Below are positions 1-64,000 of a stretch of DNA of 64,000 nucleotides, piece after piece. The stretch lies in the IMG/VR virus record IMGVR_UViG_3300017748_000002, positions 59,333 through 123,332 of that record; one strand, 5' to 3'. The position numbers were made by a program, and so were the translations under genes. Position 1 is the first letter of the stretch. Every line of letters begins with the position of its first letter. Under the pieces are notes generated by a model, which ran no database searches, had not been told where the DNA came from, and saw nothing but the letters and a program-made list of their open reading frames with translations. The stretch comes from a virus.

Positions 1-1149
1 ATTGTAAAGGACGTTCGTGTTTCAATGATGAAAGGCGAATGGAATCCTGAATGTGAACGTTGCCGCCAAGAAGAAGTGAATGGTATTAGATCAAGGAGAG
101 AATATGAATCAGAAGATTGGGACCTTACGCTTGAAGAGGCTATGGAAAAAACTAACGAGGACGGATCCATTGATCCTACTGATTTTGATATCGAGTTTTT
201 CGATATTCGTTACGGCAATTTCTGCAACCTTAAATGCCGTATGTGCGGGCCCACCGACAGTCACATGTGGTATTCAGATCATGTCGCCCTTTACAATACC
301 ACCAAGTATAAAGATACTCACGATCTCATCCAACTGACTAAGAATGAAAAAGGTAAATGGTCTACAGACCAGTATGACTGGTTTAAGAACTCAAACTTCT
401 ATTGGAATAACTTCGAGAAACATACTGGTAAAGCAAAGAAACTTTACATTGTAGGTGGTGAACCACTCATCATTGAAGAACACTTTGAATCACTTGAAAG
501 ATTGATTGCTGCGGGTAGAGCCAAAGACATTCAGATTGAATACAACAGTAACCTGACTAACGTTACTGACCGCATCATGAAGATATGGGAAGAGTTTAAA
601 CAGGTTCGTATTGGTGTTTCAATCGATGGTTATGCTGATGTGTTTGAATATCAAAGAACACCAGCTAAGTGGAAGTCTGTTTATAAAAACATGAAAAAAC
701 TAAACGACAATCCGAATATTAATTTAAAGGGTTGGTTTGCTTTTACAGTAACTCCGTTTAATGTATTTCATTTGCCTGAGTTTATGAAATGGAAACTTGA
801 AGAATCTGGACTCACACGGTATAATCCTATCACTGGTCCACGTCCTATTATTACTCAACATATGTGTCATTCACCAAAGTATTACAATGTGAAAGTTCTA
901 CCGCAAATGTTGAAGGATGAAGTCTGTGATACATACCAGGAGTACATTGATTGGGTAATGGATTCAAATCATTCTGATCATGTGAAAAAGAAATTTATTG
1001 AGATACTCGATGGTATTATGGATTTTATGAATTCCGAAGATTTTGCAACAGACCATTTGCAAGAGTTTATTGACCATACAAAGAAACTTGATTTGATACG
1101 TGGCCAGAATATTTTAGATGTAGTGCCACAATACGAGGGATTATTTTGA
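1..1149 (+). CDS. Radical SAM protein with N-terminal twitch-like Cys cluster (5' truncated by window edge)
   Basis: CNLKCRMC motif, GGEP, upstream CERC..EE..G..SRR; frame is open from base 1. Confidence 0.9.
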   Translation: MVKDVRVSMMKGEWNPECERCRQEEVNGIRSRREYESEDWDLTLEEAMEKTNEDGSIDPTDFDIEFFDIRYGNFCNLKCRMCGPTDSHMWYSDHVALYNTTKYKDTHDLIQLTKNEKGKWSTDQYDWFKNSNFYWNNFEKHTGKAKKLYIVGGEPLIIEEHFESLERLIAAGRAKDIQIEYNSNLTNVTDRIMKIWEEFKQVRIGVSIDGYADVFEYQRTPAKWKSVYKNMKKLNDNPNINLKGWFAFTVTPFNVFHLPEFMKWKLEESGLTRYNPITGPRPIITQHMCHSPKYYNVKVLPQMLKDEVCDTYQEYIDWVMDSNHSDHVKKKFIEILDGIMDFMNSEDFATDHLQEFIDHTKKLDLIRGQNILDVVPQYEGLF

Positions 1150-2096
1150 AACAGGTAGCACAAAGAATTAGTTGGAGAACACCTGAGACTCCGTTTGCCG
1201 TTCAATGGTACATGACACCAAGATGTAATTTTGATTGTGTCTACTGTATGCCATGGGATCCGGATAATAAGTGGTCATACTATCATGACGATAAATCTAA
1301 ACCACCAACATTTGATATAATGAAAACTTACGTAGATAAGATTATTGCTCATAGGGGAAATCATATTGAATGGGGTCTTGGCGGTGGCGAACCAACTGTT
1401 ATTAAAGATCTTCCAAAGCTAGTAAAATATATTCGAAAAACAGATCCGTATGACTTGACAATTTGTACAAATGGATCTTTACCAGAAAAGAAGCTTTTAA
1501 AATTATATGAAGATCTTGACGGTATGGTTATGTCATTACACATGGACTATGTTTCAAAGAATCCAGATGAATATATCGAGAAATTGATTGCTCTCGAAGA
1601 ACAACGTAGACCTGACCAAAGTTTGACAGCACGGTTTATTGTCAATCCTCTTCATATGGAATTGATCGATAATATGTACCAAGAACTCATGATGGCTAGT
1701 ATTAATAAGATCGATTTTCGAAATGTAAAGCTATTCAACGGTGAATCATTTTATAGTAATGAGCAAATTAAAGTGATGGAATCATGGTACGACGAGTATG
1801 GTAAACAGACATCTAATATCATTCAAACGTTTGAAGATGGATCTGAAAAAGAAGTTAATTATGAATTAATCACTTTGAATAATGAACATTCATACACTGG
1901 TTGGTCATGTATGGCTGGTATCGAACAATGCAATATTGATCCACTTGGAAGAGTCTCGGTTGGTAATTGTGCAGTTGGAGGATCTATTGGTAATTTAAAT
2001 GATAATGATTTTACTTTCCCAACTGCACCTGTGACATGTACTAAACAATGGTGTTTAGATTATTGCGATATTCGTACGACAAAATGGAAACCTTAA
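1146..2096 (+). CDS. Radical SAM protein with C-terminal twitch/SPASM-like domain
   Basis: CNFDCVYC, GGEPT, TNGS, C-terminal GWSC..G..C...C....C...C. Confidence 0.9.
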   Translation: MKQVAQRISWRTPETPFAVQWYMTPRCNFDCVYCMPWDPDNKWSYYHDDKSKPPTFDIMKTYVDKIIAHRGNHIEWGLGGGEPTVIKDLPKLVKYIRKTDPYDLTICTNGSLPEKKLLKLYEDLDGMVMSLHMDYVSKNPDEYIEKLIALEEQRRPDQSLTARFIVNPLHMELIDNMYQELMMASINKIDFRNVKLFNGESFYSNEQIKVMESWYDEYGKQTSNIIQTFEDGSEKEVNYELITLNNEHSYTGWSCMAGIEQCNIDPLGRVSVGNCAVGGSIGNLNDNDFTFPTAPVTCTKQWCLDYCDIRTTKWKP

Positions 2097-3283
2097 ACTA
2101 TTCTCAAACATTCTGTCCGATGCCTTTCAATCATTCTTATATCGGACCTGAGCAAATTAAAAAACCTTGCTCGCGATTTCTATTTCCGGAAATTGACCAT
2201 GACAACTATGATCAATTCATTAAAGAACTTCAACAGTACAAGTTAAAAGGTGAAAGACATCCGGGTTGCCGTAAGTGTTGGGAAGAAGAAGATGCTGGTC
2301 GAAAAAGATCACTAAGGCAAATTCATCTTGAAGTCGGTGGATTTAACTATCCATTAGTACACGATCTAGATCCTCATGATCCAAAAATTCGTTGGCTTGA
2401 ATTAGCATTTTCAAATCGTTGTAATATTCGCTGTCGTATGTGTGGTCCTTTCTACTCAACAAACTGGTTTAAAGATTGGGTAGCAGTAAATGAATATGCT
2501 TTTGGTGTACCGGGTGTAGGTAAAAAGAAAGAAGACATTGAAACATGGTTAGCAACAAATGGTAATAAACCACAAGGGTTTGACATATCGGAATTAGATG
2601 AGCATATCCCACATTTACGTATGGTAAAGATGACTGGTGGAGAGCCGTTCATCATTCCGGAATATCAACAAATTCTAGAACGTATTGATGAGATTGGTAA
2701 CGCCGAAGGTATGTGGTTGAACTATAGTACTAACCTTACAGTCCGTCCAAAGAAAAGACTCAAAGAACTCTGGCAAAAATACGAAAAGATAATGTTTGCT
2801 GCTTCGCTTGATGGAGTAGGGCATTTCCAAGAATACCAAAGATATCCGACTCAATGGTGTGACGTGAAACAAGTGATGGATGATCTAATGGAGATTCCTA
2901 ATTCTTGGGTTGGAGTCAGATCAACTATTACGATCTATAATGTTCTCAACATGTCAGGTATTGCTAACTGGTTTGCTGAGCAAGAAGATAAATATCATGG
3001 ATTCAGCGAAGACAGTTGGTTGAATTTTGTAGCTGTGTCTGAGCCAAATTTCTTATCAATCACCGTTTTACCAAAGTGGGCTAAAGATATGGTAGCTGAA
3101 AGATTATCATGGTCTGCACCATCAAGAAAAGTCCAAGATAATTTTGATCAAATAATCAATTATATGTACAACCAAGATAATTCACACCTTCTTCCAAAAT
3201 TCAAAGATTACACGAATAAATTAGATGCTGTTCGTAATGAAAGTTTTAAAGAAGTCAACCCTGAATTTGCGAGTCTAGTATGA
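2084..3283 (+). CDS. Radical SAM protein with N-terminal twitch-like Cys cluster
   Basis: CPMPF..PCS, CRKCWEEE, CNIRCRMC, GGEPF; ATG 2084 chosen over 2048. Confidence 0.9.
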   Translation: METLNYSQTFCPMPFNHSYIGPEQIKKPCSRFLFPEIDHDNYDQFIKELQQYKLKGERHPGCRKCWEEEDAGRKRSLRQIHLEVGGFNYPLVHDLDPHDPKIRWLELAFSNRCNIRCRMCGPFYSTNWFKDWVAVNEYAFGVPGVGKKKEDIETWLATNGNKPQGFDISELDEHIPHLRMVKMTGGEPFIIPEYQQILERIDEIGNAEGMWLNYSTNLTVRPKKRLKELWQKYEKIMFAASLDGVGHFQEYQRYPTQWCDVKQVMDDLMEIPNSWVGVRSTITIYNVLNMSGIANWFAEQEDKYHGFSEDSWLNFVAVSEPNFLSITVLPKWAKDMVAERLSWSAPSRKVQDNFDQIINYMYNQDNSHLLPKFKDYTNKLDAVRNESFKEVNPEFASLV

Positions 3284-4185
3284 AATACGAAGAGTTATCA
3301 TTTGACGATCTAGGAACTAAACGGCAAAGGCCGATGTTTTTAAGTACCTTTACTCAATTTCGTGCTAGCATGAATATGAGAACATACCCACATGATCCTC
3401 ATGCTTATACAAAACACTTCTTAAATGAAATTGATATGTGGATTCATGCTCATAAATGGGTTCAGTATAGAGGATTAGAACGCTTTCCAATACGTGAAGC
3501 CATACATGGAACGACTCATACACTTGATGAATTGCATTATCTACATAAAGGAAAGATTTGTGTGTTTGACGGTGAATACAGATATCACGAAAGATTGCTT
3601 GGTTGGAAATTAAAAAAGATAAAAGCTGCTGATGAAATTTCGTTTGGTGATGTTCTTGTAGTATCATATCCATCGTGTATTACTACAAATTATCTTCCAG
3701 ATTTTGATGAAGTTCTTGATCATTGCTATAAAATAAATGTGCCAGTTCATATTGATGGAGCTTGGTTTGGTCAGTGTCGAAACTTTTATTTTAATGCTAG
3801 CCATCCAGCAATTCAATCAGTGTCTGTATCTTTATCGAAAGCTCTTGGTATGGGATCAAATAGAATTGGTATTCGTTACAGCCGAGAAAAAGTCGCAGGT
3901 CCTATTTCTATTATGAATGACTATAATTATTGTAATGTGTCTGATATGTGGATCGGTGTTGAAATGATGAAATACTATGGTCCTGATTTTTGGTGGAAAA
4001 ATTATACACCGTTGTATCAAAAAGTGTGTAAAGACTTTGGTTTAGAAGAATGCCACTCAATTCATCTTGGCAAAGGTGATACATATTATGGAATACGTAC
4101 ACCACTTCGATTGTTAATTGAAGGTAAGTACGATGAGCGTGGAACTGATAGAGGATTAAATGACATCGAAAGAAACGAAAAATAG
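3280..4185 (+). CDS. PLP-dependent fold-type I enzyme-like protein
   Basis: HIDGAW and SVSLSKALG..RIG resemble the PLP-binding Asp and Schiff-base Lys motifs. Confidence 0.6.
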   Translation: MKYEELSFDDLGTKRQRPMFLSTFTQFRASMNMRTYPHDPHAYTKHFLNEIDMWIHAHKWVQYRGLERFPIREAIHGTTHTLDELHYLHKGKICVFDGEYRYHERLLGWKLKKIKAADEISFGDVLVVSYPSCITTNYLPDFDEVLDHCYKINVPVHIDGAWFGQCRNFYFNASHPAIQSVSVSLSKALGMGSNRIGIRYSREKVAGPISIMNDYNYCNVSDMWIGVEMMKYYGPDFWWKNYTPLYQKVCKDFGLEECHSIHLGKGDTYYGIRTPLRLLIEGKYDERGTDRGLNDIERNEK

Positions 4186-4702
4186 AATCATTGATAATCC
4201 ATTTGACATGGATACAATTGACATGATTCTTGAAAATACTCAAGATGAGCGTAGATACCTCGGTAAAGAAAAAAAGAACTGGGTACGAAGATTACCTGAA
4301 GCTGCTCAAGAATATATGAATAGACAGATGGATTGTTTCCAAGGTCGGTGGGTCTTTGAATACTTTCATTCTGATGTCAATGTTTTATATCATACCGACA
4401 CTATCCCTGGTAATGATGGTGATCTTGGTTGTATTGTTCCGATTGATTGGAGTGGTCATCAACCAGCAACTCTTATGTACAAATGGTGGTCAGATCGAAG
4501 AGTAATATATGCTGGGTCAAATCAAGTTCGATATGAAGACACTGGTGAATTAGAATACTTACATTTAGGTTATCATTCAGTTGATATGATTTTTGAATGG
4601 GATAGAGAGAAAGCGCTTATATTCGATTGTAAGCAATTACATTCAGCTCGAAAGTTTAATCAAAGCGCTTGGAAGGATTTTTTAATTGGATTCGTTGTCT
4701 AA
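4160..4702 (+). CDS. 2OG-Fe(II) oxygenase-like protein
   Basis: HTD plus distal LIFD...LHSA, consistent with an HxD...H triad. Confidence 0.45.
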   Translation: MTSKETKNRIIDNPFDMDTIDMILENTQDERRYLGKEKKNWVRRLPEAAQEYMNRQMDCFQGRWVFEYFHSDVNVLYHTDTIPGNDGDLGCIVPIDWSGHQPATLMYKWWSDRRVIYAGSNQVRYEDTGELEYLHLGYHSVDMIFEWDREKALIFDCKQLHSARKFNQSAWKDFLIGFVV

Positions 4703-5873
4703 GACAGTATGTATGCTTCCATGGGAATCTTTTACTGTGACGATGAAGAATACGATTCGTCCTTGTTGTAGATTTCCTACTCAAGAAGCAGTAGGTATGC
4801 AAGATTATGAGAATGCTTTTCGTCAATTACGAGAAGACATGTTAGCTGGAAAACAAGATCCACGTTGTTCAAAGTGTTTTGAAGAAGAGGCAAGCGGTAA
4901 TCCAAGTATGCGTACCGCTGCTAATGAGTTTCACGGTTTTGATTTTAAGAAAGAGCATCTTACTTCAGACTTTCGTAAACTAACTCATATTGAATTAAGC
5001 CTAGACAATACTTGTAATCTACAATGCCGAATGTGTTCTAGTCAATTCTCGTCTAAGCTTCTGAAAAGAGATCAATGGTTAGTCAACAGCCATGAGCATC
5101 TCGATTTTCACGTGGCTAAAGTTCAAAAGTCAAGATACGAAACGTTGAAAGATCTCAAGGTTGATTGGTCTGAGCTTCGTAGTGTAAAACTACTTGGTGG
5201 TGAACCATTTCTTTCTCCCAACTTTCTAGACTTCTTGTATTTTCTTGATATGAGAACGGATATCTCAAATGTTCAACTCGAGATCGTAACCAATTGTACT
5301 ACTCAATTGACTGAAGAAATAGTCGAGATTCTCAATCAATTTAAGTTTATTCGATTGTCTGGTAGCTTTGATGGATTACCAAAACATAGCGCATATCAAA
5401 GAGTCGGATCTATTTGGCATAGAGGTCTAGATAATTTTATTGAATACGGTGAACTACTTACCAATTGTAGATCTACTATACACCAAACATTTACTGTTCT
5501 TAATGTAAGTCATTTAGATGAGGCACTCTCTTTATATAAACCTCATTGCGATACTCAATCTTGGTCATATGACGATTATCAATTCTCTTTCTTACACGCT
5601 CCCGATTGGTTTGAAGACTGGGTATTGTCAAGAAATAATAATCAGAAGCTTCGTAATATTTTTAAGAAACGTAAGTATGATCATATTAAATGGCATAGAT
5701 TACTTCACACCATACAAGTATTTGATGATTATCATGGAACAAGTCTGAAAGAAGCGAACCCGGAATTAGCTGAAGCGTTGCGTATAAATACCAAACGATA
5801 TGTGGATGCACACATACGACCTGAAACTCGTGATTGTTATTACTGTGATTTAGTAGATGAAAAAATATTATAA
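4686..5873 (+). CDS. Radical SAM protein with N-terminal twitch-like Cys cluster
   Basis: CMLPW, RPCC, CSKCFEEE, CNLQCRMC, GGEPF. Confidence 0.9.
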   Translation: MDSLSKTVCMLPWESFTVTMKNTIRPCCRFPTQEAVGMQDYENAFRQLREDMLAGKQDPRCSKCFEEEASGNPSMRTAANEFHGFDFKKEHLTSDFRKLTHIELSLDNTCNLQCRMCSSQFSSKLLKRDQWLVNSHEHLDFHVAKVQKSRYETLKDLKVDWSELRSVKLLGGEPFLSPNFLDFLYFLDMRTDISNVQLEIVTNCTTQLTEEIVEILNQFKFIRLSGSFDGLPKHSAYQRVGSIWHRGLDNFIEYGELLTNCRSTIHQTFTVLNVSHLDEALSLYKPHCDTQSWSYDDYQFSFLHAPDWFEDWVLSRNNNQKLRNIFKKRKYDHIKWHRLLHTIQVFDDYHGTSLKEANPELAEALRINTKRYVDAHIRPETRDCYYCDLVDEKIL

Positions 5874-6525
5874 TATTAGAGTTCTGAACGATCTTCTACA
5901 AAAGAAATTAGAACATCGCTGGAATAAAGATGATGAATTTTATTGGGGTGGCAAGGCTGGTCAAAAGCTATCTTATCATATAGATTTACTTTCTTTCCAT
6001 TATATGTATCTTTATGATTTTGATTTTGGTTCGTATGTAGATGTTGGAGCTTTGCAATGCAGTGAAACATTTTTTGAATTGTTTGATGAATGTCACTTAT
6101 TCGAACCAAATCCACTTTATAGCAAAGAACTTAGAAAATGTGATAATGTAAATCTTTACGAAATGGCTCTTACAGACAAAAAAAGTAAAGCAACACTATA
6201 TATCGGAGACGGAACATCTACGTTAAATGGTAAATATGTTGAAGACAATGAAGATTTTTTTAAGCATGAAATAGTAGTAACTACTAATATTTTAGATAAC
6301 TACGATTTTAAAGTAGATTTTCTTAAAATAGATACTGATGGTAGTGACGCAGATGTTATTACAGGTGGTGAAAAAATAATAGCAAAAGAAAAACCACTTA
6401 TCTTTATTGAGCATTTTATGAATAAAGATTCAGTAGAACGTGAATGTCTATTTGATAATGGATTTGTTGAAATATCTGGACAAACAAAAAGTAATAAATT
6501 TTATGTACACAGTGAACGACTATGA
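5857..6525 (+). CDS. FkbM-family SAM-dependent methyltransferase
   Basis: VDVGA, FEPNP, DFLKIDTDG, KPLIFIE. Confidence 0.8.
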   Translation: MKKYYNIRVLNDLLQKKLEHRWNKDDEFYWGGKAGQKLSYHIDLLSFHYMYLYDFDFGSYVDVGALQCSETFFELFDECHLFEPNPLYSKELRKCDNVNLYEMALTDKKSKATLYIGDGTSTLNGKYVEDNEDFFKHEIVVTTNILDNYDFKVDFLKIDTDGSDADVITGGEKIIAKEKPLIFIEHFMNKDSVERECLFDNGFVEISGQTKSNKFYVHSERL

Positions 6526-7703
6526 AATGTAAACTTGCTTGGAGCCATTTAGATTTTAAACCCGGTGGTTATGCCCCGTGTTATAGATTCAAACTACATA
6601 ATGGACATCAATTTGGTAGTGTACCAGAAATGCCTGATGTTAATTCATCAGAGTGGAAACGTGTACGCGAACAATTGATGAATGATGAATGGCCAGCCGA
6701 ATGTATAGATTGTAGGATCCAAGAAGAAAATGGAATCAAATCGTACAGACAAAGATCCGAAGATCTACTGGTTTCAGAACCAGATTATAATAACACGGAA
6801 GTCGTCGTCCGAGACCTCCAGCTCAAACTCAACAGAGCATGCAACTATTCATGCCGGCATTGCACGGTTGCTTCTAACTCTAACTTTATTAAAGTCGGAA
6901 AGAAAAACCCGAAAGTAGGGCAGAAGCTTTGGGATGATCACCACTTCGATCACGTGATCGAAAGACACGATCATCAGATTGATATTCCAACACCTGAAGT
7001 TATTGACCATCTCTTTGAAAATGTATTACCAACAGTAGAACGCATTGAATTCTCTGGTGGTGAGCCGTTCTTTCATGTTGAGATGTATCGGTTTCTTGAA
7101 AGAATGATTGCAGATCCAAAGATTGATACGAGCAAAATCACTCTTGTTTACAATACAAACATGTCAATTACTAAATTTAAGAATTATGACATTGTTAAAT
7201 TATGGGAACACTTCAACCGAGCTGATATTACTGTCAGTATGGACGGAACCGGAGATCTATTTAATTACTTTAGACAAGGCGGTGACTATGAAACTGTCAT
7301 AGAAAATATTCATGATATGTTGAATAGAACAGACAAAGTTGAAAAGCTTCTTTTAGTTTGTACTACCACAGCTTATCATGCTTTTTATATGAATGAAATT
7401 AGTAATGATTTATTTCATCTCAAAGAAGATTTAGAAAGACACTATGGAGTTGAAGTCAAGTATAGAACCACTTTTGTACATTGGCCTGAAGGACTTGATA
7501 TTGTGAACTTAGCAGAAGACACAAAGAAAGAGATTCTACAAAACTTATCTTATAACGATTTTACTCGTGAATTTGAAATGAGACTTCAAGGCAAGAGAAC
7601 AATTCCAGAAGAAACATTCAAAGAAATTGTCAAACTACAAGATCAACTTTATAATAGGGATGCGAGTGAATTAGCTCCAAAGATTTTCGATTATGTCTAC
7701 TAA
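6522..7703 (+). CDS. Radical SAM protein with N-terminal twitch-like Cys cluster
   Basis: CKLAW, APCY, CIDC..QEE, CNYSCRHC, GGEPF. Confidence 0.9.
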   Translation: MKCKLAWSHLDFKPGGYAPCYRFKLHNGHQFGSVPEMPDVNSSEWKRVREQLMNDEWPAECIDCRIQEENGIKSYRQRSEDLLVSEPDYNNTEVVVRDLQLKLNRACNYSCRHCTVASNSNFIKVGKKNPKVGQKLWDDHHFDHVIERHDHQIDIPTPEVIDHLFENVLPTVERIEFSGGEPFFHVEMYRFLERMIADPKIDTSKITLVYNTNMSITKFKNYDIVKLWEHFNRADITVSMDGTGDLFNYFRQGGDYETVIENIHDMLNRTDKVEKLLLVCTTTAYHAFYMNEISNDLFHLKEDLERHYGVEVKYRTTFVHWPEGLDIVNLAEDTKKEILQNLSYNDFTREFEMRLQGKRTIPEETFKEIVKLQDQLYNRDASELAPKIFDYVY

Positions 7704-8568
7704 AAAATTACTTATTGCAGTAGGTGATAGTTTTACTGATCCAAAATTATATTCGTTCATTCCTAAGGTCTGGCCAGAATATGTTGCAGAATTGGCAGAC
7801 TGGGATCACATTAATCTAGGGAAAGGTGGAGCGTCTAATTATTACATTTTCAATAAAGCAATTGACGCAATTGAAAAGTACAGTGATAGAGATATTGTAG
7901 TCATTGCTAACTGGTCTGACGTTTTACGCATTAATTTGTTTGATGTTACAAGCGGAATGTTGGAAGGCGAAGAAGAGCTCATTCAAAGATTTGAATCGAA
8001 AGTAAAAGATAAAGGTGTTAACGTTACAGATATGCGAAAATATCTTAGTCGAACTCTACAACTTACTAGTACAATATCTCAATCTATTGATGAGTCAAGA
8101 GAAAGAGATACCACTTTATCTGATATCTACTTTAAAGTAGTAGATTATACACTACGAACTATGTATCTTCTAGAAGAATATTGTGCTTTAAGAGGAATAG
8201 AATTTTATCATTTTTCTAGTATAACTCCGCTGCCAGATGAGACTTTTATTGGAGCAATGACGTCACATCCAAAACATACTTATGAGTTTGAGTCTGAAAT
8301 TAAAGAAATAGAAAAAGGATCTACAAGAATTAAGAATGAAAGTGTATGGTATAATAAACTATTGGAAAGCAAAAAATATATTGGCTTTTCTTGGGATGCT
8401 CACCACTATGTTAAACAACAAGATTTAATGGTGAGTAAAAACGATCATCACCCTAATGCTAAAGGTCATGAGCATTTAGGAAATATCATACACAATTTTG
8501 TTATTTCTAGAGAAGTAGAACCATTAAACGTGAAAAAATTTGAGAGGCCTATATATGTCTATGATTAA
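7693..8568 (+). CDS. SGNH/GDSL hydrolase-like protein
   Basis: GDSFT, NLGKGGASN, DHHPNAKGH. Confidence 0.75.
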   Translation: MSTKKLLIAVGDSFTDPKLYSFIPKVWPEYVAELADWDHINLGKGGASNYYIFNKAIDAIEKYSDRDIVVIANWSDVLRINLFDVTSGMLEGEEELIQRFESKVKDKGVNVTDMRKYLSRTLQLTSTISQSIDESRERDTTLSDIYFKVVDYTLRTMYLLEEYCALRGIEFYHFSSITPLPDETFIGAMTSHPKHTYEFESEIKEIEKGSTRIKNESVWYNKLLESKKYIGFSWDAHHYVKQQDLMVSKNDHHPNAKGHEHLGNIIHNFVISREVEPLNVKKFERPIYVYD

Positions 8569-9286
8569 GATTCCAGTACAAACAGAAAATGTAATAATAA
8601 GATTGTCAGGTGGAGCCGATAGCGCTTTACTCTTATGGATGATTTGCGATGAGTGGACTAAGGTAAAAAAGCCTTTGACTGTTTGGCCAATTACGGTAGT
8701 TCATGGTGTACGTAATTGGCAAAATTATCACGCTCAACAAGTCTATGACTGGATGCAAGATCACTGGAAATATGCTAACGTAAGGTTTGCTCCTATACAA
8801 TCAATGATGTGCTTAGATCCGGGTGGTAAACCAAATAGTAAGAATGCGAACAATTATGTCGATTACCAAGAAAATCTAATTGATGATACGGTAAAACAAA
8901 TTGGCGAATATACTCAAGTTTTTAATGGTGTAACTGCGAATCCACCTGAAGAGATTGGCCAAAAACACTGGGGATCATCGGACGTGTTCGGTGAAGAAGT
9001 TTGGGAATGCCGAGAAAAACATCGTGATTGGACATGCAGAGAATCAAAACCTCAAGTTGATGACGATGAAGCTAGAAATATATTACACTGCTGTCCTTTT
9101 GTCCAACACCACAAAGGTCATATTGCAGAGCTATACTGGAGACATGACTTAACTAATACCTTGCTTCCATTGACTCGGTCGTGTGAAGGATGGGATTATA
9201 TGACAAAAGGTTTCTCAGAAGAGTGTGGAGAATGCTGGTGGTGTATGGAAAGAGACTGGGCATTTAATAAGCATGGAGAAAAATAA
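8561..9286 (+). CDS. QueC-like PP-loop ATPase
   Basis: LSGGADS PP-loop; TRSC...CGECWWCMER zinc motif. Confidence 0.7.
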   Translation: MIKIPVQTENVIIRLSGGADSALLLWMICDEWTKVKKPLTVWPITVVHGVRNWQNYHAQQVYDWMQDHWKYANVRFAPIQSMMCLDPGGKPNSKNANNYVDYQENLIDDTVKQIGEYTQVFNGVTANPPEEIGQKHWGSSDVFGEEVWECREKHRDWTCRESKPQVDDDEARNILHCCPFVQHHKGHIAELYWRHDLTNTLLPLTRSCEGWDYMTKGFSEECGECWWCMERDWAFNKHGEK

Positions 9287-10025
9287 GACAGTTATATTTC
9301 AGTTCGAGTTTGATCATAAAAAAGAAAATCCTCGAGTTCCTGATATTAGGTTAAAGATAGAGACTCAGTTTGTAATTGACACGTGTATTGAATCTGTGAG
9401 AGATTACGCAGACAAACATGGTTATGACTATTGTTTAATTACAGATCCTCATCCGAACTCACCAGATGATAAGCCATACTATGACAGAGACTTTACTTCT
9501 GAATGGTTATATTGGTTAGGAGATCTTTCAGAAAAATACGATGATATTATTGTAGTTGATACTGACGTATATGTTGTTAATGACGAACATCCATTTCCAC
9601 TAGACAATACTGGATATTTTTGTTATGCGCTTAACATGAGCGCAGATAATCATTTCTTGAATGGAAAAAGTCTTAAAAAAATACAAGAATCTCTTGGGCA
9701 ATCTAAAATAATGTTTACTAATTCCGGAGTAGTAAAGTTAGATAAAAAGACTGCTAAAAAAATAAATGATTGGTTTATTTCAAATAGAGACGACAACTAC
9801 GAAATGGTAACATCGCATGAAATACACTATAGTGATCAGGTTCATATTTTAAAATATTTAATTGAGAATCCAGAAGATTTTAATCCAACGATGCCAAGAC
9901 CGTTCAATTACATTCCAGACACAGAGATAAAGAAAGATCCTGAAGCTTATTTTTATCATTTAACAGATCCACAAGATACACCATTGTATGAAATGCTATG
10001 TACAGTATTAAAAAAGTACACCTAG
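9273..10025 (+). CDS. GT-A glycosyltransferase-like protein
   Basis: YADKHGYDY, VDTDV (DxD), NSGVV, DQ, FYH. Confidence 0.65.
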   Translation: MEKNKTVIFQFEFDHKKENPRVPDIRLKIETQFVIDTCIESVRDYADKHGYDYCLITDPHPNSPDDKPYYDRDFTSEWLYWLGDLSEKYDDIIVVDTDVYVVNDEHPFPLDNTGYFCYALNMSADNHFLNGKSLKKIQESLGQSKIMFTNSGVVKLDKKTAKKINDWFISNRDDNYEMVTSHEIHYSDQVHILKYLIENPEDFNPTMPRPFNYIPDTEIKKDPEAYFYHLTDPQDTPLYEMLCTVLKKYT

Positions 10026-10984
10026 AACCAACTCAACTTTGTCAAGCAATGTGTCCAATGTGTGACCGAGTAACGCTTGATGGTGAGTTGAATCATCGTG
10101 TAAACAACACATCGCTTTCTATTCAAGATGTAAAAAATATCTTTTCAAAAGAATTTATTCAACAACTAGATGAAATGTACATGTGTGGTAACCTCGGCGA
10201 TCCGATGTTAGCACCTGACTGTCTCGAGATCTTTGAATATTTTCGTGAAGCCAATCCAAACATCTATCTGTCTATGAATACAAATGGTGGAGCTCGTAAG
10301 CCAGAGTTTTGGAAGAACCTAGCAAATCTAACAAGTCATGTTACATTCTCAATAGATGGGCTTGAAGACACAAATGGGGTTTACAGAAAAGGCGTAATAT
10401 GGTATAATATAATTAACAATGTGAAGGAGTTTATCAATGCCGGTGGAAAAGCAAAATGGGACTATCTGGTCTTTGAACACAACGAACATCAAATCGAATT
10501 GGCAGAACAATTATCAAAAGAACTTGGATTTGTGGAATTCCGTCCAAAAACCACGAATCGTTATGACAAAGAAAGACCAGCATGGCAGACTTACTGGCGA
10601 GGAAAACAGCGAGAAGTCTTAAAGCCGCCAAAGCAAGAGAAATACCAAAGTGAAGTAGTGAACAACCCTTTAAAGGACAGAGAACATGTTGCCATATCTC
10701 CGAAATGCGTCAAAAACAGAGAAATTTACGTGGCTGCTACAGGACACGTCTTTCCGTGTTGCTGGGCTCATACGTCGGCTGTATCGAGTCAAAATATTTC
10801 TTTGGAAGAAAGGTTGGATATCCGATCTTTAGTTGTAGAGAATAATGCTAAAGAAGTCGGAATAAATAAAGCTGTAGAATGGTTTGAAAATATTTTTGAA
10901 CGATGGGATACTGATGATAAGCCGTTTGTTTGTTCGGCTAAATGTAATATGAAACAAGATACGGTAAAACTGCAATATGTATAA
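9998..10984 (+). CDS. Radical SAM/SPASM-twitch protein (paralogue 1 of a tandem trio)
   Basis: CQAMCPMC, GNLGDP, TNGG, FSIDG, C-terminal C..GHVFPCC..CSAKC. Confidence 0.9.
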   Translation: MYSIKKVHLEPTQLCQAMCPMCDRVTLDGELNHRVNNTSLSIQDVKNIFSKEFIQQLDEMYMCGNLGDPMLAPDCLEIFEYFREANPNIYLSMNTNGGARKPEFWKNLANLTSHVTFSIDGLEDTNGVYRKGVIWYNIINNVKEFINAGGKAKWDYLVFEHNEHQIELAEQLSKELGFVEFRPKTTNRYDKERPAWQTYWRGKQREVLKPPKQEKYQSEVVNNPLKDREHVAISPKCVKNREIYVAATGHVFPCCWAHTSAVSSQNISLEERLDIRSLVVENNAKEVGINKAVEWFENIFERWDTDDKPFVCSAKCNMKQDTVKLQYV

Positions 10985-12041
10985 CGTGAAAATGATACAC
11001 TTCGAACCAACTCAAATGTGTCAGGCTTCTTGTCCTATGTGTGATAGGAATAAGAATGGCGGAGAAGTCAATCAACATTTAAAAGACGAGTCAATGACTT
11101 TGGAAGGTTTTCAGAAAGCCTTTTCACCAGAGTTCTTGGCACAACTTGAAACATTTTATTTCTGCGGTAATCATGGTGATCCAATCTTTGCTCCAGAAAT
11201 GTTAGAGATAGCGGAGTATGTACGTGAGTGTAGTCCTGATATTCATATGTTTGTTACTACTAATGGTGGTGCTCGTAAACCTGAATGGTGGGAACGACTA
11301 GCCCCTATTGTAGACTTTGTCAACTTTTCGGTTGATGGCTTACAAGATACAAATCACTTCTATCGCCAAGGTGTAAAGTGGGATCATGTTGAAGAAAACA
11401 TGTCTGCCTTCTGTGATGCTGGTGGTCATGCTAAATGGACATTTCTTGTATTCAACTATAACGAACACCAAATTGAACAAGCTCGTATGTTTTCTAAGAT
11501 TATTGGTGTAAAAGACTTTATAGTTAAAAAGTCAGGCCGATACATTAACACAGCTAATCTACAAAAGAAAGATGATCATCAAGCTGTTTTTCGTGGCCAA
11601 GACTCTATGCGATTATCTCCTCCAAAGAATCCAAAATATAGAAATAAAGCTATTGACGAGGACTATGATAAGATCGTAGAAAAGTTTGGTTCAATGGACA
11701 ACTTTATTGATGTTGCTGAGATCAAACCTAAGTGTATGCAGAAAAATGAGATCTATGTTTCGGCTGAAGGTTTAGTCTTTCCATGTTGCTGGTTAGCTGG
11801 CCAAGTCTATAAATGGTGGAGACCAGTTGAAGACTCACAAGAATATAAAGTGATTATGTCAACTGGAGGTTTTGAAAAGATTAACGTTCACTATACTCCA
11901 CTTGAAAACATTATGGAAGGTGACTTCTTTGCAACAGTTAAGAATAGTTGGGATATTCATGGTGTTGGTCAAGGGCGAATGAAAACGTGTGGAACAAAAT
12001 GTAATGTAGGATTTGATCCCTTCTTAGCGCAATGGACATGA
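10977..12041 (+). CDS. Radical SAM/SPASM-twitch protein (paralogue 2)
   Basis: CQASCPMC, GNHGDP, GLVFPCC, CGTKC. Confidence 0.9.
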   Translation: MYNVKMIHFEPTQMCQASCPMCDRNKNGGEVNQHLKDESMTLEGFQKAFSPEFLAQLETFYFCGNHGDPIFAPEMLEIAEYVRECSPDIHMFVTTNGGARKPEWWERLAPIVDFVNFSVDGLQDTNHFYRQGVKWDHVEENMSAFCDAGGHAKWTFLVFNYNEHQIEQARMFSKIIGVKDFIVKKSGRYINTANLQKKDDHQAVFRGQDSMRLSPPKNPKYRNKAIDEDYDKIVEKFGSMDNFIDVAEIKPKCMQKNEIYVSAEGLVFPCCWLAGQVYKWWRPVEDSQEYKVIMSTGGFEKINVHYTPLENIMEGDFFATVKNSWDIHGVGQGRMKTCGTKCNVGFDPFLAQWT

Positions 12042-12976
12042 AAGTAGCTCAATTACAAGCCGATATTACTACGTATTGTAATAGCCATTGTGGTGGATGT
12101 ATACGAAATATTGATGGAGGAGAAACGTGTGTTGATCTAGTACATCTTCCACTTAATATCTTCAGAAAAATAAACTTTAGTGATATTGAAGTAGTATATT
12201 TTAATGGAGCTTATGGCGATTTTACAATGCACCCTGATGGTATTCAATTTATTGATTCTATTCCTGAGCACGTTGTCATTGATATTTCAACCAATGGTGG
12301 CACAAGAAATAAAGGATGGTGGCAGCTGCTGGCTAAAACACTCAGTAAATTCACAGCAAGAGTTAGCTTTGCAATCGATGGTCTATCCACAAATCATTTA
12401 TACAGACGTGGAGTCGACACTGAAAAAGTTTTAGATAATGCAGAAGCATTTATTCAAGCTGGAGGAAGAGCCAGATGGAAGTATATTATGTTCGAACACA
12501 ATAAGCATGAAATTGAAACTGCAAGTCAATTAGCTCGCGATATTGGATTCGAATCATTCGTAATGGTTGAATCATACAACGAAGAAATATATCAAAAGAA
12601 ATATAAAAACTTTTCAGAAAGCGTTGCAAAAAGAATTCCGCTCGATGAATCGTATAATTGGAGATCAAGAAGTCTAGAATATCCTGAAGACTACGAAGAT
12701 AACCACCCGTGTCGTTGGAGAAATAAAAGACGAGCTCAACTTGATGCGTGGGGTAATATATGGCAATGTTGTTACATGCCTTCGATAGCCACTCAAAAAG
12801 ATACAAAAATGTTTGAAGAATTAAGCATGTTAAAGCTTGAAAATAATTTGCATTCAGATGAATACGACAACATTCTTCAAAGTAGTTTCTTTGCTGAATT
12901 ATTCGATGAACCTCTAGAAGCTTGCAAGAAATGTGAAGAGTACGATAATGAAAAAGTTAATTTTTCAATTCTTTAA
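12032..12976 (+). CDS. Radical SAM/SPASM-twitch protein (paralogue 3)
   Basis: CNSHCGGC, STNGG, FAIDG, GNIWQCC, CKKC. Confidence 0.85.
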   Translation: MDMKVAQLQADITTYCNSHCGGCIRNIDGGETCVDLVHLPLNIFRKINFSDIEVVYFNGAYGDFTMHPDGIQFIDSIPEHVVIDISTNGGTRNKGWWQLLAKTLSKFTARVSFAIDGLSTNHLYRRGVDTEKVLDNAEAFIQAGGRARWKYIMFEHNKHEIETASQLARDIGFESFVMVESYNEEIYQKKYKNFSESVAKRIPLDESYNWRSRSLEYPEDYEDNHPCRWRNKRRAQLDAWGNIWQCCYMPSIATQKDTKMFEELSMLKLENNLHSDEYDNILQSSFFAELFDEPLEACKKCEEYDNEKVNFSIL

Positions 12977-13595
12977 AGAACAGCCTTTGTTTCATGGTGA
13001 TGAACGAGATACACTCGGGGTGCAGATTGTTCCGTATTCTATTCGTACTGTTTCAAATTATGCTCAACGAATAGGTGCTGATTATAAGTTTGTCTCAAAT
13101 AGAAAATTTAACCATTTACCAAGTGTACATTCTGAAAAGCTTCAATGTCTTATGGAAACAGGATATGACAAAGTCTTAGCTCTTGACACAGACATAATTA
13201 TTCCACCAGATACAGAGATAGATATATTTAATGAATATCGGCATTCACAGCTTGCTCTTAGAGGTTCGCCAAAACATTTAGGTTTAATGTCACGAATAAA
13301 CGGTGGTGTTGTTTTATGGGATAAACAAACTATTGAGTTAGTCCAACCTATGTTAAACGAACTTCTTCAGTTAAACACAAAAAGAGATTTAATGTGGCAT
13401 GACGAACATTTTATTCAGAGTTGTTGGATGGAATACGATATTGGTGTGACTGGACTCAAATGGGAATGGAATCGAAACGGTGAAGAGTATCATGACTGGA
13501 AACAACCGGCGTACTTTATACACTATGGCGCTGTAACAGAAGCTCGGCTTGCTTTTGATAAAAAACATTGGGATGACAGACTATGCGGATTTTAG
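12948..13595 (+). CDS. GT-A glycosyltransferase-like protein
   Basis: YAQRIGADY, LDTDI (DxD), NGGVV, DE, WN, FIHY. Confidence 0.65.
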   Translation: MKKLIFQFFKEQPLFHGDERDTLGVQIVPYSIRTVSNYAQRIGADYKFVSNRKFNHLPSVHSEKLQCLMETGYDKVLALDTDIIIPPDTEIDIFNEYRHSQLALRGSPKHLGLMSRINGGVVLWDKQTIELVQPMLNELLQLNTKRDLMWHDEHFIQSCWMEYDIGVTGLKWEWNRNGEEYHDWKQPAYFIHYGAVTEARLAFDKKHWDDRLCGF

Positions 13596-14905
13596 GTATT
13601 AGTGAAGGTTCACACGACGCAGCATGGACATTGGTTGAAGCAGCTACAATTGTAGAAGCTCATCATGTTGAGAGACATACTCGAGTAAAAAATGATAAGT
13701 GGTTAAACAAAGATCTTCTTCCAGAAGCTGACATTGTTGTAGGACACGAGAATAAGTATCGTGTTCGTAGTCGAAACGCAATTGCTGGTCAAGAACATCA
13801 ACAAGAAAATATCGAAACAGATACTGACTATAACCACTACGACACTCATGCATGGGCTGGCTGGTCTACTTCTTCATTTGAAGACTGTGATATTCTTTGT
13901 GTCGATGCTATTGGTGAAATGGAGACTGGCGCTGCATACACTATGCGAGATCGAGTGTTGACCAAAACATGGGAAATGAAATACCCAAAAAGTATTGGTC
14001 TAGCGTATTCTGCCGTGACTGCTGCTCTTGGTTATAAGCCTATGGAAGAAGAATATATTGTCATGGGTTTAGCTGCCTATGGCGAACCACTATATGACTT
14101 CGACTATCTTATGGATACCAATTGTCATAAAGGAATTGAACTGCCTAACGGAAGACCAGAAGATATTGCTGCATCAATTCAAGTATTCTATGAAAAGCAA
14201 TTATTGAATCTTGTTAAAGAGTATTGCCATCACGAAAATCTAGTACTGATGGGTGGCTGCGCTTTGAATTGTGTAGCCAATTCTAGAATCGAAGGAAAGA
14301 ATATATGGATCATGCCAAATCCCGGAGATGCCGGTTCATCTCTTGGAGCAGTAGCTGCTTTTTACGAAGATAAATTAGATTGGGAGGGACCTTATCTTGG
14401 AACTAATATCGAAAATGAAATTAATCCTCGTGAGATTGCTCGATATATTGCTGAGCACGGTGTGTGTGGCGTGGCTAACGGTCGTGCTGAGTTTGGCCCT
14501 CGTGCCCTTGGTAATCGTAGCCTTCTTGCTGACCCCCGTCGCGATGTTAAAGACACGGTCAACGAAATCAAAAGAAGACAAAAATTTAGACCCTTTGCAC
14601 CGGCCATCTTGGAAGAATGTGCCGAGCAGTTTTTTGAAGGACCAATGAATGAGTACATGCAATTTGTGGCAAAAGCTAAACATGATTATAAGTCCGTCAC
14701 TCATGTGGATGGGACGGCAAGAGTACAAATAGTCAGACAAAAGACTTATGGATCTCAGATTCGAAAGATCCTTGAAGAATTTACTGATATTACTGGTTGT
14801 CCGATGTTATTGAATACAAGTCTCAATATTAAAGGAGAACCAATGGTTGATAGTTGGGAACACGCAGAAGAATGGATGAAAAAATACAACGTAAACGTCT
14901 TTTAA
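13583..14905 (+). CDS. NodU/CmcH/TobZ-family O-carbamoyltransferase
   Basis: ILGISEGSHDAA, MGLAAYG, GGCALNCVAN, GDAG, EFGPRALGNRS, FRPFAP, HVDGTARVQ, LLNTSLN. Confidence 0.93.
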   Translation: MRILGISEGSHDAAWTLVEAATIVEAHHVERHTRVKNDKWLNKDLLPEADIVVGHENKYRVRSRNAIAGQEHQQENIETDTDYNHYDTHAWAGWSTSSFEDCDILCVDAIGEMETGAAYTMRDRVLTKTWEMKYPKSIGLAYSAVTAALGYKPMEEEYIVMGLAAYGEPLYDFDYLMDTNCHKGIELPNGRPEDIAASIQVFYEKQLLNLVKEYCHHENLVLMGGCALNCVANSRIEGKNIWIMPNPGDAGSSLGAVAAFYEDKLDWEGPYLGTNIENEINPREIARYIAEHGVCGVANGRAEFGPRALGNRSLLADPRRDVKDTVNEIKRRQKFRPFAPAILEECAEQFFEGPMNEYMQFVAKAKHDYKSVTHVDGTARVQIVRQKTYGSQIRKILEEFTDITGCPMLLNTSLNIKGEPMVDSWEHAEEWMKKYNVNVF

Positions 14906-15699
14906 TTACCGGCGGATGTAGCCACTCAGATAGCAACTATAGTGTTTATAAAAGCCGTAATATCAAGACGTGGCCAGAACTCGTAGCTAGTCAATTAAAC
15001 TGTGATTTAATAAATGTTGCTAAAAAGGGCATGGGAAATGACTATATCAGCGGTGCCTTAATGGATGCTGTGATGGATAATAAAGATCGTGATATTGTAG
15101 TTATGATCTTGTGGACATCCGGTGATAGGTGCAATCTATTCGACGTCGGTACGTTATGGCATCAAAGAGAAACGCTAGCATATCATGAAAAACGAAAATT
15201 AGAACCCGGACCTGATGGACCTGTTCCGGGAGAAGCCGATGCATCGTTTGAAGATGCTGTTTGGCCATATAGTGATGATTGGTTTTATATTGATGAAAAA
15301 ACCTTAAATCATAATTTAAGATCTATATGGACTATTGATCATCTTTGTAGGACGTTAAGAATACCTATATATCATAGACAAGCATATTCATTAGTTAATT
15401 CTATCACGTACACCGGCATGTATCATTATGAAGGCCAATACACCGATCTAGAAATAAAAATGAATCAGCTCGAGAGGCAGCATAAACTTCTTCAAGCAGT
15501 ACCGAAGAGTAGATGGTACATTGATTATCGTGATTGGCGTAATGGATTTAAAATTGGTAATATGCCACAGATGTGGATTAACGATGGAACGAATGGAGAA
15601 CCTGTTGATGGCCATCCAAATCAAAGAGGGCATGAATGGATAGCAAAAGACTTCTTATCACTGCAGGATGCAGCTTTACAGAACCAACGTTCTATTTAG
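14872..15699 (+). CDS. SGNH hydrolase-like protein (array member 1)
   Basis: GGCSHS, NVAKKGMGN, DGHPNQRGH. Confidence 0.7.
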   Translation: MDEKIQRKRLLITGGCSHSDSNYSVYKSRNIKTWPELVASQLNCDLINVAKKGMGNDYISGALMDAVMDNKDRDIVVMILWTSGDRCNLFDVGTLWHQRETLAYHEKRKLEPGPDGPVPGEADASFEDAVWPYSDDWFYIDEKTLNHNLRSIWTIDHLCRTLRIPIYHRQAYSLVNSITYTGMYHYEGQYTDLEIKMNQLERQHKLLQAVPKSRWYIDYRDWRNGFKIGNMPQMWINDGTNGEPVDGHPNQRGHEWIAKDFLSLQDAALQNQRSI

Positions 15700-16397
15700 A
15701 AAAAAATATCCTTCCTTGGCCGAATATTATTGCTGATGGAGTAGGATTTGATATTTTAAATGTTGGCAGAGGTGGAGCAGGACAAGACTATATTTCAAAT
15801 GCGGTTATCGATGCAGTGATGGAAAATCAAGATCGAGATCCAATTGTCATGGTGCTTTGGTCAGAGTTTTCTAGAATTAATCTATATGATTTTTGTACAA
15901 AATGGGTATCAACAAATAGCAGAGTTCTTGATACAATTCCTAAGCCTCCATCTGAAAATATGAATCCACATGTGGGTATGACTATGAGTGAAAAAGATAT
16001 TATGATAGCAAGAAATCAATTTAGAATCATGTGGAGAACTAAGAAATTTGTTGAGGATCTAGGCTTTGAGTTTTTTGCAAAGATAGGTATTAGCAGCCTC
16101 TATCAAATCATGCAGATAGCTGATGGTGGAGACAGAGAAAAACGAGCTATTCACTATGGAATGCTGAGAAAAAACATTTTAAAAGATTTTTACTTTCAGA
16201 ATTCTGGTATCACTATGAAAGAACTTGAAGAAGGTTTACCGCAGCATCCAAGAGAAACTGATCCTCAATCTTTTCTAGACACCGGAATATTTTTAGAGTG
16301 TCGACACCCAAATCAGGCAGGACACGAAATCATTGCTGATGCTTTTCTAGGAAAGTATTTAAAAGCACACGAACCACCGGTATTCATCTATGACTAA
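15636..16397 (+). CDS. SGNH hydrolase-like protein (array member 2)
   Basis: AGCSFT, NVGRGGAG, CRHPNQAGH. Confidence 0.7.
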   Translation: MDSKRLLITAGCSFTEPTFYLEKNILPWPNIIADGVGFDILNVGRGGAGQDYISNAVIDAVMENQDRDPIVMVLWSEFSRINLYDFCTKWVSTNSRVLDTIPKPPSENMNPHVGMTMSEKDIMIARNQFRIMWRTKKFVEDLGFEFFAKIGISSLYQIMQIADGGDREKRAIHYGMLRKNILKDFYFQNSGITMKELEEGLPQHPRETDPQSFLDTGIFLECRHPNQAGHEIIADAFLGKYLKAHEPPVFIYD

Positions 16398-17307
16398 AAA
16401 ACTTCTTATCACTGGCGGATGTAGTAATACTACGCAGAAATATTGGGCCTATACTGAAAAGTCAATTATCGTTTGGCCAACAATTGTAGCACAAGATATG
16501 GACTGGGATCTATTAAATCTTGGAATTGCTGGTTCATCTAATGATAGTATTGAAAATTCTGTGTATGACGCTGTTTTAGAGAATCAAGATAGAGACATTG
16601 TTGTAATGATGTTCTGGACAGAACCGTGTAGAGGCACATGGTGGGATCTAGATCATTATCAATTACACGGTACACGAGACAGATATACTCTTTGGTCTGG
16701 TGTTGAAAAGAAGTATCCAGAAATCGATCATGTTGAATTTTGTCGAAGATTTGACCAGCTTGATGATTGGAGCTTTTTAGCTTGGTTGAAAGACAGAAGT
16801 TACTTTCCAAACAATTGGGCAAAAGAACCATTTGACCAACATCTCAAATACATGTATCTAATTCAAGATATTATGAAAAGACATTTATTGTCATTAGCAT
16901 ATAACGACGACAGGATGTTAGAAGTCGATGCACAGATGGTAGACTTCAGTCTCAGATCTATGGTTCGTCTAAAAGGTTTTCTCGATTCACTAAAAATACC
17001 AACCGTTCATAAGTATAGTTTATCAATGACAGAAACTATGCCTTGGTCGTATCCTCATTGGAAAGATGATCCATTAGACATTAAAGAAAAAGCAATGATG
17101 ATGAGAAGAAAAGAAGGTCTTCAACGGCATTGTAGTAAACATCCACGTATTAAAGAAATGGGAATGTCTCGCAAAGATTGGCAAAATGGTTGGTGCGATT
17201 TTAATAAGAGAGAACAAGGATATTTACTTGACTGCGGTCACCCTAATCAAAAAGGACAGAACCTTATAGCTGATGAGTTTATCGAATGCGTAAACTCCTT
17301 ATTGTAG
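16390..17307 (+). CDS. SGNH hydrolase-like protein (array member 3)
   Basis: GGCSNT, NLGIAGSSN, CGHPNQKG. Confidence 0.7.
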   Translation: MTKKLLITGGCSNTTQKYWAYTEKSIIVWPTIVAQDMDWDLLNLGIAGSSNDSIENSVYDAVLENQDRDIVVMMFWTEPCRGTWWDLDHYQLHGTRDRYTLWSGVEKKYPEIDHVEFCRRFDQLDDWSFLAWLKDRSYFPNNWAKEPFDQHLKYMYLIQDIMKRHLLSLAYNDDRMLEVDAQMVDFSLRSMVRLKGFLDSLKIPTVHKYSLSMTETMPWSYPHWKDDPLDIKEKAMMMRRKEGLQRHCSKHPRIKEMGMSRKDWQNGWCDFNKREQGYLLDCGHPNQKGQNLIADEFIECVNSLL

Positions 17308-18173
17308 GCGGAGACAGTAATACAGATTCTACGTATACAGAAAACGTAAAGAACAACATTTTTTCATGGCCACATTCTGTCGCGGACAAAATGGATTGGG
17401 ACTTGCTAAACGTTGCTCAAATGGGACGTTCTAATGAGTCAATAGAGAATAGAGTTTATGACGCTGTTGTAGAGAATCAAGACAGAGATATTGTCGTGAT
17501 GGTTTTATGGTCTCAATCGATCAGGCAATCACCGTTTGATCTTTTTAATATTATATTTACAAACGACAAAAGACAATTCAACGAATTTCAGACTTCTAAA
17601 TTTCTAACAAATTTTCCGGGAATGGATATTGAAAAGTGGGAAGATATTCTTTTTATTGAAAATAATAATTTAAGCTATAATAAATGGATTGAAACAAGAG
17701 AATATTTGCCAAAGTCTGCAGATTATAATCAGCCATATGATTTACAGACTAAACATACGTATATACTAGAACAAATACTTAAATTCAAATTTCAAGATAC
17801 CGATGATGTGTATCATCTTGATGAAAAGATTTTACACTTCAATCTCAGATCTATGAGAAGATTAAAACTTTTTCTTGACAGCTTAGGTATTCGTAGTATA
17901 TTTAAGTCTGGGCTTTCAGTGACTCGTAGCATTCCAGGAATGTTTTCTCCTTGGATTCAAGATCATGATCTAAAGCAAAAAACACTCAATATAAAAAGGC
18001 TAAATAGATTGAATAGTGTTTGTAAAGAAAAGTTAGATTTTGAATTAAGTGATTGGGAAGAAGGATTAATCTGGGCTTTGAGTAAGCACGGTCATGTGAT
18101 GGAATGTAACCATCCAACTCAAACTGGTCATGAAATAATTGCTAAGGAATTTATAAAATGCGCAAACTATTAA
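17286..18173 (+). CDS. SGNH hydrolase-like protein (array member 4)
   Basis: GGDSNT, NVAQMGRSN, CNHPTQTGH. Confidence 0.7.
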   Translation: MRKLLIVGGDSNTDSTYTENVKNNIFSWPHSVADKMDWDLLNVAQMGRSNESIENRVYDAVVENQDRDIVVMVLWSQSIRQSPFDLFNIIFTNDKRQFNEFQTSKFLTNFPGMDIEKWEDILFIENNNLSYNKWIETREYLPKSADYNQPYDLQTKHTYILEQILKFKFQDTDDVYHLDEKILHFNLRSMRRLKLFLDSLGIRSIFKSGLSVTRSIPGMFSPWIQDHDLKQKTLNIKRLNRLNSVCKEKLDFELSDWEEGLIWALSKHGHVMECNHPTQTGHEIIAKEFIKCANY

Positions 18174-18985
18174 TTGTTGGCGGATGTAGTTGGTCTAATC
18201 CGAACGAAGAATGCTATCACGTTGCTGGGATCGATAAGATCTGGCCTGAAATGGTAGCAGAATTTCTTGACATGGATTTAATTAACGTATCAGAAGGTGG
18301 AGCTGGAAACGATTATATTTACGGTCAGACATTAGATGCTATCGAAGAAAACAAAAATCGTGATATTGTCGTTATGGCTCTTTGGTCGCAGGCAATCCGA
18401 ATGGTGCCATTTGATTTACCGATCGGTCAATTTACATTTGGTGTTCATACTCCAATGTTGGTACCGCCTATTGGTCCGCTCAAAGAAGATATTCAAGAAA
18501 GATTTAGAGATCTTTTTTGGTTACACGTTTATGATCAGGATGCTCCGATGCATCTTCAATTAACAAAGGAAGAATTCTGGACAAAAATTGCGAATGTTTC
18601 TCTTCGAAATATTTACATGCTTGATCACTACTGTAAAACAAGAGATATTCCTATTCTTCATCACCGTGCTCTTCATACTCTTGCTGGCATTGAATGGTTA
18701 TTGAAAAAGCAAATCAATTTTCAATTGAGAAAACAAGTCTTTGATGCTTGCCAAAACAATCAATATTATCAGAAGATTCAAAAATTTAAAAATATCGTAG
18801 GACATCCAAATTTCTTTGAACCGGGTTCTAGTTGTTTTGATCTCTACGAAAAATATTACATTACACCACAAGAAAAACACCCAAATACACAAGGGCATAT
18901 GTTAATTGCTAACAGTTTTGTAAACAAATATATAGAACTATACGAAGAAAGATCTACATCAGAACCGAGTTTTGTCTATGAATGA
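18158..18985 (+). CDS. SGNH hydrolase-like protein (array member 5)
   Basis: GGCSWS, NVSEGGAGN, EKHPNTQGH. Confidence 0.7.
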   Translation: MRKLLIVGGCSWSNPNEECYHVAGIDKIWPEMVAEFLDMDLINVSEGGAGNDYIYGQTLDAIEENKNRDIVVMALWSQAIRMVPFDLPIGQFTFGVHTPMLVPPIGPLKEDIQERFRDLFWLHVYDQDAPMHLQLTKEEFWTKIANVSLRNIYMLDHYCKTRDIPILHHRALHTLAGIEWLLKKQINFQLRKQVFDACQNNQYYQKIQKFKNIVGHPNFFEPGSSCFDLYEKYYITPQEKHPNTQGHMLIANSFVNKYIELYEERSTSEPSFVYE

Positions 18986-20078
18986 TTTGAAATGGAGTCA
19001 ATACGACTTCACAAAAATACCTTTTAATGATATTGTAAGTGTCGGCCAACGCACGATGATGTATCGTGACTTGTTTACAGTGAGTTGGTTGCTCGGTCGA
19101 TTCTGTAATTATTCTTGTTCATATTGTTGGCCATACGCATCAAGTCGTGAAAAAGACCATAGGCCAATTGATTTGATTCTTATGACAATTGACGAGATTA
19201 AAAGACAATCTCGCAAGAATGAATATAATTCTTTTCATTTTAGTTTTAGTGGCGGTGAACCTACGTTCCATCCACAATATTTAGAAATTATGGAATACCT
19301 TGCTGATGATGTTCCTAACTGTAACTATCATTCAGTCCATATGACTTCTAATATTTCTCGTAAGATGAAGTGGTTTGAAGAATATGCTAAAATATGTTCG
19401 CGGTTTAATCGATCAAGTATCACAGCTTCATGCCATAGAGAACATGTTAATACCCAAGAAAAAGTTGCAGAGTTCGCTGACAAGCTTGAATACTGCCAAT
19501 CACAAGACATCCAAGTAACTATTAACCAAGTGATGCTACCAGACAAATTTGAGCAGTGTTGGGAAGACGCACTATATTTCCACGAAAGAGGTATCAATGT
19601 TACTCTTAAACCTCAGTCTGATCCTACTGCCAGTTTTATTGTTGATGGATATACTGAATCAATGCTTGAAAAATTACGTAACGGCATGCCTCAAAGAGGA
19701 TTTACCGACATCAAAAAACAAATTACCAGACCGAGACCGAACGTCGAATTAGATCTTCGTTATGAAACAACTGGTGTTCCACAACATATGCAAGTTGAAC
19801 TTGAAGATTCAAAAGGACAAAAATATTATATGGATCAAGCTGAACGGTTCAACACATTCGAGTTTAATAAATTTGAAGGTTGGAATTGTGAATCCGGATA
19901 TAGATCTATTATAATCAGAGAACCGGACGGATCTATAAAAAGATCTTACTCGTGTAATGATGAGCCACTTGGTTATATTCAATCTGGGTTTAAATTATTC
20001 GATAAACCAATGCCGTGTATCACAAAAACATGTGTTTCTTCTGCAGATTCTAAGATCCCAAAGAAGAAAATTGTATAA
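18978..20078 (+). CDS. Radical SAM protein with C-terminal twitch-like domain
   Basis: CNYSCSYC, GGEPT, FEGWNCESG..SC...PC...C; same architecture as 1146-2096. Confidence 0.9.
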   Translation: MNDLKWSQYDFTKIPFNDIVSVGQRTMMYRDLFTVSWLLGRFCNYSCSYCWPYASSREKDHRPIDLILMTIDEIKRQSRKNEYNSFHFSFSGGEPTFHPQYLEIMEYLADDVPNCNYHSVHMTSNISRKMKWFEEYAKICSRFNRSSITASCHREHVNTQEKVAEFADKLEYCQSQDIQVTINQVMLPDKFEQCWEDALYFHERGINVTLKPQSDPTASFIVDGYTESMLEKLRNGMPQRGFTDIKKQITRPRPNVELDLRYETTGVPQHMQVELEDSKGQKYYMDQAERFNTFEFNKFEGWNCESGYRSIIIREPDGSIKRSYSCNDEPLGYIQSGFKLFDKPMPCITKTCVSSADSKIPKKKIV

Positions 20079-20081
20079 ATA
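20074..20081 (+). promoter_or_regulatory. T4-type late promoter
   Basis: TATAAATA upstream of the first structural gene; gp55 is encoded in the window. Confidence 0.75.
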
Positions 20082-20133
20082 ACCGTATAGAGGCAGGGTC
20101 GCAAGACCGACAAGGAACTCATTGGAGTAGTTC

Positions 20134-20484
20134 ATGGCTGAGTACGAAGAATTCACAATTGACCAAGGCAGCGATGTGGCTATTGAGCTAGAGCTCGTAG
20201 ATCACACAGGCGCGAAAAAAGACTTGGTTGGCCATACCGTAACAGCTTCAATGAAGAAAAGTTATAGCGATAGTTCTGGGGAAGCAACCAACTTCACTTC
20301 TATCGTTTCAACTCCATCTACTTCCGGAGTTGTTAACCTCAGCCTCACTAGCACTCAAACCTCGGCGTTAAACAAAGGCCGGTATGTATATGATGTAGAA
20401 CTTTCTTTTGTCGATAGTAGCTCGACTACAATTACAGAAAGAATTCTTGAAGGCCGGATCCAGGTTACGCCATCTGTAACATAA
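20134..20484 (+). CDS. Small virion structural protein (beta-sandwich, BppU-like)
   Basis: IDQGSD...GRYVYDVE...RILEG.I.VTPSVT pattern of marine T4-like structural proteins. Confidence 0.6.
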   Translation: MAEYEEFTIDQGSDVAIELELVDHTGAKKDLVGHTVTASMKKSYSDSSGEATNFTSIVSTPSTSGVVNLSLTSTQTSALNKGRYVYDVELSFVDSSSTTITERILEGRIQVTPSVT

Positions 20485-20493
20485 GGATCGAAT

Positions 20494-23400
20494 ATGGCCA
20501 GCACTAGACGGACATACGTAAAACGTATATCGATTGGGCGCCCTATTGCAAGTGTCAATCAGGCAGCATCCGGTGTTGTATCTGCGCAATCGAGGGCTGC
20601 TGGTCAAATACTAATAAATGACGCAAGCACTAATCTTTTCCAAGCAGGTGATTTAATTGCTGGTCACGGTATTAACAAAGTTTTTGATTCTACCGGCCGG
20701 TCACTTTCGCTTGCTCTTGATTCTTCCGATCTTAAATCTATAATCGATTCTAACTACGTTGCTTTTGTGATGGGACAGGACGTTGATCGTGTCTTTGTTG
20801 ATTCAGCATACGTTGAACAAAATTCTCTTGATTCCGAAAGAACATTATCGTTACTTGATTCTGAGCTTAAGAATTGGACTACAAGTATAATTCCATACTA
20901 TGATAGCCAATTAGATCTTGGTAGTCCAACTAATAAGTGGCGTAAACTATATCTTTCTGGTAATACTATTGTTCTTGGTGGTTTAAACCTTGGAGATCAA
21001 GGTGGAACATTTGCTGTTACAGATTCAGCCGGTGTTGTAGCTGCATACGATCTTACAGGTAATACCACAAATGATCTAGCAGAAGGTAGTAATAATTTAT
21101 ATTATACAAGAGCTCGATTTGATTCTGCTCTTGGTGATGATGTATCAACAGCCACTATTCGTAGTTACTTCTCGTCTATTGATTCTGGCGGTGATGGTGC
21201 TTTCTCATACGATTCAACAAATGGTGTATTCACTTATCGCGGACCAAGTGCTGCAGAAGTCAGAGCGCATTTCTCGGCTCAAGGTGATCTATCATACGAT
21301 TCTTCGACTGGCGTATTTAGCTTTGATGTTGAGCAAGTTTATACTCAAGCAAACTTTGAATCTGATCTCAGTCTAGCTGTTGCTGGTGGAACTGGTATCA
21401 CTTATGATTCTTCCACTCAAACAATTAGTATTACAAACACTGGTGTAGGTGCTGGAACTTATGGTTCATCAACTCTTATTCCGGTCTTTACTGTCAATGC
21501 TCAAGGTCAATTAGATTCTGTTGGTGAAGTCTTAGTTGCTGGAGTGACTGGAGTATCTTGGGATTCAAGTGTTGAACAACTTACAATATCAACTGCAGAT
21601 GGTGGATCATTTGTTGCAACCGTCAATGGGTTCAATAACCTTCAGGCAGATTCCGCTTCAATTACAAATGTATCTGGTACCTCTGCGAATTATGCTACAA
21701 TTAATGCGACAACTGGTACTATCAGTCAGCTCTCTGTTGATTCTGCTCATATTGGTGTTATTGACAACAACACTTTAAGAACAAATTCTCTTGATGCAGA
21801 TTCAGGCGTTGTAACTAATATCTCTGGTACAAATCTGAATTATGGCGCTGGTCATGTAAGTCAACTCACTTCAGATTCAGCTAGATTGGCAATTATTACT
21901 ACTCCTAATCTTACTGCAGATTCTGGTGTTGTTACTAATATCTCAGGTACTTCATTAAATTATGGAACTGGTAACTTTACAAGTGCTACTGCGGATGGTT
22001 TAACAGTCAATGGAGTATCAAATCTAGATTCAACAAATGTTGACGGATCTCTTTATGTTACTGGAAACCTTACTGTACAAGGTACAACCACAACTGTTAA
22101 TTCGACAACTGTAACTATAAACGATAAAAATATTGTCGTAGCAGATTCCGCTGCTGATTTAACTGCGCTAAACGGTGCTGGTTTCACTATGGGTGGAGCG
22201 AATATCACAACTCCGCCTGAAATGAAGTATGTATCAACTGGCGATTTGATTAATTTCAATAGAGCAGTTGATATTGATGGTCATGTTAATGCAGACTCTG
22301 CAACGTTTGTCAACTTAAATATTACAGGATTATCCACCCAGACAATTACTAGAGCTGCTACAGTCGATTCAGGTACTTATGGTAGTGCTACACTCATTCC
22401 CGTAATGACTGTGAATGCTTCAGGTTTCATTGATAGTATTGGCGAGATTGCAGTTGCCGGTGTTTCAGGAGTTTCATGGGATTCTGGAAACGAGCAGCTC
22501 ACAATTAACACCGCTGATGGTGGATCATTTGTAACAACAATTAACGGATTCGATTCAGCACAGATTACGAATCTATCTGGTACTGCATTAAATTACGCTC
22601 AAGTTCTTTCAGATTCAGCCAAAGTTATTGATATATCTGGTACTACTTTGAATTATGGTACTGGGCAAATCAGTCAATTAACGGTTGATTCTGGTACGTT
22701 TACTACATTAGCAATTAATGGTGTAACAGTTGATTCTGATTGGGTAACGTCATTAGCTAAGAATTTTGAAGGTGATATTACAATCACCGAAACTGTTAGT
22801 GGTTCTACAGCAGCACCAACTCTTACTCTCTTTAAAGATAATAGCTCACCATCAGATTCTGATATATTAGGTGAAATTGCTTTCAAAGGTCACGACAGCG
22901 CTGGTAATGCTGAAGTATACGCCAACATTAGAGGTGTTATTGGCGATGCTACTAATGGTCAAGAAGAAGGAATTCTAGAACTTTCGGTAATTGATTCGTC
23001 TCAGCTGAAAGCTGTTGCTCGTATCACACCTAGTAGTGTTGATATTAGTAGCGCTCATGTGAATGTTACAGCTGGCGATTTATTCGTCAACGGCAACACT
23101 GATATATCTGGTGACTTATCATTAAAAGATGAATTTGTTGATTCATCATGGGTAGCAGCTCGAGCGACTGTTCTTACTGCATCTCAGTTTAGCATAACAA
23201 ACGTTGATGGTGGCCCTGATTTTGGTCCGAACGTACTTCTTGATAGAAATAGTGCTTCTCCTCAGGCAAATGATGACCTTGCAAAAATTACCTTTAGAGG
23301 TAGAAATTCTGCAGATTCAAACTTAGATTATGCTGCAATTGAATCAATGATTGCTGATCCTACCGCTAATACTGAAGACGGTTCACTAAGGTTTTTAATC

Positions 23401-23787
23401 GCTCAAAATGGTTTCAATCGTCTTAAAGCAACTATTGATAACACGGGATTTGTATTAGGTCCACAAGAAAAAATAATCTTTAGCACAGATTCGTATACAC
23501 AAAGTGTCGCACCTGGTTCTTATACAAGCAATCATGCGCTTCTTTTACCAGATTCGTCTGGTACGCTTTTGACTAGAGATTTTGTCACAACTCTGATTGA
23601 CTCAGCATACGTTGGAGCTCGTCAAGGCGCAACTGGTCTTCTTCTTAATATTAAAGATAGAGACTCAAATGTAACAGAAGTTGTAATTACACAGGCAGCA
23701 ACAGTTGTATCTGGTGCTCCTATTGGGTTTGGTAATACCATACAAGTATTGCTCGAAGATAGTTCAGCTTTTACTATCGGTCTTTAA
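20494..23787 (+). CDS. Large Ser/Thr/Gly-rich fibre-like virion protein, DS-rich
   Basis: 1097 aa, beta-repeat composition, [14 protein letters not shown] and [12 protein letters not shown] fibre motifs, internal repeats. Confidence 0.75.
21454..21633 (+). repeat. 60-aa internal repeat, copy 1
   Basis: [38 protein letters not shown]...[14 protein letters not shown]. Confidence 0.85.
22372..22551 (+). repeat. 60-aa internal repeat, copy 2
   Basis: [38 protein letters not shown]...[14 protein letters not shown]. Confidence 0.85.
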
Positions 23788-23789
23788 TG

Positions 23790-23797
23790 TATAAATA
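23790..23797 (+). promoter_or_regulatory. T4-type late promoter
   Basis: Intergenic TATAAATA. Confidence 0.75.
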
Positions 23798-23826
23798 GAA
23801 CAAAGGTAACTTAAAGGAATCAAAAA

Positions 23827-25170
23827 ATGGCAGATCGTATTCCACTCGTGATTGAAGGCTCTCAGATTAGAGAGATTTCAAATGGTGATCGAATTGATAT
23901 TAGCGGAAACGCTTTACAAGTCGGTGGTCATATTACACCAGATACAGATTCATCGTATGACATTGGTACTTCATCTCTAAAATTTAGAGATATTTACTTA
24001 TCGTCTGGCACTATTCACCTTGGTGGTGTTAAGTTACGTGCTGATGGAAATAAGTTATCGATACAAGATAGCACAGGATCAACCGCAGGTATTACAGCCG
24101 CAACACTCGGCACATTAGGAACTGATGATCTTGCTGAAGGTTCAACTAATCTCTTTACTACAGCTGCTCGGACACGAAGTCATCTTCAAGTAACAGATGC
24201 TGGTGGTGATGGTTCTTTTGCCTTTGATTCTGCCTCAGGTAAATTTACATACACCGGACCAAGCGCTGCTGAAGCAAGAGCACATCTAAATGTTGCAACT
24301 GGTACTGGATTAGGAAGTTTAGCTTACGATTCAGCCCGAGGTCAATTTACATTGACTGGAATAACACAAGCTAATGTTATGTCAACCATGCAAGCAGGCA
24401 CTGGAGTGGGTATCGATTCTGCCAGCGGTACACTTTCTATTGGTCAGGCTGTAGGAACAACTGACTCAGTAACATTTGCTGGTTTATACTCTTCAGGTAA
24501 CGTAGTTCTTGGTGGTAACCTTACAGTTAACGGAACAACTACAACAGTTAATGCAACAAATAGTTTAATTGCTGATCCTTTGATTGAATTGAATACAGGT
24601 GCAGGTTCGAATGCCAACGATCTTGGATTTGTATTTGAACGTGGTTCAACTGGAGATAACGCAGCATTAATTTGGGATGAGTCAGAAGACAAGTTTAAGA
24701 TAGGTACAACCACTGCGACCGGTGCTTCAACTGGCAATATGACAGTTACAACAGGATCCTTAATAGCCAATCTTGTTGGTAACGTAACAGGTAACGTATC
24801 TGGTTCGGCTGGTTCTGCAACTGGTAACGCTGCTACTGCAACAGCATTAGCAACCGCTAGAGCAATTGCTCTCAGTGGCGATGTTGTTGGTACTGCAGAC
24901 TTTGATGGTACTGCGGGTATCAGTATTAGCACCACAATACAAGCAAATAGTGTTGCTCTTGGAACTGATACAACTGGTAACTATGTTGGTACGATTACTG
25001 GTGGAACAGGCATTACTTCAAGTGGAGCAACTTCTGGTGAAGGTATCGCTCATACGATTTCAATAACAGCTGGATCAATTAGTTCAACTCAACTGGCCAG
25101 TGCTTCTACTTTGACAATTAAGAATACTTCTGGAACTGTACTCAAGACAGTAATTGGAGCCGGTAGCTAA
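23827..25170 (+). CDS. Fibre-like virion protein, paralogous to the upstream fibre
   Basis: Shared modules DLAEGS.NL, GGDG.F..DS..G.FTY.GPSAAE.RAH, GNLTV.GTTTTVN. Confidence 0.7.
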   Translation: MADRIPLVIEGSQIREISNGDRIDISGNALQVGGHITPDTDSSYDIGTSSLKFRDIYLSSGTIHLGGVKLRADGNKLSIQDSTGSTAGITAATLGTLGTDDLAEGSTNLFTTAARTRSHLQVTDAGGDGSFAFDSASGKFTYTGPSAAEARAHLNVATGTGLGSLAYDSARGQFTLTGITQANVMSTMQAGTGVGIDSASGTLSIGQAVGTTDSVTFAGLYSSGNVVLGGNLTVNGTTTTVNATNSLIADPLIELNTGAGSNANDLGFVFERGSTGDNAALIWDESEDKFKIGTTTATGASTGNMTVTTGSLIANLVGNVTGNVSGSAGSATGNAATATALATARAIALSGDVVGTADFDGTAGISISTTIQANSVALGTDTTGNYVGTITGGTGITSSGATSGEGIAHTISITAGSISSTQLASASTLTIKNTSGTVLKTVIGAGS

Positions 25171-25925
25171 TGGCTAATCCTAACTCTAGGACAACTCTGA
25201 TCGATTACTGTAAGCGCCGACTCGGTGACCCAGTTATCGAGATCAACGTTGATGAAGATCAAGTTGAAGATAGAGTTGACGAAGCAATACAGTATTATCA
25301 AGAGTTTCATTCTGATGCGACTTATCGTGGATATTTGCAACATCAATTAACATCTACTGATATTACGAATAAGTATGTCGAAGTTACTAATGATGTTCAC
25401 TTTGTTTCTAGAGTGTTTCCATTTATCTCAAGTACTACATCATCGAAAAGCTTATTCAATCTTCGATACCAAATGCACTTATCAGAATTAACTGATATGT
25501 CTCAGTTTGCTGGTGATATTGCTTATTACGAACAAATCCAACAATATCTTTCTCTTCTTGACCAAACACTCAATGGCCAAGCGATGGTTGATTTTTCTCG
25601 TAAACAAAACAGAATTTATATTCATGGCCATATTGAAGACTTAGATATTACGGCTGGAGATTATCTTGTAGCTGAAGTCTATTATACTGTGGCTCCAAAT
25701 ACTCACACATCGGTTTATAACGACATGTGGCTAAAAGAATATACAACTGCGCTGATTAAGCAACAATGGGGTATGAATCTAATGAAATTTGAGGGAATGC
25801 AACTTCCCGGCGGTGTTATTCTAAATGGTAGACAACTTTTTGATGATGCGACCGGCGAAATTCAGGATCTCAGAGAAAGGATTAGACTAGAACACGAAAT
25901 GCCAGCTGATTTCTTTGTGGGGTAA
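25170..25925 (+). CDS. gp13: Neck protein gp13
   Basis: LGDPVIEINVD..Q, W(L)KEYTTALIKQQWG.NL.KF.G.QLPGG. Confidence 0.92.
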   Translation: MANPNSRTTLIDYCKRRLGDPVIEINVDEDQVEDRVDEAIQYYQEFHSDATYRGYLQHQLTSTDITNKYVEVTNDVHFVSRVFPFISSTTSSKSLFNLRYQMHLSELTDMSQFAGDIAYYEQIQQYLSLLDQTLNGQAMVDFSRKQNRIYIHGHIEDLDITAGDYLVAEVYYTVAPNTHTSVYNDMWLKEYTTALIKQQWGMNLMKFEGMQLPGGVILNGRQLFDDATGEIQDLRERIRLEHEMPADFFVG

Positions 25926-25928
25926 TAA

Positions 25929-26846
25929 ATGGCTCGAAATTTATACATTAGAGACAACGTAAGGTCTGAGCAAAACCTATACGAAGATATCGTTATTGAG
26001 TCTCTCAAAATCTATGGGCAAGACGTGTTTTATCTTCCTCGAGATACTGTCTATGAAGACAGAGTCTTTGGAGATGAGATTCCTGCGCGCTATAATTCAA
26101 GCTATAAAATAGAAATGTATATCGATAACCTTGAAGGATTCGACGGAGAAGGAGATTTATTTACTCGCTTCGGAGTTGAAATCCGCGATGAGGCTACTTT
26201 TGTTGTGTCTAGGCGTAGATGGCGTAGCACTATTAGTATGTTTGATAACGAGATCAATAGTGAAAGACCAAGAGAAGGTGATCTCATTTATCTTCCACTT
26301 TCTAATTCTATGTTTCAAATCACACATGTCGAGCATGAAACACCGTTCTATCAATTAGCGAATCTTCCAGTTTATAAATGCAGAGCACAACTCTTTGAAT
26401 ATAACGATGAAGACTTTGATACAAGTGTTGATGTTATTGATGATATTGAGCGGCAAGGTGCTTATCAATATACTCTTACACTCGACTCGGCAAGTGCGTA
26501 TACTTTACCGGGTCAAACAGTATCACAGACTCTTTCAAGTGGAGTGACTATTAGCGGCGAAGTAATTCGATATTCTGATAGCGATGGAATTCTATACGTT
26601 GGCCACGTCGGTTCAGACGATGGATTATACCACAACTTCTACGTATCTGATTCTGCAGGATCTAAACTTACGATTAGTGGTAGAACTAACCTTGCGATTG
26701 GTGATTCTGATCTTACAGTCACTGCAATAGGCGAAGTCAATACTATATCAGAAAACGAACAAAATGCTGATTTTGGCGCAGCCGGAGATGATTTCCTCGA
26801 CTTTAGTGAAGCAAATCCGTTTGGTGATATATCGGGGAATGACTAA
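25929..26846 (+). CDS. gp14: Neck protein gp14
   Basis: EQNLYEDIVIES, G.DV.YLPR, RPREGDLIY, DFSE.NPFG. Confidence 0.92.
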   Translation: MARNLYIRDNVRSEQNLYEDIVIESLKIYGQDVFYLPRDTVYEDRVFGDEIPARYNSSYKIEMYIDNLEGFDGEGDLFTRFGVEIRDEATFVVSRRRWRSTISMFDNEINSERPREGDLIYLPLSNSMFQITHVEHETPFYQLANLPVYKCRAQLFEYNDEDFDTSVDVIDDIERQGAYQYTLTLDSASAYTLPGQTVSQTLSSGVTISGEVIRYSDSDGILYVGHVGSDDGLYHNFYVSDSAGSKLTISGRTNLAIGDSDLTVTAIGEVNTISENEQNADFGAAGDDFLDFSEANPFGDISGND

Positions 26847-27109
26847 TGGCAGATGATTTTTTTGATTTTGGTTTCACGGCAGTTGACGAAGATGAACTGC
26901 AATCTGTACAAGACGCACAAAAAGTTGTTGGTGATACTCAAGTTGAAGCTAAAACAACACAAGAAAAACTGGATAAATTATATAACGCGGTTGTACCTTT
27001 ATTGAACAACTTAAAGAAAAACCCAGAAAAGGAGTATATCCTCTGGCCTGATAGATTAACGAAAGTTGAAGCTTTTGAAGATCATTTGCAAAAGATATAT
27101 AAAAGCTAA
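26846..27109 (+). CDS. Hypothetical protein
   Basis: Coupled ORF between gp14 and gp15; FDFGF start, LLNNL..NPEK.YI.WP. Confidence 0.6.
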   Translation: MADDFFDFGFTAVDEDELQSVQDAQKVVGDTQVEAKTTQEKLDKLYNAVVPLLNNLKKNPEKEYILWPDRLTKVEAFEDHLQKIYKS

Positions 27110-27900
27110 TGTTTGGTGGGCACTTTTATCACGAAAAGACTAGAAAGGCAGTTGCTATCTTTGGCAAACTGTTTAATAACATCTATGTGCTTCGTAAAGA
27201 CGGCAGTGGAAATGGAACGTCTCAAGTAAAAGTTCCTCTTGCTTATGCGCCAAAATCAAAATATCTAGATAGAATTCGTGAAAATCCTGACCTTGATACA
27301 AATACAAAGGTTGCAATTAAATTACCACGAATGTCTTTTGAAATTACAGCTATCACGTATGATAATCAAAGACAAATTTCTAAGATTAATAACATCTCGA
27401 AGTTTGGTACTGACGTTAGTAATAGAAATAAGATTTTTACTGGTGTTCCGTATTTCTTATCATTTCAATTAAACATATACGCAAAAACTCAAGATGATGC
27501 TCTTCAAATGGTTGAGCAAATCTTACCAACTTTTAATCCTCAGTATACTGTAACAATGAGACCCTTTCCTGAGTTTACTGACATTAAAGAAGATGTTCCT
27601 ATTACAATCACAGGCGTAAGTTTTCAAGATGATTTTGAATCAGAGCTCGGAGCTCGTAGAACAATCCTCTATACTCTTGATTTCGAAATGAGAGTTACCT
27701 ATTATAGAAGTATTGGTACTTCGGCTGTTATTCGCGATTCAAGAGCTAAGATCTTTGGAATTCAAAATGGTCTTGCTGATTCAGACATGAGACTAGAAAC
27801 ATTGAGAGTTACTCCTGACTCAGATGGTATAAATATACTTTACGATTCAGACTTTGGATTTACAACTACGTTCTATGGAGCGGACAGCGATGCCCCATGA
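27109..27900 (+). CDS. gp15: Tail sheath stabilizer/terminator gp15
   Basis: FG.LFNNI, VPLAYAPK, LPRMSFE, QILP.F.P. Confidence 0.92.
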   Translation: MFGGHFYHEKTRKAVAIFGKLFNNIYVLRKDGSGNGTSQVKVPLAYAPKSKYLDRIRENPDLDTNTKVAIKLPRMSFEITAITYDNQRQISKINNISKFGTDVSNRNKIFTGVPYFLSFQLNIYAKTQDDALQMVEQILPTFNPQYTVTMRPFPEFTDIKEDVPITITGVSFQDDFESELGARRTILYTLDFEMRVTYYRSIGTSAVIRDSRAKIFGIQNGLADSDMRLETLRVTPDSDGINILYDSDFGFTTTFYGADSDAP

Positions 27901-28246
27901 TAAAGATAATGCTAAGAATGATTACGATTATTCTCGTGAAACATACTATGAATTAATTGAAAAGGGTAAAGACGCTCTTGAAAGTATGATTGAAGTAGCT
28001 AGAGAATCAGAACATCCTCGAGCTTACGAAGTATTAGCCACTCTAATTAAAAATGTTTCAGACGTTAACGACAAGCTAATGGACGTTAATAAGAAACAAA
28101 AAGATCTTGACCAAAAGGATGAAGTAAAGCAAGTTGAAAATCAGCAAAACAATTTCTATTTAGGATCTACTGCCGATGTTCAACGAATGCTTCAAGGTGA
28201 TATAATTGATGTTGAACCCACTAAAGACGTACTTAGGGAATCCTAA
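27890..28246 (+). CDS. gp16: Terminase small subunit gp16
   Basis: DYDYSR, A.ESEHPRAYEV, GST..Q. Confidence 0.9.
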   Translation: MPHDKDNAKNDYDYSRETYYELIEKGKDALESMIEVARESEHPRAYEVLATLIKNVSDVNDKLMDVNKKQKDLDQKDEVKQVENQQNNFYLGSTADVQRMLQGDIIDVEPTKDVLRES

Positions 28247-29795
28247 TCTTAAGCGAGACGGTGTTCAAGAACAATGGACTCCTGAAAAGCTTAGAGAATA
28301 TAAGAGATGTATGGATGATCCTGTATATTTCGCTGAGACGTATATAAAAGTAATTTCACTTGATCAAGGTTTAGTATCATTTAAGCTATATCCTTATCAA
28401 CAAGACATGTTTGAGCATTTTAATGAGCATCGGTTTAACATTGTACTGGCTTGCAGACAATCGGGAAAATCAATATCCGCGTGTGCCTACCTGCTCTGGT
28501 ATGCGCTGTTTCATCCGGAAAAAACTGTTGCAATCCTCGCAAACAAAGGAGCCACTGCCAGGGAAATGCTCGGCAGGATCACGCTTATGCTGGAGAACTT
28601 ACCGTTCTTTCTTCAACCCGGATCAAAAGCTGTCAACAAAGGCTCTCTTGAGTTTGCTAATAATTCTCGAATCATTACTGCTGCGACCTCTGGGTCTTCT
28701 ATTCGTGGTCTATCCATCAATTTGCTTTACCTTGATGAGTTTGCTTTCGTAGAAAGAGCATCTGAGTTTTATACGTCAACATATCCGGTGGTATCTGCTG
28801 GTAAAGATACTAAAGTCATTATAACGTCAACGGCTAATGGTATCGGCAATATGTTCTATAAAATATGGGAAGGTGCAGAGCAAAAAGTCAATGAATTTAA
28901 TTCTTTCAGAGTCGACTGGTGGGATGTTCCGGGACGAGATAAAGAATGGAAAGCACAAACAATTGCTAACACTAGTCAATTGCAGTTTGATCAAGAATTC
29001 GGTAATACATTCTTCGGCACTGGTGATACCTTAATCGGTGCAGAAGCTCTTATGAAATTAAGAGCATCAAATCCAAAAGAGTATTTTGAAGGCGGAGATT
29101 TTCTTGTCTATAAACAACCTGTCAAGAAGCATGAATATATTATAACTGTTGATGTTGGAAAGGGAAGAGGTCAGGACTATTCTACATTTAACGTAATCGA
29201 TATTAGCGTGGCGCCGTTTGAACAGGTTGCTGTGTACCGCAACAATACTATCTCGCCTTTGCTCTTCCCTAATATTATATATAAGTACGCAAAAATCTAC
29301 AACAATGGTTATGTAATTGTAGAATCTAACGACCAAGGATCGTTAGTTGCTAATGGTCTATACCATGAATTAGAATATGAAAATGTCCATGTAGAGTCTG
29401 CAATTAAGTCAAATGCCATTGGTGTTACAATGACTCGAAAAGTCAAAAGGCTTGGATGTTCGGGTTTAAAAGACATCTTAGAAAATAATAAATTAAATGT
29501 AGTAGATGAAGAAACTATACTAGAAATATCTACTTTTGTAGCAAGAGGCCAATCATACGAAGCATCGGATGGGAATCATGATGACTTAGTTATGACGCTA
29601 GTTATGTTTGGATATTTTGCTCAGACTCAATTTTTCTCAGACATGACAGATATTGACTTAAAACAAATGTTGTTTGAAGATAGAATGAAACAAATTGAAG
29701 ACGATATTGTACCATTTGGATTTGTTGATGATGGTTCAGATTATATAGAATCAATCGAAAAACCTGATTGGGTAGTTGAATTTGATGAAATTTAA
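28209..29795 (+). CDS. gp17: Terminase large subunit gp17
   Basis: YLGNPNLK, RQSGKS Walker A, LDEFAF, HDDLVM. Confidence 0.96.
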   Translation: MLNPLKTYLGNPNLKRDGVQEQWTPEKLREYKRCMDDPVYFAETYIKVISLDQGLVSFKLYPYQQDMFEHFNEHRFNIVLACRQSGKSISACAYLLWYALFHPEKTVAILANKGATAREMLGRITLMLENLPFFLQPGSKAVNKGSLEFANNSRIITAATSGSSIRGLSINLLYLDEFAFVERASEFYTSTYPVVSAGKDTKVIITSTANGIGNMFYKIWEGAEQKVNEFNSFRVDWWDVPGRDKEWKAQTIANTSQLQFDQEFGNTFFGTGDTLIGAEALMKLRASNPKEYFEGGDFLVYKQPVKKHEYIITVDVGKGRGQDYSTFNVIDISVAPFEQVAVYRNNTISPLLFPNIIYKYAKIYNNGYVIVESNDQGSLVANGLYHELEYENVHVESAIKSNAIGVTMTRKVKRLGCSGLKDILENNKLNVVDEETILEISTFVARGQSYEASDGNHDDLVMTLVMFGYFAQTQFFSDMTDIDLKQMLFEDRMKQIEDDIVPFGFVDDGSDYIESIEKPDWVVEFDEI

Positions 29796-29800
29796 TTTTA

Positions 29801-29850
29801 TATAAATATATCATATAGTGAACAGAACCGTATTATGAAACTTATAAATA
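29801..29850 (+). promoter_or_regulatory. Tandem T4-type late promoters
   Basis: TATAAATA at 29801-29808 and 29843-29850 upstream of gp18. Confidence 0.75.
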
Positions 29851-29869
29851 GAACCTCAAGAGGGAACTC

Positions 29870-31651
29870 ATGGCACTTTTCGCACCATCACAATCCCCTG
29901 CAGTTGTTGTCAAAGAAGTAGATCTGACTGGCGGCGTGCCAAATGTTCAGACTTCTACTGGCGCATATGTAGGTAAGTTTAAGTGGGGTCCGGTAGACAA
30001 AGCGACCTTGGTAGCTAACGAAGAAGAACTCGTTGGTACTTTTGGATCGCCAGATACCTCCCACAACATCAATTTCCATGACGCAGCGTATTTCCTGCGT
30101 TATTCAAACGCTCTTCAACTTGTCAGAGTTGTAGATGCTACTGCAAAGAATGCTGCAGCGACAACCGGTCAAACATCCGCATTTGTCCATACTGCAGTAA
30201 CTAATCCCGTTGTTAAAAATTTAGATAATTTTAACGCTCAGATTACTGCACTTGATTCCGATGGCCACACTTTTGTAGCTCGGTTTCCTGGAGTGCTTGG
30301 CAACTCATTGAGAGTTTCAGTATGTCCACCATCTCTGAATGATTCAGCGTTTAATGGTTGGACTTACAAAGGCTCTTTTGATGCTGCTCCATCAACATCA
30401 GACTGGGCAGTTGCTAGGGACGCTTCTGATGATGAACTACACGTTGCAGTTGTTGACGTAAATGGTTCATTCAGTGGAACTAAAGGGACAGTTCTTGAAA
30501 CATATCCTTTCCTTTCAGTTGCATCTGACGCAAAAAGCGTTGAAGACGGGACTGCACTCTACATCAAAGATGTAATCAACAGTCGTTCATCGTACGTACA
30601 CTTTGTAGACTTTGATTCCAACTTTACAAACTTTGGTAGTGCTGGTACAGCTACTACATCTGGAACACCTAAGTCGTTCTTAGGAACTGCTGTAGAAACT
30701 TCGGCTACTACTAACTTTGAATTTGATTCTGGCCTCGATGCAGGAACTCTAACAACTTCAAATTATCTAAGTGGTTTCGACCTCTTCGAAGATAAAGATC
30801 AAATTGAAGTTGATTTCTTGATTGCTCCGGGCATGGGATCTGCTGGTAACCAAACTACAGTTACTAATGATCTGATCTCTACTGCGAACGCTCGTAAAGA
30901 TTGTATCGTTGTTACTTCTCCTGCGAGAAGCGACGTCGTAAATCAAACCAACGAAGCTACGATCACATCAAATATTACTACAACAACTGGAACATTTACC
31001 CGGTCAAGCTATTCTGTGGTAAACGGTAACTACCTTAAAGTATACGATAAGTACAATGACGTATACATTGAGATTCCTGCTAGCTCTTCGGTTGCTGGTC
31101 TTATGGCCGAAACTGATAGAGTTGCAGCTCCTTGGTTCTCACCAGCTGGTACTCGGAGAGGATTACTTCTTGGTGTAACTTCGGTTAATTACAATCCGAA
31201 CAAAACACGCCGAGACACTCTTTACAAAGCCGGTGTTAACCCGATTGTGAATCTTCCCGGTCAAGGAATTTTACTTTACGGCGATAAAACAGCATTGAAT
31301 AGACCATCTGCTTTTGATCGCATCAACGTAAGACGTTTGTTCCTTACACTTGAAAGAGCAATTGAAAGAGCTGCTCAAAACGTACTCTTTGAATTCAACG
31401 ATGAGTTTACTCGCGCTGAGTTCGTAAATATTATCGAGCCTGTACTTCGCGATGTCAAAGGACGCCGTGGTATTACAGACTTCCGGATTATTGCTGATGA
31501 ATCAGTAAATACTCCTGCAGTTGTTGATCGTAACGAGTTTATTGCTAACATCTTTATCAAGCCTGCTCGCTCGATTAACTACATCACTCTTAACTTTGTC
31601 GCTGTCCGTACCGGAGTTTCTTTTGAAGAAGTTACCGGTCAGGCATTTTAA
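29870..31651 (+). CDS. gp18: Tail sheath protein gp18
   Basis: SP.V.V.E.D, F.WGP, W.SPAG..RG, SAFDRINVRRLF, IKPARSINYI.LNF. Confidence 0.96.
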   Translation: MALFAPSQSPAVVVKEVDLTGGVPNVQTSTGAYVGKFKWGPVDKATLVANEEELVGTFGSPDTSHNINFHDAAYFLRYSNALQLVRVVDATAKNAAATTGQTSAFVHTAVTNPVVKNLDNFNAQITALDSDGHTFVARFPGVLGNSLRVSVCPPSLNDSAFNGWTYKGSFDAAPSTSDWAVARDASDDELHVAVVDVNGSFSGTKGTVLETYPFLSVASDAKSVEDGTALYIKDVINSRSSYVHFVDFDSNFTNFGSAGTATTSGTPKSFLGTAVETSATTNFEFDSGLDAGTLTTSNYLSGFDLFEDKDQIEVDFLIAPGMGSAGNQTTVTNDLISTANARKDCIVVTSPARSDVVNQTNEATITSNITTTTGTFTRSSYSVVNGNYLKVYDKYNDVYIEIPASSSVAGLMAETDRVAAPWFSPAGTRRGLLLGVTSVNYNPNKTRRDTLYKAGVNPIVNLPGQGILLYGDKTALNRPSAFDRINVRRLFLTLERAIERAAQNVLFEFNDEFTRAEFVNIIEPVLRDVKGRRGITDFRIIADESVNTPAVVDRNEFIANIFIKPARSINYITLNFVAVRTGVSFEEVTGQAF

Positions 31652-31670
31652 TCTAAGGAGGATTTAACCA

Positions 31671-32210
31671 ATGGCACTAGGTAGTGTAGACGAATTTAAG
31701 TCAAGGCTGACCGGCGGTGGTGCTCGCGGTAACCTCTTTCAGGTTACTCTTGCCAATCCACGTGGCGGTTTAGGTGTTGATCTGGATGTTGACTTCGCGT
31801 CATTTATGTGTGAGACAGCCCAGCTTCCGGCTTCAACGGTAGGAACAATTGTGATTCCTTTCCGTGGACGCCAGTTAAAAGTTGCTGGTGATCGTACATT
31901 CGATGCTTGGACAATAACAGTCATCAACGACACAGAGTTTAAGATCAGGAACGCAATGGAGCGTTGGATGAATGCCATCGCAAACCATGCAGATGCCGGT
32001 GGTACACAGGCACCTGATGTTTACTTTACTGATCTTAAGGTTGATCAATTTGATCGTGAAGAAAATGTCATTAAGACATACACGTTCAAAGACGCTTGGC
32101 CTTCAGAGGTAGCTCCAATTGATCTCAGCTATGGTGATAATGATACAATCGAAAGATTCTCTATCACATGGCAGTATCAATACTGGACATCAAACACCAC
32201 TGATAATTAA
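31671..32210 (+). CDS. gp19: Tail tube protein gp19
   Basis: GGAR.NLF.V, FRGR.LKVAGDRTF..W. Confidence 0.95.
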   Translation: MALGSVDEFKSRLTGGGARGNLFQVTLANPRGGLGVDLDVDFASFMCETAQLPASTVGTIVIPFRGRQLKVAGDRTFDAWTITVINDTEFKIRNAMERWMNAIANHADAGGTQAPDVYFTDLKVDQFDREENVIKTYTFKDAWPSEVAPIDLSYGDNDTIERFSITWQYQYWTSNTTDN

Positions 32211-32218
32211 TAATATAT

Positions 32219-32251
32219 AGAAGGAGCAGGAAAAGCTTGCTCCTTCTTTTA
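32219..32251 (+). terminator. Intrinsic terminator-like hairpin after gp19
   Basis: AGAAGGAGCAGG-AAAAG-CTTGCTCCTTCT followed by a T run. Confidence 0.6.
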
Positions 32252-32263
32252 TAAGGAATTAAC

Positions 32264-33760
32264 ATGGCAGAAAACAATCGCGGATTTAGATTATTTGGTT
32301 TCGAAATCAAAAGAAATACGCCTGAAGAAGATCCAAAAAAGGCTGCTTCGATTGTCCCCGCGCGAGATGAAGATGGTGCTGGTTATGTAACAGCATCCGG
32401 ATCTCATTATGGCCAATATATTAATCTAGATGGAACCGACGCTAAAGACAACCACTCTCTTATCATGAAATATCGTGGAGTTGCGATGCATCCAGAAGTT
32501 GATGCAGCAATTGAAGATATTGTAAATGAAGCAATTGTCGGTGGTGAAGATCCAATTACTATTGACATGGATAACTTGGACGTTTCTGACGGAATCAAAA
32601 AACAAATCAAAGATGAATTTGATGGTATTTGTTCAATGCTTAGTTTTAATGAGCTTGGACACGATATGTTTAGACGTTGGTACGTAGATGGTAGAATCTA
32701 TCATCACCTTGTTGTTGATGAGACAAATCTAAAAAAAGGTATTGTAGACATTCGGCCGATCGATGCTGCTCGGATTCGTAAAGTCAAACAAGTTAAAAAG
32801 AAAAAAGATCCAGCAACTGGGGCTGATCTGATTGAAAATGTAGATGAGTATTTTATCTATCAAGAAAAGCCAGGAGCTCAGACTTCAGGCGTTAAACTTT
32901 CTCTTGATTCTGTCTCATACGTTACTTCTGGTCTTCTTGATGAAACTAGACGTAAAGTATTATCCTACATTCACAAATCACTGAAGCCAATCAATCAGTT
33001 AAGAATGATGGAAGACTCTTTGGTCATCTATCGCTTAGCTCGTGCTCCAGAGCGTCGTATCTTCTATATTGATGTTGGTAACTTACCACGTGGTAAAGCC
33101 GAACAATATATGAAAGACATCATGACACGCTATCGTAATAAGCTTGTCTATGACGCAGCGACCGGTGAAATTAAAGACGATCGTAAACATCAATCATTAC
33201 TTGAAGATTTTTGGCTTCCACGTCGTGAAGGTGGTAAAGGTACTGAGATCTCAACTCTACCGGGTGGTGATAACCTCGGTCAGATTGATGACATTGTTTA
33301 CTTTCAAAAGAAACTCTATCGTGCTTTGAATGTTCCAATTAATCGTTTAGAACAAGAATCACAATTTAGCCTCGGTAGATCAAGTGAAATTTCTCGTGAT
33401 GAGCTTAAGTTTCAGAAGTTTATTGATAGACTACGTTCTCGGTTTAGTCACCTCTTTATGGGTATTCTCAAAACTCAACTTATTCTCAAAGGTATCGTGA
33501 CTGACCAAGACTGGGTTGACATGAAAGAAGACATTCTTGTCAACTTCATGAGAGATAACCACTTTACAGAATTAAAAGAAACAGAACTTTTAAGAGAAAG
33601 AATTCAAACACTAGACCAAATGTCTAATTATATTGGTGAATATTTCTCGAAAGAATGGGTAATGAAAAACGTTCTAATGTTCTCTGATGATGATATTGAA
33701 CAACTTGCAAAACAGGCTGGTGATGAAGAACAGCCACAAGGAGAAAATGAAAATGAGTGA
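32264..33760 (+). CDS. gp20: Portal protein gp20
   Basis: LFGF, IYRLARAPERRIFYIDVGNLP, EDFWLPRREGGKGTEI. Confidence 0.97.
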   Translation: MAENNRGFRLFGFEIKRNTPEEDPKKAASIVPARDEDGAGYVTASGSHYGQYINLDGTDAKDNHSLIMKYRGVAMHPEVDAAIEDIVNEAIVGGEDPITIDMDNLDVSDGIKKQIKDEFDGICSMLSFNELGHDMFRRWYVDGRIYHHLVVDETNLKKGIVDIRPIDAARIRKVKQVKKKKDPATGADLIENVDEYFIYQEKPGAQTSGVKLSLDSVSYVTSGLLDETRRKVLSYIHKSLKPINQLRMMEDSLVIYRLARAPERRIFYIDVGNLPRGKAEQYMKDIMTRYRNKLVYDAATGEIKDDRKHQSLLEDFWLPRREGGKGTEISTLPGGDNLGQIDDIVYFQKKLYRALNVPINRLEQESQFSLGRSSEISRDELKFQKFIDRLRSRFSHLFMGILKTQLILKGIVTDQDWVDMKEDILVNFMRDNHFTELKETELLRERIQTLDQMSNYIGEYFSKEWVMKNVLMFSDDDIEQLAKQAGDEEQPQGENENE

Positions 33761-34058
33761 AGTTGAAACACAAGAACCTGAAATTGAAGAAAATCCACTA
33801 GCAGGTCTAGTACAAGCTGCATTGGATAAAGATTATAATAAGGCTAATGAACTTTTTGGCCAAGCTATTACTGTTAAACTTGATGACATTATAGATCAAG
33901 AAAAAATTAAAGTTTCTGATCAATTGTTTAATGGAGCAGAAGAAGAACAGGAGGAAGAGCCAGATGAAGATACTGACGATTCTGAAGATGATTCTGAAGT
34001 GGAAGATACTGAAGCTGAAGATGATGTGGATGCTGATGAAGAAAATTCTTCTGAGTAG
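33753..34058 (+). CDS. Acidic prohead core protein (gp67-like)
   Basis: Position between gp20 and gp21; very acidic C-terminus. Confidence 0.6.
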   Translation: MSEVETQEPEIEENPLAGLVQAALDKDYNKANELFGQAITVKLDDIIDQEKIKVSDQLFNGAEEEQEEEPDEDTDDSEDDSEVEDTEAEDDVDADEENSSE

Positions 34059-34071
34059 AAAATAATAAAGT

Positions 34072-34079
34072 TATAAATA
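34072..34079 (+). promoter_or_regulatory. T4-type late promoter
   Basis: TATAAATA upstream of gp21. Confidence 0.7.
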
Positions 34080-34113
34080 TATAAGAATGAATGAAACAAA
34101 AGGTTTGTGTAAA

Positions 34114-34770
34114 ATGAAATTAATTTCCGAATTTACAGACATTCAAATCGGTTACGAAGTTATCACCGAAGAAAAAAGTGGTAAGAAAAAATACGTGATT
34201 GAAGGTGTTTTCGCGCAAGCCGATAAAAAGAATAGAAACGGTCGAGTATATCCACGCGGAGTAATGGAATCAGCAATCGGTAAATATAACGATGTGCAAG
34301 TTTCTAAAGGCCGCGCAGTTGGTGAATTGAATCACCCTGAAGGACCGACCGTTAACTTAGATAAAGTTTCTCATAAGATCGAATCTCTTCAATTTGAAAG
34401 AAACGATGTTATGGGCAAAGCCACAGTATTGGATACACCTATGGGACAGATTGTTAAAGGTCTTCTCGATGGAGGTGTTCAGCTGGGCGTTTCGACTCGT
34501 GGTATGGGAAGTTTGACGCAACAAAATGGCGCAATGATCGTCAAAGACGATTTTATGCTTAACGCTATTGATATAGTACAAGATCCATCGGCACCGTCTG
34601 CATTTGTTAATGGGATTATGGAAGGTGTAGATTGGGTTTGGCATAACGGCATTATTGAGGCAAGAACTATTGAAAAAATGGAGACTGAAATTAAGAAAGC
34701 TCCACGTGCTGATCTCTATGAGACACAGGTTCGTGAGTTCAAGAATTTCCTCTCGTTACTCAAAACTTAG
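34114..34770 (+). CDS. gp21: Prohead protease gp21
   Basis: NRNGRVYP, GELNHP, GVSTRGMGS, DIVQDPSAP.A. Confidence 0.95.
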   Translation: MKLISEFTDIQIGYEVITEEKSGKKKYVIEGVFAQADKKNRNGRVYPRGVMESAIGKYNDVQVSKGRAVGELNHPEGPTVNLDKVSHKIESLQFERNDVMGKATVLDTPMGQIVKGLLDGGVQLGVSTRGMGSLTQQNGAMIVKDDFMLNAIDIVQDPSAPSAFVNGIMEGVDWVWHNGIIEARTIEKMETEIKKAPRADLYETQVREFKNFLSLLKT

Positions 34771-34791
34771 ATAAAATAAGGAGTCAATAAA

Positions 34792-35835
34792 ATGACTGAT
34801 CAAGAAAATCTCGATCAAGATGTTGAACTCCATGATGACGAGACTGTCATGGAAATGTCTGATCACGAATCAGATTCAGTAAAAAGTGCTGATTCTGCCG
34901 CAGACGCTTCTGGTAATGCACCAAAGCGTACCGGCGACCAAACAAAGCAAGAACCAATGCCAAAGACCAAAGCGGCTCTTATGGCTGCTATGATGCATAA
35001 CATGGGAAAGATGGATAAGAAATCTCTCCAAGCTATGTATGGCAAGCATAAAGAAATGTATCACAACGAAGATATCGACGTTGACGGTGAAGTAATTGCC
35101 GAAGCTCCAAAAGCAGAAATTGCTTATGAAGCTAACTTCGACGACGATCTTAACGCATTGGTATCTGAAGAAGCAACTCTTTCAGATGAGTTCAAAGACA
35201 AAGCATCTACAATCTTTGAAGCTGCTATTAAGTCTAAGCTCTCAGCTGAAGTTGATCGTTTGGAAGAAAAGTACAACGAAGAACTTGCTGAAGAAATCTC
35301 AACAACCAAAGCTGATCTTGTAGAAAAGGTAGATTCATATCTTAACTACGTTGTAGAAAAGTGGTTGGAAGATAACAAGGTAGCTGTTCAAGCTGGCCTT
35401 CGTACAGAAATCGCTGAAAAGTTCATGAACAACTTGAAAGAATTGTTTGTTGAATCTTACATCGATGTACCAGAGTCTAAAGTAGACCTAGTTGACGAAC
35501 TTGCTAGTGAAGTTGATGAGCTCGAAGAGCAACTCAATAACTCTACAGGTAAAATCATCGAAATGACCGAGGAGCTGGAAAGCTTTAAGCGTGATGCGGT
35601 TATCCGTGAAGCGTCTAAAGACCTTGCAGAAACTCAGGTAGAAAAACTCAAGTCTCTTGTAGCTGATATCGACTTCAATGAAAGCTTTGCTAACAAAGTC
35701 AATACAGTAAAAGAGTCTTACTTCAATAAACCGGCAACTACTGAAGCCGTTACAGAAGAAGATGATACCTTTGAGGTTGAAGCTTCAGACGTAATGGGTA
35801 AATACCTTAGTGCCATCAAAAAGCAATCGAAATAA
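34792..35835 (+). CDS. gp22: Prohead scaffold protein gp22
   Basis: LSDEFK.KA.TIFEAA, VDSYLNYVV..W; position before gp23. Confidence 0.9.
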   Translation: MTDQENLDQDVELHDDETVMEMSDHESDSVKSADSAADASGNAPKRTGDQTKQEPMPKTKAALMAAMMHNMGKMDKKSLQAMYGKHKEMYHNEDIDVDGEVIAEAPKAEIAYEANFDDDLNALVSEEATLSDEFKDKASTIFEAAIKSKLSAEVDRLEEKYNEELAEEISTTKADLVEKVDSYLNYVVEKWLEDNKVAVQAGLRTEIAEKFMNNLKELFVESYIDVPESKVDLVDELASEVDELEEQLNNSTGKIIEMTEELESFKRDAVIREASKDLAETQVEKLKSLVADIDFNESFANKVNTVKESYFNKPATTEAVTEEDDTFEVEASDVMGKYLSAIKKQSK

Positions 35836-35851
35836 TAGGGAGTCCTAAACG

Positions 35852-37180
35852 ATGCAAAACGTAGTATCTTACGATAATCTCGTAGAAAAGTGGGCACCGG
35901 TTCTCAATGAAGAAGCTGCCGGATCCATTAAAGACAATCACCGGAAAGCTGTTACTGCAGCTATCTTGGAAAACCAAGAGCGCGCCCTCCACGAAGAAGG
36001 CCTGCTTGAAACAACTTCAACTGGCGACGCTGCAAAGTGGAATCCAGTACTGATCGCACTCGTACGTCGCGCAATGCCTAACCTCGTTGCTTACGACATC
36101 TGTGGCGTTCAGCCAATGTCTGGTCCAACTGGTTTGATCTTCGCAATGAAGGCAGCTTACCAAAAGACCAAAGCTGGCCAAGCAAGTGGCGACGAAGCTC
36201 TCTTCAACGAAGCTGCTGTCGGTTACTCAGGCGACTCAAGCACAACTGGTAACGGAACACGCGGACCATCTGGTCTTGCTGGTACATTAGACGGTGACGG
36301 TGACTCAACAATCCTTGACTCCGCCACAGACCACGTACCATATACCGGTGATGCTTACACAGCTGCTGAAGGCGAAGTACTCGGCGGATCAGGCCAAGAA
36401 GAACTGGCTCCAATGGGCTTCACCATCGAGAAGGCAACAGTTACTGCAAAGACACGTGCTCTACGCGCTAACTACACCCTCGAACTTGCACAGGATCTGA
36501 AAGCTATCCACGGTCTGGATGCTGAAACAGAACTGGCAAACATCCTTTCAACTGAAATTCTGGCTGAAATCAACCGTGAAGTTGTTCGTACAATCAACGC
36601 ACAAGCTAAGATTGGTGCCCGTCAGACTTCTAACCAGACACTGGGTGTCTTCGATCTGGCAACAGACGCTGATGGCCGCTGGTCAGTTGAGAAGTACAAA
36701 GGTCTGATCATGCAGATCGAGCGTGAAGCTAACGTAATCGCAAAAGAAACACGTCGCGGTAAAGGTAACTTTATCCTGTGTTCATCTGATGTTGCTGCTG
36801 CTCTTAACGCTGCTGGCATGTTGGATTACACTCCAGCACTTAGCTCAAACCTGAACGTTGACGATACTGGCAACACATTCGCTGGTACACTGAACGGACG
36901 CATTAAGGTCTACATCGATCCTTATTCGACCCGTGACTATGTTAACGTCGGTTATAAGGGTACAAACCCATACGATGCTGGCTTGTTCTACTGCCCATAC
37001 GTACCATTAACAATGGTCAAGGCTGTAGGCGAGGAAGACTTCCAGCCGCGGATCGGCTTCAAGACACGTTACGGAATGGTATCAAACCCATTCGTTGGAG
37101 CTACTCCAGCTGACGGTCTTGCAACTAACCGTACAAACCAATACTATCGTGTCATGGCAGTTAACAACATCCTTTCATAG
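35852..37180 (+). CDS. gp23: Major capsid protein gp23
   Basis: VQPMSGPTGLIFAM, ELAQDLKAIHGLDAE.EL, FYCPYVPL, FQPRIGFKTRYG. Confidence 0.98.
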   Translation: MQNVVSYDNLVEKWAPVLNEEAAGSIKDNHRKAVTAAILENQERALHEEGLLETTSTGDAAKWNPVLIALVRRAMPNLVAYDICGVQPMSGPTGLIFAMKAAYQKTKAGQASGDEALFNEAAVGYSGDSSTTGNGTRGPSGLAGTLDGDGDSTILDSATDHVPYTGDAYTAAEGEVLGGSGQEELAPMGFTIEKATVTAKTRALRANYTLELAQDLKAIHGLDAETELANILSTEILAEINREVVRTINAQAKIGARQTSNQTLGVFDLATDADGRWSVEKYKGLIMQIEREANVIAKETRRGKGNFILCSSDVAAALNAAGMLDYTPALSSNLNVDDTGNTFAGTLNGRIKVYIDPYSTRDYVNVGYKGTNPYDAGLFYCPYVPLTMVKAVGEEDFQPRIGFKTRYGMVSNPFVGATPADGLATNRTNQYYRVMAVNNILS

Positions 37181-37212
37181 GGTGAAAATAAAAAACTGTT
37201 AAGATAAACACT

Positions 37213-37240
37213 GGCCCCGCTTCGGCGGGGCCTTTATTCT
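37213..37240 (+). terminator. Intrinsic terminator after gp23
   Basis: GGCCCCGC-TTCG-GCGGGGCC (cUUCGg loop) then TTTATTCT. Confidence 0.85.
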
Positions 37241-37242
37241 AA

Positions 37243-37250
37243 TATAAATA
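37243..37250 (+). promoter_or_regulatory. T4-type late promoter
   Basis: TATAAATA immediately before gp3. Confidence 0.65.
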
Positions 37251-37255
37251 GAATC

Positions 37256-37756
37256 ATGGCTATACTAACAACAAACATTAATTACCTTCAGCCTACCAGT
37301 TTTAAGCTGGTAATTGATCGTGAGAATTATCCAAATCTCGAATATTTTGCTCAGTCTATTAGTCATCCAAGTATGACTGTGACAGCGGCAGAACTTCCAT
37401 TTCGCAAATTTAGAAGTATTCCTATGCCGGGCGAAAGTCTAGACTTCGGTGAATTTAGCGCTCAAATTATCATTGATGAAAACATGACTGGTTATTCAGA
37501 AATGTATGGTTGGTTGACGAGACTTGTAGAACAAAATCTAAAAGGAGCTCTAGACAGAGGCGATGGTGTAGTACCAGCAACATCAGATATTACGCTTTCA
37601 ATATTGTCTAGTCACAATAATACCGTAAAGCAGATCAGATATATTGGAGCTATACCAACAAGCTTAGGCGAAATTTCTTTTGAAGCAACTGCTGCTGGAA
37701 CTGAATTTTTAACTTTCTCTGCTTCGTTTAGATTTTCTCATTTTGAGATAGTTTAA
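37256..37756 (+). CDS. gp3: Tail tube terminator/completion protein gp3
   Basis: N.L.P..FK, PG..L.F, IDE.M..Y.E.Y.W, PTSL. Confidence 0.8.
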   Translation: MAILTTNINYLQPTSFKLVIDRENYPNLEYFAQSISHPSMTVTAAELPFRKFRSIPMPGESLDFGEFSAQIIIDENMTGYSEMYGWLTRLVEQNLKGALDRGDGVVPATSDITLSILSSHNNTVKQIRYIGAIPTSLGEISFEATAAGTEFLTFSASFRFSHFEIV

Positions 37757-37801
37757 ACATTAGATATATAGTATTGATTAATTTATAATGTGAGTAACAA
37801 C

Positions 37802-38245
37802 ATGATTGACTTGAAAAGCGTCCTCGCTCAATGGGCAGAGGATAATACCATTGGCATCCATCTGGATGAAGATTCTAGAAGAACACCTCTCTTACATGCA
37901 AAATATCTTGAATTGTTATCAAATGCTAAGTTGCTTTTGAAGAGAGCAGAGTTTTCTCAAAAGACATTATTAAAGCAAAAATGGTTGTATTATAATGGAA
38001 AGATGGACCAAGAAGAAGTCGTTGAATTAGGATGGAATCCAGATCCTTTCAATGGTCTTAAGATTTTAAAAGGTGAACTTGAATATTATTACGATGCTGA
38101 TCCTGAAATTCAAAAGTCAGAAGAGAAGATTCAGTATTACAAAACACTAGTTGAAACATTAACAGAGATAGTGAGTAACATTACATGGCGTCATCAAACA
38201 ATCGGGAATATTATTAGGTGGAAACAGTTCGAATCAGGAAACTGA
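37802..38245 (+). CDS. uvsY: Recombination mediator UvsY
   Basis: P.LHAKYL, KWLYYNGK, Y.DAD, W.QF.SG; upstream of uvsW. Confidence 0.85.
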   Translation: MIDLKSVLAQWAEDNTIGIHLDEDSRRTPLLHAKYLELLSNAKLLLKRAEFSQKTLLKQKWLYYNGKMDQEEVVELGWNPDPFNGLKILKGELEYYYDADPEIQKSEEKIQYYKTLVETLTEIVSNITWRHQTIGNIIRWKQFESGN

Positions 38246-39699
38246 ATCATGCTAATCTCCACATTGATTGTGATTGGGGACAAGCTGAAGAGCTAAATGA
38301 GTTTTTCTCGTTTTTTGTTCCCGGACATAAATTCATGCCAGCATTCAAACGGCGAGTGTGGGATGGAAAGATTCGCCTATTTGATAAGAGAACCGGTGAG
38401 TTACCAGCTGGTCTCATATATCATCTTGTCCAATTTATGGAATCACGTGGCTATAACTACGAACCTGTTCGTACTTTATATGGCATGCCGTATTCTGAAG
38501 ATAAGCCTGATGCTGAAGAACTGGTCAACTTTATTAAAAAACTAAATCTACCTCATAATATGAGAGATTATCAGTTCCTTGCAGTTATTGAAGGTTTAAA
38601 AAGACAAAGAGGTATACTTTTATCTCCAACCGGTTCCGGTAAATCACTTATTATATACGTGCTTCTATCTTATTATCTTGCAAAGTTGCGTGGAGATAGT
38701 AATAAGAAAGTTTTAGTTATTGTACCAACTACTTCGCTTGTTGAGCAAATGACAAACGATTTCGAAGAATATAACATGCCAAAAGGATTAGCGCATAAGA
38801 TTTATTCTGGTAAAGATAAAGACACCGAATGTCCTATTATTGTATCAACTTGGCAGTCAATTTATAAACTTCCAAAAGCTTGGTTCGAACAGTTCGGTAT
38901 GATTATTGGTGATGAGTGCCACGGCTTTAAATCTAAATCTCTTATGCAGATTATGAATAAAGCTACCGAAGCGCCATATCGGTATGGAACTACTGGTACT
39001 CTTGATGGAACTCAAACACATGAGTTAGTACTCCAAGGCTTATTTGGTAAGATATATAAAGTTACAACTACGAAAAAACTGCAAGATAACGATACTCTGG
39101 CTCAATTGAATATCAACAGGATTGTCCTTGATTATTCTGATCAATCGAAAAAAGAGTTTGGAAAGAGAACATACCAAGAAGAAATTGAGTACATTGTTAC
39201 ACAAGAAAAAAGAAACAAGTTTATTACTAACCTCTCTATTGATCAAAAAGGAAATACGCTAGTTCTGTTTAATTACGTTGAGAAGCACGGTATACCACTT
39301 TTCAAAATGATTCAAGAAAAAGCAAACGAAGATCGTAAAGTCTTCTATGTCTCCGGAGATGTTCAGACATCAGACAGAGAAGCAATTAGAGGAATAGTGG
39401 AGAAACAGAAAAATGCTATCATTGTTGCATCCTTGGGTACCTTTAGTACTGGCATTAATATCCGTAATCTTCATAATATTGTTTTTGCGTCGCCATCTAA
39501 ATCTCAAATCAGAGTTCTTCAATCGATTGGACGAGGATTAAGAAAGTCAGATAACGATGAACCAACTACACTTTATGACATTATAGATAATATTAGTACC
39601 GAGAGTAATATGAATTTTGCGTGGTTACATGGTCAAGAACGATTAAAAATCTATCAACGTGAACAATTTAACTTTAAAACATATAAAGTAGATCTATGA
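38218..39699 (+). CDS. uvsW: SF2 helicase UvsW
   Basis: WDGKIRLF, SPTGSGKS, DECH, QSIGRGLR. Confidence 0.95.
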   Translation: METVRIRKLNHANLHIDCDWGQAEELNEFFSFFVPGHKFMPAFKRRVWDGKIRLFDKRTGELPAGLIYHLVQFMESRGYNYEPVRTLYGMPYSEDKPDAEELVNFIKKLNLPHNMRDYQFLAVIEGLKRQRGILLSPTGSGKSLIIYVLLSYYLAKLRGDSNKKVLVIVPTTSLVEQMTNDFEEYNMPKGLAHKIYSGKDKDTECPIIVSTWQSIYKLPKAWFEQFGMIIGDECHGFKSKSLMQIMNKATEAPYRYGTTGTLDGTQTHELVLQGLFGKIYKVTTTKKLQDNDTLAQLNINRIVLDYSDQSKKEFGKRTYQEEIEYIVTQEKRNKFITNLSIDQKGNTLVLFNYVEKHGIPLFKMIQEKANEDRKVFYVSGDVQTSDREAIRGIVEKQKNAIIVASLGTFSTGINIRNLHNIVFASPSKSQIRVLQSIGRGLRKSDNDEPTTLYDIIDNISTESNMNFAWLHGQERLKIYQREQFNFKTYKVDL

Positions 39700-40157
39700 A
39701 TTTAAAACATATTAAATTAACTAATGGCGAAGAATTCATCGCTAATATTATCGAAGCAGAAGAAGAAGAAGGCGTTATGATTATGAGCCATGCTTTAAAG
39801 ATAGTAGAGGTAGAAAACTTCGATGAAGGATACAGTTATTTTGCATTTAGACCACTTATGTCATTTACTGAAAATCCTGAAAAGCTTCACATTCTTAACA
39901 TGTCTCACGTAATGGTAGAAACAAATCCATCAGACAATATTATGGTACATTATAACAGGACTATAGAGAAGATGGACAAGGTGGCGCGCGGTGGACTTAC
40001 TATGGAAGAGCTGGAAGAAGCAAGTGATGAAGATTATGAAAGATACATGGCTATGCTCGACGATTTAGATACCGATGAAAAAGCATCAAAAGAGACTTTA
40101 GGAAAGAACGTTTTAATGTTCAAGAAGAAGAAATCTAACGATGACACGTTCCACTGA
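39696..40157 (+). CDS. Hypothetical protein (Sm-like N-terminus)
   Basis: IKLTNGEEFIA start; coupled to uvsW. Confidence 0.6.
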   Translation: MNLKHIKLTNGEEFIANIIEAEEEEGVMIMSHALKIVEVENFDEGYSYFAFRPLMSFTENPEKLHILNMSHVMVETNPSDNIMVHYNRTIEKMDKVARGGLTMEELEEASDEDYERYMAMLDDLDTDEKASKETLGKNVLMFKKKKSNDDTFH

Positions 40158-40188
40158 GTATATCCTCTCTCCCCAAATAACTTAATTT

Positions 40189-40230
40189 ATTATACACCAT
40201 TTGTTCAGGTTTGTAAACAAAATAATGAGC
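40189..40230 (-). promoter_or_regulatory. Sigma70-like phage promoter, minus strand
   Basis: Reverse complement reads GCTCATTATTTTG-TTTACA-17 nt-TATAAT; same upstream motif as at 49327 and 53676. Confidence 0.7.
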
Positions 40231-40272
40231 AAAAACTTAGATAACTTTTTTTATGAGAATGAAACTTAATAG

Positions 40273-40301
40273 TATACAAACACCTCCTAACGTGTTATAA
40301 T
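40273..40301 (+). promoter_or_regulatory. Sigma70-like promoter for gp55
   Basis: TATACA-17 nt-TATAAT. Confidence 0.6.
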
Positions 40302-40330
40302 ATACCTATATTTTGAAACGGAGATATATC

Positions 40331-40921
40331 ATGGCCAAAAGAGCAAGCATTCATTACGTAAATAATGCTGACTTTTCGCAAGCAGTTGTCGAATATGTAA
40401 GGATTGTAAATACAGCTAAACAATCTGAGACAGAGATTCCAAAAGTACCTGACTACGTAGCTCAATGCTTTATGCGCATTGCCGAAGGTTTATCACATAA
40501 ATCTAACTTTATTCGATATACGTATCGTGAAGAGATGGTAATGGATGCCGTAGAAAATTGTTTAAAAGCAATCAATAACTACGACATTGAAGCCGCTACT
40601 CGAACTGGTAAACCAAACGCTTTTGCCTACTTTACTCAGATTACGTGGTATGCTTTTCTTCGACGAATCGCTCGCGAGAAAAAACAACAAGACATTAAGA
40701 TGAAGTACATCGCCAACTCTGGTATTGAAGACTTTATGGTGAATGAACATGGAGATGAAACATCGGGGTTAGTCGCTGAAGCATTCGTTGACACACTCAA
40801 GACTCGTATCGATCGAGTAAAGTTTGTTGATAACGAAGTAAAGGAATATAGCAAAGCAGAAAAGAAACGTAAGAAACGTACTATTACAGCTGATTCAGAT
40901 CTGTCGGAGTTCCTTGAATGA
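40331..40921 (+). CDS. gp55: Late sigma factor gp55
   Basis: HYVNN.DF, IAEGLS...NF..Y.YREEM..DA.ENC, N.FAYFTQI...AFLRRI..EK. Confidence 0.95.
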   Translation: MAKRASIHYVNNADFSQAVVEYVRIVNTAKQSETEIPKVPDYVAQCFMRIAEGLSHKSNFIRYTYREEMVMDAVENCLKAINNYDIEAATRTGKPNAFAYFTQITWYAFLRRIAREKKQQDIKMKYIANSGIEDFMVNEHGDETSGLVAEAFVDTLKTRIDRVKFVDNEVKEYSKAEKKRKKRTITADSDLSEFLE

Positions 40922-41979
40922 AAATAGCGGTACTCAACGATACGCACACGGGAATCCGTAATTCATCTCAAATATTTCTAGATAATGCTGAAGACTTCTA
41001 TAAGAATGTTTTCTTTCCAGAATGTGAGAAACAAAATGTAACTCAAATCTTACATCTTGGAGATTACTACGATAACCGCAAAGTAATTAACATAAAAGCT
41101 CTTCACCATAATCGTAAGTGTTTCTTAAACGAAATGCGTAAACGTAGTATGACTATGGATATTATTCCAGGGAACCATGATACGTATTTCAAGAATACTA
41201 ACGACATGAATAGTTTAAAAGAACTACTTGGCCACTTTATGAACGAGGTCAACATCATCATGGAACCAACCGTAATGGAATACGGTTCTTTGAAGATTGC
41301 TGCATTACCGTGGATTTGTCAAGATAACTACGATCAGTCTATGGATTTTATTTCTAATTGTAAAGCAGATTGGATGGCTGCTCATCTTGAGCTTGGTGGA
41401 TTTGAAATGATGAGAGGTGTTGTAAATAAACACGGCATGGCTGCTGAGTTATTTAAACGGTTTGAGTTAGTACTCACTGGTCATTTTCATGTTGGATCTC
41501 GTCAAGATAATATCTGGTATCTTGGTAGCCAAATGGAGTTCTTTTGGTCAGATGCTCATGATCCAAAATATTTCCACATCATTGATACTGAGACTAGAGA
41601 AGTAGAACGTATTAGAAATAATTACACTTTGTTTCATAAAGTTGTGTACAATGACAAAGAAACCGATTATAATAACTATAATACTTCGATATTAGATAAG
41701 AAGTTTGTCAAAGTAGTTGTAGTGGAAAAAACAGATACGTTTGCTTTTGATCGGTTTATTGACCGTATTCAGAATCAAGATATCTATGATTTGAAAATCT
41801 CTGAAAACTTTAATGAGTTTATTGGAGCTAATGTTGAAGACGACGGTCTTGAGATTGATGATACGCCACAATTGATGGATGACTATATTGAAGGCGTAGA
41901 TACTGATCTAGACAAGGATCGTATTAAAGTGATGATGAGAGACCTGATGACTCAGGCTCAAGCTTTGGAAATTGTATGA
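40918..41979 (+). CDS. gp47: Recombination endonuclease gp47 (Mre11-like)
   Basis: DTH.G, HLGD..D, GNHD, GHFH. Confidence 0.95.
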   Translation: MKIAVLNDTHTGIRNSSQIFLDNAEDFYKNVFFPECEKQNVTQILHLGDYYDNRKVINIKALHHNRKCFLNEMRKRSMTMDIIPGNHDTYFKNTNDMNSLKELLGHFMNEVNIIMEPTVMEYGSLKIAALPWICQDNYDQSMDFISNCKADWMAAHLELGGFEMMRGVVNKHGMAAELFKRFELVLTGHFHVGSRQDNIWYLGSQMEFFWSDAHDPKYFHIIDTETREVERIRNNYTLFHKVVYNDKETDYNNYNTSILDKKFVKVVVVEKTDTFAFDRFIDRIQNQDIYDLKISENFNEFIGANVEDDGLEIDDTPQLMDDYIEGVDTDLDKDRIKVMMRDLMTQAQALEIV

Positions 41980-43685
41980 TTGTATTTCAAAAAATTCGTT
42001 ATAAAAACTTTCTATCCACTGGTAATAATTTTACAGAAATTGATTTGACTCGACATAAGACTACTTTAGTTGTTGGTCAAAATGGTTCTGGTAAGTCTAC
42101 TATGTTGGATGCTATATCGTTTGGTCTTTTCGGTAAAGCTCATAGAAAGATTGGTAAGACTCAACTCATAAATTCTGTTAATGGTAAAGGTAGTCTTGTT
42201 GAAGTTGAGTTTGCTATTGGTGCTTCTCAATTTAAAATTATACGTGGAGACCGGCCAGTTAAGTTTGAAATCTGGAAAAATGGCGAGATGATTAACCAAT
42301 CTTCTCATTCAAAAGAATACCAACGTATTTTAGAACAAAATATTCTTAAGCTGAATCACAAATCTTTTCATCAGGTTGTAGTATTAGGTTCATCTAACTT
42401 CGTACCATTTATGCAATTGAATCCTGCTCTACGTCGTGGTGTGATTGAAGATTTGCTTGACATTGGTGTATTCTCTAGAATGAACCAGATCTTAAAAGAA
42501 GAAACTAATATTATCAAGGAAGCTATCAAAGATTTTTCTTATCAGATTGATATAATAAAGAACAAACTAAGTACTCAGAAAAAGTATATTGCTGACGTCA
42601 AGAAAATTACTAATGAAGCTATTACTTATAAAGAAACTCAGATCTCTACGAAGCGTAGTCAGATAGACGCTTTAGAATCTGAAAATTCTGAATTAAGTAA
42701 AGAAATAGAAGGCAAGTATGATGACATCCAAAATACACTCAGTCAACTCCACGATAGAAAGCAATCGCTCTTACAATACAACGCGCAGTTCAAACAGCAA
42801 ATGGCGGCAGTCGTTAAAGATGCGAAGTTTTATGAAGAGCATAAACAATGTCCAACCTGCGATCAAGATATTGATTCGGGAGTACGGGACGAAAAACTCT
42901 CCACGGCTAAGTCTAAAGCAAAAGAATTACAAAGCGCTATGGGTCAGCTCGCTGAAGAGTCAGATCAGGTTGAAGAATCTATTTCAACAACAAATGACAC
43001 ACTTTCCGAGATGCGAGACAAACAAAGTAGTTTACATTCTAACATACAACAAATTACTAGGCTCCAAAGCGAGATTGCAGATTTCAGAAAAGATATCGCT
43101 GGATCAGCTACAGCCGATCTCAAAGAAGCAGAAAACGATTTAGTAGAAATTCAAGATAATCTTTCATCGATGTCTGACGAGAAGATGAAAGCAAACGATG
43201 AATATTCATATAAGACTGCACTTGGAGAAATGTTAAAAGATACTGGTATCAAGACTAAGATTATCAAGCAATATCTTCCAGTTATGAATCAGCTAATCAA
43301 CCAGTATCTTCAAGTGCTGGATTTCTACGTACACTTTGATTTAGATGAAGAGTTTAACGAAACAATTCGTTCTCGTCATCGTGATAATTTCGGATATGAT
43401 TCTTTCTCTGAAGGTGAAAAACAACGTATTGATTTGTCGTTGCTCTTTACTTGGCGGCAGATTGCTAAGATGAAGAACTCAGTATCCACCAATCTCTTGA
43501 TGTTAGATGAAACGTTTGACTCAAGTCTTGATCATGAAGGTGTGGACAACTTGCTAAAGATTCTCTATACTCTTGGTGATGATACGAATATCTTTATTAT
43601 CTCTCATAAAGGTGATATTCTTGATGGTAAATTTGAGAACAAAATTGAATTCATTAAAGAAAAGAATTTCTCAAAAATCAAATAA
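41976..43685 (+). CDS. gp46: Recombination ATPase gp46 (Rad50-like)
   Basis: GQNGSGKS, CPTC zinc hook, FSEGEK, LDETFD. Confidence 0.95.
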   Translation: MIVFQKIRYKNFLSTGNNFTEIDLTRHKTTLVVGQNGSGKSTMLDAISFGLFGKAHRKIGKTQLINSVNGKGSLVEVEFAIGASQFKIIRGDRPVKFEIWKNGEMINQSSHSKEYQRILEQNILKLNHKSFHQVVVLGSSNFVPFMQLNPALRRGVIEDLLDIGVFSRMNQILKEETNIIKEAIKDFSYQIDIIKNKLSTQKKYIADVKKITNEAITYKETQISTKRSQIDALESENSELSKEIEGKYDDIQNTLSQLHDRKQSLLQYNAQFKQQMAAVVKDAKFYEEHKQCPTCDQDIDSGVRDEKLSTAKSKAKELQSAMGQLAEESDQVEESISTTNDTLSEMRDKQSSLHSNIQQITRLQSEIADFRKDIAGSATADLKEAENDLVEIQDNLSSMSDEKMKANDEYSYKTALGEMLKDTGIKTKIIKQYLPVMNQLINQYLQVLDFYVHFDLDEEFNETIRSRHRDNFGYDSFSEGEKQRIDLSLLFTWRQIAKMKNSVSTNLLMLDETFDSSLDHEGVDNLLKILYTLGDDTNIFIISHKGDILDGKFENKIEFIKEKNFSKIK

Positions 43686-43689
43686 AAGG

Positions 43690-43718
43690 TTTACAAATCA
43701 GCCTTTTTGTGATATAAT
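43690..43718 (+). promoter_or_regulatory. Sigma70-like promoter for gp45
   Basis: TTTACA-17 nt-TATAAT. Confidence 0.7.
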
Positions 43719-43746
43719 AATCTAATAATGAAACAGGAGCTATATA

Positions 43747-44424
43747 ATGGAACTTAGCGATAATACTCTTACTACTCTAAAAAACTTTTCCAGCATCAAT
43801 CCTAACATGATGATTCGATCTGGAAATACTATTAAAACGATCTCTGAAGCTCGTACCGTTCTTGCTACGGCCGGTATAGTTGAAGAGTTTCCAATTGATT
43901 TTGGTATCTACGACCTCAATGAATTTATGGGTGTCCTCGGTCTGGTTGACAAACCAAGTCTTAAATTTCAAGATGACTTTGTTATTGTCAATGATTCTAC
44001 CGGTCGCTCTAAAGTCAAGTACTTCTATTCTTCTGAAGATACTTTGACAACACCACAAAAAGACATCACAATGCCACAAGCAAATGTGAAGTTCACTTTA
44101 GACAATGATACGATGAATAAGTTAAAACGTGCAGCATCGACTCTTGGTCATAGTGAAATCTGTATTTCTGGTAAAGATGGTGTACTCAGTCTTTCTGTGG
44201 TTGATTCTCAGAACATGACATCGAATGCTTTCTCTATTGACGTCGATGGAGAATTTGCTGAAGATGATACGTTCAACTTTATCCTGAGTACAAACAACTT
44301 AAAGATTCTGCCTGGTGATTACGAGGTAGAAATATCTTCTAAATTAATCACGCAATTCAGTCATAAAAGTCTAGACGTAAAATACTGGATTGCTCTTGAA
44401 AAATCGTCGACGTTTGGAGTATAA
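43747..44424 (+). CDS. gp45: Sliding clamp gp45
   Basis: LKNFSSIN, FGIYDLNEF, Y.IALE. Confidence 0.93.
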   Translation: MELSDNTLTTLKNFSSINPNMMIRSGNTIKTISEARTVLATAGIVEEFPIDFGIYDLNEFMGVLGLVDKPSLKFQDDFVIVNDSTGRSKVKYFYSSEDTLTTPQKDITMPQANVKFTLDNDTMNKLKRAASTLGHSEICISGKDGVLSLSVVDSQNMTSNAFSIDVDGEFAEDDTFNFILSTNNLKILPGDYEVEISSKLITQFSHKSLDVKYWIALEKSSTFGV

Positions 44425-44428
44425 CGAC

Positions 44429-44644
44429 ATGTCAGAAACTATGGATCAACTTCGAGATCTATCTAATCGAACCTCTCGCTCAATTGTAGCTGTAATTGAT
44501 GCTATGACTCAGCGCGGTGCGATTAAAGGCGAAGAGCTATCAACTATTGGCGGCCTTCGTGATCAGTGTATTCAGATCATTCAATTGGCTGAACAGGCTG
44601 AACAAGAACAAGCTATGGCTGATGCCGAAGCTGAACAAGGTTAG
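44429..44644 (+). CDS. Hypothetical protein
   Basis: ORF with VIDAMTQRGAIKGEELSTIG filling the gp45-gp44 gap. Confidence 0.55.
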   Translation: MSETMDQLRDLSNRTSRSIVAVIDAMTQRGAIKGEELSTIGGLRDQCIQIIQLAEQAEQEQAMADAEAEQG

Positions 44645-44710
44645 TCGCTCAATAGACTCGCGGGGAGCCACGGTTAGTTCCCCACCCTTATTTTATTATG
44701 GAGCACGTGA

Positions 44711-45634
44711 ATGTCAAATGATTTCCTCTGGGTCGAGAAGTATCGTCCCAAAACTATTGCTGAGACTATTTTACCAAAATCGCTAAAAGAAACTTTCCAG
44801 AAGATTGTCGACTCTGGAGAACTTCCTAATATGCTACTTTCTGGTACTGCTGGTCTTGGTAAAACTACAGTAGCTAAAGCGCTGTGTAATGAACTAGACC
44901 TCGATTACATTGTAATCAACGGTTCTGAAGAAGGCAATATTGATACCCTTCGCGGTAAAATTAAACAGTTTGCCTCTTCAATCTCTCTTCAAGGTGGCTA
45001 TAAAGTAGTTATTCTTGATGAGGCTGATTATCTCAATCCACAATCGACTCAACCAGCTCTTCGTGGTTTTATTGAAGAATTCTCTAATAACTGTCGATTT
45101 ATTCTTACTTGTAATTTCAAAAATCGTATCATTGAACCACTTCATTCTCGGTGTGGTGTCTATGAATTTAACACAACAAAGAAAGATATGGTCTCTCTTT
45201 GTGAAATGTTTATGGATCGAGCTTGTACTATCCTAGACGCTGAAAGTGTTGAATACGATAAGAAAGTATTACCGCCAATTATTATGAAATTTGCTCCAGA
45301 CTGGCGGCGGATTCTTAATGAATTACAACGTGGTTCTCATACTGGATTTGTTGTCAACGAATCGACAACAAGTTACGATGATCTTTTCGAACATTTAAAA
45401 AGCAAAGACTTCAAAAAGATGCGAGCATGGGTAGTCAACAATATCGATACTGATGCCGCAGCTATCTTTCGTGCGATGTATGATCGCATGTCAGATAAAG
45501 TAGATCCACAATCAATTCCACAACTGGTTCTTATTCTTGCTGACTATCAATATAAGAATGCTTTTGTTGCAGATCATGAGCTTAATGTTGTCGCTTGTCT
45601 TACGGAGGTAATGGCCAATGTCAAATTCAGTTAG
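44711..45634 (+). CDS. gp44: Clamp loader large subunit gp44
   Basis: WVEKYRP, GLGKTT, LDEAD, SRC. Confidence 0.95.
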   Translation: MSNDFLWVEKYRPKTIAETILPKSLKETFQKIVDSGELPNMLLSGTAGLGKTTVAKALCNELDLDYIVINGSEEGNIDTLRGKIKQFASSISLQGGYKVVILDEADYLNPQSTQPALRGFIEEFSNNCRFILTCNFKNRIIEPLHSRCGVYEFNTTKKDMVSLCEMFMDRACTILDAESVEYDKKVLPPIIMKFAPDWRRILNELQRGSHTGFVVNESTTSYDDLFEHLKSKDFKKMRAWVVNNIDTDAAAIFRAMYDRMSDKVDPQSIPQLVLILADYQYKNAFVADHELNVVACLTEVMANVKFS

Positions 45635-45905
45635 ACTTACACTATACACACAAGTTAATTGCGTATTCTGTGAAATCATGAAAGCAAAGCTGGATGATTG
45701 GGGATACTCATATAATGTTATAAACGTCAGCGAAGATATAAGTGGACGTGAATGGTTACGTTCAAACAATCATAGAACTGTGCCGCAACTATATTGGAAC
45801 ACCAAACACTTAAACAAAGTTAATACTCAAGAATTGACAGAAGAAATACTTGAAGCAGAACTCAATTTTGATGATTACGTTGGTGGCGTGGAGAACTTTC
45901 AATGA
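45618..45905 (+). CDS. Glutaredoxin
   Basis: CVFC, RTVPQ. Confidence 0.8.
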   Translation: MSNSVRLTLYTQVNCVFCEIMKAKLDDWGYSYNVINVSEDISGREWLRSNNHRTVPQLYWNTKHLNKVNTQELTEEILEAELNFDDYVGGVENFQ

Positions 45906-46279
45906 ACCCATTCGAGTATTGTAATGACATCAACTATGGTAAATCTAATATTATGGTTGATGATATCGCCGAAAAATCTTATAACGCGTTTATGGTAAAT
46001 CGGCAACTATCTTATTTTAATGACACGGTTCTTATAGCAAATGAGATGAATCTCAACGCACATTTGGATAATCGCCTTCAATTCGATTTTCTTATAAATA
46101 TAGTACGGAAGAAAAGAAGATTCTCCAAATGGGCAAAAGCTCAAAAGAATGATGACGTTGAAGTGATCAAGGAATATTATGGCTATAGTAATGAAAAAGC
46201 CCGCCAAGTCCTCAGCCTTCTATCGTCTGAACGAATTAACGATTTGAAAAAGAAGGTTTATCGAGGTGGAAAAAAATAA
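45902..46279 (+). CDS. gp62: Clamp loader small subunit gp62
   Basis: Y..F.VNR.LS, ANEMN, KEYYGYS.EKA. Confidence 0.9.
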   Translation: MNPFEYCNDINYGKSNIMVDDIAEKSYNAFMVNRQLSYFNDTVLIANEMNLNAHLDNRLQFDFLINIVRKKRRFSKWAKAQKNDDVEVIKEYYGYSNEKARQVLSLLSSERINDLKKKVYRGGKK

Positions 46280-46679
46280 TATAGTAGAGTGGACTCCCGC
46301 CTCTATGCTAGAGGTGACTTTGAACGAGCCAGACGATTTTCTCAAAGTACGAGAAACGTTGACTCGGATTGGCGTGGCATCAAGAAAAGAAAATACACTC
46401 TTTCAATCTTGCCATATTCTCCATAAACAAGGACGGTATTTCATCGTCCATTTCAAAGAACTCTTTTTGCTTGATGGGAAAAAGTCCAACTTAGAAGAAA
46501 ACGACGTTGCTCGTCGTAACACAATCGCGACACTTATGAGCGATTGGGGATTGGTATCAATTGATGACACAGCGACGGCTAAACCATTAGCGCCAATGCG
46601 TCAAATTAAAATTATTCCTTTCAAAGAAAAAAACAATTGGACTTTACAACCAAAATATAATATTGGTAACAAGTCTTAA
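46266..46679 (+). CDS. regA: Translational repressor RegA
   Basis: PDDFLKVRETLTRIG, QSCHILHKQG.Y.IVHFKELF.LDG. Confidence 0.96.
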   Translation: MEKNNIVEWTPASMLEVTLNEPDDFLKVRETLTRIGVASRKENTLFQSCHILHKQGRYFIVHFKELFLLDGKKSNLEENDVARRNTIATLMSDWGLVSIDDTATAKPLAPMRQIKIIPFKEKNNWTLQPKYNIGNKS

Positions 46680-46687
46680 TATAAATA
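46680..46687 (+). promoter_or_regulatory. T4-type late promoter upstream of hsp20
   Basis: TATAAATA. Confidence 0.65.
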
Positions 46688-46744
46688 GTAGTGGATGCCG
46701 AATAATCGGGTCCACTACATAACCTTGCTTAACAGGAGGCAAAT
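46688..46744 (+). promoter_or_regulatory. ROSE-like RNA thermometer in the hsp20 5' UTR
   Basis: Hairpin GTAGTGGA/TCCACTAC, then CCTTGCT-TAAC-AGGAGG pairing the SD with a bulged G. Confidence 0.6.
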
Positions 46745-47209
46745 ATGACTGGAACATTCGCATTTCCGCGAAACGCATTTCTTGGTTTCGACCACATCTT
46801 CGATCAGCTAGATAATATTCATAGCCATGCGAAGGATACCTATCCACCACATAACGTAGTCAAAGAAGAAGAGTTAAAATATACTCTCGAAATGGCTGTG
46901 GCTGGATTTAAACAAGAACATATTGACATTGAAGTAAAAGACCACATCTTGTCTATCAAGGGTGATCGACCTGCTCGTCGAGAACAAACAAAATATGTTC
47001 ATAAAGGTATTAGTGCTCGTAACTGGAAAAAGTCATTTAGACTGTCGGAATATACCGAAGTAACTGGAGCAGATCTAACGGATGGAATCTTGACTGTCAA
47101 TCTTGAAGTCGTCCTTCCCGATGAGAAGCTGCCTCGTAAAATTTCAATCGGAAAAAACGAGGTAAAAAATGGCAACCATAGCGCTGAACTACTCGCAGAA
47201 TCTCCTTAA
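46745..47209 (+). CDS. Small heat shock protein Hsp20 (IbpA-like)
   Basis: GFD, YPPHN, EMAVAGF, Y.HKGISAR, A.L.DGIL. Confidence 0.93.
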   Translation: MTGTFAFPRNAFLGFDHIFDQLDNIHSHAKDTYPPHNVVKEEELKYTLEMAVAGFKQEHIDIEVKDHILSIKGDRPARREQTKYVHKGISARNWKKSFRLSEYTEVTGADLTDGILTVNLEVVLPDEKLPRKISIGKNEVKNGNHSAELLAESP

Positions 47210-47411
47210 TTGGATTGTTTCTGCAACAAAGAAAACTTTTCAAGGTGTGTTGATTGGCTATATCATGGCTCGTCAGACTCAAGCAAATTCTCATATTGCT
47301 CGTTTGATAATTCATGAATATAGAGAAGAAGGTCACACAGTCGAATCTTTAACACATGAACTGAATGTTAAATCTCTTCAAAGAATTAGAAAGGAATATA
47401 ACATTGACTAA
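47169..47411 (+). CDS. Hypothetical protein
   Basis: GAGGT RBS; ARQTQAN..IA helix. Confidence 0.55.
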   Translation: MATIALNYSQNLLNWIVSATKKTFQGVLIGYIMARQTQANSHIARLIIHEYREEGHTVESLTHELNVKSLQRIRKEYNID

Positions 47412-47541
47412 ATGGTTTAAGGGTTGGGTAAAACAATTAAGTATGTCTCCAAGTGAAAGATATCTCGCTCAAGCTACTGATAGGTACGATCTTGAGTATA
47501 GATTACAAGCACTTCAACGTGGAAAGGCAAACTTATTCTAA
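47404..47541 (+). CDS. Small protein, DUF3563-like
   Basis: Not in the ORF track: MTKWFKGWVKQLSMSPSERYLAQATDRYDLEYRLQALQRGKANLF; TTG start with AAGGA RBS. Confidence 0.55.
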   Translation: MTKWFKGWVKQLSMSPSERYLAQATDRYDLEYRLQALQRGKANLF

Positions 47542-47587
47542 TGTGGCCGTATACCGAAGAAGAATCTAAGTTTTTAAACTAATAAAT

Positions 47588-47611
47588 AAAGGGGCGAGCA
47601 ATTGCCCTTTT
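47588..47611 (+). terminator. Intrinsic terminator
   Basis: GGGGCGA-GCAA-TTGCCCT followed by Ts. Confidence 0.6.
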
Positions 47612-47626
47612 ATAATTTTTGTCTTT

Positions 47627-48613
47627 ATGGAGATACCCATGCTTGAAACAAAACACATTAACGATTTTTTATCAAAATCGGAAGTAGACGAAATCGTTTC
47701 TGCACATGTTTTATATAATAAACTTTTGAAAGAAGAATATATCAAAACAGATAAACATGTACACTTAGTGCAGTTTCAAACATCTGGATTCTGGTTCCTT
47801 GATGATTTAGATCTAGATCGATCTCCAAAGTTTGAATGGGATAAAGTTCATACCGAATATAAAATAGATGATGACTGGATTATGCCAGATAAGAAACCAG
47901 AGTTTCTACAATTTTTGCAAGACATAAAACCCCAATTAAATGTAGAAGATTTTCACAATCATCTTTTTGACTTACTTAATTCAAAAATTTCAGAAGTTGT
48001 TTCAGATCATGGCGAATTATATTGGTGTGCTCTTTATGACATCCCTTATAATTTTGAATTACATTGTGATGGTCGCGATGTGAAACGTAAAAGAGATCCT
48101 AGACCAGACAATTGGGACGATTTAAAATACGAAGATTGGCATCACGAAGATAACATTCAATATACTCGACAAGGATTGATTAATTTAGATGTCCATGATA
48201 GCCATGATGGTACTTGTATTTTCGATCAAAGTTTTCCATACTCAATGTATGTCGATTTTTCAAAAGATATGGAAGAATTTCCAGTTCTTAAAAAACAAAA
48301 ACCAAAACTAAAATTTGCTAAAGGCGATAGCATAGAACGCTATGGCACTGAAATAGCAAAGTTTACTCATAAAGAATTTGATCAAGACGATCATGATTAT
48401 ATTATGGAAAATTGTATTGATGAAAGCGTTTGGCCAATCGAAGCTGGATATGGATTAAGCTTAGAACAAATTCTTACATTTGATACTCCCGGCACAATGT
48501 ACAGCTGGGACACTACAAAATTTCATAAAACTAGACCATTTACCGAAAAATTTCAAATGGATGAAATTCGTAGGAGATTAACAATAGCATTTACTTGTGG
48601 GAGATTCACGTGA
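47627..48613 (+). CDS. Hypothetical protein, possibly 2OG-Fe(II) oxygenase-like
   Basis: LHCDG plus distal WD..KFHKT. Confidence 0.45.
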   Translation: MEIPMLETKHINDFLSKSEVDEIVSAHVLYNKLLKEEYIKTDKHVHLVQFQTSGFWFLDDLDLDRSPKFEWDKVHTEYKIDDDWIMPDKKPEFLQFLQDIKPQLNVEDFHNHLFDLLNSKISEVVSDHGELYWCALYDIPYNFELHCDGRDVKRKRDPRPDNWDDLKYEDWHHEDNIQYTRQGLINLDVHDSHDGTCIFDQSFPYSMYVDFSKDMEEFPVLKKQKPKLKFAKGDSIERYGTEIAKFTHKEFDQDDHDYIMENCIDESVWPIEAGYGLSLEQILTFDTPGTMYSWDTTKFHKTRPFTEKFQMDEIRRRLTIAFTCGRFT

Positions 48614-49053
48614 ACTTAGAACAACTTAGAGAAGAAATTGCCGAAGACGAAGGAGTAAAATATGAGATCTACTTGGACCATTTGGGTCTGCCTACTTTTG
48701 GTATTGGTCACTTGGTCATCGATTCAGATCCGGAACACGGTGAGCCAGTCGGAACAGAAGTTTCAGAAGACAGAGTCAACGAGTGCTTCGACAAAGACGT
48801 CGCAATCGTATTGTCTGACTGCGAAACCCTCTATCCAGACTATAACGAATTGCCCGAAGAAGTCCAACTAATCATTGCTAATATGATGTTTAATATGGGC
48901 CGGCCTCGTTTATCTCAATTTAAAGGAATGAAACGTGGAGTCGATGCTCGTGATTGGAACAGCGCTGCTGACGAAATGGTTGATTCTCGTTGGTATCGTC
49001 AAGTAACTAATAGAGCTCAAAGATTAGTAGATCGGATGAGAGCCGTTGATTAA
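48610..49053 (+). CDS. T4-type lysozyme (GH24)
   Basis: EDEG....Y.DHLG.PT.GIGHL, NM.FNMG, AA.EM..SRW..Q..NRA. Confidence 0.9.
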   Translation: MNLEQLREEIAEDEGVKYEIYLDHLGLPTFGIGHLVIDSDPEHGEPVGTEVSEDRVNECFDKDVAIVLSDCETLYPDYNELPEEVQLIIANMMFNMGRPRLSQFKGMKRGVDARDWNSAADEMVDSRWYRQVTNRAQRLVDRMRAVD

Positions 49054-49327
49054 TTTAACGGAAGCAGCCCAAGAATATATGAGTAAAGTAGGACAACCAA
49101 ATGTCTACCTGAGTGTAAAAGGTGGCGGTTGTTCTGGCTTTACTTATGTCTGGGATGTGACTGATAAGACACCTACTGTTGGAAACCTAGTGATCGATGA
49201 TATGGCTGAAATGTTTGTTATTGGTTGTACAGTTGACTATGTCACTGAACTAGGTGGATCATATCTCAAAGTAATTAATCCGAATGCAACTGCGTCCTGT
49301 GGTTGTGGAGAATCTTTTGCTGTCTAG
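49046..49327 (+). CDS. A-type Fe-S cluster carrier (IscA/SufA/HesB)
   Basis: GGGCSG and CGCGESF. Confidence 0.92.
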   Translation: MINLTEAAQEYMSKVGQPNVYLSVKGGGCSGFTYVWDVTDKTPTVGNLVIDDMAEMFVIGCTVDYVTELGGSYLKVINPNATASCGCGESFAV

Positions 49328-49368
49328 CTCATTATTTTGTTTACAACTCCTCCCAAATAGTGTATAAT
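49327..49368 (+). promoter_or_regulatory. Sigma70-like promoter for gp43 with conserved upstream element
   Basis: GCTCATTATTTTG-TTTACA-17 nt-TATAAT. Confidence 0.75.
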
Positions 49369-49390
49369 AGTTCATGTATTTGGAGGTAAT

Positions 49391-51880
49391 ATGTCGTTTT
49401 ATACTAACATCTGCCGTTATGGCAACACTATTCTGTACCGTGGTTACAATCAACACGGTAAGCGCATCTATAAACGCGATACAGAATTTAAACCAGTTTT
49501 CTTTACAGAAACAAAAACTCTTACTGAATGGACGTCACTAGACGGTAAGCGTATTGCGCCTATTGAAATGGCCAGCATGCGTGATGCGAAAGAATGGCTA
49601 GAATCAAACCGTGATGTTGCTGGTCGTAAGATCTATGGCAACGCAAAGTATCTTCAACAATACGTCACTCAACGTTTTCCACGCGATATTGAATTCAAGC
49701 GTGAATGTATTGATGTTGGTACCTTCGATATTGAAACAGAATATGACGATGGATTTCCGCATCCAGCTGAAGCATCTCAAAGAATTCTTTCAATTACTTA
49801 CAAGTCTAGTAAGTCAAAACTATATCACGTCTGGGGTTATGGCGATTTCGATACTGAGAAGAGTCTTATTCAACCTGTTCGCTATTATCGGTGCCGAGAC
49901 GAAGCAAGTCTCCTCGGTAAGTTCCTTGACTTCTGGTCCGATCCTGATAAGACTCCAGACGTAATTACTGGTTGGAATATTCGTTTCTTTGATGTTCCAT
50001 ACCTTATTAATCGTACTGCTAAAATTCTTAGTATCGACTCTTGTAAAGCGTTCTCTCCTTGGAGAATGGTTGATCATCGAGAAATAACTCGCCGTGGTCG
50101 GACAGAAATCGCTTATGATATTAAAGGTATCGAACAGCTTGATTATATGGAACTCTTCCAAAAGTTTGGATATTCCTATGGCGCTCAAGAATCATATGCT
50201 TTGAATCATATTGCCTACGTCGTTCTTGGTGAAAAGAAGTTATCATACGAAGAAGCCGGCTCTTTGAAAAATCTCTACAAACAAGACTTTCAAAAGTACA
50301 TTGACTATAACATGAAAGACGTTGAGTTGGTTGAACGCATCGAAGACAAGATGGGTTTGATTACTTTGGCTATGACTATGGCGTATAAGGGTGGTGTGAA
50401 CTATTCTGATACGTTTGGTGTAACGAATATTTGGGAATCGATCATCTATCGTAAACTCAATTCTGAAAAACGTGTACCACCGGTATGGACTCCTGATTTT
50501 GGCAAGTCTAAGTTTGCTGGCGGTTACGTCAAAGAACCGCATGTTGGCGCTCATGACTGGGTAGTATCGTTTGATTTGAATTCACTTTATCCTAACATTA
50601 TTGTTCAGTGGAATATGAGTCCTGAGACTCTTATCAATCAAGCTGAAATATCTGGTGTTGAATATTACATGAATTCTGATCCATACACCGGTGAAGGTGC
50701 TCTTGCTGCAAATGGTTCTACCTATCGAAAGAATATCGATGGTGTGATTCCCTCTATCATTGTTGACTACTATGATGATCGTAAGTCAATTAAGAAAATG
50801 ATGTTGGCAGCAGAATCTCAATATCAAGAAGAAAAAACAACTCAACTTGAGAAAGAAATCAATAAGCTTAATAACCAGCAAATGGCAATTAAGATTCTGA
50901 TGAATTCTCTTTATGGCGCTCTCGGCAATCAATACTTCAAATACTTCGACCTCCGACTTGCCGAGGGCGTTACTCTTACCGGTCAATTGGCTATTCAATG
51001 GGCTGAACGCAATGTCAATAAGTATATGAATGAAATACTTGAGACAACCGATATTGACTATGTTATCGCTATCGATACTGATTCGCTTTATGTTAACTTT
51101 GGTCCAATGGTTGAAAAGTTCAAACCAGAAAATCCAGTCAAATTCCTTGACATGGTTTGTAAGACAAAGTTTGAAACTGAAATCGGTAAATGCTATGAAA
51201 AACTCTTTCATAATATGAGTTGTTACAAACCACGTATGGAAATGGGTCGTGAAGTAATTGCTGATCGTGGTATATGGACCGCAAAGAAACGATACATATT
51301 AAATGTACACAACTCTGAAGGAGTACAGTACGCTGAACCAAAACTCAAAATCATGGGTATTGAAGCCATCAAGAGTTCTACTCCGGAAGTTTGCCGCGAT
51401 AAGTTCAAAGAGATCTTCAAGATCCTAATATCTGGATCTGAAGATGACGCTCAGGCTTATATCAAAAACTTCAAACAAGAGTTTAAATCGCTCCCTGCAG
51501 AAAAGGTCGCGTTCCCTAGGTCGGTCTCGAATATTACTGACTGGTCAGATCGAAAGTCTATATACAAAAAAGGATCTCCTATTCACGTTCGAGGTAGCCT
51601 TCTCTACAACAAGTTATGTAAGGACAACAAACTTACAAAGAAGTATGAGCTGATTCAAAATGCGAATCGAATCAAATTCTGCTACATGAAGATGCCAAAT
51701 CCAATTCATGAGAATGTTGTAGCTTTTCCAGAAGTACTTCCGCCTGAATTGAAACTCGATCACTATATAGATTATGATTTACAGTTTGATAAAACTTTCG
51801 TTGAACCACTCAAACTTATTCTTGACGCGATTGGTTGGAATCCAGAACCAGTCGCAAGTTTAGATGAATTTTTCGCATAA
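49391..51880 (+). CDS. gp43: Family B DNA polymerase gp43
   Basis: FDIET, SFDLNSLYP, KILMNSLYGALG, DTDS, KKRY, C-terminal clamp motif SLDEFF. Confidence 0.98.
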   Translation: MSFYTNICRYGNTILYRGYNQHGKRIYKRDTEFKPVFFTETKTLTEWTSLDGKRIAPIEMASMRDAKEWLESNRDVAGRKIYGNAKYLQQYVTQRFPRDIEFKRECIDVGTFDIETEYDDGFPHPAEASQRILSITYKSSKSKLYHVWGYGDFDTEKSLIQPVRYYRCRDEASLLGKFLDFWSDPDKTPDVITGWNIRFFDVPYLINRTAKILSIDSCKAFSPWRMVDHREITRRGRTEIAYDIKGIEQLDYMELFQKFGYSYGAQESYALNHIAYVVLGEKKLSYEEAGSLKNLYKQDFQKYIDYNMKDVELVERIEDKMGLITLAMTMAYKGGVNYSDTFGVTNIWESIIYRKLNSEKRVPPVWTPDFGKSKFAGGYVKEPHVGAHDWVVSFDLNSLYPNIIVQWNMSPETLINQAEISGVEYYMNSDPYTGEGALAANGSTYRKNIDGVIPSIIVDYYDDRKSIKKMMLAAESQYQEEKTTQLEKEINKLNNQQMAIKILMNSLYGALGNQYFKYFDLRLAEGVTLTGQLAIQWAERNVNKYMNEILETTDIDYVIAIDTDSLYVNFGPMVEKFKPENPVKFLDMVCKTKFETEIGKCYEKLFHNMSCYKPRMEMGREVIADRGIWTAKKRYILNVHNSEGVQYAEPKLKIMGIEAIKSSTPEVCRDKFKEIFKILISGSEDDAQAYIKNFKQEFKSLPAEKVAFPRSVSNITDWSDRKSIYKKGSPIHVRGSLLYNKLCKDNKLTKKYELIQNANRIKFCYMKMPNPIHENVVAFPEVLPPELKLDHYIDYDLQFDKTFVEPLKLILDAIGWNPEPVASLDEFFA

Positions 51881-51885
51881 AATGG

Positions 51886-51914
51886 TTTACTTTTACAGCA
51901 AAATAGGATATAAT
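51886..51914 (+). promoter_or_regulatory. Sigma70-like promoter
   Basis: TTTACT-17 nt-TATAAT. Confidence 0.65.
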
Positions 51915-51919
51915 ATACT

Positions 51920-52333
51920 ATGAATAAAAAATGGCACGAAGATATCTGGGACATGCACTACAAGTTTGGTGTACACCAGTGGATTATGGAAAACATTGAC
52001 GACAAAGAAAAGATGTCAAAGTTTCTAGAATTTAGAATGAAGTTTCTTGATGAAGAGCTTACTGAAACAAAGAACGCTGTAGAGAATAAAGATCCACAAG
52101 AAATTGTTGATGGCCTCATCGACTTATGTGTTGTGGCAATCGGTACTCTTGATGCTTTTGGCGTAGATGCTCAAGTAGCTTGGGATCAAGTTCACAACGC
52201 AAATATGGCCAAGAATCCGGGTGTAAAAGAAACACGTCCGAATCCACTTGGTCTACCAGATTTGATTAAACCTGAAGGATGGACTGGACCTGAACATGAC
52301 GACAACACCGGGCATTTCCCTCACGCTCTTTAA
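51920..52333 (+). CDS. MazG-like all-alpha NTP pyrophosphohydrolase
   Basis: EEL.E, EIVDGLIDL, VH.ANMAK, KPEGW..P. Confidence 0.75.
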   Translation: MNKKWHEDIWDMHYKFGVHQWIMENIDDKEKMSKFLEFRMKFLDEELTETKNAVENKDPQEIVDGLIDLCVVAIGTLDAFGVDAQVAWDQVHNANMAKNPGVKETRPNPLGLPDLIKPEGWTGPEHDDNTGHFPHAL

Positions 52334-53237
52334 AAATATATTCGATAACAAAACAAACAAACGCATCGATGCTCCAAATTTTGATGCGTTTGAACGCGTG
52401 TTATATGATCTTTCAAAAAAGCCTTTTGAAAGTAAAGAAGAAGCGATGTTAATGTCGCCGGCTATCTATGAGAAAAACACTACACGTAAGAATGATAATG
52501 TTGTTGAATGGGCTGGTTGGTGTGCGGTTGATGTCGATGATTACGAACCAAAAGGAGATCTAGAAGATGATTTGGTTAAACGCTTTGCTACCTATCGTTT
52601 TGTGTGTTATAGCACTGCGAGCTCGAAGATTGAGCAACCTAAATTCCGTCTCGTCTTTCCTCTTAGAAGACCAGTTGGAAAAGATGCAATCAAACGTTTT
52701 TGGTACGCATTACAATCCGAACTCGGAGATCTCGGAGACAGACAAACTAAAGATTTATCTCGTATGTATTACATCCCAGGAAACTATGATAACGCTTTTA
52801 ACTTTATATTCAGCCATCATGACGGGGCTAGTATTGATCCTTCTGAGTTAATCTTTAAACACCCAATGCCTGAAAAGACGAATCTGAATAACTTCTTTGA
52901 TCGTCTACCAGATGCTTTACAAGAACAAATTGTACAATATCGTAAAGATCAACTTGACCAAAACTTTGAATGGTCTTCGTATCATGATTGTCCATTTTGG
53001 CCAAAACAAATTGCTGCTGAATACCAAACAATCTCAAAGACTGGTTGGTATGCTAAGATGTATGCTATTATGGTTGCAGTTGCTGGTAACGCAGTACGTA
53101 AGAAATATCCAATTACTGCTAATGAGATCTCTCAACTTTGCCGGCAGTTTGACGAAGACACTGGTAACTGGTATAAGAACCGTCCACTTGATAAGGAGGC
53201 AGATCGTGCTCTCGAATACGTCTACAAAAATCTCTGA
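52296..53237 (+). CDS. AEP primase-polymerase-like protein
   Basis: VDVDD, YSTAS...KFRLVFPL, KDLSRMYY.P. Confidence 0.6.
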   Translation: MTTTPGISLTLFKNIFDNKTNKRIDAPNFDAFERVLYDLSKKPFESKEEAMLMSPAIYEKNTTRKNDNVVEWAGWCAVDVDDYEPKGDLEDDLVKRFATYRFVCYSTASSKIEQPKFRLVFPLRRPVGKDAIKRFWYALQSELGDLGDRQTKDLSRMYYIPGNYDNAFNFIFSHHDGASIDPSELIFKHPMPEKTNLNNFFDRLPDALQEQIVQYRKDQLDQNFEWSSYHDCPFWPKQIAAEYQTISKTGWYAKMYAIMVAVAGNAVRKKYPITANEISQLCRQFDEDTGNWYKNRPLDKEADRALEYVYKNL

Positions 53238-53247
53238 TGTTTTTAAT

Positions 53248-53670
53248 ATGGATATGTCTTTTAATATTGACGATATTCAAGATAAAGGCGAATGGTCTGA
53301 AAGGGCTTCATACGAAGCAACACAAATTCATAGTAAGCCATCAACTGCTCGTGGTAGAACGTTTAATCAAATATATGAAGCATGTTTGTATGGCCATGCC
53401 GCAGAACAATATCTGATTGAAACTGGTTGGGAAGATGACGAAAGAAAATTTAAAGATGTTATCGATCCTCAAGGTGATCCAGTAGAAATCAAAGTTACTG
53501 AACATCTAGGCAATGTTCCATTTGTTCTAGCTCGTTGTCAAACTGCCAAGCTTGAAACATGGAGAAATTATCCAGACATTGTCTATATTTTTATTAATGA
53601 TCGAAAATCTAAAGAATATATCCATGAAGGAACCTACGTTTGGAATGGAAAAAAATTCAAAAAAGTTTAG
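53248..53670 (+). CDS. Hypothetical protein, PD-(D/E)xK-like
   Basis: G.AAE...D......VEIK pattern; start uncertain. Confidence 0.45.
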   Translation: MDMSFNIDDIQDKGEWSERASYEATQIHSKPSTARGRTFNQIYEACLYGHAAEQYLIETGWEDDERKFKDVIDPQGDPVEIKVTEHLGNVPFVLARCQTAKLETWRNYPDIVYIFINDRKSKEYIHEGTYVWNGKKFKKV

Positions 53671-53675
53671 CATAT

Positions 53676-53717
53676 GCTCATTATTTTGTTTACGAATGAG
53701 AAAAAATAGTGTATAAT
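53676..53717 (+). promoter_or_regulatory. Sigma70-like promoter with conserved upstream element
   Basis: GCTCATTATTTTG-TTTACG-17 nt-TATAAT. Confidence 0.7.
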
Positions 53718-53742
53718 ATATCTAATAATTGAGGAGAATGTT

Positions 53743-54048
53743 ATGCAAGAAGATTATATTATGTCAGGTGCTCTTTATGATCATATCATGAAGCAGCGTA
53801 GAGAAGCTGAAGAATTCAGCAAGCAACCTGGGTGCTTCATGGGGATGATGCCTCATCCGTCTGAGACCAAGTATTGGTCGCAGCGTGTTCCTACTGGTAC
53901 TCTTATTGAGTACAAGCGTATTGAGCTAGAAGAAACAGCTTACTACATTACCGCAGATAAGACAAGTAAGTCTTATGCTCGGACTCTTGATTTTGAAGCG
54001 TGGTCCGATGAAAAGATCGAGGCCCATATCGAAAGGATGTGTGCGTAA
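53743..54048 (+). CDS. Hypothetical protein
   Basis: GAGGAG RBS, downstream of a promoter. Confidence 0.6.
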   Translation: MQEDYIMSGALYDHIMKQRREAEEFSKQPGCFMGMMPHPSETKYWSQRVPTGTLIEYKRIELEETAYYITADKTSKSYARTLDFEAWSDEKIEAHIERMCA

Positions 54049-54395
54049 TGAAATACTCACTCAAAGTTCTGCAAAAAGCTGCAGAAATTCAAACTAAAAA
54101 ATCTTCTGATTATCAGAATCCAAACTCACGGATCAAACAAGCAGACTACTATTGTCGTGGTTGTTCTACTATCCTTGACACTATGCATGCCAAAGTTCTT
54201 CGTATGCAGTCTGTTATGGAAGCTATGGAATCTGATCCAAACTATGGTCAAAACTTTGAATCGCTCGAAGATTCATGTATCGATCTGATCAACTATGCTT
54301 CTTTCTTTGCCTCATATCTTGCTGGTGAAATGGAAGGTCAAAAGCCTGATCGTGATTTTTTAAATCGTCCTAGGAATACTACAGATGAAAATTAA
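54048..54395 (+). CDS. Nucleotide-modification-associated (Nmad-like) all-alpha protein
   Basis: KKSSDY, K..R, ESLEDS..DLINY. Confidence 0.55.
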   Translation: MKYSLKVLQKAAEIQTKKSSDYQNPNSRIKQADYYCRGCSTILDTMHAKVLRMQSVMEAMESDPNYGQNFESLEDSCIDLINYASFFASYLAGEMEGQKPDRDFLNRPRNTTDEN

Positions 54396-54726
54396 TATTA
54401 ATGATATTGGTGGTGAAGTCGTCAAAGAAGACGATCGTTATAAAGTAGTTGACAATAAGACACTAAACAATCTTGTAGTAAGTAGTACTGACTTATACGC
54501 TTTTAAGGCTACTAGTGGCCATGCTCACGTTGGTCAAGAAGAAGTTTACAATTTTGTCAAAGGTTCTGGTAAGATGGAAATGATTGACTTGAATGGAAAA
54601 CACCACGACCAAGTTGTAAAAGAAGGCGATGTTGTTTTGATTCCAGATGGTTGGTTTCACCGAGTTCATGCTGGTCCACATGGTTGTTACTTTGTTTGTG
54701 TCTTTGACGGAAAGCGCAGTCACTAA
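54385..54726 (+). CDS. Cupin-domain protein
   Basis: GHAH..QEE.Y....G.G, GD...IP.G.FHRV. Confidence 0.8.
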   Translation: MKININDIGGEVVKEDDRYKVVDNKTLNNLVVSSTDLYAFKATSGHAHVGQEEVYNFVKGSGKMEMIDLNGKHHDQVVKEGDVVLIPDGWFHRVHAGPHGCYFVCVFDGKRSH

Positions 54727-54932
54727 TGTCTGAACTCAAAGAAAAAATTAATCAACGAATGGATATTCTCCAAAATTGGATGGAGAAAAATTATCACTTA
54801 AAACGACCAGAAGTAGTTTCAAGTCATATTGAATCAGTAAGTAAATTTTGGTCTATTTTATCTGAAGAAGATCGTGACTATATACAGTGTAGTCAACATG
54901 CAATTGAAGATCAAAGGGAATGGATCGTATGA
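54726..54932 (+). CDS. Hypothetical protein
   Basis: Translationally coupled ORF. Confidence 0.55.
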   Translation: MSELKEKINQRMDILQNWMEKNYHLKRPEVVSSHIESVSKFWSILSEEDRDYIQCSQHAIEDQREWIV

Positions 54933-55351
54933 AAATAGGATTAACTGCATCAACGTTTGATCTCCTCCACGCAGGTCATGTAGCCATGTTGAGAGAAGCA
55001 AAATCTCAATGTGACTACTTGATCTGTGCTCTTCAGGTAGATCCGACTTTTGATAGAGCTACAAAGAATGCTCCAGTACAAAGTATTGTCGAAAGGCAAG
55101 CTCAATTGGCTGCAATTAAATATGTCGATGAAGTCATTATTTATTGTACAGAAGCTGATTTACTTGATATAATAAACATGTATCCAATTAATGTGCGGAT
55201 ACTTGGCGAAGAGTATCGTCAAAAAGATTTTACTGGTAAAGACGAATGTCGTAACCGTGGAATCGAATTATACTTTAATAAACGAGACCACCGGTTCTCG
55301 TCTAGTGATTTGAGAGAAAGAGTAAAAGATGCGACAGCTAACCGTAAGTGA
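54929..55351 (+). CDS. TagD-like cytidylyltransferase
   Basis: TFDLLHAGH, ER......KYVDE, SSS.LR. Confidence 0.85.
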   Translation: MKIGLTASTFDLLHAGHVAMLREAKSQCDYLICALQVDPTFDRATKNAPVQSIVERQAQLAAIKYVDEVIIYCTEADLLDIINMYPINVRILGEEYRQKDFTGKDECRNRGIELYFNKRDHRFSSSDLRERVKDATANRK

Positions 55352-56009
55352 TATTCGTAAATTTTTTATTGGAGAACTAAATGATGAATCATACACCACC
55401 GACAAAACTGGACAAAAGACAATTGAACTGCTTGGCGCTTCATTTCTTGCAGACGAACCAGCCATTTTTGGTACTCCCAACCAAGAGTACATTGATCGAG
55501 AAATCGATTGGTATTGCAGTGGTAGTACTAATATCAATGACATTTATGGTGATGAGCGCGAACCTCCTGAAGCATGGAAATATGCTGCCAATAAACATGG
55601 AGAAATCAATTCTAACTATGGTCGACTGATTTTCGACGATATATATTATAGGCAGTACGAAAACGTTCTTTGCGAATTGGCAGATACCAATGATACTACA
55701 AGACGTGCTACAATGGTTTACAACCGACCAAGCATCTGGGCAGAGTACCAAGATGGTAGTAAAAACGATTTTATTTGTACTAATGCTGTCACTTATTACA
55801 TTCGCAATGGTGAACTCCAAGCTGTTGTCCAGATGCGATCCAACGATGTCGTGTTCGGATACAAGAATGATTATGCTTGGCAGCGTTATGTAATGGGATT
55901 AATTTGCCAAGATCTTGGTGGTGGTAGAGATACACTCAAACCGGGCAACTTAATCTGGCAAGTACAAAATTTACATGTCTATGAAAGGCATTTCCACCTT
56001 GTCAAATAA
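55329..56009 (+). CDS. gp42: dCMP hydroxymethylase-like (T4 gp42, thymidylate synthase fold)
   Basis: INSNYG, DFICTN, MRSNDVVFGYKNDYAWQ, LHVYERHF; Asp at the dCMP-specificity position. Confidence 0.85.
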   Translation: MRQLTVSDIRKFFIGELNDESYTTDKTGQKTIELLGASFLADEPAIFGTPNQEYIDREIDWYCSGSTNINDIYGDEREPPEAWKYAANKHGEINSNYGRLIFDDIYYRQYENVLCELADTNDTTRRATMVYNRPSIWAEYQDGSKNDFICTNAVTYYIRNGELQAVVQMRSNDVVFGYKNDYAWQRYVMGLICQDLGGGRDTLKPGNLIWQVQNLHVYERHFHLVK

Positions 56010-56436
56010 ATGGGATGAAAGATATTTAGACTTAGCCGCGGGTGTTGCTGGCTGGTCTAAAGACCCGTCACGGAAGATCGGAGCCGTGGCAGTTGGATCA
56101 AAGGGCAGTGTTCTTGCTCAAGGGTTCAACGGGTTTCCTCGTGGGATTAGTGATTCACCTAATCGTTATGAAGATCGCACGAGAAAATACGAACTGGTAG
56201 TCCACGCAGAAATGAATGTAATTTATAATGCGACTTATAATGGTGTCTCTCTTGACGGTGCTACATTATACGTGCACGGGCTACCAGTTTGTTCCGATTG
56301 TGCCAAAGGGATTATTCAAGTTGGCATAAAACGAGTGGTCATGAAAGACCAAGAGATACCAGATCTCTGGCAACAATCATGGACTAAAACAGAAGAAATG
56401 TTTAACGAAGCAGGAGTCGACTATGAGTTCATATGA
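55975..56436 (+). CDS. cd: dCMP deaminase
   Basis: SKDPS..IGA, G.NG, HAE.N, PVCSDC; start uncertain (TTG 55999 possible). Confidence 0.9.
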   Translation: MSMKGISTLSNKWDERYLDLAAGVAGWSKDPSRKIGAVAVGSKGSVLAQGFNGFPRGISDSPNRYEDRTRKYELVVHAEMNVIYNATYNGVSLDGATLYVHGLPVCSDCAKGIIQVGIKRVVMKDQEIPDLWQQSWTKTEEMFNEAGVDYEFI

Positions 56437-56632
56437 AGCTTATATGGTGAAGCGTCTTAGAGAAGAAGACGAAAAGGCAGGTATTACTATTCAACATAGT
56501 AATTTACGATTGACTAAAGAAGTTGAAGAATTAAAAGCTAGAATTAAACAACTTGAAACTGATATGGCATATCAAACAAAACCATTTGCTACTAGTCCAG
56601 AAGAACAACGAATATACGATTTGAAAACATGA
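56423..56632 (+). CDS. Hypothetical coiled-coil protein
   Basis: GGAG RBS, heptad pattern. Confidence 0.5.
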   Translation: MSSYEAYMVKRLREEDEKAGITIQHSNLRLTKEVEELKARIKQLETDMAYQTKPFATSPEEQRIYDLKT

Positions 56633-57000
56633 CACACGTATTAGTTATTGGACACAGCCCAAGCCCTTCTTCTACCAAGAGGAAGGGCAATCCTACATTA
56701 AACCGGCTAAACCGGTGGCTCGATGCATGTGATGTAAGAATATACAGCTTCACGAATCTTGCTCACTCGAGCGCCGGTTCTCTCAAAAAGGCTGAAATAT
56801 GTGATACTATGTTTCACGATATCTTTAAGAATTATACTAAAGTAATAACTTTAGGTAAAGAAGTGAAACAATATACTAATAAAATGGGCTACGATTTTTA
56901 TGAGCTTCCGCATCCAAGTCCGCTAAACCGTAATCTCAACGATAAAAAGTACGAAGAAGACGTAATTAAAGGTTTACAAAGCTTCATACATATGGTATAA
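56629..57000 (+). CDS. Compact uracil-DNA glycosylase-superfamily protein
   Basis: VIGHSP, FTNL, VITLG, LPHPSPLN. Confidence 0.65.
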   Translation: MTHVLVIGHSPSPSSTKRKGNPTLNRLNRWLDACDVRIYSFTNLAHSSAGSLKKAEICDTMFHDIFKNYTKVITLGKEVKQYTNKMGYDFYELPHPSPLNRNLNDKKYEEDVIKGLQSFIHMV

Positions 57001-57001
57001 T
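56973..57001 (+). promoter_or_regulatory. Sigma70-like promoter
   Basis: TTTACA-17 nt-TATAAT. Confidence 0.65.
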
Positions 57002-57028
57002 ATAAACACAATTGAGGAATAGTATATT

Positions 57029-58120
57029 ATGAAAAAAATCTTAGTAACTGGGATGAACCACGAGCAAACACGCTATGATGGTTATCTCTCAAAACGCATT
57101 GGAGTGATCCTTTGCCATTACGGTCTTATTCGTTGTCTTGAAGATATGGACTTCGAAGTAACTCAAAAACATACTCAACCCGGTGAAGATCTTTCTGAAT
57201 ACGATCATGTGATTGTATATCTACACAGTCCTAATGGTTTTTGTCAACGTATCTTTGACGGGCTATGGGCACTCAACCAAAGACCGGATGCTATTCTAGC
57301 TTTTGACGATTGGCAAGTCAAAGATATTTTCAATGGTGTAATTGGTTATGGTAAAGCTCTGAAGGAACGTCCTGAGTCTGCTTATCGTGGTCATATCCTT
57401 GATCAATATCATACAGTCAAAGATGTAGATCAGGTAAAGAAGTATCACCAAGCTTACATTGACGCAATCGATATGGTTGCTGAAAAGAAGAATAAAGTTT
57501 TGATGTGTGCTTTTGCTGGTGGTGATCTCAGTAAGTTGATGGATTATCCACAAGAACTGGTTTATAGTTTCAACCCTAATCCATACCACTTAAATCGTTC
57601 TCATGAAAATAATTATGGAATGGAAGCTGGTGGTCTAGACGATTTCTTTGGTGGACCTGAAGCTCCGTCTCCAGAGAAGAAATCAAAAGCGTGGATCTTT
57701 AGTTCATTGGTACAAACTAAAACACGTAAGTGGTTAGACAAACAAGAATTGAATTGGGATGTACGTATCTACGGTGCTCAACGCGGAGCATTCAAAACCG
57801 AACGCCTGACCGAAGATAAAATGGTACAAGAATACGAAACTACTTGGGGTAACCTGATGCCGGGATACGATCATTCAGGATCTGGCTGGTGGAGAACACG
57901 AGTATTACAATGCGCTGAAGCTCGATCAATTACTATTTGTGATCCTGTTGAAGGTAAAGTTTATGGTGAAGAGTTCCTTATTACTCCAGCCGAAGTTGAA
58001 GCAATGGATGATAGTCAGCTATGGAAGAAAGCAAACGCACAGCGTGAAAACTTCCTAGATAATCACCCACTAAATAAGGATGTCACCAAACAAGAAATTA
58101 TGGAGGTCTTAAATGGCTAA
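57029..58120 (+). CDS. Putative DNA glycosyltransferase (GT-B-like)
   Basis: KILVTG, DLSEYD.VIV, AFDDWQ, GSGWWR.R..Q; recalled resemblance to the RB69 ORF003c-type DNA sugar transferase; context beside gp42 and sugar enzymes. Confidence 0.55.
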   Translation: MKKILVTGMNHEQTRYDGYLSKRIGVILCHYGLIRCLEDMDFEVTQKHTQPGEDLSEYDHVIVYLHSPNGFCQRIFDGLWALNQRPDAILAFDDWQVKDIFNGVIGYGKALKERPESAYRGHILDQYHTVKDVDQVKKYHQAYIDAIDMVAEKKNKVLMCAFAGGDLSKLMDYPQELVYSFNPNPYHLNRSHENNYGMEAGGLDDFFGGPEAPSPEKKSKAWIFSSLVQTKTRKWLDKQELNWDVRIYGAQRGAFKTERLTEDKMVQEYETTWGNLMPGYDHSGSGWWRTRVLQCAEARSITICDPVEGKVYGEEFLITPAEVEAMDDSQLWKKANAQRENFLDNHPLNKDVTKQEIMEVLNG

Positions 58121-59069
58121 AATTTGTATCACCGGTGGAGCAGGCTTTATTGCATTCCATCTCACACATAAACTAATAGAACTAGGTCACGAAGTTGTTG
58201 GCTTTGATAATTACAACGATTATTACGATCCAGGGCTAAAACATACTCGAGCAAATATTCTTCACGATCGATTCGGCGTTATCATGGAAAACGTAGATCT
58301 ATTGGATCGCAAGAAGCTTACTCAGTGGATGAAAACAAATAGTCCAGATGTTGTAATGCATTTAGCAGCATATGCCGGAGTACGTCATTCGCTTGATTAT
58401 CCGGATGACTATATTTCAAACAATATTGTCGGTACACATAATCTTATCGAAGCGTGTAATGATGCTCGTATAACTAAAATCACATATGCCTCAACCTCGT
58501 GTGTAATGGCTGATAATCCTCTCCCATGGAATGAAGACGAAAAGATTGGAGTAGCTAAGAATCCATACGGTTATTCTAAAGCTACCAATGAAGCACAGAT
58601 GATCTCTTCTAAAATTGATTCAACTATTGGCTTACGTTTCTTTACAGTGTATGGTCCTTGGGGCCGGCCTGATATGGCGCTGTTTGACTTTACTAAAAAC
58701 ATTGTTGCCGGCAATCCAATCCAACTTTTCAACTATGGTGATATGGTTCGTGATTTTACGTACGTCGAAGATATTGTTCAAGGCATCGTAATTATTATCA
58801 ATCGTCTTTTAGATAATCAAGACATTAACGAAATCTATAATATTGGTTTTGGTGATCAAATTCAGCTGGTTGATTTTGTAGAACATATTGAGAAGAACTT
58901 AGATCGTACAGCTATTCGTGAATTAGTTGAAATGCATCCTGCCGACACTCAAGCAACATGGTCTGATACGACTAAGTTACAAGCACTCGGTTACAAGCCA
59001 ACTACAAATATTGCGGAAGGTGTAGCTAAATTTATTGAATGGTACAAGGAATATTATAATGTCAATTAA
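58113..59069 (+). CDS. NAD-dependent epimerase, UDP-glucuronate 4-epimerase-like
   Basis: TGGAGFI, HLAA.AGVR.S, YGYSK, RFFTVYGPWGRPDMA. Confidence 0.85.
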   Translation: MAKICITGGAGFIAFHLTHKLIELGHEVVGFDNYNDYYDPGLKHTRANILHDRFGVIMENVDLLDRKKLTQWMKTNSPDVVMHLAAYAGVRHSLDYPDDYISNNIVGTHNLIEACNDARITKITYASTSCVMADNPLPWNEDEKIGVAKNPYGYSKATNEAQMISSKIDSTIGLRFFTVYGPWGRPDMALFDFTKNIVAGNPIQLFNYGDMVRDFTYVEDIVQGIVIIINRLLDNQDINEIYNIGFGDQIQLVDFVEHIEKNLDRTAIRELVEMHPADTQATWSDTTKLQALGYKPTTNIAEGVAKFIEWYKEYYNVN

Positions 59070-59883
59070 TATCGCAATCATTGGTCATGGTTACGTAGGT
59101 AAAGCTGTTGACCACGGCTTTTCCACAAGTCAAGTTGAGAAGTATATTGTAGATCCACTTTATGGAACTACACTCGATCAACTGAAAGGTAAAGTTCGAT
59201 TAGATGCTGCCTTTGTTGCAGTACCAACTCCCTTTGGTTCAGACGGTGAAATCGACGCTTCAATCGTAAAAGATGTTGTACGTCAACTAGAACATTTTAG
59301 TTGTCCGATTATTATTAAGTCAACCACAACTCCAGATATTGTAGATGAACTCTATCTTGAAAACGAACGTGTAGTTTACAACCCAGAGTTTTTGACTGAA
59401 AAGAATGCTCTTGACGATTTCATTAATCCACCAATGCACGTACTTGGTGGTAAGAGAAAGTATTGTGAACGTGTTCTTGATCTATATGAAAACTATTCGC
59501 AATGTAAACCATGTCAAGTTTTCTATATGACAGCCAAAGAAGCTTCATTCGTTAAATACGGAATCAACTCTTACCTCGCTACTAAAGTTCTATGGTTTAA
59601 TCAATTCAAAGATATTGTTGAAGACTGGGAAGGCAAGTATAATGTGATTGTGAATGCGATTGGTAGTGATCCACGTATTGGCCATAGTCATACTCAGGTT
59701 CCAGGGCCAGACGGACGTAAAGGTTTTGGCGGAGCTTGTTTCCCAAAAGATACTAACGCTTTCTCTACCTTTTCAAAAGGAGACTTTGGCGTCCTTGACG
59801 AAGTAATCAAACATAATAACGTATATAGAAAATCTTACGATCTTGATGAACGTGAAAAAGAACAGAAAGTAAATTATGGTTAA
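59059..59883 (+). CDS. UDP-glucose/GDP-mannose dehydrogenase family protein
   Basis: GHGYVG, VPTP, IKST, NPEFL, D.RIG, GFGGACFPKD. Confidence 0.85.
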   Translation: MSINIAIIGHGYVGKAVDHGFSTSQVEKYIVDPLYGTTLDQLKGKVRLDAAFVAVPTPFGSDGEIDASIVKDVVRQLEHFSCPIIIKSTTTPDIVDELYLENERVVYNPEFLTEKNALDDFINPPMHVLGGKRKYCERVLDLYENYSQCKPCQVFYMTAKEASFVKYGINSYLATKVLWFNQFKDIVEDWEGKYNVIVNAIGSDPRIGHSHTQVPGPDGRKGFGGACFPKDTNAFSTFSKGDFGVLDEVIKHNNVYRKSYDLDEREKEQKVNYG

Positions 59884-61066
59884 TTATGCCAGTATAGTAC
59901 CACTTATTGGTGGTGAAACAATTGCTATGCAGAATGTCGTTGGAAATAAACCCGAGTACATTCTGTCGTACGAAGGTTTTGAAAGTAATGATAAACACCT
60001 ATTGGAATATTATAAAAACGAAGTTCCCTATCATCTTATCAAAGACGGTGAGCTTCCTGATGTTAATAGTGTTGATATTGTTAACACTGTTTGCCCTTGT
60101 GCTGGCTTGTCTAGTCTCAGTCCTTCAAGTAATTCTGAGTCTGCTACTAATGATTGGATGCGTATGTCTGCAGAGTATATACTCGATAGCGTCAAACCAA
60201 AAGTGTTTTGGGGAGAAAACGCACCAAGACTTGCTAGCAAGATGGGAGAGCCAGTTGTCAAAGATTTACGACAAATTGGCCAAAAATACGGATATACTTT
60301 TTCAATATTTAAAACAAAAAGTCTCTTGCATGGACTTTCTCAAGTAAGAGATAGAGCTTTTTATTTTTTCTGGAAAGGTGATAAGGTTCCAGTATTTGAA
60401 TATATAAATCGTACGCACCAAACAATCGAAGATGCCATTCGATCTGTCAACAGAAATCCAGCAGATCCAATGGACATTCTTGCCAATGAGGCAAAGCCAA
60501 CTGATAACGCATACTATAAGTATGTTCTTCAATTGTTGAATACAACTCATCAAAAGTTTGCTGCTAGTATCGAAAAAACTACGAATCCTATGGAATGGAT
60601 CTATGCTAATGATTCATTCTTAAAAGCAGCCGATTGGATGGATGCTAATGGATATGAAAGAGAAGCCGCTAAGTGCCGACGTAAGTTTGACAAGTTAGCT
60701 TCAGGCGGTAATATTATGTGGCACAATATTGAAATTCCAAAAGACCACATCGGTGCTTTTGTAGGTCATCGACCAACATCAATAGCGCATCCAGATGAAG
60801 ATCGCTTTTTGACTATTAGAGAATGTCTATCACTAATGAAAATGCCAGATGATTTTATTCTCCAAGGTGGTCGTAAAAATCTCAATCACATTTGTCAAAA
60901 TGTACCTGTCACCACTGCTGAAGACATGGCCTCTGAAGTAGTCAAGTTTGTAGAAGGTCGTTCTGATAACAGGCTCATCGAGACAAACTATTTAATTCAA
61001 GATAACAAAAATAATTCATGGTGGTCTGAAAAAAGTAGTGTACAACTCGATGATTTTATGGTATAA
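59876..61066 (+). CDS. DNA cytosine-C5 methyltransferase-like protein
   Basis: CPCAGLS (IV), GENAP (VI), Q.R.R (VIII), R.LT.RE (IX); motif I divergent. Confidence 0.7.
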   Translation: MVNYASIVPLIGGETIAMQNVVGNKPEYILSYEGFESNDKHLLEYYKNEVPYHLIKDGELPDVNSVDIVNTVCPCAGLSSLSPSSNSESATNDWMRMSAEYILDSVKPKVFWGENAPRLASKMGEPVVKDLRQIGQKYGYTFSIFKTKSLLHGLSQVRDRAFYFFWKGDKVPVFEYINRTHQTIEDAIRSVNRNPADPMDILANEAKPTDNAYYKYVLQLLNTTHQKFAASIEKTTNPMEWIYANDSFLKAADWMDANGYEREAAKCRRKFDKLASGGNIMWHNIEIPKDHIGAFVGHRPTSIAHPDEDRFLTIRECLSLMKMPDDFILQGGRKNLNHICQNVPVTTAEDMASEVVKFVEGRSDNRLIETNYLIQDNKNNSWWSEKSSVQLDDFMV

Positions 61067-61067
61067 T
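61039..61067 (+). promoter_or_regulatory. Sigma70-like promoter
   Basis: TGTACA-17 nt-TATAAT. Confidence 0.5.
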
Positions 61068-61069
61068 AT

Positions 61070-61237
61070 ATGGATCAGCTAAAGGAAAGACTAGAAATAG
61101 TCTTAAAAGAAATAAGTCAGGTGATGCAAGAACGTAAAGATCAAGTTGAAAGTATACGTGATCAAATCACTCGGCTAGAAAATGACAACGAAGATCTTGA
61201 AAAAAAGATCAGCGAACTTGTAAGAGATTATATATGA
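61070..61237 (+). CDS. Small coiled-coil protein
   Basis: Not in the ORF track: 55 aa MDQLKERLEIVLKEISQ...ELVRDYI. Confidence 0.55.
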   Translation: MDQLKERLEIVLKEISQVMQERKDQVESIRDQITRLENDNEDLEKKISELVRDYI

Positions 61238-61238
61238 G

Positions 61239-61409
61239 ATGTATAATACAGAATTTAAATTAACACTTCGAGATATCGAAATAATTGAAGCCGGCTTGCG
61301 TGAATTAGACAGGCCGGATATCGATATAACAGAAATTACTAATCTACTGGGTAGACTTCATAATCAAAAGAACTGGTATCGACCAGGTGAAATCTATTTC
61401 AGTGGCTAA
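61239..61409 (+). CDS. Small hypothetical protein
   Basis: Not in the ORF track: 56 aa MYNTEFKLTLRDIEIIE...LLGRLHNQKNWYRPGEIYFSG. Confidence 0.6.
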   Translation: MYNTEFKLTLRDIEIIEAGLRELDRPDIDITEITNLLGRLHNQKNWYRPGEIYFSG

Positions 61410-61427
61410 CCCTAAGGAGACTATGCT

Positions 61428-62468
61428 TTGAGTATTATGGATAAATTGAAAAAGAATTCGAAAGTTAAAACAACTGAAGTTTTGGCTGAATCGAAATTCT
61501 TTAATGATAAAGATATGATCCCAACCGAAGTACCCATGATGAACGTTGCTTTATCTGGCTCTACTGATGGTGGATTGGCACCCGGACTCACAGTGCTTGC
61601 TGGTCCATCAAAACACTTTAAGACATCATTTGCTTTGATTATGGCAAGTGCTTATTTGAAAAAGTACAAAGATGCTGTACTTTTATTTTATGATTCAGAG
61701 TTTGGTTCACCTGAACAATATTTTAAGATGTACGATATTGATACCAATCGTGTACTTCATACACCAATTACAAATGTTGAAGAATTGAAGTTTGATATTA
61801 TTGGTCAAATGGAATCTTTAGATCGTAAAGACAATGTTATTATTGTTATCGATTCAGTTGGTAACCTCGCATCAAAGAAAGAACTTGAAGACGCTATCAA
61901 CGAAAAATCAGTTGCTGATATGTCTCGAGCAAAAGCACTCAAAGGTTTGTTCCGTATGTGTACACCATACTTGAATATGAAAAACATTCCATTGATTGCA
62001 GTAAACCATACTTACCAAGAAATTGGTTTGTTCCCGAAAGCGATTGTATCCGGTGGTACCGGTATCTATTATTCTGCTGACAACATCTGGATTGTTGGTC
62101 GTCGTCAGAATAAAAAAGGTACTGAAGTTACTGGCTATGATTTTGTAATCAATGTAGAGAAATCGCGTTATGTTAAAGAAAAGTCTAAGATTCCCATTAG
62201 TGTTAGCTGGGAAGGTGGAGTACAGAAGTGGTCTGGTCTGCTTGACGTTGCTATGCAAGGTAAATATGTGGCTAAGCCATCTGCAGGCTGGTATTGCCGC
62301 GTTGACCAGACGACTGGTGAATTATCTGAGTCTAAAGTACGAGAAGCCCAAACTCTAGAAGAAGACTTCTGGAAACCAATCTTTGCTGAAACCAACTTTG
62401 CCGAATATCTAACCGAATGTTATAAGATCGGCGGTAAATCTCATGTTGACATTGAGGATGAAGAATGA
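61428..62468 (+). CDS. uvsX: RecA-like recombinase UvsX
   Basis: AGPSKHFKT, YDSEFG, DSVGNLASKKE, SGGTG..YSAD. Confidence 0.96.
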   Translation: MSIMDKLKKNSKVKTTEVLAESKFFNDKDMIPTEVPMMNVALSGSTDGGLAPGLTVLAGPSKHFKTSFALIMASAYLKKYKDAVLLFYDSEFGSPEQYFKMYDIDTNRVLHTPITNVEELKFDIIGQMESLDRKDNVIIVIDSVGNLASKKELEDAINEKSVADMSRAKALKGLFRMCTPYLNMKNIPLIAVNHTYQEIGLFPKAIVSGGTGIYYSADNIWIVGRRQNKKGTEVTGYDFVINVEKSRYVKEKSKIPISVSWEGGVQKWSGLLDVAMQGKYVAKPSAGWYCRVDQTTGELSESKVREAQTLEEDFWKPIFAETNFAEYLTECYKIGGKSHVDIEDEE

Positions 62469-62782
62469 AGGAAGGTACTGACTACGTATTAATTGAACCA
62501 GATTCTGAATCCGATCCGTGGAATGCTCGAATCCTGACTGGTGAATTTCCTGAAACAGTTATTCAATTTGGTGCTGTAGCTCTAAATGAAGTTGAAGGTC
62601 ATTTATCATTTGATTTTGGTATTATCTCAAGCCCTGATCCTGAAGCAGTACCTGAGAATGAGCGTCTACAAGAAGTAGCTCATGATGTTCTTCAAAGCAT
62701 ATTTGATATTGCTTTAGAAGAAGGGTTTGCGAGAGTCACTGATCGGAAAAGCGGTAAAGAAATTGAGTATTGGAAAGAGTAA
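62465..62782 (+). CDS. Hypothetical protein (gp40 position)
   Basis: Coupled ORF between uvsX and gp41. Confidence 0.55.
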   Translation: MKEGTDYVLIEPDSESDPWNARILTGEFPETVIQFGAVALNEVEGHLSFDFGIISSPDPEAVPENERLQEVAHDVLQSIFDIALEEGFARVTDRKSGKEIEYWKE

Positions 62783-62783
62783 C

Positions 62784-64000
62784 TTGCAAGCAAACATTGA
62801 ACAAACAATCTTAAGAAATCTTCTCACAGACGAGAAGTATATGCGGAAAGTTCTGCCTTTTATTAAGCCAGATTATTTCCAAGGTGTTTACAAAACGTTA
62901 TTTAAAGAAGCCGGTAAGTACGTTGCTAAATACAATCGGCTTCCGACGAATGAGTCTTTAGCAATTGAACTTCAAGATACTAACATGTCTGAAGATCAGT
63001 ACACTATGGCTATGGATATAGTTCCTCAACTCTTTTCAAAAGAAAAGATTGACGAAGACTGGTTGCTAGATCATACCGAAAAGTGGTGTCAGGATCGAGC
63101 AATCTATAATTCTATCATGGAGTCCATTAGTATTATTGATGGAAAACATGAAACTCTTACTAAGAATGCTTTGCCAGAGTTATTACAAAAAGCTTTGGGA
63201 GTTGCGTTTGATACAAATGTAGGCCATGATTATGTCGAACAAGCAGAAGAACGTTGGGAATTCTATAATAAAGAAGAAGATCGAATCCCGTTTGATCTCG
63301 AATATTTCAACAAGATTACAAAGGGTGGTATACCAAATAAGACACTTAACATTGCCCTTGCAGGTACTGGCGTTGGCAAGTCTCTATTCATGTGTCATGT
63401 TGCTGCTAGTGCTCTTGTAGAAGGTCGTAACGTTCTTTATATTACGATGGAAATGGCAGAAGAAAGAATCGCTGAGCGTATCGATGCTAACTTATTGAAT
63501 GTTCCTATTGACCAACTTGAAAACATGTCAAAGGATATGTTTACCGAGAAAGTCAAGAACTTAGCTCGTAAGACTACTGGCCGTTTAGTGGTCAAAGAAT
63601 ATCCAACCGGTTCTGCTCATTCTAGCCATTTTAGAGCTCTTTTGAATGAACTGAAGCTTAAAAAAGAATTTGTTCCAGATATTATCTTTATTGATTATCT
63701 CAATATCTGTGCTTCAAGTAGAATGAAAGGAATGGGAGGATCTATCAATTCATACACTTACATTAAAGCAATTGCTGAAGAATTACGTGGCCTTGCGGTC
63801 GAGTTCGACGTACCGGTCTTCTCTGCAACGCAAACGACTCGTTCTGGTTATGGTAACTCGGATGTTGGGCTTGAAGATACGTCCGAGTCTTTTGGATTAC
63901 CCGCGACAGCCGATCTAATGTTTGCCTTGATCTCAACCGAAGAGCTTGAAAAAGACGGACAGATGATGGTCAAACAATTGAAGAATCGTTACAATGATCC
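62784..64000 (+). CDS. gp41: Replicative helicase gp41 (3' truncated by window edge)
   Basis: Not in the ORF track: MQANIEQTILRNL..., AGTGVGKS, EMAEE.I..RIDA, IDYLNI, SESFGLPATAD. Confidence 0.93.
   Translation, partial: MQANIEQTILRNLLTDEKYMRKVLPFIKPDYFQGVYKTLFKEAGKYVAKYNRLPTNESLAIELQDTNMSEDQYTMAMDIVPQLFSKEKIDEDWLLDHTEKWCQDRAIYNSIMESISIIDGKHETLTKNALPELLQKALGVAFDTNVGHDYVEQAEERWEFYNKEEDRIPFDLEYFNKITKGGIPNKTLNIALAGTGVGKSLFMCHVAASALVEGRNVLYITMEMAEERIAERIDANLLNVPIDQLENMSKDMFTEKVKNLARKTTGRLVVKEYPTGSAHSSHFRALLNELKLKKEFVPDIIFIDYLNICASSRMKGMGGSINSYTYIKAIAEELRGLAVEFDVPVFSATQTTRSGYGNSDVGLEDTSESFGLPATADLMFALISTEELEKDGQMMVKQLKNRYND

Follow-up and report, generated by a model that had tools for sequence, protein, structure and literature searches.

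The uncultured marine T4-like phage analyzed here very probably attaches a sugar to hydroxymethylcytosine (hmC) by means of a GT-B enzyme. Judged from its genes, the sugar is most likely galacturonic acid made by the phage itself. The best reading of the locus is a DNA predicted to contain galacturonosyl- or glucuronosyl-hmC, for which we estimate a probability of about 0.5. If this is true, one negative charge would be added per modified cytosine, and the modification would blind restriction enzymes, CRISPR nucleases and type IV enzymes specific for glucosyl-hmC. Read from sequence only, the cassette would represent a variant on the known concealment of phage DNA from bacterial nucleases.

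Organization of the Putative Modification Locus

The analyzed DNA (the window) comprises 64,000 nucleotides, positions 59,333 to 123,332 of the IMG/VR record IMGVR_UViG_3300017748_000002, a 123-kb record that is 73% complete. An earlier note had proposed uronic acid hypermodification of cytosine on the basis of four genes, encoding a gp42-like enzyme, a glycosyltransferase, an epimerase and a dehydrogenase. All four were found on the plus strand where it had placed them. The features of the locus are as follows.

51920..52333, plus strand: MazG/PRA-PH-like pyrophosphatase, candidate dCTPase with a putative gp56 role (PF01503, E 6e-11)
54048..54395, plus strand: conserved 115-aa module protein without Pfam family
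54385..54726, plus strand: small cupin protein (PF00190, E 9.4e-7)
54920..55351, plus strand: cytidylyltransferase-like nucleotidyltransferase, 143 aa (PF01467, E 5.7e-12)
55329..56009, plus strand: gp42-type dCMP hydroxymethylase (PF00303, E 2.6e-14; T4 1b49, E 1.5e-67)
55975..56436, plus strand: dCMP deaminase (PF00383, E 5.9e-19; phrog_174, E 2.5e-44)
56629..57000, plus strand: small UDG-superfamily-like protein (PF03167, E 3.4e-4; 21.1 bits, under the 24.3-bit cut-off)
56973..57001, plus strand: sigma-70-like extended -10 promoter match (consensus only; 11 of 12 consensus positions plus TG)
57029..58120, plus strand: GT-B glycosyltransferase, 363 aa, candidate hmC-DNA glycosyltransferase (PHROG 14998, E 2.1e-36)
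58113..59069, plus strand: UDP-glucuronate 4-epimerase-like SDR (PF01370, E 2.1e-51)
59059..59883 (ORF from 59035), plus strand: two-domain sugar 6-dehydrogenase, "mini-Ugd" (PF03721 and PF00984)
59876..61066, plus strand: C5-cytosine DNA methyltransferase-like enzyme (PF00145, E 2.4e-19)

Successive genes overlap by 8 to 11 bases at 58113/58120, 59059/59069 and 59876/59883, and the packed unit thereby extends past the dehydrogenase gene into the methyltransferase-like gene. Upstream, the start of the gp42 gene is overlapped by the cytidylyltransferase-like gene. The dehydrogenase likely starts at the ATG at 59059 and not at the TTG at 59035, because the resulting 274 residues match the length of its relatives. 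The gene order pol ... 42 - GT ... uvsX - 40-like - 41 is identical in T4, RB3 and the window, and the transferase occupies the slot of T4 b-gt, between gene 42 and uvsX.

The promoter match consists of TTTACA-17-TATAAT with an upstream TG and is followed by GAGGA and the transferase ATG at 57029. Consensus scoring ranked it as the best match between 51.5 and 62 kb. The exact pattern occurs five times in the window versus 0.16 expected. The earlier proposal of a promoter-led unit holds. Another copy is located directly before the DNA polymerase gene. The late motif TATAAATA was not detected between 47 and 64 kb; its 10 copies are all located at 5.8-46.7 kb. Early expression of the predicted hypermodification module would best explain a promoter type shared with the polymerase gene and the lack of the late motif nearby.

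The gp42-Type Enzyme and the Nucleotide Pool

The best solved-structure match of the 55329-56009 protein was the T4 dCMP hydroxymethylase 1b49, and its sequence is 50% identical to T-even gp42. The enzyme retains the catalytic Cys as well as two Asp residues, the first specifying cytosine and the second diagnostic of hydroxymethylases. Thus, a gp42-like dCMP-modifying enzyme is indeed present. The second Asp is replaced by Asn in every tested 5-hydroxy-dCMP synthase (PMC13326640, section 28), as is also the case in the 5-hydroxy-type enzymes of Thanatos and MX01. Since this ThyA homologue has Asp at the ThyA-169 position, it should hydroxymethylate and not hydroxylate. Consequently, 5-hydroxycytosine, which had been considered as an alternative base, was rejected.

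Many of 80 related loci have a homologue of the MazG-like pyrophosphatase upstream of the transferase, at a distance of 1.5-8.3 kb. According to a passage of the MetaGPA paper (PMC8670742), PF01503 and ThyA homologues occur together on modified contigs. By close homology to T4, the pyrophosphatase and the gp42-type enzyme would convert the dCTP/dCMP pool to 5-hydroxymethyl-dCMP, so that hmC would be incorporated at replication.

The Glycosyltransferase

No Pfam or NCBIfam family was found for the 57029-58120 protein, and PHROG 14998, which it matches, carries the label "unknown function". The AF2 model (pLDDT 92.8) revealed a GT-B fold. T4 BGT was the top Foldseek match (E 2.4e-8) and also the best solved match in VIA-align, with a Z of 19.0, an rmsd of 3.6 and 301 aligned residues; the next families reached 16.4. 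The profile comparison with BGT suggested in the earlier note gave no sequence link (hhalign probability 3.4%), and a search of the transferase profile against PDB sequences yielded nothing.

Among 80 related IMG/VR loci, gp42 lies at most 3.5 kb upstream of the transferase in 75, the other five having less than 1.5 kb of upstream sequence. The C5-methyltransferase-like gene follows downstream in 78, and the remaining two loci are cut. Thus, wherever the sequence of a related locus extends far enough, both genes flank the transferase. In cultured phages, homologues of the transferase are found beside Tet/JBP, 5-hydroxycytosine and gp42 genes: homologues adjoin a Tet/JBP oxygenase in phage C48C1, one lies within an arabinose-5-phosphate-isomerase/nucleotidyltransferase cluster in Morganella phage Rgz1, and one adjoins a Glf gene in the gp42-bearing Aeromonas phage 25. 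The assignment as a DNA glycosyltransferase, already proposed in the earlier note, is now supported by fold, position and gene association. On these grounds the enzyme would transfer the sugar of a nucleotide-sugar to the hydroxymethyl group on DNA.

The Putative Sugar Donor Genes

The donor would be provided by the next two genes, which overlap and share the promoter of the transferase. The two-domain dehydrogenase would oxidize a glucose nucleotide to its glucuronate form, and the 4-epimerase would convert UDP-GlcA to UDP-GalA. The product would be galacturonosyl-hmC, or glucuronosyl-hmC if the transferase accepts the product of the dehydrogenase. Donor supply is the weakest link of this pathway.

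The best solved matches of the SDR were 5u4q (1.5e-72) and the UDP-glucuronate 4-epimerase UGAepi of B. cereus, 6zl6 (5.8e-45). Thr126, Ser127, Tyr149, Lys153, Thr178 and Arg185 of UGAepi are retained, including the carboxylate-binding residues; the role of Arg185 is described in PMC12338863. The earlier assignment as a UDP-glucuronate 4-epimerase therefore stands, and the complete UGAepi-type active site calls for UDP-GlcA as substrate.

The UDP-glucose-dehydrogenase-like gene was only partly as expected. PF03721 and PF00984, two of the three Ugd domains, are present, and 27 relatives show no variation in the catalytic motifs. PF03720, the UDP-binding domain of every solved Ugd, is missing from the gene, and the profile search did not detect it anywhere in the 123-kb record. 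Correspondingly, alignment of the model with Cj1441, a chain of 390 residues, covers residues 1-319 of that chain (Z 24.2). The short form is general, as the best 120 relatives are all 251-300 aa long. Because the UDP-binding domain is missing, the substrate is uncertain, and UDP-GlcA synthesis by "Ugd" is something we infer and do not read off.

Sugar Cassettes in Related Phages and Alternative Explanations

Next to 79 full-length transferases, window included, the neighbouring slot is empty in 37 cases, occupied by a UDP-galactopyranose mutase in 31 (PF03275, E 2.3e-50) and by the epimerase in 11. In a transferase tree of 57 distinct rows each cassette type forms one side of a well-supported branch, with two cassette changes in all versus a shuffled mean of 24.6. 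This association supports the argument that the transferase receives its donor from the sugar genes; the perfect split could also mirror three phage lineages.

Less probably, a neutral sugar, for example glucose from host UDP-glucose, is placed on hmC, and the epimerase, mini-Ugd and cytidylyltransferase-like genes form a separate auxiliary set that shares by chance the plastic region ahead of uvsX. Such a set would make uronic acid donors to remodel the envelope or LPS of the host, to build a virion glycan or to control the host's sugar-nucleotide pool. Since 37 of the 79 loci lack any cassette, the transferase family can use a host donor. Marine T4-like phages commonly carry the set, and many loci have it with no gp42 nearby; in some, neither gp42 nor a PHROG-14998 transferase was found within 10 kb. 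A 177.5-kb record (86% complete) contains the set and two TAGT genes, with no PF00303 match, hence no ThyA homologue, and no A1-type transferase. A search for Tet/JBP in this record and in that of the window gave no match, but neither did the controls. In L010, L012 and L013, members of the window's transferase clade, the dehydrogenase lies 8-9 kb from the transferase. Furthermore, in part of a pelagimyophage paper (PMC7029224), rfaE and UDP-glucose 6-dehydrogenase are interpreted as host-takeover genes related to LPS. Against a separate set, the pair in the window overlaps the transferase gene under the same early-type promoter, away from the late motif. Elsewhere in the 73% complete record, a search covering PF00534, PF00535 and PF20691 detected no transferase of the GT1, GT2 or TAGT type as a potential user of the donor. 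In L010 to L013 the epimerase stays with the transferase and not with the dehydrogenase. The epimerase adjoins mini-Ugd in 45 of 80 mini-Ugd loci. Even relatives that lack gp42 have the pair behind a TAGT- or GT4-type transferase, in the region of the replication genes. Of the 37 loci with at least 1 kb of sequence, 16 have an AGT-family gene immediately before the pair, 5 a TAGT gene and 3 a GT4-like gene; RB3's T2/T6-type hmC transferase is a TAGT member. The pair belongs to this phage group generally and also occurs where no gp42 was detected, which weakens the uronic acid reading. Of that reading as first put forward, gp42, the glycosyltransferase, the epimerase and the donor logic hold, whereas hydroxycytosine and an undescribed base (see below) do not, and UDP-GlcA synthesis by the Ugd-like enzyme is less certain.

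An acidic sugar could also arise by a non-textbook route, which appears unlikely. Here, the dehydrogenase would act not on UDP-glucose but on an activated sugar made by the cytidylyltransferase, or on glucose already bound to hmC in DNA. The missing PF03720, the model spanning just the first two Ugd domains, and the uniformly short relatives with their invariant catalytic motifs would fit this route. The cytidylyltransferase-like gene is present in 36 of the 80 mini-Ugd loci, in many directly adjoining the dehydrogenase. However, the intact UGAepi-type site of the epimerase demands UDP-GlcA, and the cytidylyltransferase-like profile is nearest to phospho-alcohol enzymes (ethanolamine-phosphate cytidylyltransferase 3elb, 2.8e-23; TagD 1coz, 7.8e-17), not to those of sugar 1-phosphates. 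We also know of no Ugd-family enzyme that acts on a polymer-bound sugar. Very improbable is a decarboxylation of UDP-GlcA by the SDR to UDP-xylose or UDP-arabinose, giving pentosyl-hmC similar to the RB69-type pentose-decorated cytosines. UDP-xylose synthases do belong to the SDR superfamily, UGAepi variants that lose carboxylate stabilization become primitive decarboxylases (PMC12338863), and L010 and L011 possess a second SDR. The window has a single SDR, which fits UGAepi far better than human UXS (5.8e-45 versus just 1.9e-19), and its conserved Arg185 and Thr/Ser network hold the carboxylate and disfavour decarboxylation.

Comparison with Known Systems

The T-even pathway to glucosyl-hmC employs gp56, gp42, Cd and alpha- and beta-glucosyltransferase in T4, and a second transferase of the T2/T6 type. 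The window shares with it a MazG-like pyrophosphatase, a dCMP deaminase, a gp42 with an identical active-site signature and a GT-B transferase in the same slot whose nearest solved fold is BGT. In contrast, no relation of the window's transferase to BGT or AGT could be detected by sequence, and a C5-methyltransferase-like gene is always attached to it. T4 draws on host UDP-glucose, whereas the phage of the window encodes its own sugar-nucleotide genes.

The earlier note knew of no description of the acidic sugar base. However, hexuronic-acid-5hmC (433 amu) has already been made, in E. coli with epimerase and glycosyltransferase of contig 57, and also with the glycosyltransferase of contig 91 alone, according to parts of a preprint on metavirome C5-MT/5mYOX (TET)/GT pathways (bioRxiv 10.1101/2023.12.21.572611). 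Its subclass II has a partner epimerase, and the GT-B enzyme of contig 53 is said to have an "architecture shared with T4 beta-GT". By this description, a DNA glycosyltransferase, a sugar epimerase and a C5-MT are clustered as in the window. There, 5hmC is formed post-replicatively by MT and TET on DNA, while the window points to the nucleotide level and a gp42-type enzyme, and additionally encodes a dehydrogenase.

In the arabinosyl-5-hydroxycytosine systems of RB69, DLP3 and Thanatos and the galactosyl/glucosyl-5-hydroxycytosine system of Rhizobium phage RL38J1, a ThyA homologue likewise makes the hydroxylated nucleotide and is clustered with phage sugar-nucleotide enzymes and GT-B transferases (PMC13326640). 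RL38J1 uses UDP-galactopyranose mutase (PMC13326640), a gene for which is present in 31 sister loci of the window, and the PHROG-14998 homologue of Rgz1 lies in an equivalent cluster. The window enzyme differs by its Asp at ThyA-169, and the sugar genes are those for uronic acids, not arabinose.

DNA of Bacillus phage SP-15 contains glucose and phosphoglucuronolactone on 5-dihydroxypentyluracil, as stated in a portion of PMC5977210. A uronic acid in virion DNA would be common to SP-15 and, as predicted, the window. The same portion places a predicted UDP-glucose dehydrogenase in the modification cluster with a phosphomannomutase and a nucleotidyltransferase. SP-15 is unrelated to the phage of the window, its base is a uracil derivative, and its uronate is attached via a phosphodiester and not by a glycosidic bond to hmC.

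Additional Module Genes

A homologue of the 54048..54395 protein is found directly upstream of gp42 in most related loci. In relatives, a cupin gene is flanked by a phosphomannomutase-like and the cytidylyltransferase-like gene, and homologues of the UDG-superfamily-like protein separate the deaminase gene from the transferase gene in many related loci. Among 80 distinct relatives of the C5-methyltransferase-like protein (40-83% identity), conservation of motifs I, IV (Pro-Cys), VI, VIII and X is at least 98%.

Organization of the modification locus

The record, of which the window forms the right-hand 64 kb, comprises 123,332 bases, is 73% complete according to CheckV and derives from a T4-like phage with nearly all genes on the + strand. 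A packed run of modification genes was found between the DNA polymerase gene and uvsX/gp41.

Genes of the modification locus (window coordinates)
49391-51880: DNA polymerase gene
51920-52333: MazG/PRA-PH-like pyrophosphatase (PF01503, 6e-11)
between the pyrophosphatase and cupin genes: several small conserved ORFs
54385-54726: cupin
54920-55351: cytidylyltransferase-like protein
55329-56009: ThyA homologue
55975-56436: dCMP deaminase
56629-57000: UDG-superfamily-like 123-aa protein (weak match, E 3.4e-4, below the Pfam cut-off)
57029-58120: 363-aa transferase
58113-59069: SDR
59059-59883: two-domain sugar dehydrogenase
59876-61066: C5-DNA-methyltransferase-like protein
61437 onward: uvsX/gp41

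The earlier note had described a gp42-like gene followed by genes for a putative DNA glycosyltransferase, an epimerase and a dehydrogenase. This gene observation was borne out, with corrections, and the genes are read here as parts of the packed run. The genes for the transferase, the SDR, the dehydrogenase and the C5-methyltransferase-like protein overlap one another by 8-11 bases. Within the region, the closest fit to a sigma-70-like promoter is TTTACA-17-TATAAT plus TG (56973-57001), which is followed by GAGGA and then by the ATG of the transferase gene. This exact pattern occurs five times in the window versus 0.16 expected, and one copy is located directly upstream of the DNA polymerase gene. 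The late-type motif TATAAATA was found in ten copies, every one of them on the + strand, the first at 5.8 kb and the last at 46.7 kb; the 47-64 kb portion of the window contains no copy. The count itself lacks significance, since 7 of 100 shuffled sequences contained at least as many. A megablast search with positions 55000-61100 against cultured phages yielded no near-identical DNA. The UDG-superfamily-like gene is kept between the deaminase and transferase genes in many related loci.

The gp42-type enzyme

The ThyA homologue matched PF00303 (E 2.6e-14) and, over nearly its full length (residues 4-225), the solved T4 dCMP hydroxymethylase 1b49 (E 1.5e-67). It shares 50% identity with the T-even gp42 of phage RB3. 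In the alignment both the catalytic Cys and the cytosine-specifying Asp, which corresponds to Asn177 of E. coli ThyA, are identical; these residues are named Cys148 and Asp179 in T4 (title of Graves et al.; PMC13326640, section 28). According to Lee et al., all 5-hydroxy-dCMP synthases tested have Asn where E. coli ThyA has Asp169, and Thanatos is named there as a tested 5-hydroxy producer (PMC13326640). At this position the window enzyme and RB3 gp42 possess Asp (S-N-D), while Thanatos-1 (S-E-N) and MX01 (S-Q-N) possess Asn. Since the Asp is kept, 5-hydroxymethyl-dCMP is the expected product of the window enzyme. The 5-hydroxycytosine route, which the earlier note had left open as an option, fails on this Asp signature and was rejected.

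Fold and family of the transferase

No Pfam or NCBIfam family was assigned to the transferase, which belongs to PHROG 14998, annotated as "unknown function". Among 1469 candidates, 483 relatives were obtained at E ≤0.001, and none of the 120 relatives listed contained a Pfam domain. A structure model built on 39 relatives reached a pLDDT of 92.8 and a pTM of 0.90. Using this model as the Foldseek query, T4 beta-glucosyltransferase (BGT, 1qkj) ranked first with an E value of 2.4e-8. VIA-align superimposed the model on BGT 1nzd with Z 19.0 and an rmsd of 3.6 over 301 aligned residues at 14% identity; T4 alpha-glucosyltransferase (AGT), glycogen synthase and SenB followed with Z 16.3-16.4. Judged by its predicted structure, the transferase is a GT-B enzyme, and its nearest solved shapes are both T4 DNA glucosyltransferases.

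Sequence methods did not detect this relationship. PF09198 (GT63) gave no match to the window transferase but scored 9.4e-98 with T4 BGT itself, and a search of the transferase profile against all PDB sequences returned neither BGT nor any transferase. The profile comparison of 57029-58120 with BGT, which had been proposed in the earlier note, gave a probability of only 3.4% (hhalign, 39-row profile). Consequently, membership in the BGT family at the sequence level was rejected, and the link to BGT is one of fold and position only.

Evidence for DNA as the target

The gene order in T4 is 43, imm.1, imm, 42, b-gt, segA, uvsX, 40, 41, and that in RB3 is 42, transferase (the second one of RB3), uvsX, 40, 41. 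The window follows the same order with the transferase in the b-gt slot and with deaminase, UDG-like, sugar and methyltransferase-like genes inserted. The transferase loci fetched from IMG/VR, the best 80 of 235 relatives, showed the same association. In 75 of them a gp42 homologue is located at most 3.5 kb upstream of the transferase, and the remaining five extend less than 1.5 kb upstream. A C5-methyltransferase-like gene lies at most 3.6 kb downstream in 78 of the 80; the other two are cut.

A tblastn search of 50,697 phage records detected transferase homologues in 42. That of phage C48C1 has a Tet/JBP oxygenase gene (PF12851, 3.3e-17) on one side and a UDP-galactopyranose mutase gene on the other, and the homologue of Aeromonas phage 25, a phage with gp42, adjoins a UDP-galactopyranose mutase gene. 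Morganella phage Rgz1 encodes a full-length homologue (hhalign 99.6%) flanked by genes for an arabinose-5-phosphate isomerase and a nucleotidyltransferase, only a few genes away from a ThyA homologue; this cluster resembles the arabinosylation clusters described in PMC13326640. Three independent lines, namely position, association in uncultured phages and association in named phages, point to DNA as the probable target of the transferase. The occurrence of the family beside three different pyrimidine-hydroxylating routes is hard to explain except by a putative DNA base glycosyltransferase.

The epimerase and the two-domain dehydrogenase

Among solved structures the SDR matched 5u4q best (1.5e-72), an entry labelled a dehydratase by its depositors which we take to be a Klebsiella uronate epimerase. 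The UDP-glucuronate 4-epimerase group of B. cereus followed (6zl6/6zld, 5.8e-45). Weaker matches were obtained with MoeE5 (1.2e-31), GalE chains (about 1e-23) and human UDP-xylose synthase (UXS, 1.9e-19), and the NCBIfam search gave no equivalog above cut-off. Counted along the alignment with 6zl6, the SDR has kept Thr126, Ser127, Tyr149, Lys153, Thr178 and Arg185, while Ser128 is replaced by Cys; for the single Thr and Ser residues we assume the B. cereus numbering of the epimerase UGAepi. In UGAepi, Arg185 is described as holding the carboxylate of UDP-GalA, with a carboxylate-holding role also for the Thr/Ser network, and the enzyme is reported to turn into a decarboxylase when this stabilisation is lacking (PMC12338863). 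By the signature of the kept carboxylate-holding residues and by the match scores, the SDR is a predicted UDP-GlcA/UDP-GalA epimerase and not a xylose synthase. A pentose route via UDP-xylose synthase was rejected for this window on the same grounds. Within the transferase clade of the window, L010 (12082-13050) and L011 have another SDR gene behind the first. This additional gene, whose product shares 38% identity with the epimerase, hints at further sugar tailoring in those phages.

The dehydrogenase contains an NAD-binding domain (PF03721, 2.6e-15) and a central domain (PF00984, 4.9e-13). The motifs Gly-Gly-x-Cys-x-x-Lys-Asp, Asn-Pro-Glu-Phe and Lys...Asn are invariant in 27 relatives and presumably represent the catalytic residues of UDP-glucose dehydrogenase (Ugd). 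The C-terminal UDP-binding domain PF03720 is absent from the protein and from the whole 123-kb record, and it was found in 13 of 14 control genomes. A model of the protein (pLDDT 87.6) aligned to residues 1-319 of the 390 of Cj1441 (7kws, Z 24.2) and to residues 1-334 of the 402 of the S. pyogenes enzyme (1dli, Z 23.3). The best 120 of 2330 relatives are all 251-300 aa in length and possess only the PF03721 and PF00984 domains. The missing domain is therefore not accidental, and because of its absence we classify the protein, termed mini-Ugd, as working like Ugd and not as a Ugd member. The mini-Ugd proteins constitute a large family in marine metagenomes (2330 matches, with relatives P0121-P0240).

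Association of the sugar genes with the transferase

In the slot beside the transferase, 79 full-length loci including the window carry nothing (37), a UDP-galactopyranose mutase (31) or the epimerase (11). The mutase was identified by PF03275 (E 2.3e-50), and some mutase loci have a second SDR upstream. Mutase genes are located at 11101-12096 in L021, at 4893-5957 in L002 and at 7017-8027 in L001, and also occur in 30 further loci; together these represent 31 uncultured loci, Aeromonas phage 25 and C48C1. From this arrangement, the DNA of cultured Aeromonas T4-like phages is predicted to carry galactofuranosyl groups. In a maximum likelihood tree of 57 distinct transferases a single well-supported branch separates each cassette type from the rest (100/95, 96/96 and 100/100), and the cassette changes twice on the tree versus a mean of 24.6 in shuffled data. 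This clean split may merely reflect three phage lineages.

The dehydrogenase was followed through a separate set of loci, the best 80 of at least 592 mini-Ugd relatives. An epimerase (≥50% identity) adjoins the mini-Ugd in 45 of them. Directly upstream of the 37 pairs with at least 1 kb of upstream sequence we found a gene of the AGT family in 16 (PF11440, 1.4e-54), of the TAGT family in five and a GT4-like gene in three; the T2/T6-type hydroxymethylcytosine transferase of RB3 is a TAGT member (1.8e-9). The AGT-family arrangement reads gp42, cd, AGT-like, epimerase, dehydrogenase, C5-methyltransferase-like, uvsX. Together with PHROG 14998, the pair thus follows four unrelated transferase types, and it is always located in the replication-gene region. 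Sister phages with an AGT-family gene in the same slot are L089-L094, L111, L114-L117, L122, L123, L127, L132, L141 and L166.

Several findings count against a supply of the transferase by these genes and bear on the rival explanation that the sugar genes serve a separate purpose. The PHROG 14998 transferase occurs in one of the 80 mini-Ugd loci and gp42 is within reach in 16. In many loci the order is pol, ..., dehydrogenase, epimerase, cytidylyltransferase-like, uvsX, and gp42 is missing from it. The record G001 (177.5 kb, 86% complete) holds the pair with the cytidylyltransferase-like gene and two TAGT genes, and it contains neither a PF00303 match nor a transferase of the window's type; its Tet/JBP search gave no match, but the controls gave none either. 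In L010, L012 and L013, which belong to the window's transferase clade, the epimerase adjoins the transferase while the dehydrogenase and cytidylyltransferase-like genes are 8-9 kb away. A study of pelagimyophages reads rfaE and UDP-glucose 6-dehydrogenase as LPS-related (PMC7029224). In favour of a supply of the transferase, a second glycosyltransferase able to use a uronate was looked for in the record (73% complete) with PF00534, PF00535 and PF20691, and these searches were empty. We assign a probability of about 0.5 to a uronic acid on the hydroxymethylcytosine of the phage DNA, and we regard a separate purpose of the sugar genes as rather improbable.

Relation to known systems and implications

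Coating hydroxymethylcytosine with sugar is the classic means by which phages protect their DNA from restriction enzymes and CRISPR nucleases, and type IV restriction enzymes in turn attack the sugar-coated base. The earlier note knew of no description of an acidic sugar on cytosine. This view has to be revised, since, according to the preprint [quoted passage not shown], metavirome pathways rebuilt in E. coli attached sugar acids of both the uronic (HexA) and the ulosonic type to cytosine (10.1101/2023.12.21.572611). A hexuronic-acid product of 433 amu is described there for the epimerase plus glycosyltransferase of contig 57 and for the glycosyltransferase of contig 91 alone, and most "subclass II" transferases needed the partner epimerase. 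About 28% of the GT-B pathways are given as ThyS-associated, often with deaminase or methyltransferase genes nearby (same preprint). The window shares with the MT/5mYOX/GT subclass II, as defined in that source, a glycosyltransferase adjoining a sugar epimerase and a C5-methyltransferase in the cluster. It would differ in the origin of 5hmC, which a 5mYOX/TET dioxygenase makes in subclass II, whereas the window has a gp42-type enzyme. The PF12851 (5mYOX/TET) search gave no match in the record (73% complete) and none in the controls. SP-15 DNA is reported to carry phosphoglucuronolactone on a modified uracil, and the candidate cluster of this phage to encode a UDP-glucose dehydrogenase (PMC5977210). 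In the literature searched we found uronosyl-hydroxymethylcytosine in rebuilt pathways only, with no report from a natural virion, and no report of a gp42-based uronic-acid cassette.

A broader joint reading is tentative, and we consider it unlikely to hold in all its parts. The virion DNA of this phage clade would carry galacturonosyl-hydroxymethylcytosine at most cytosines, produced from a self-sufficient early operon. The dehydrogenase would represent a new two-domain class without the canonical UDP-binding domain, and the linked C5-methyltransferase-like enzyme would modify escaping cytosines. Marine and freshwater T4-like phages would swap the cassette (none, UDP-galactofuranose or UDP-galacturonate) beside a co-diversifying BGT-fold transferase, leading to lineage-specific "DNA serotypes". 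If the uronic-acid reading holds, the DNA of abundant ocean phages would bear an acidic sugar. Each modified cytosine would thereby gain one negative charge, which would affect packaging of the DNA, evasion of nucleases and bias in virome sequencing. The BGT-fold transferase family, always locked between gp42 and the C5-methyltransferase-like gene with exchangeable donor cassettes alongside, offers a natural enzyme set for the evolution of donor specificity in DNA glycosyltransferases and for new glyco-DNA tools.

Accompanying genes

The C5-methyltransferase-like protein matched PF00145 (2.4e-19). In 80 distinct relatives of 40-83% identity, the motifs which we take to be I, IV (Pro-Cys), VI (Glu-Asn), VIII (Gln-x-Arg-x-Arg) and X are at least 98% conserved. 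No other gene accompanies gp42 and the transferase as constantly as the one encoding this protein; in the mini-Ugd loci it occurs with the gp42-type arrangement but not with the gp42-less TAGT/GT4 arrangements. This is puzzling, since C5 of hydroxymethylcytosine is already occupied and yet the gene is kept; the simplest idea is that the enzyme would methylate cytosines that escape replacement. A CmoX enzyme is recognised by a Ser-Pro-Pro-Cys motif and by the presence of CmoA in the same genome (PMC12783734). Motif IV of the window protein is Cys-Pro-Cys-Ala, TIGR00740 (CmoA) had no match in the record, and no CmoX chain was among the solved-structure matches at E ≤0.001. DNA cytosine C5-carboxymethylation of the CmoX type was rejected for lack of both the motif and CmoA in the record.

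The closest matches to the cytidylyltransferase-like protein are the cytidylyltransferases for ethanolamine phosphate and glycerol 3-phosphate. The gene for this protein accompanies the dehydrogenase in 36 of the 80 mini-Ugd loci, and some relatives add a phosphomannomutase-like gene and a cupin to the two. A complex prediction with the dehydrogenase, made to see if the protein might bind there in place of the absent UDP-binding domain (score 0.00, mark 0.32), counts neither for nor against binding. In gp42-less relatives the phosphomannomutase-like gene (PF03332, 2.1e-31) and the cupin lie upstream of the cytidylyltransferase-like gene (3897-4637 in L097; 3368-3727 in L103), a set that looks like a putative small sugar-activation pathway. 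PF03332 had no match in the window, although the cupin and cytidylyltransferase-like genes are present there.

Ten proteins were sampled from another part of the window, 1212-20078. No glycosyltransferase was among them, and eight matched radical SAM PF04055, so this island contains radical-SAM paralogues in an unusually long series.
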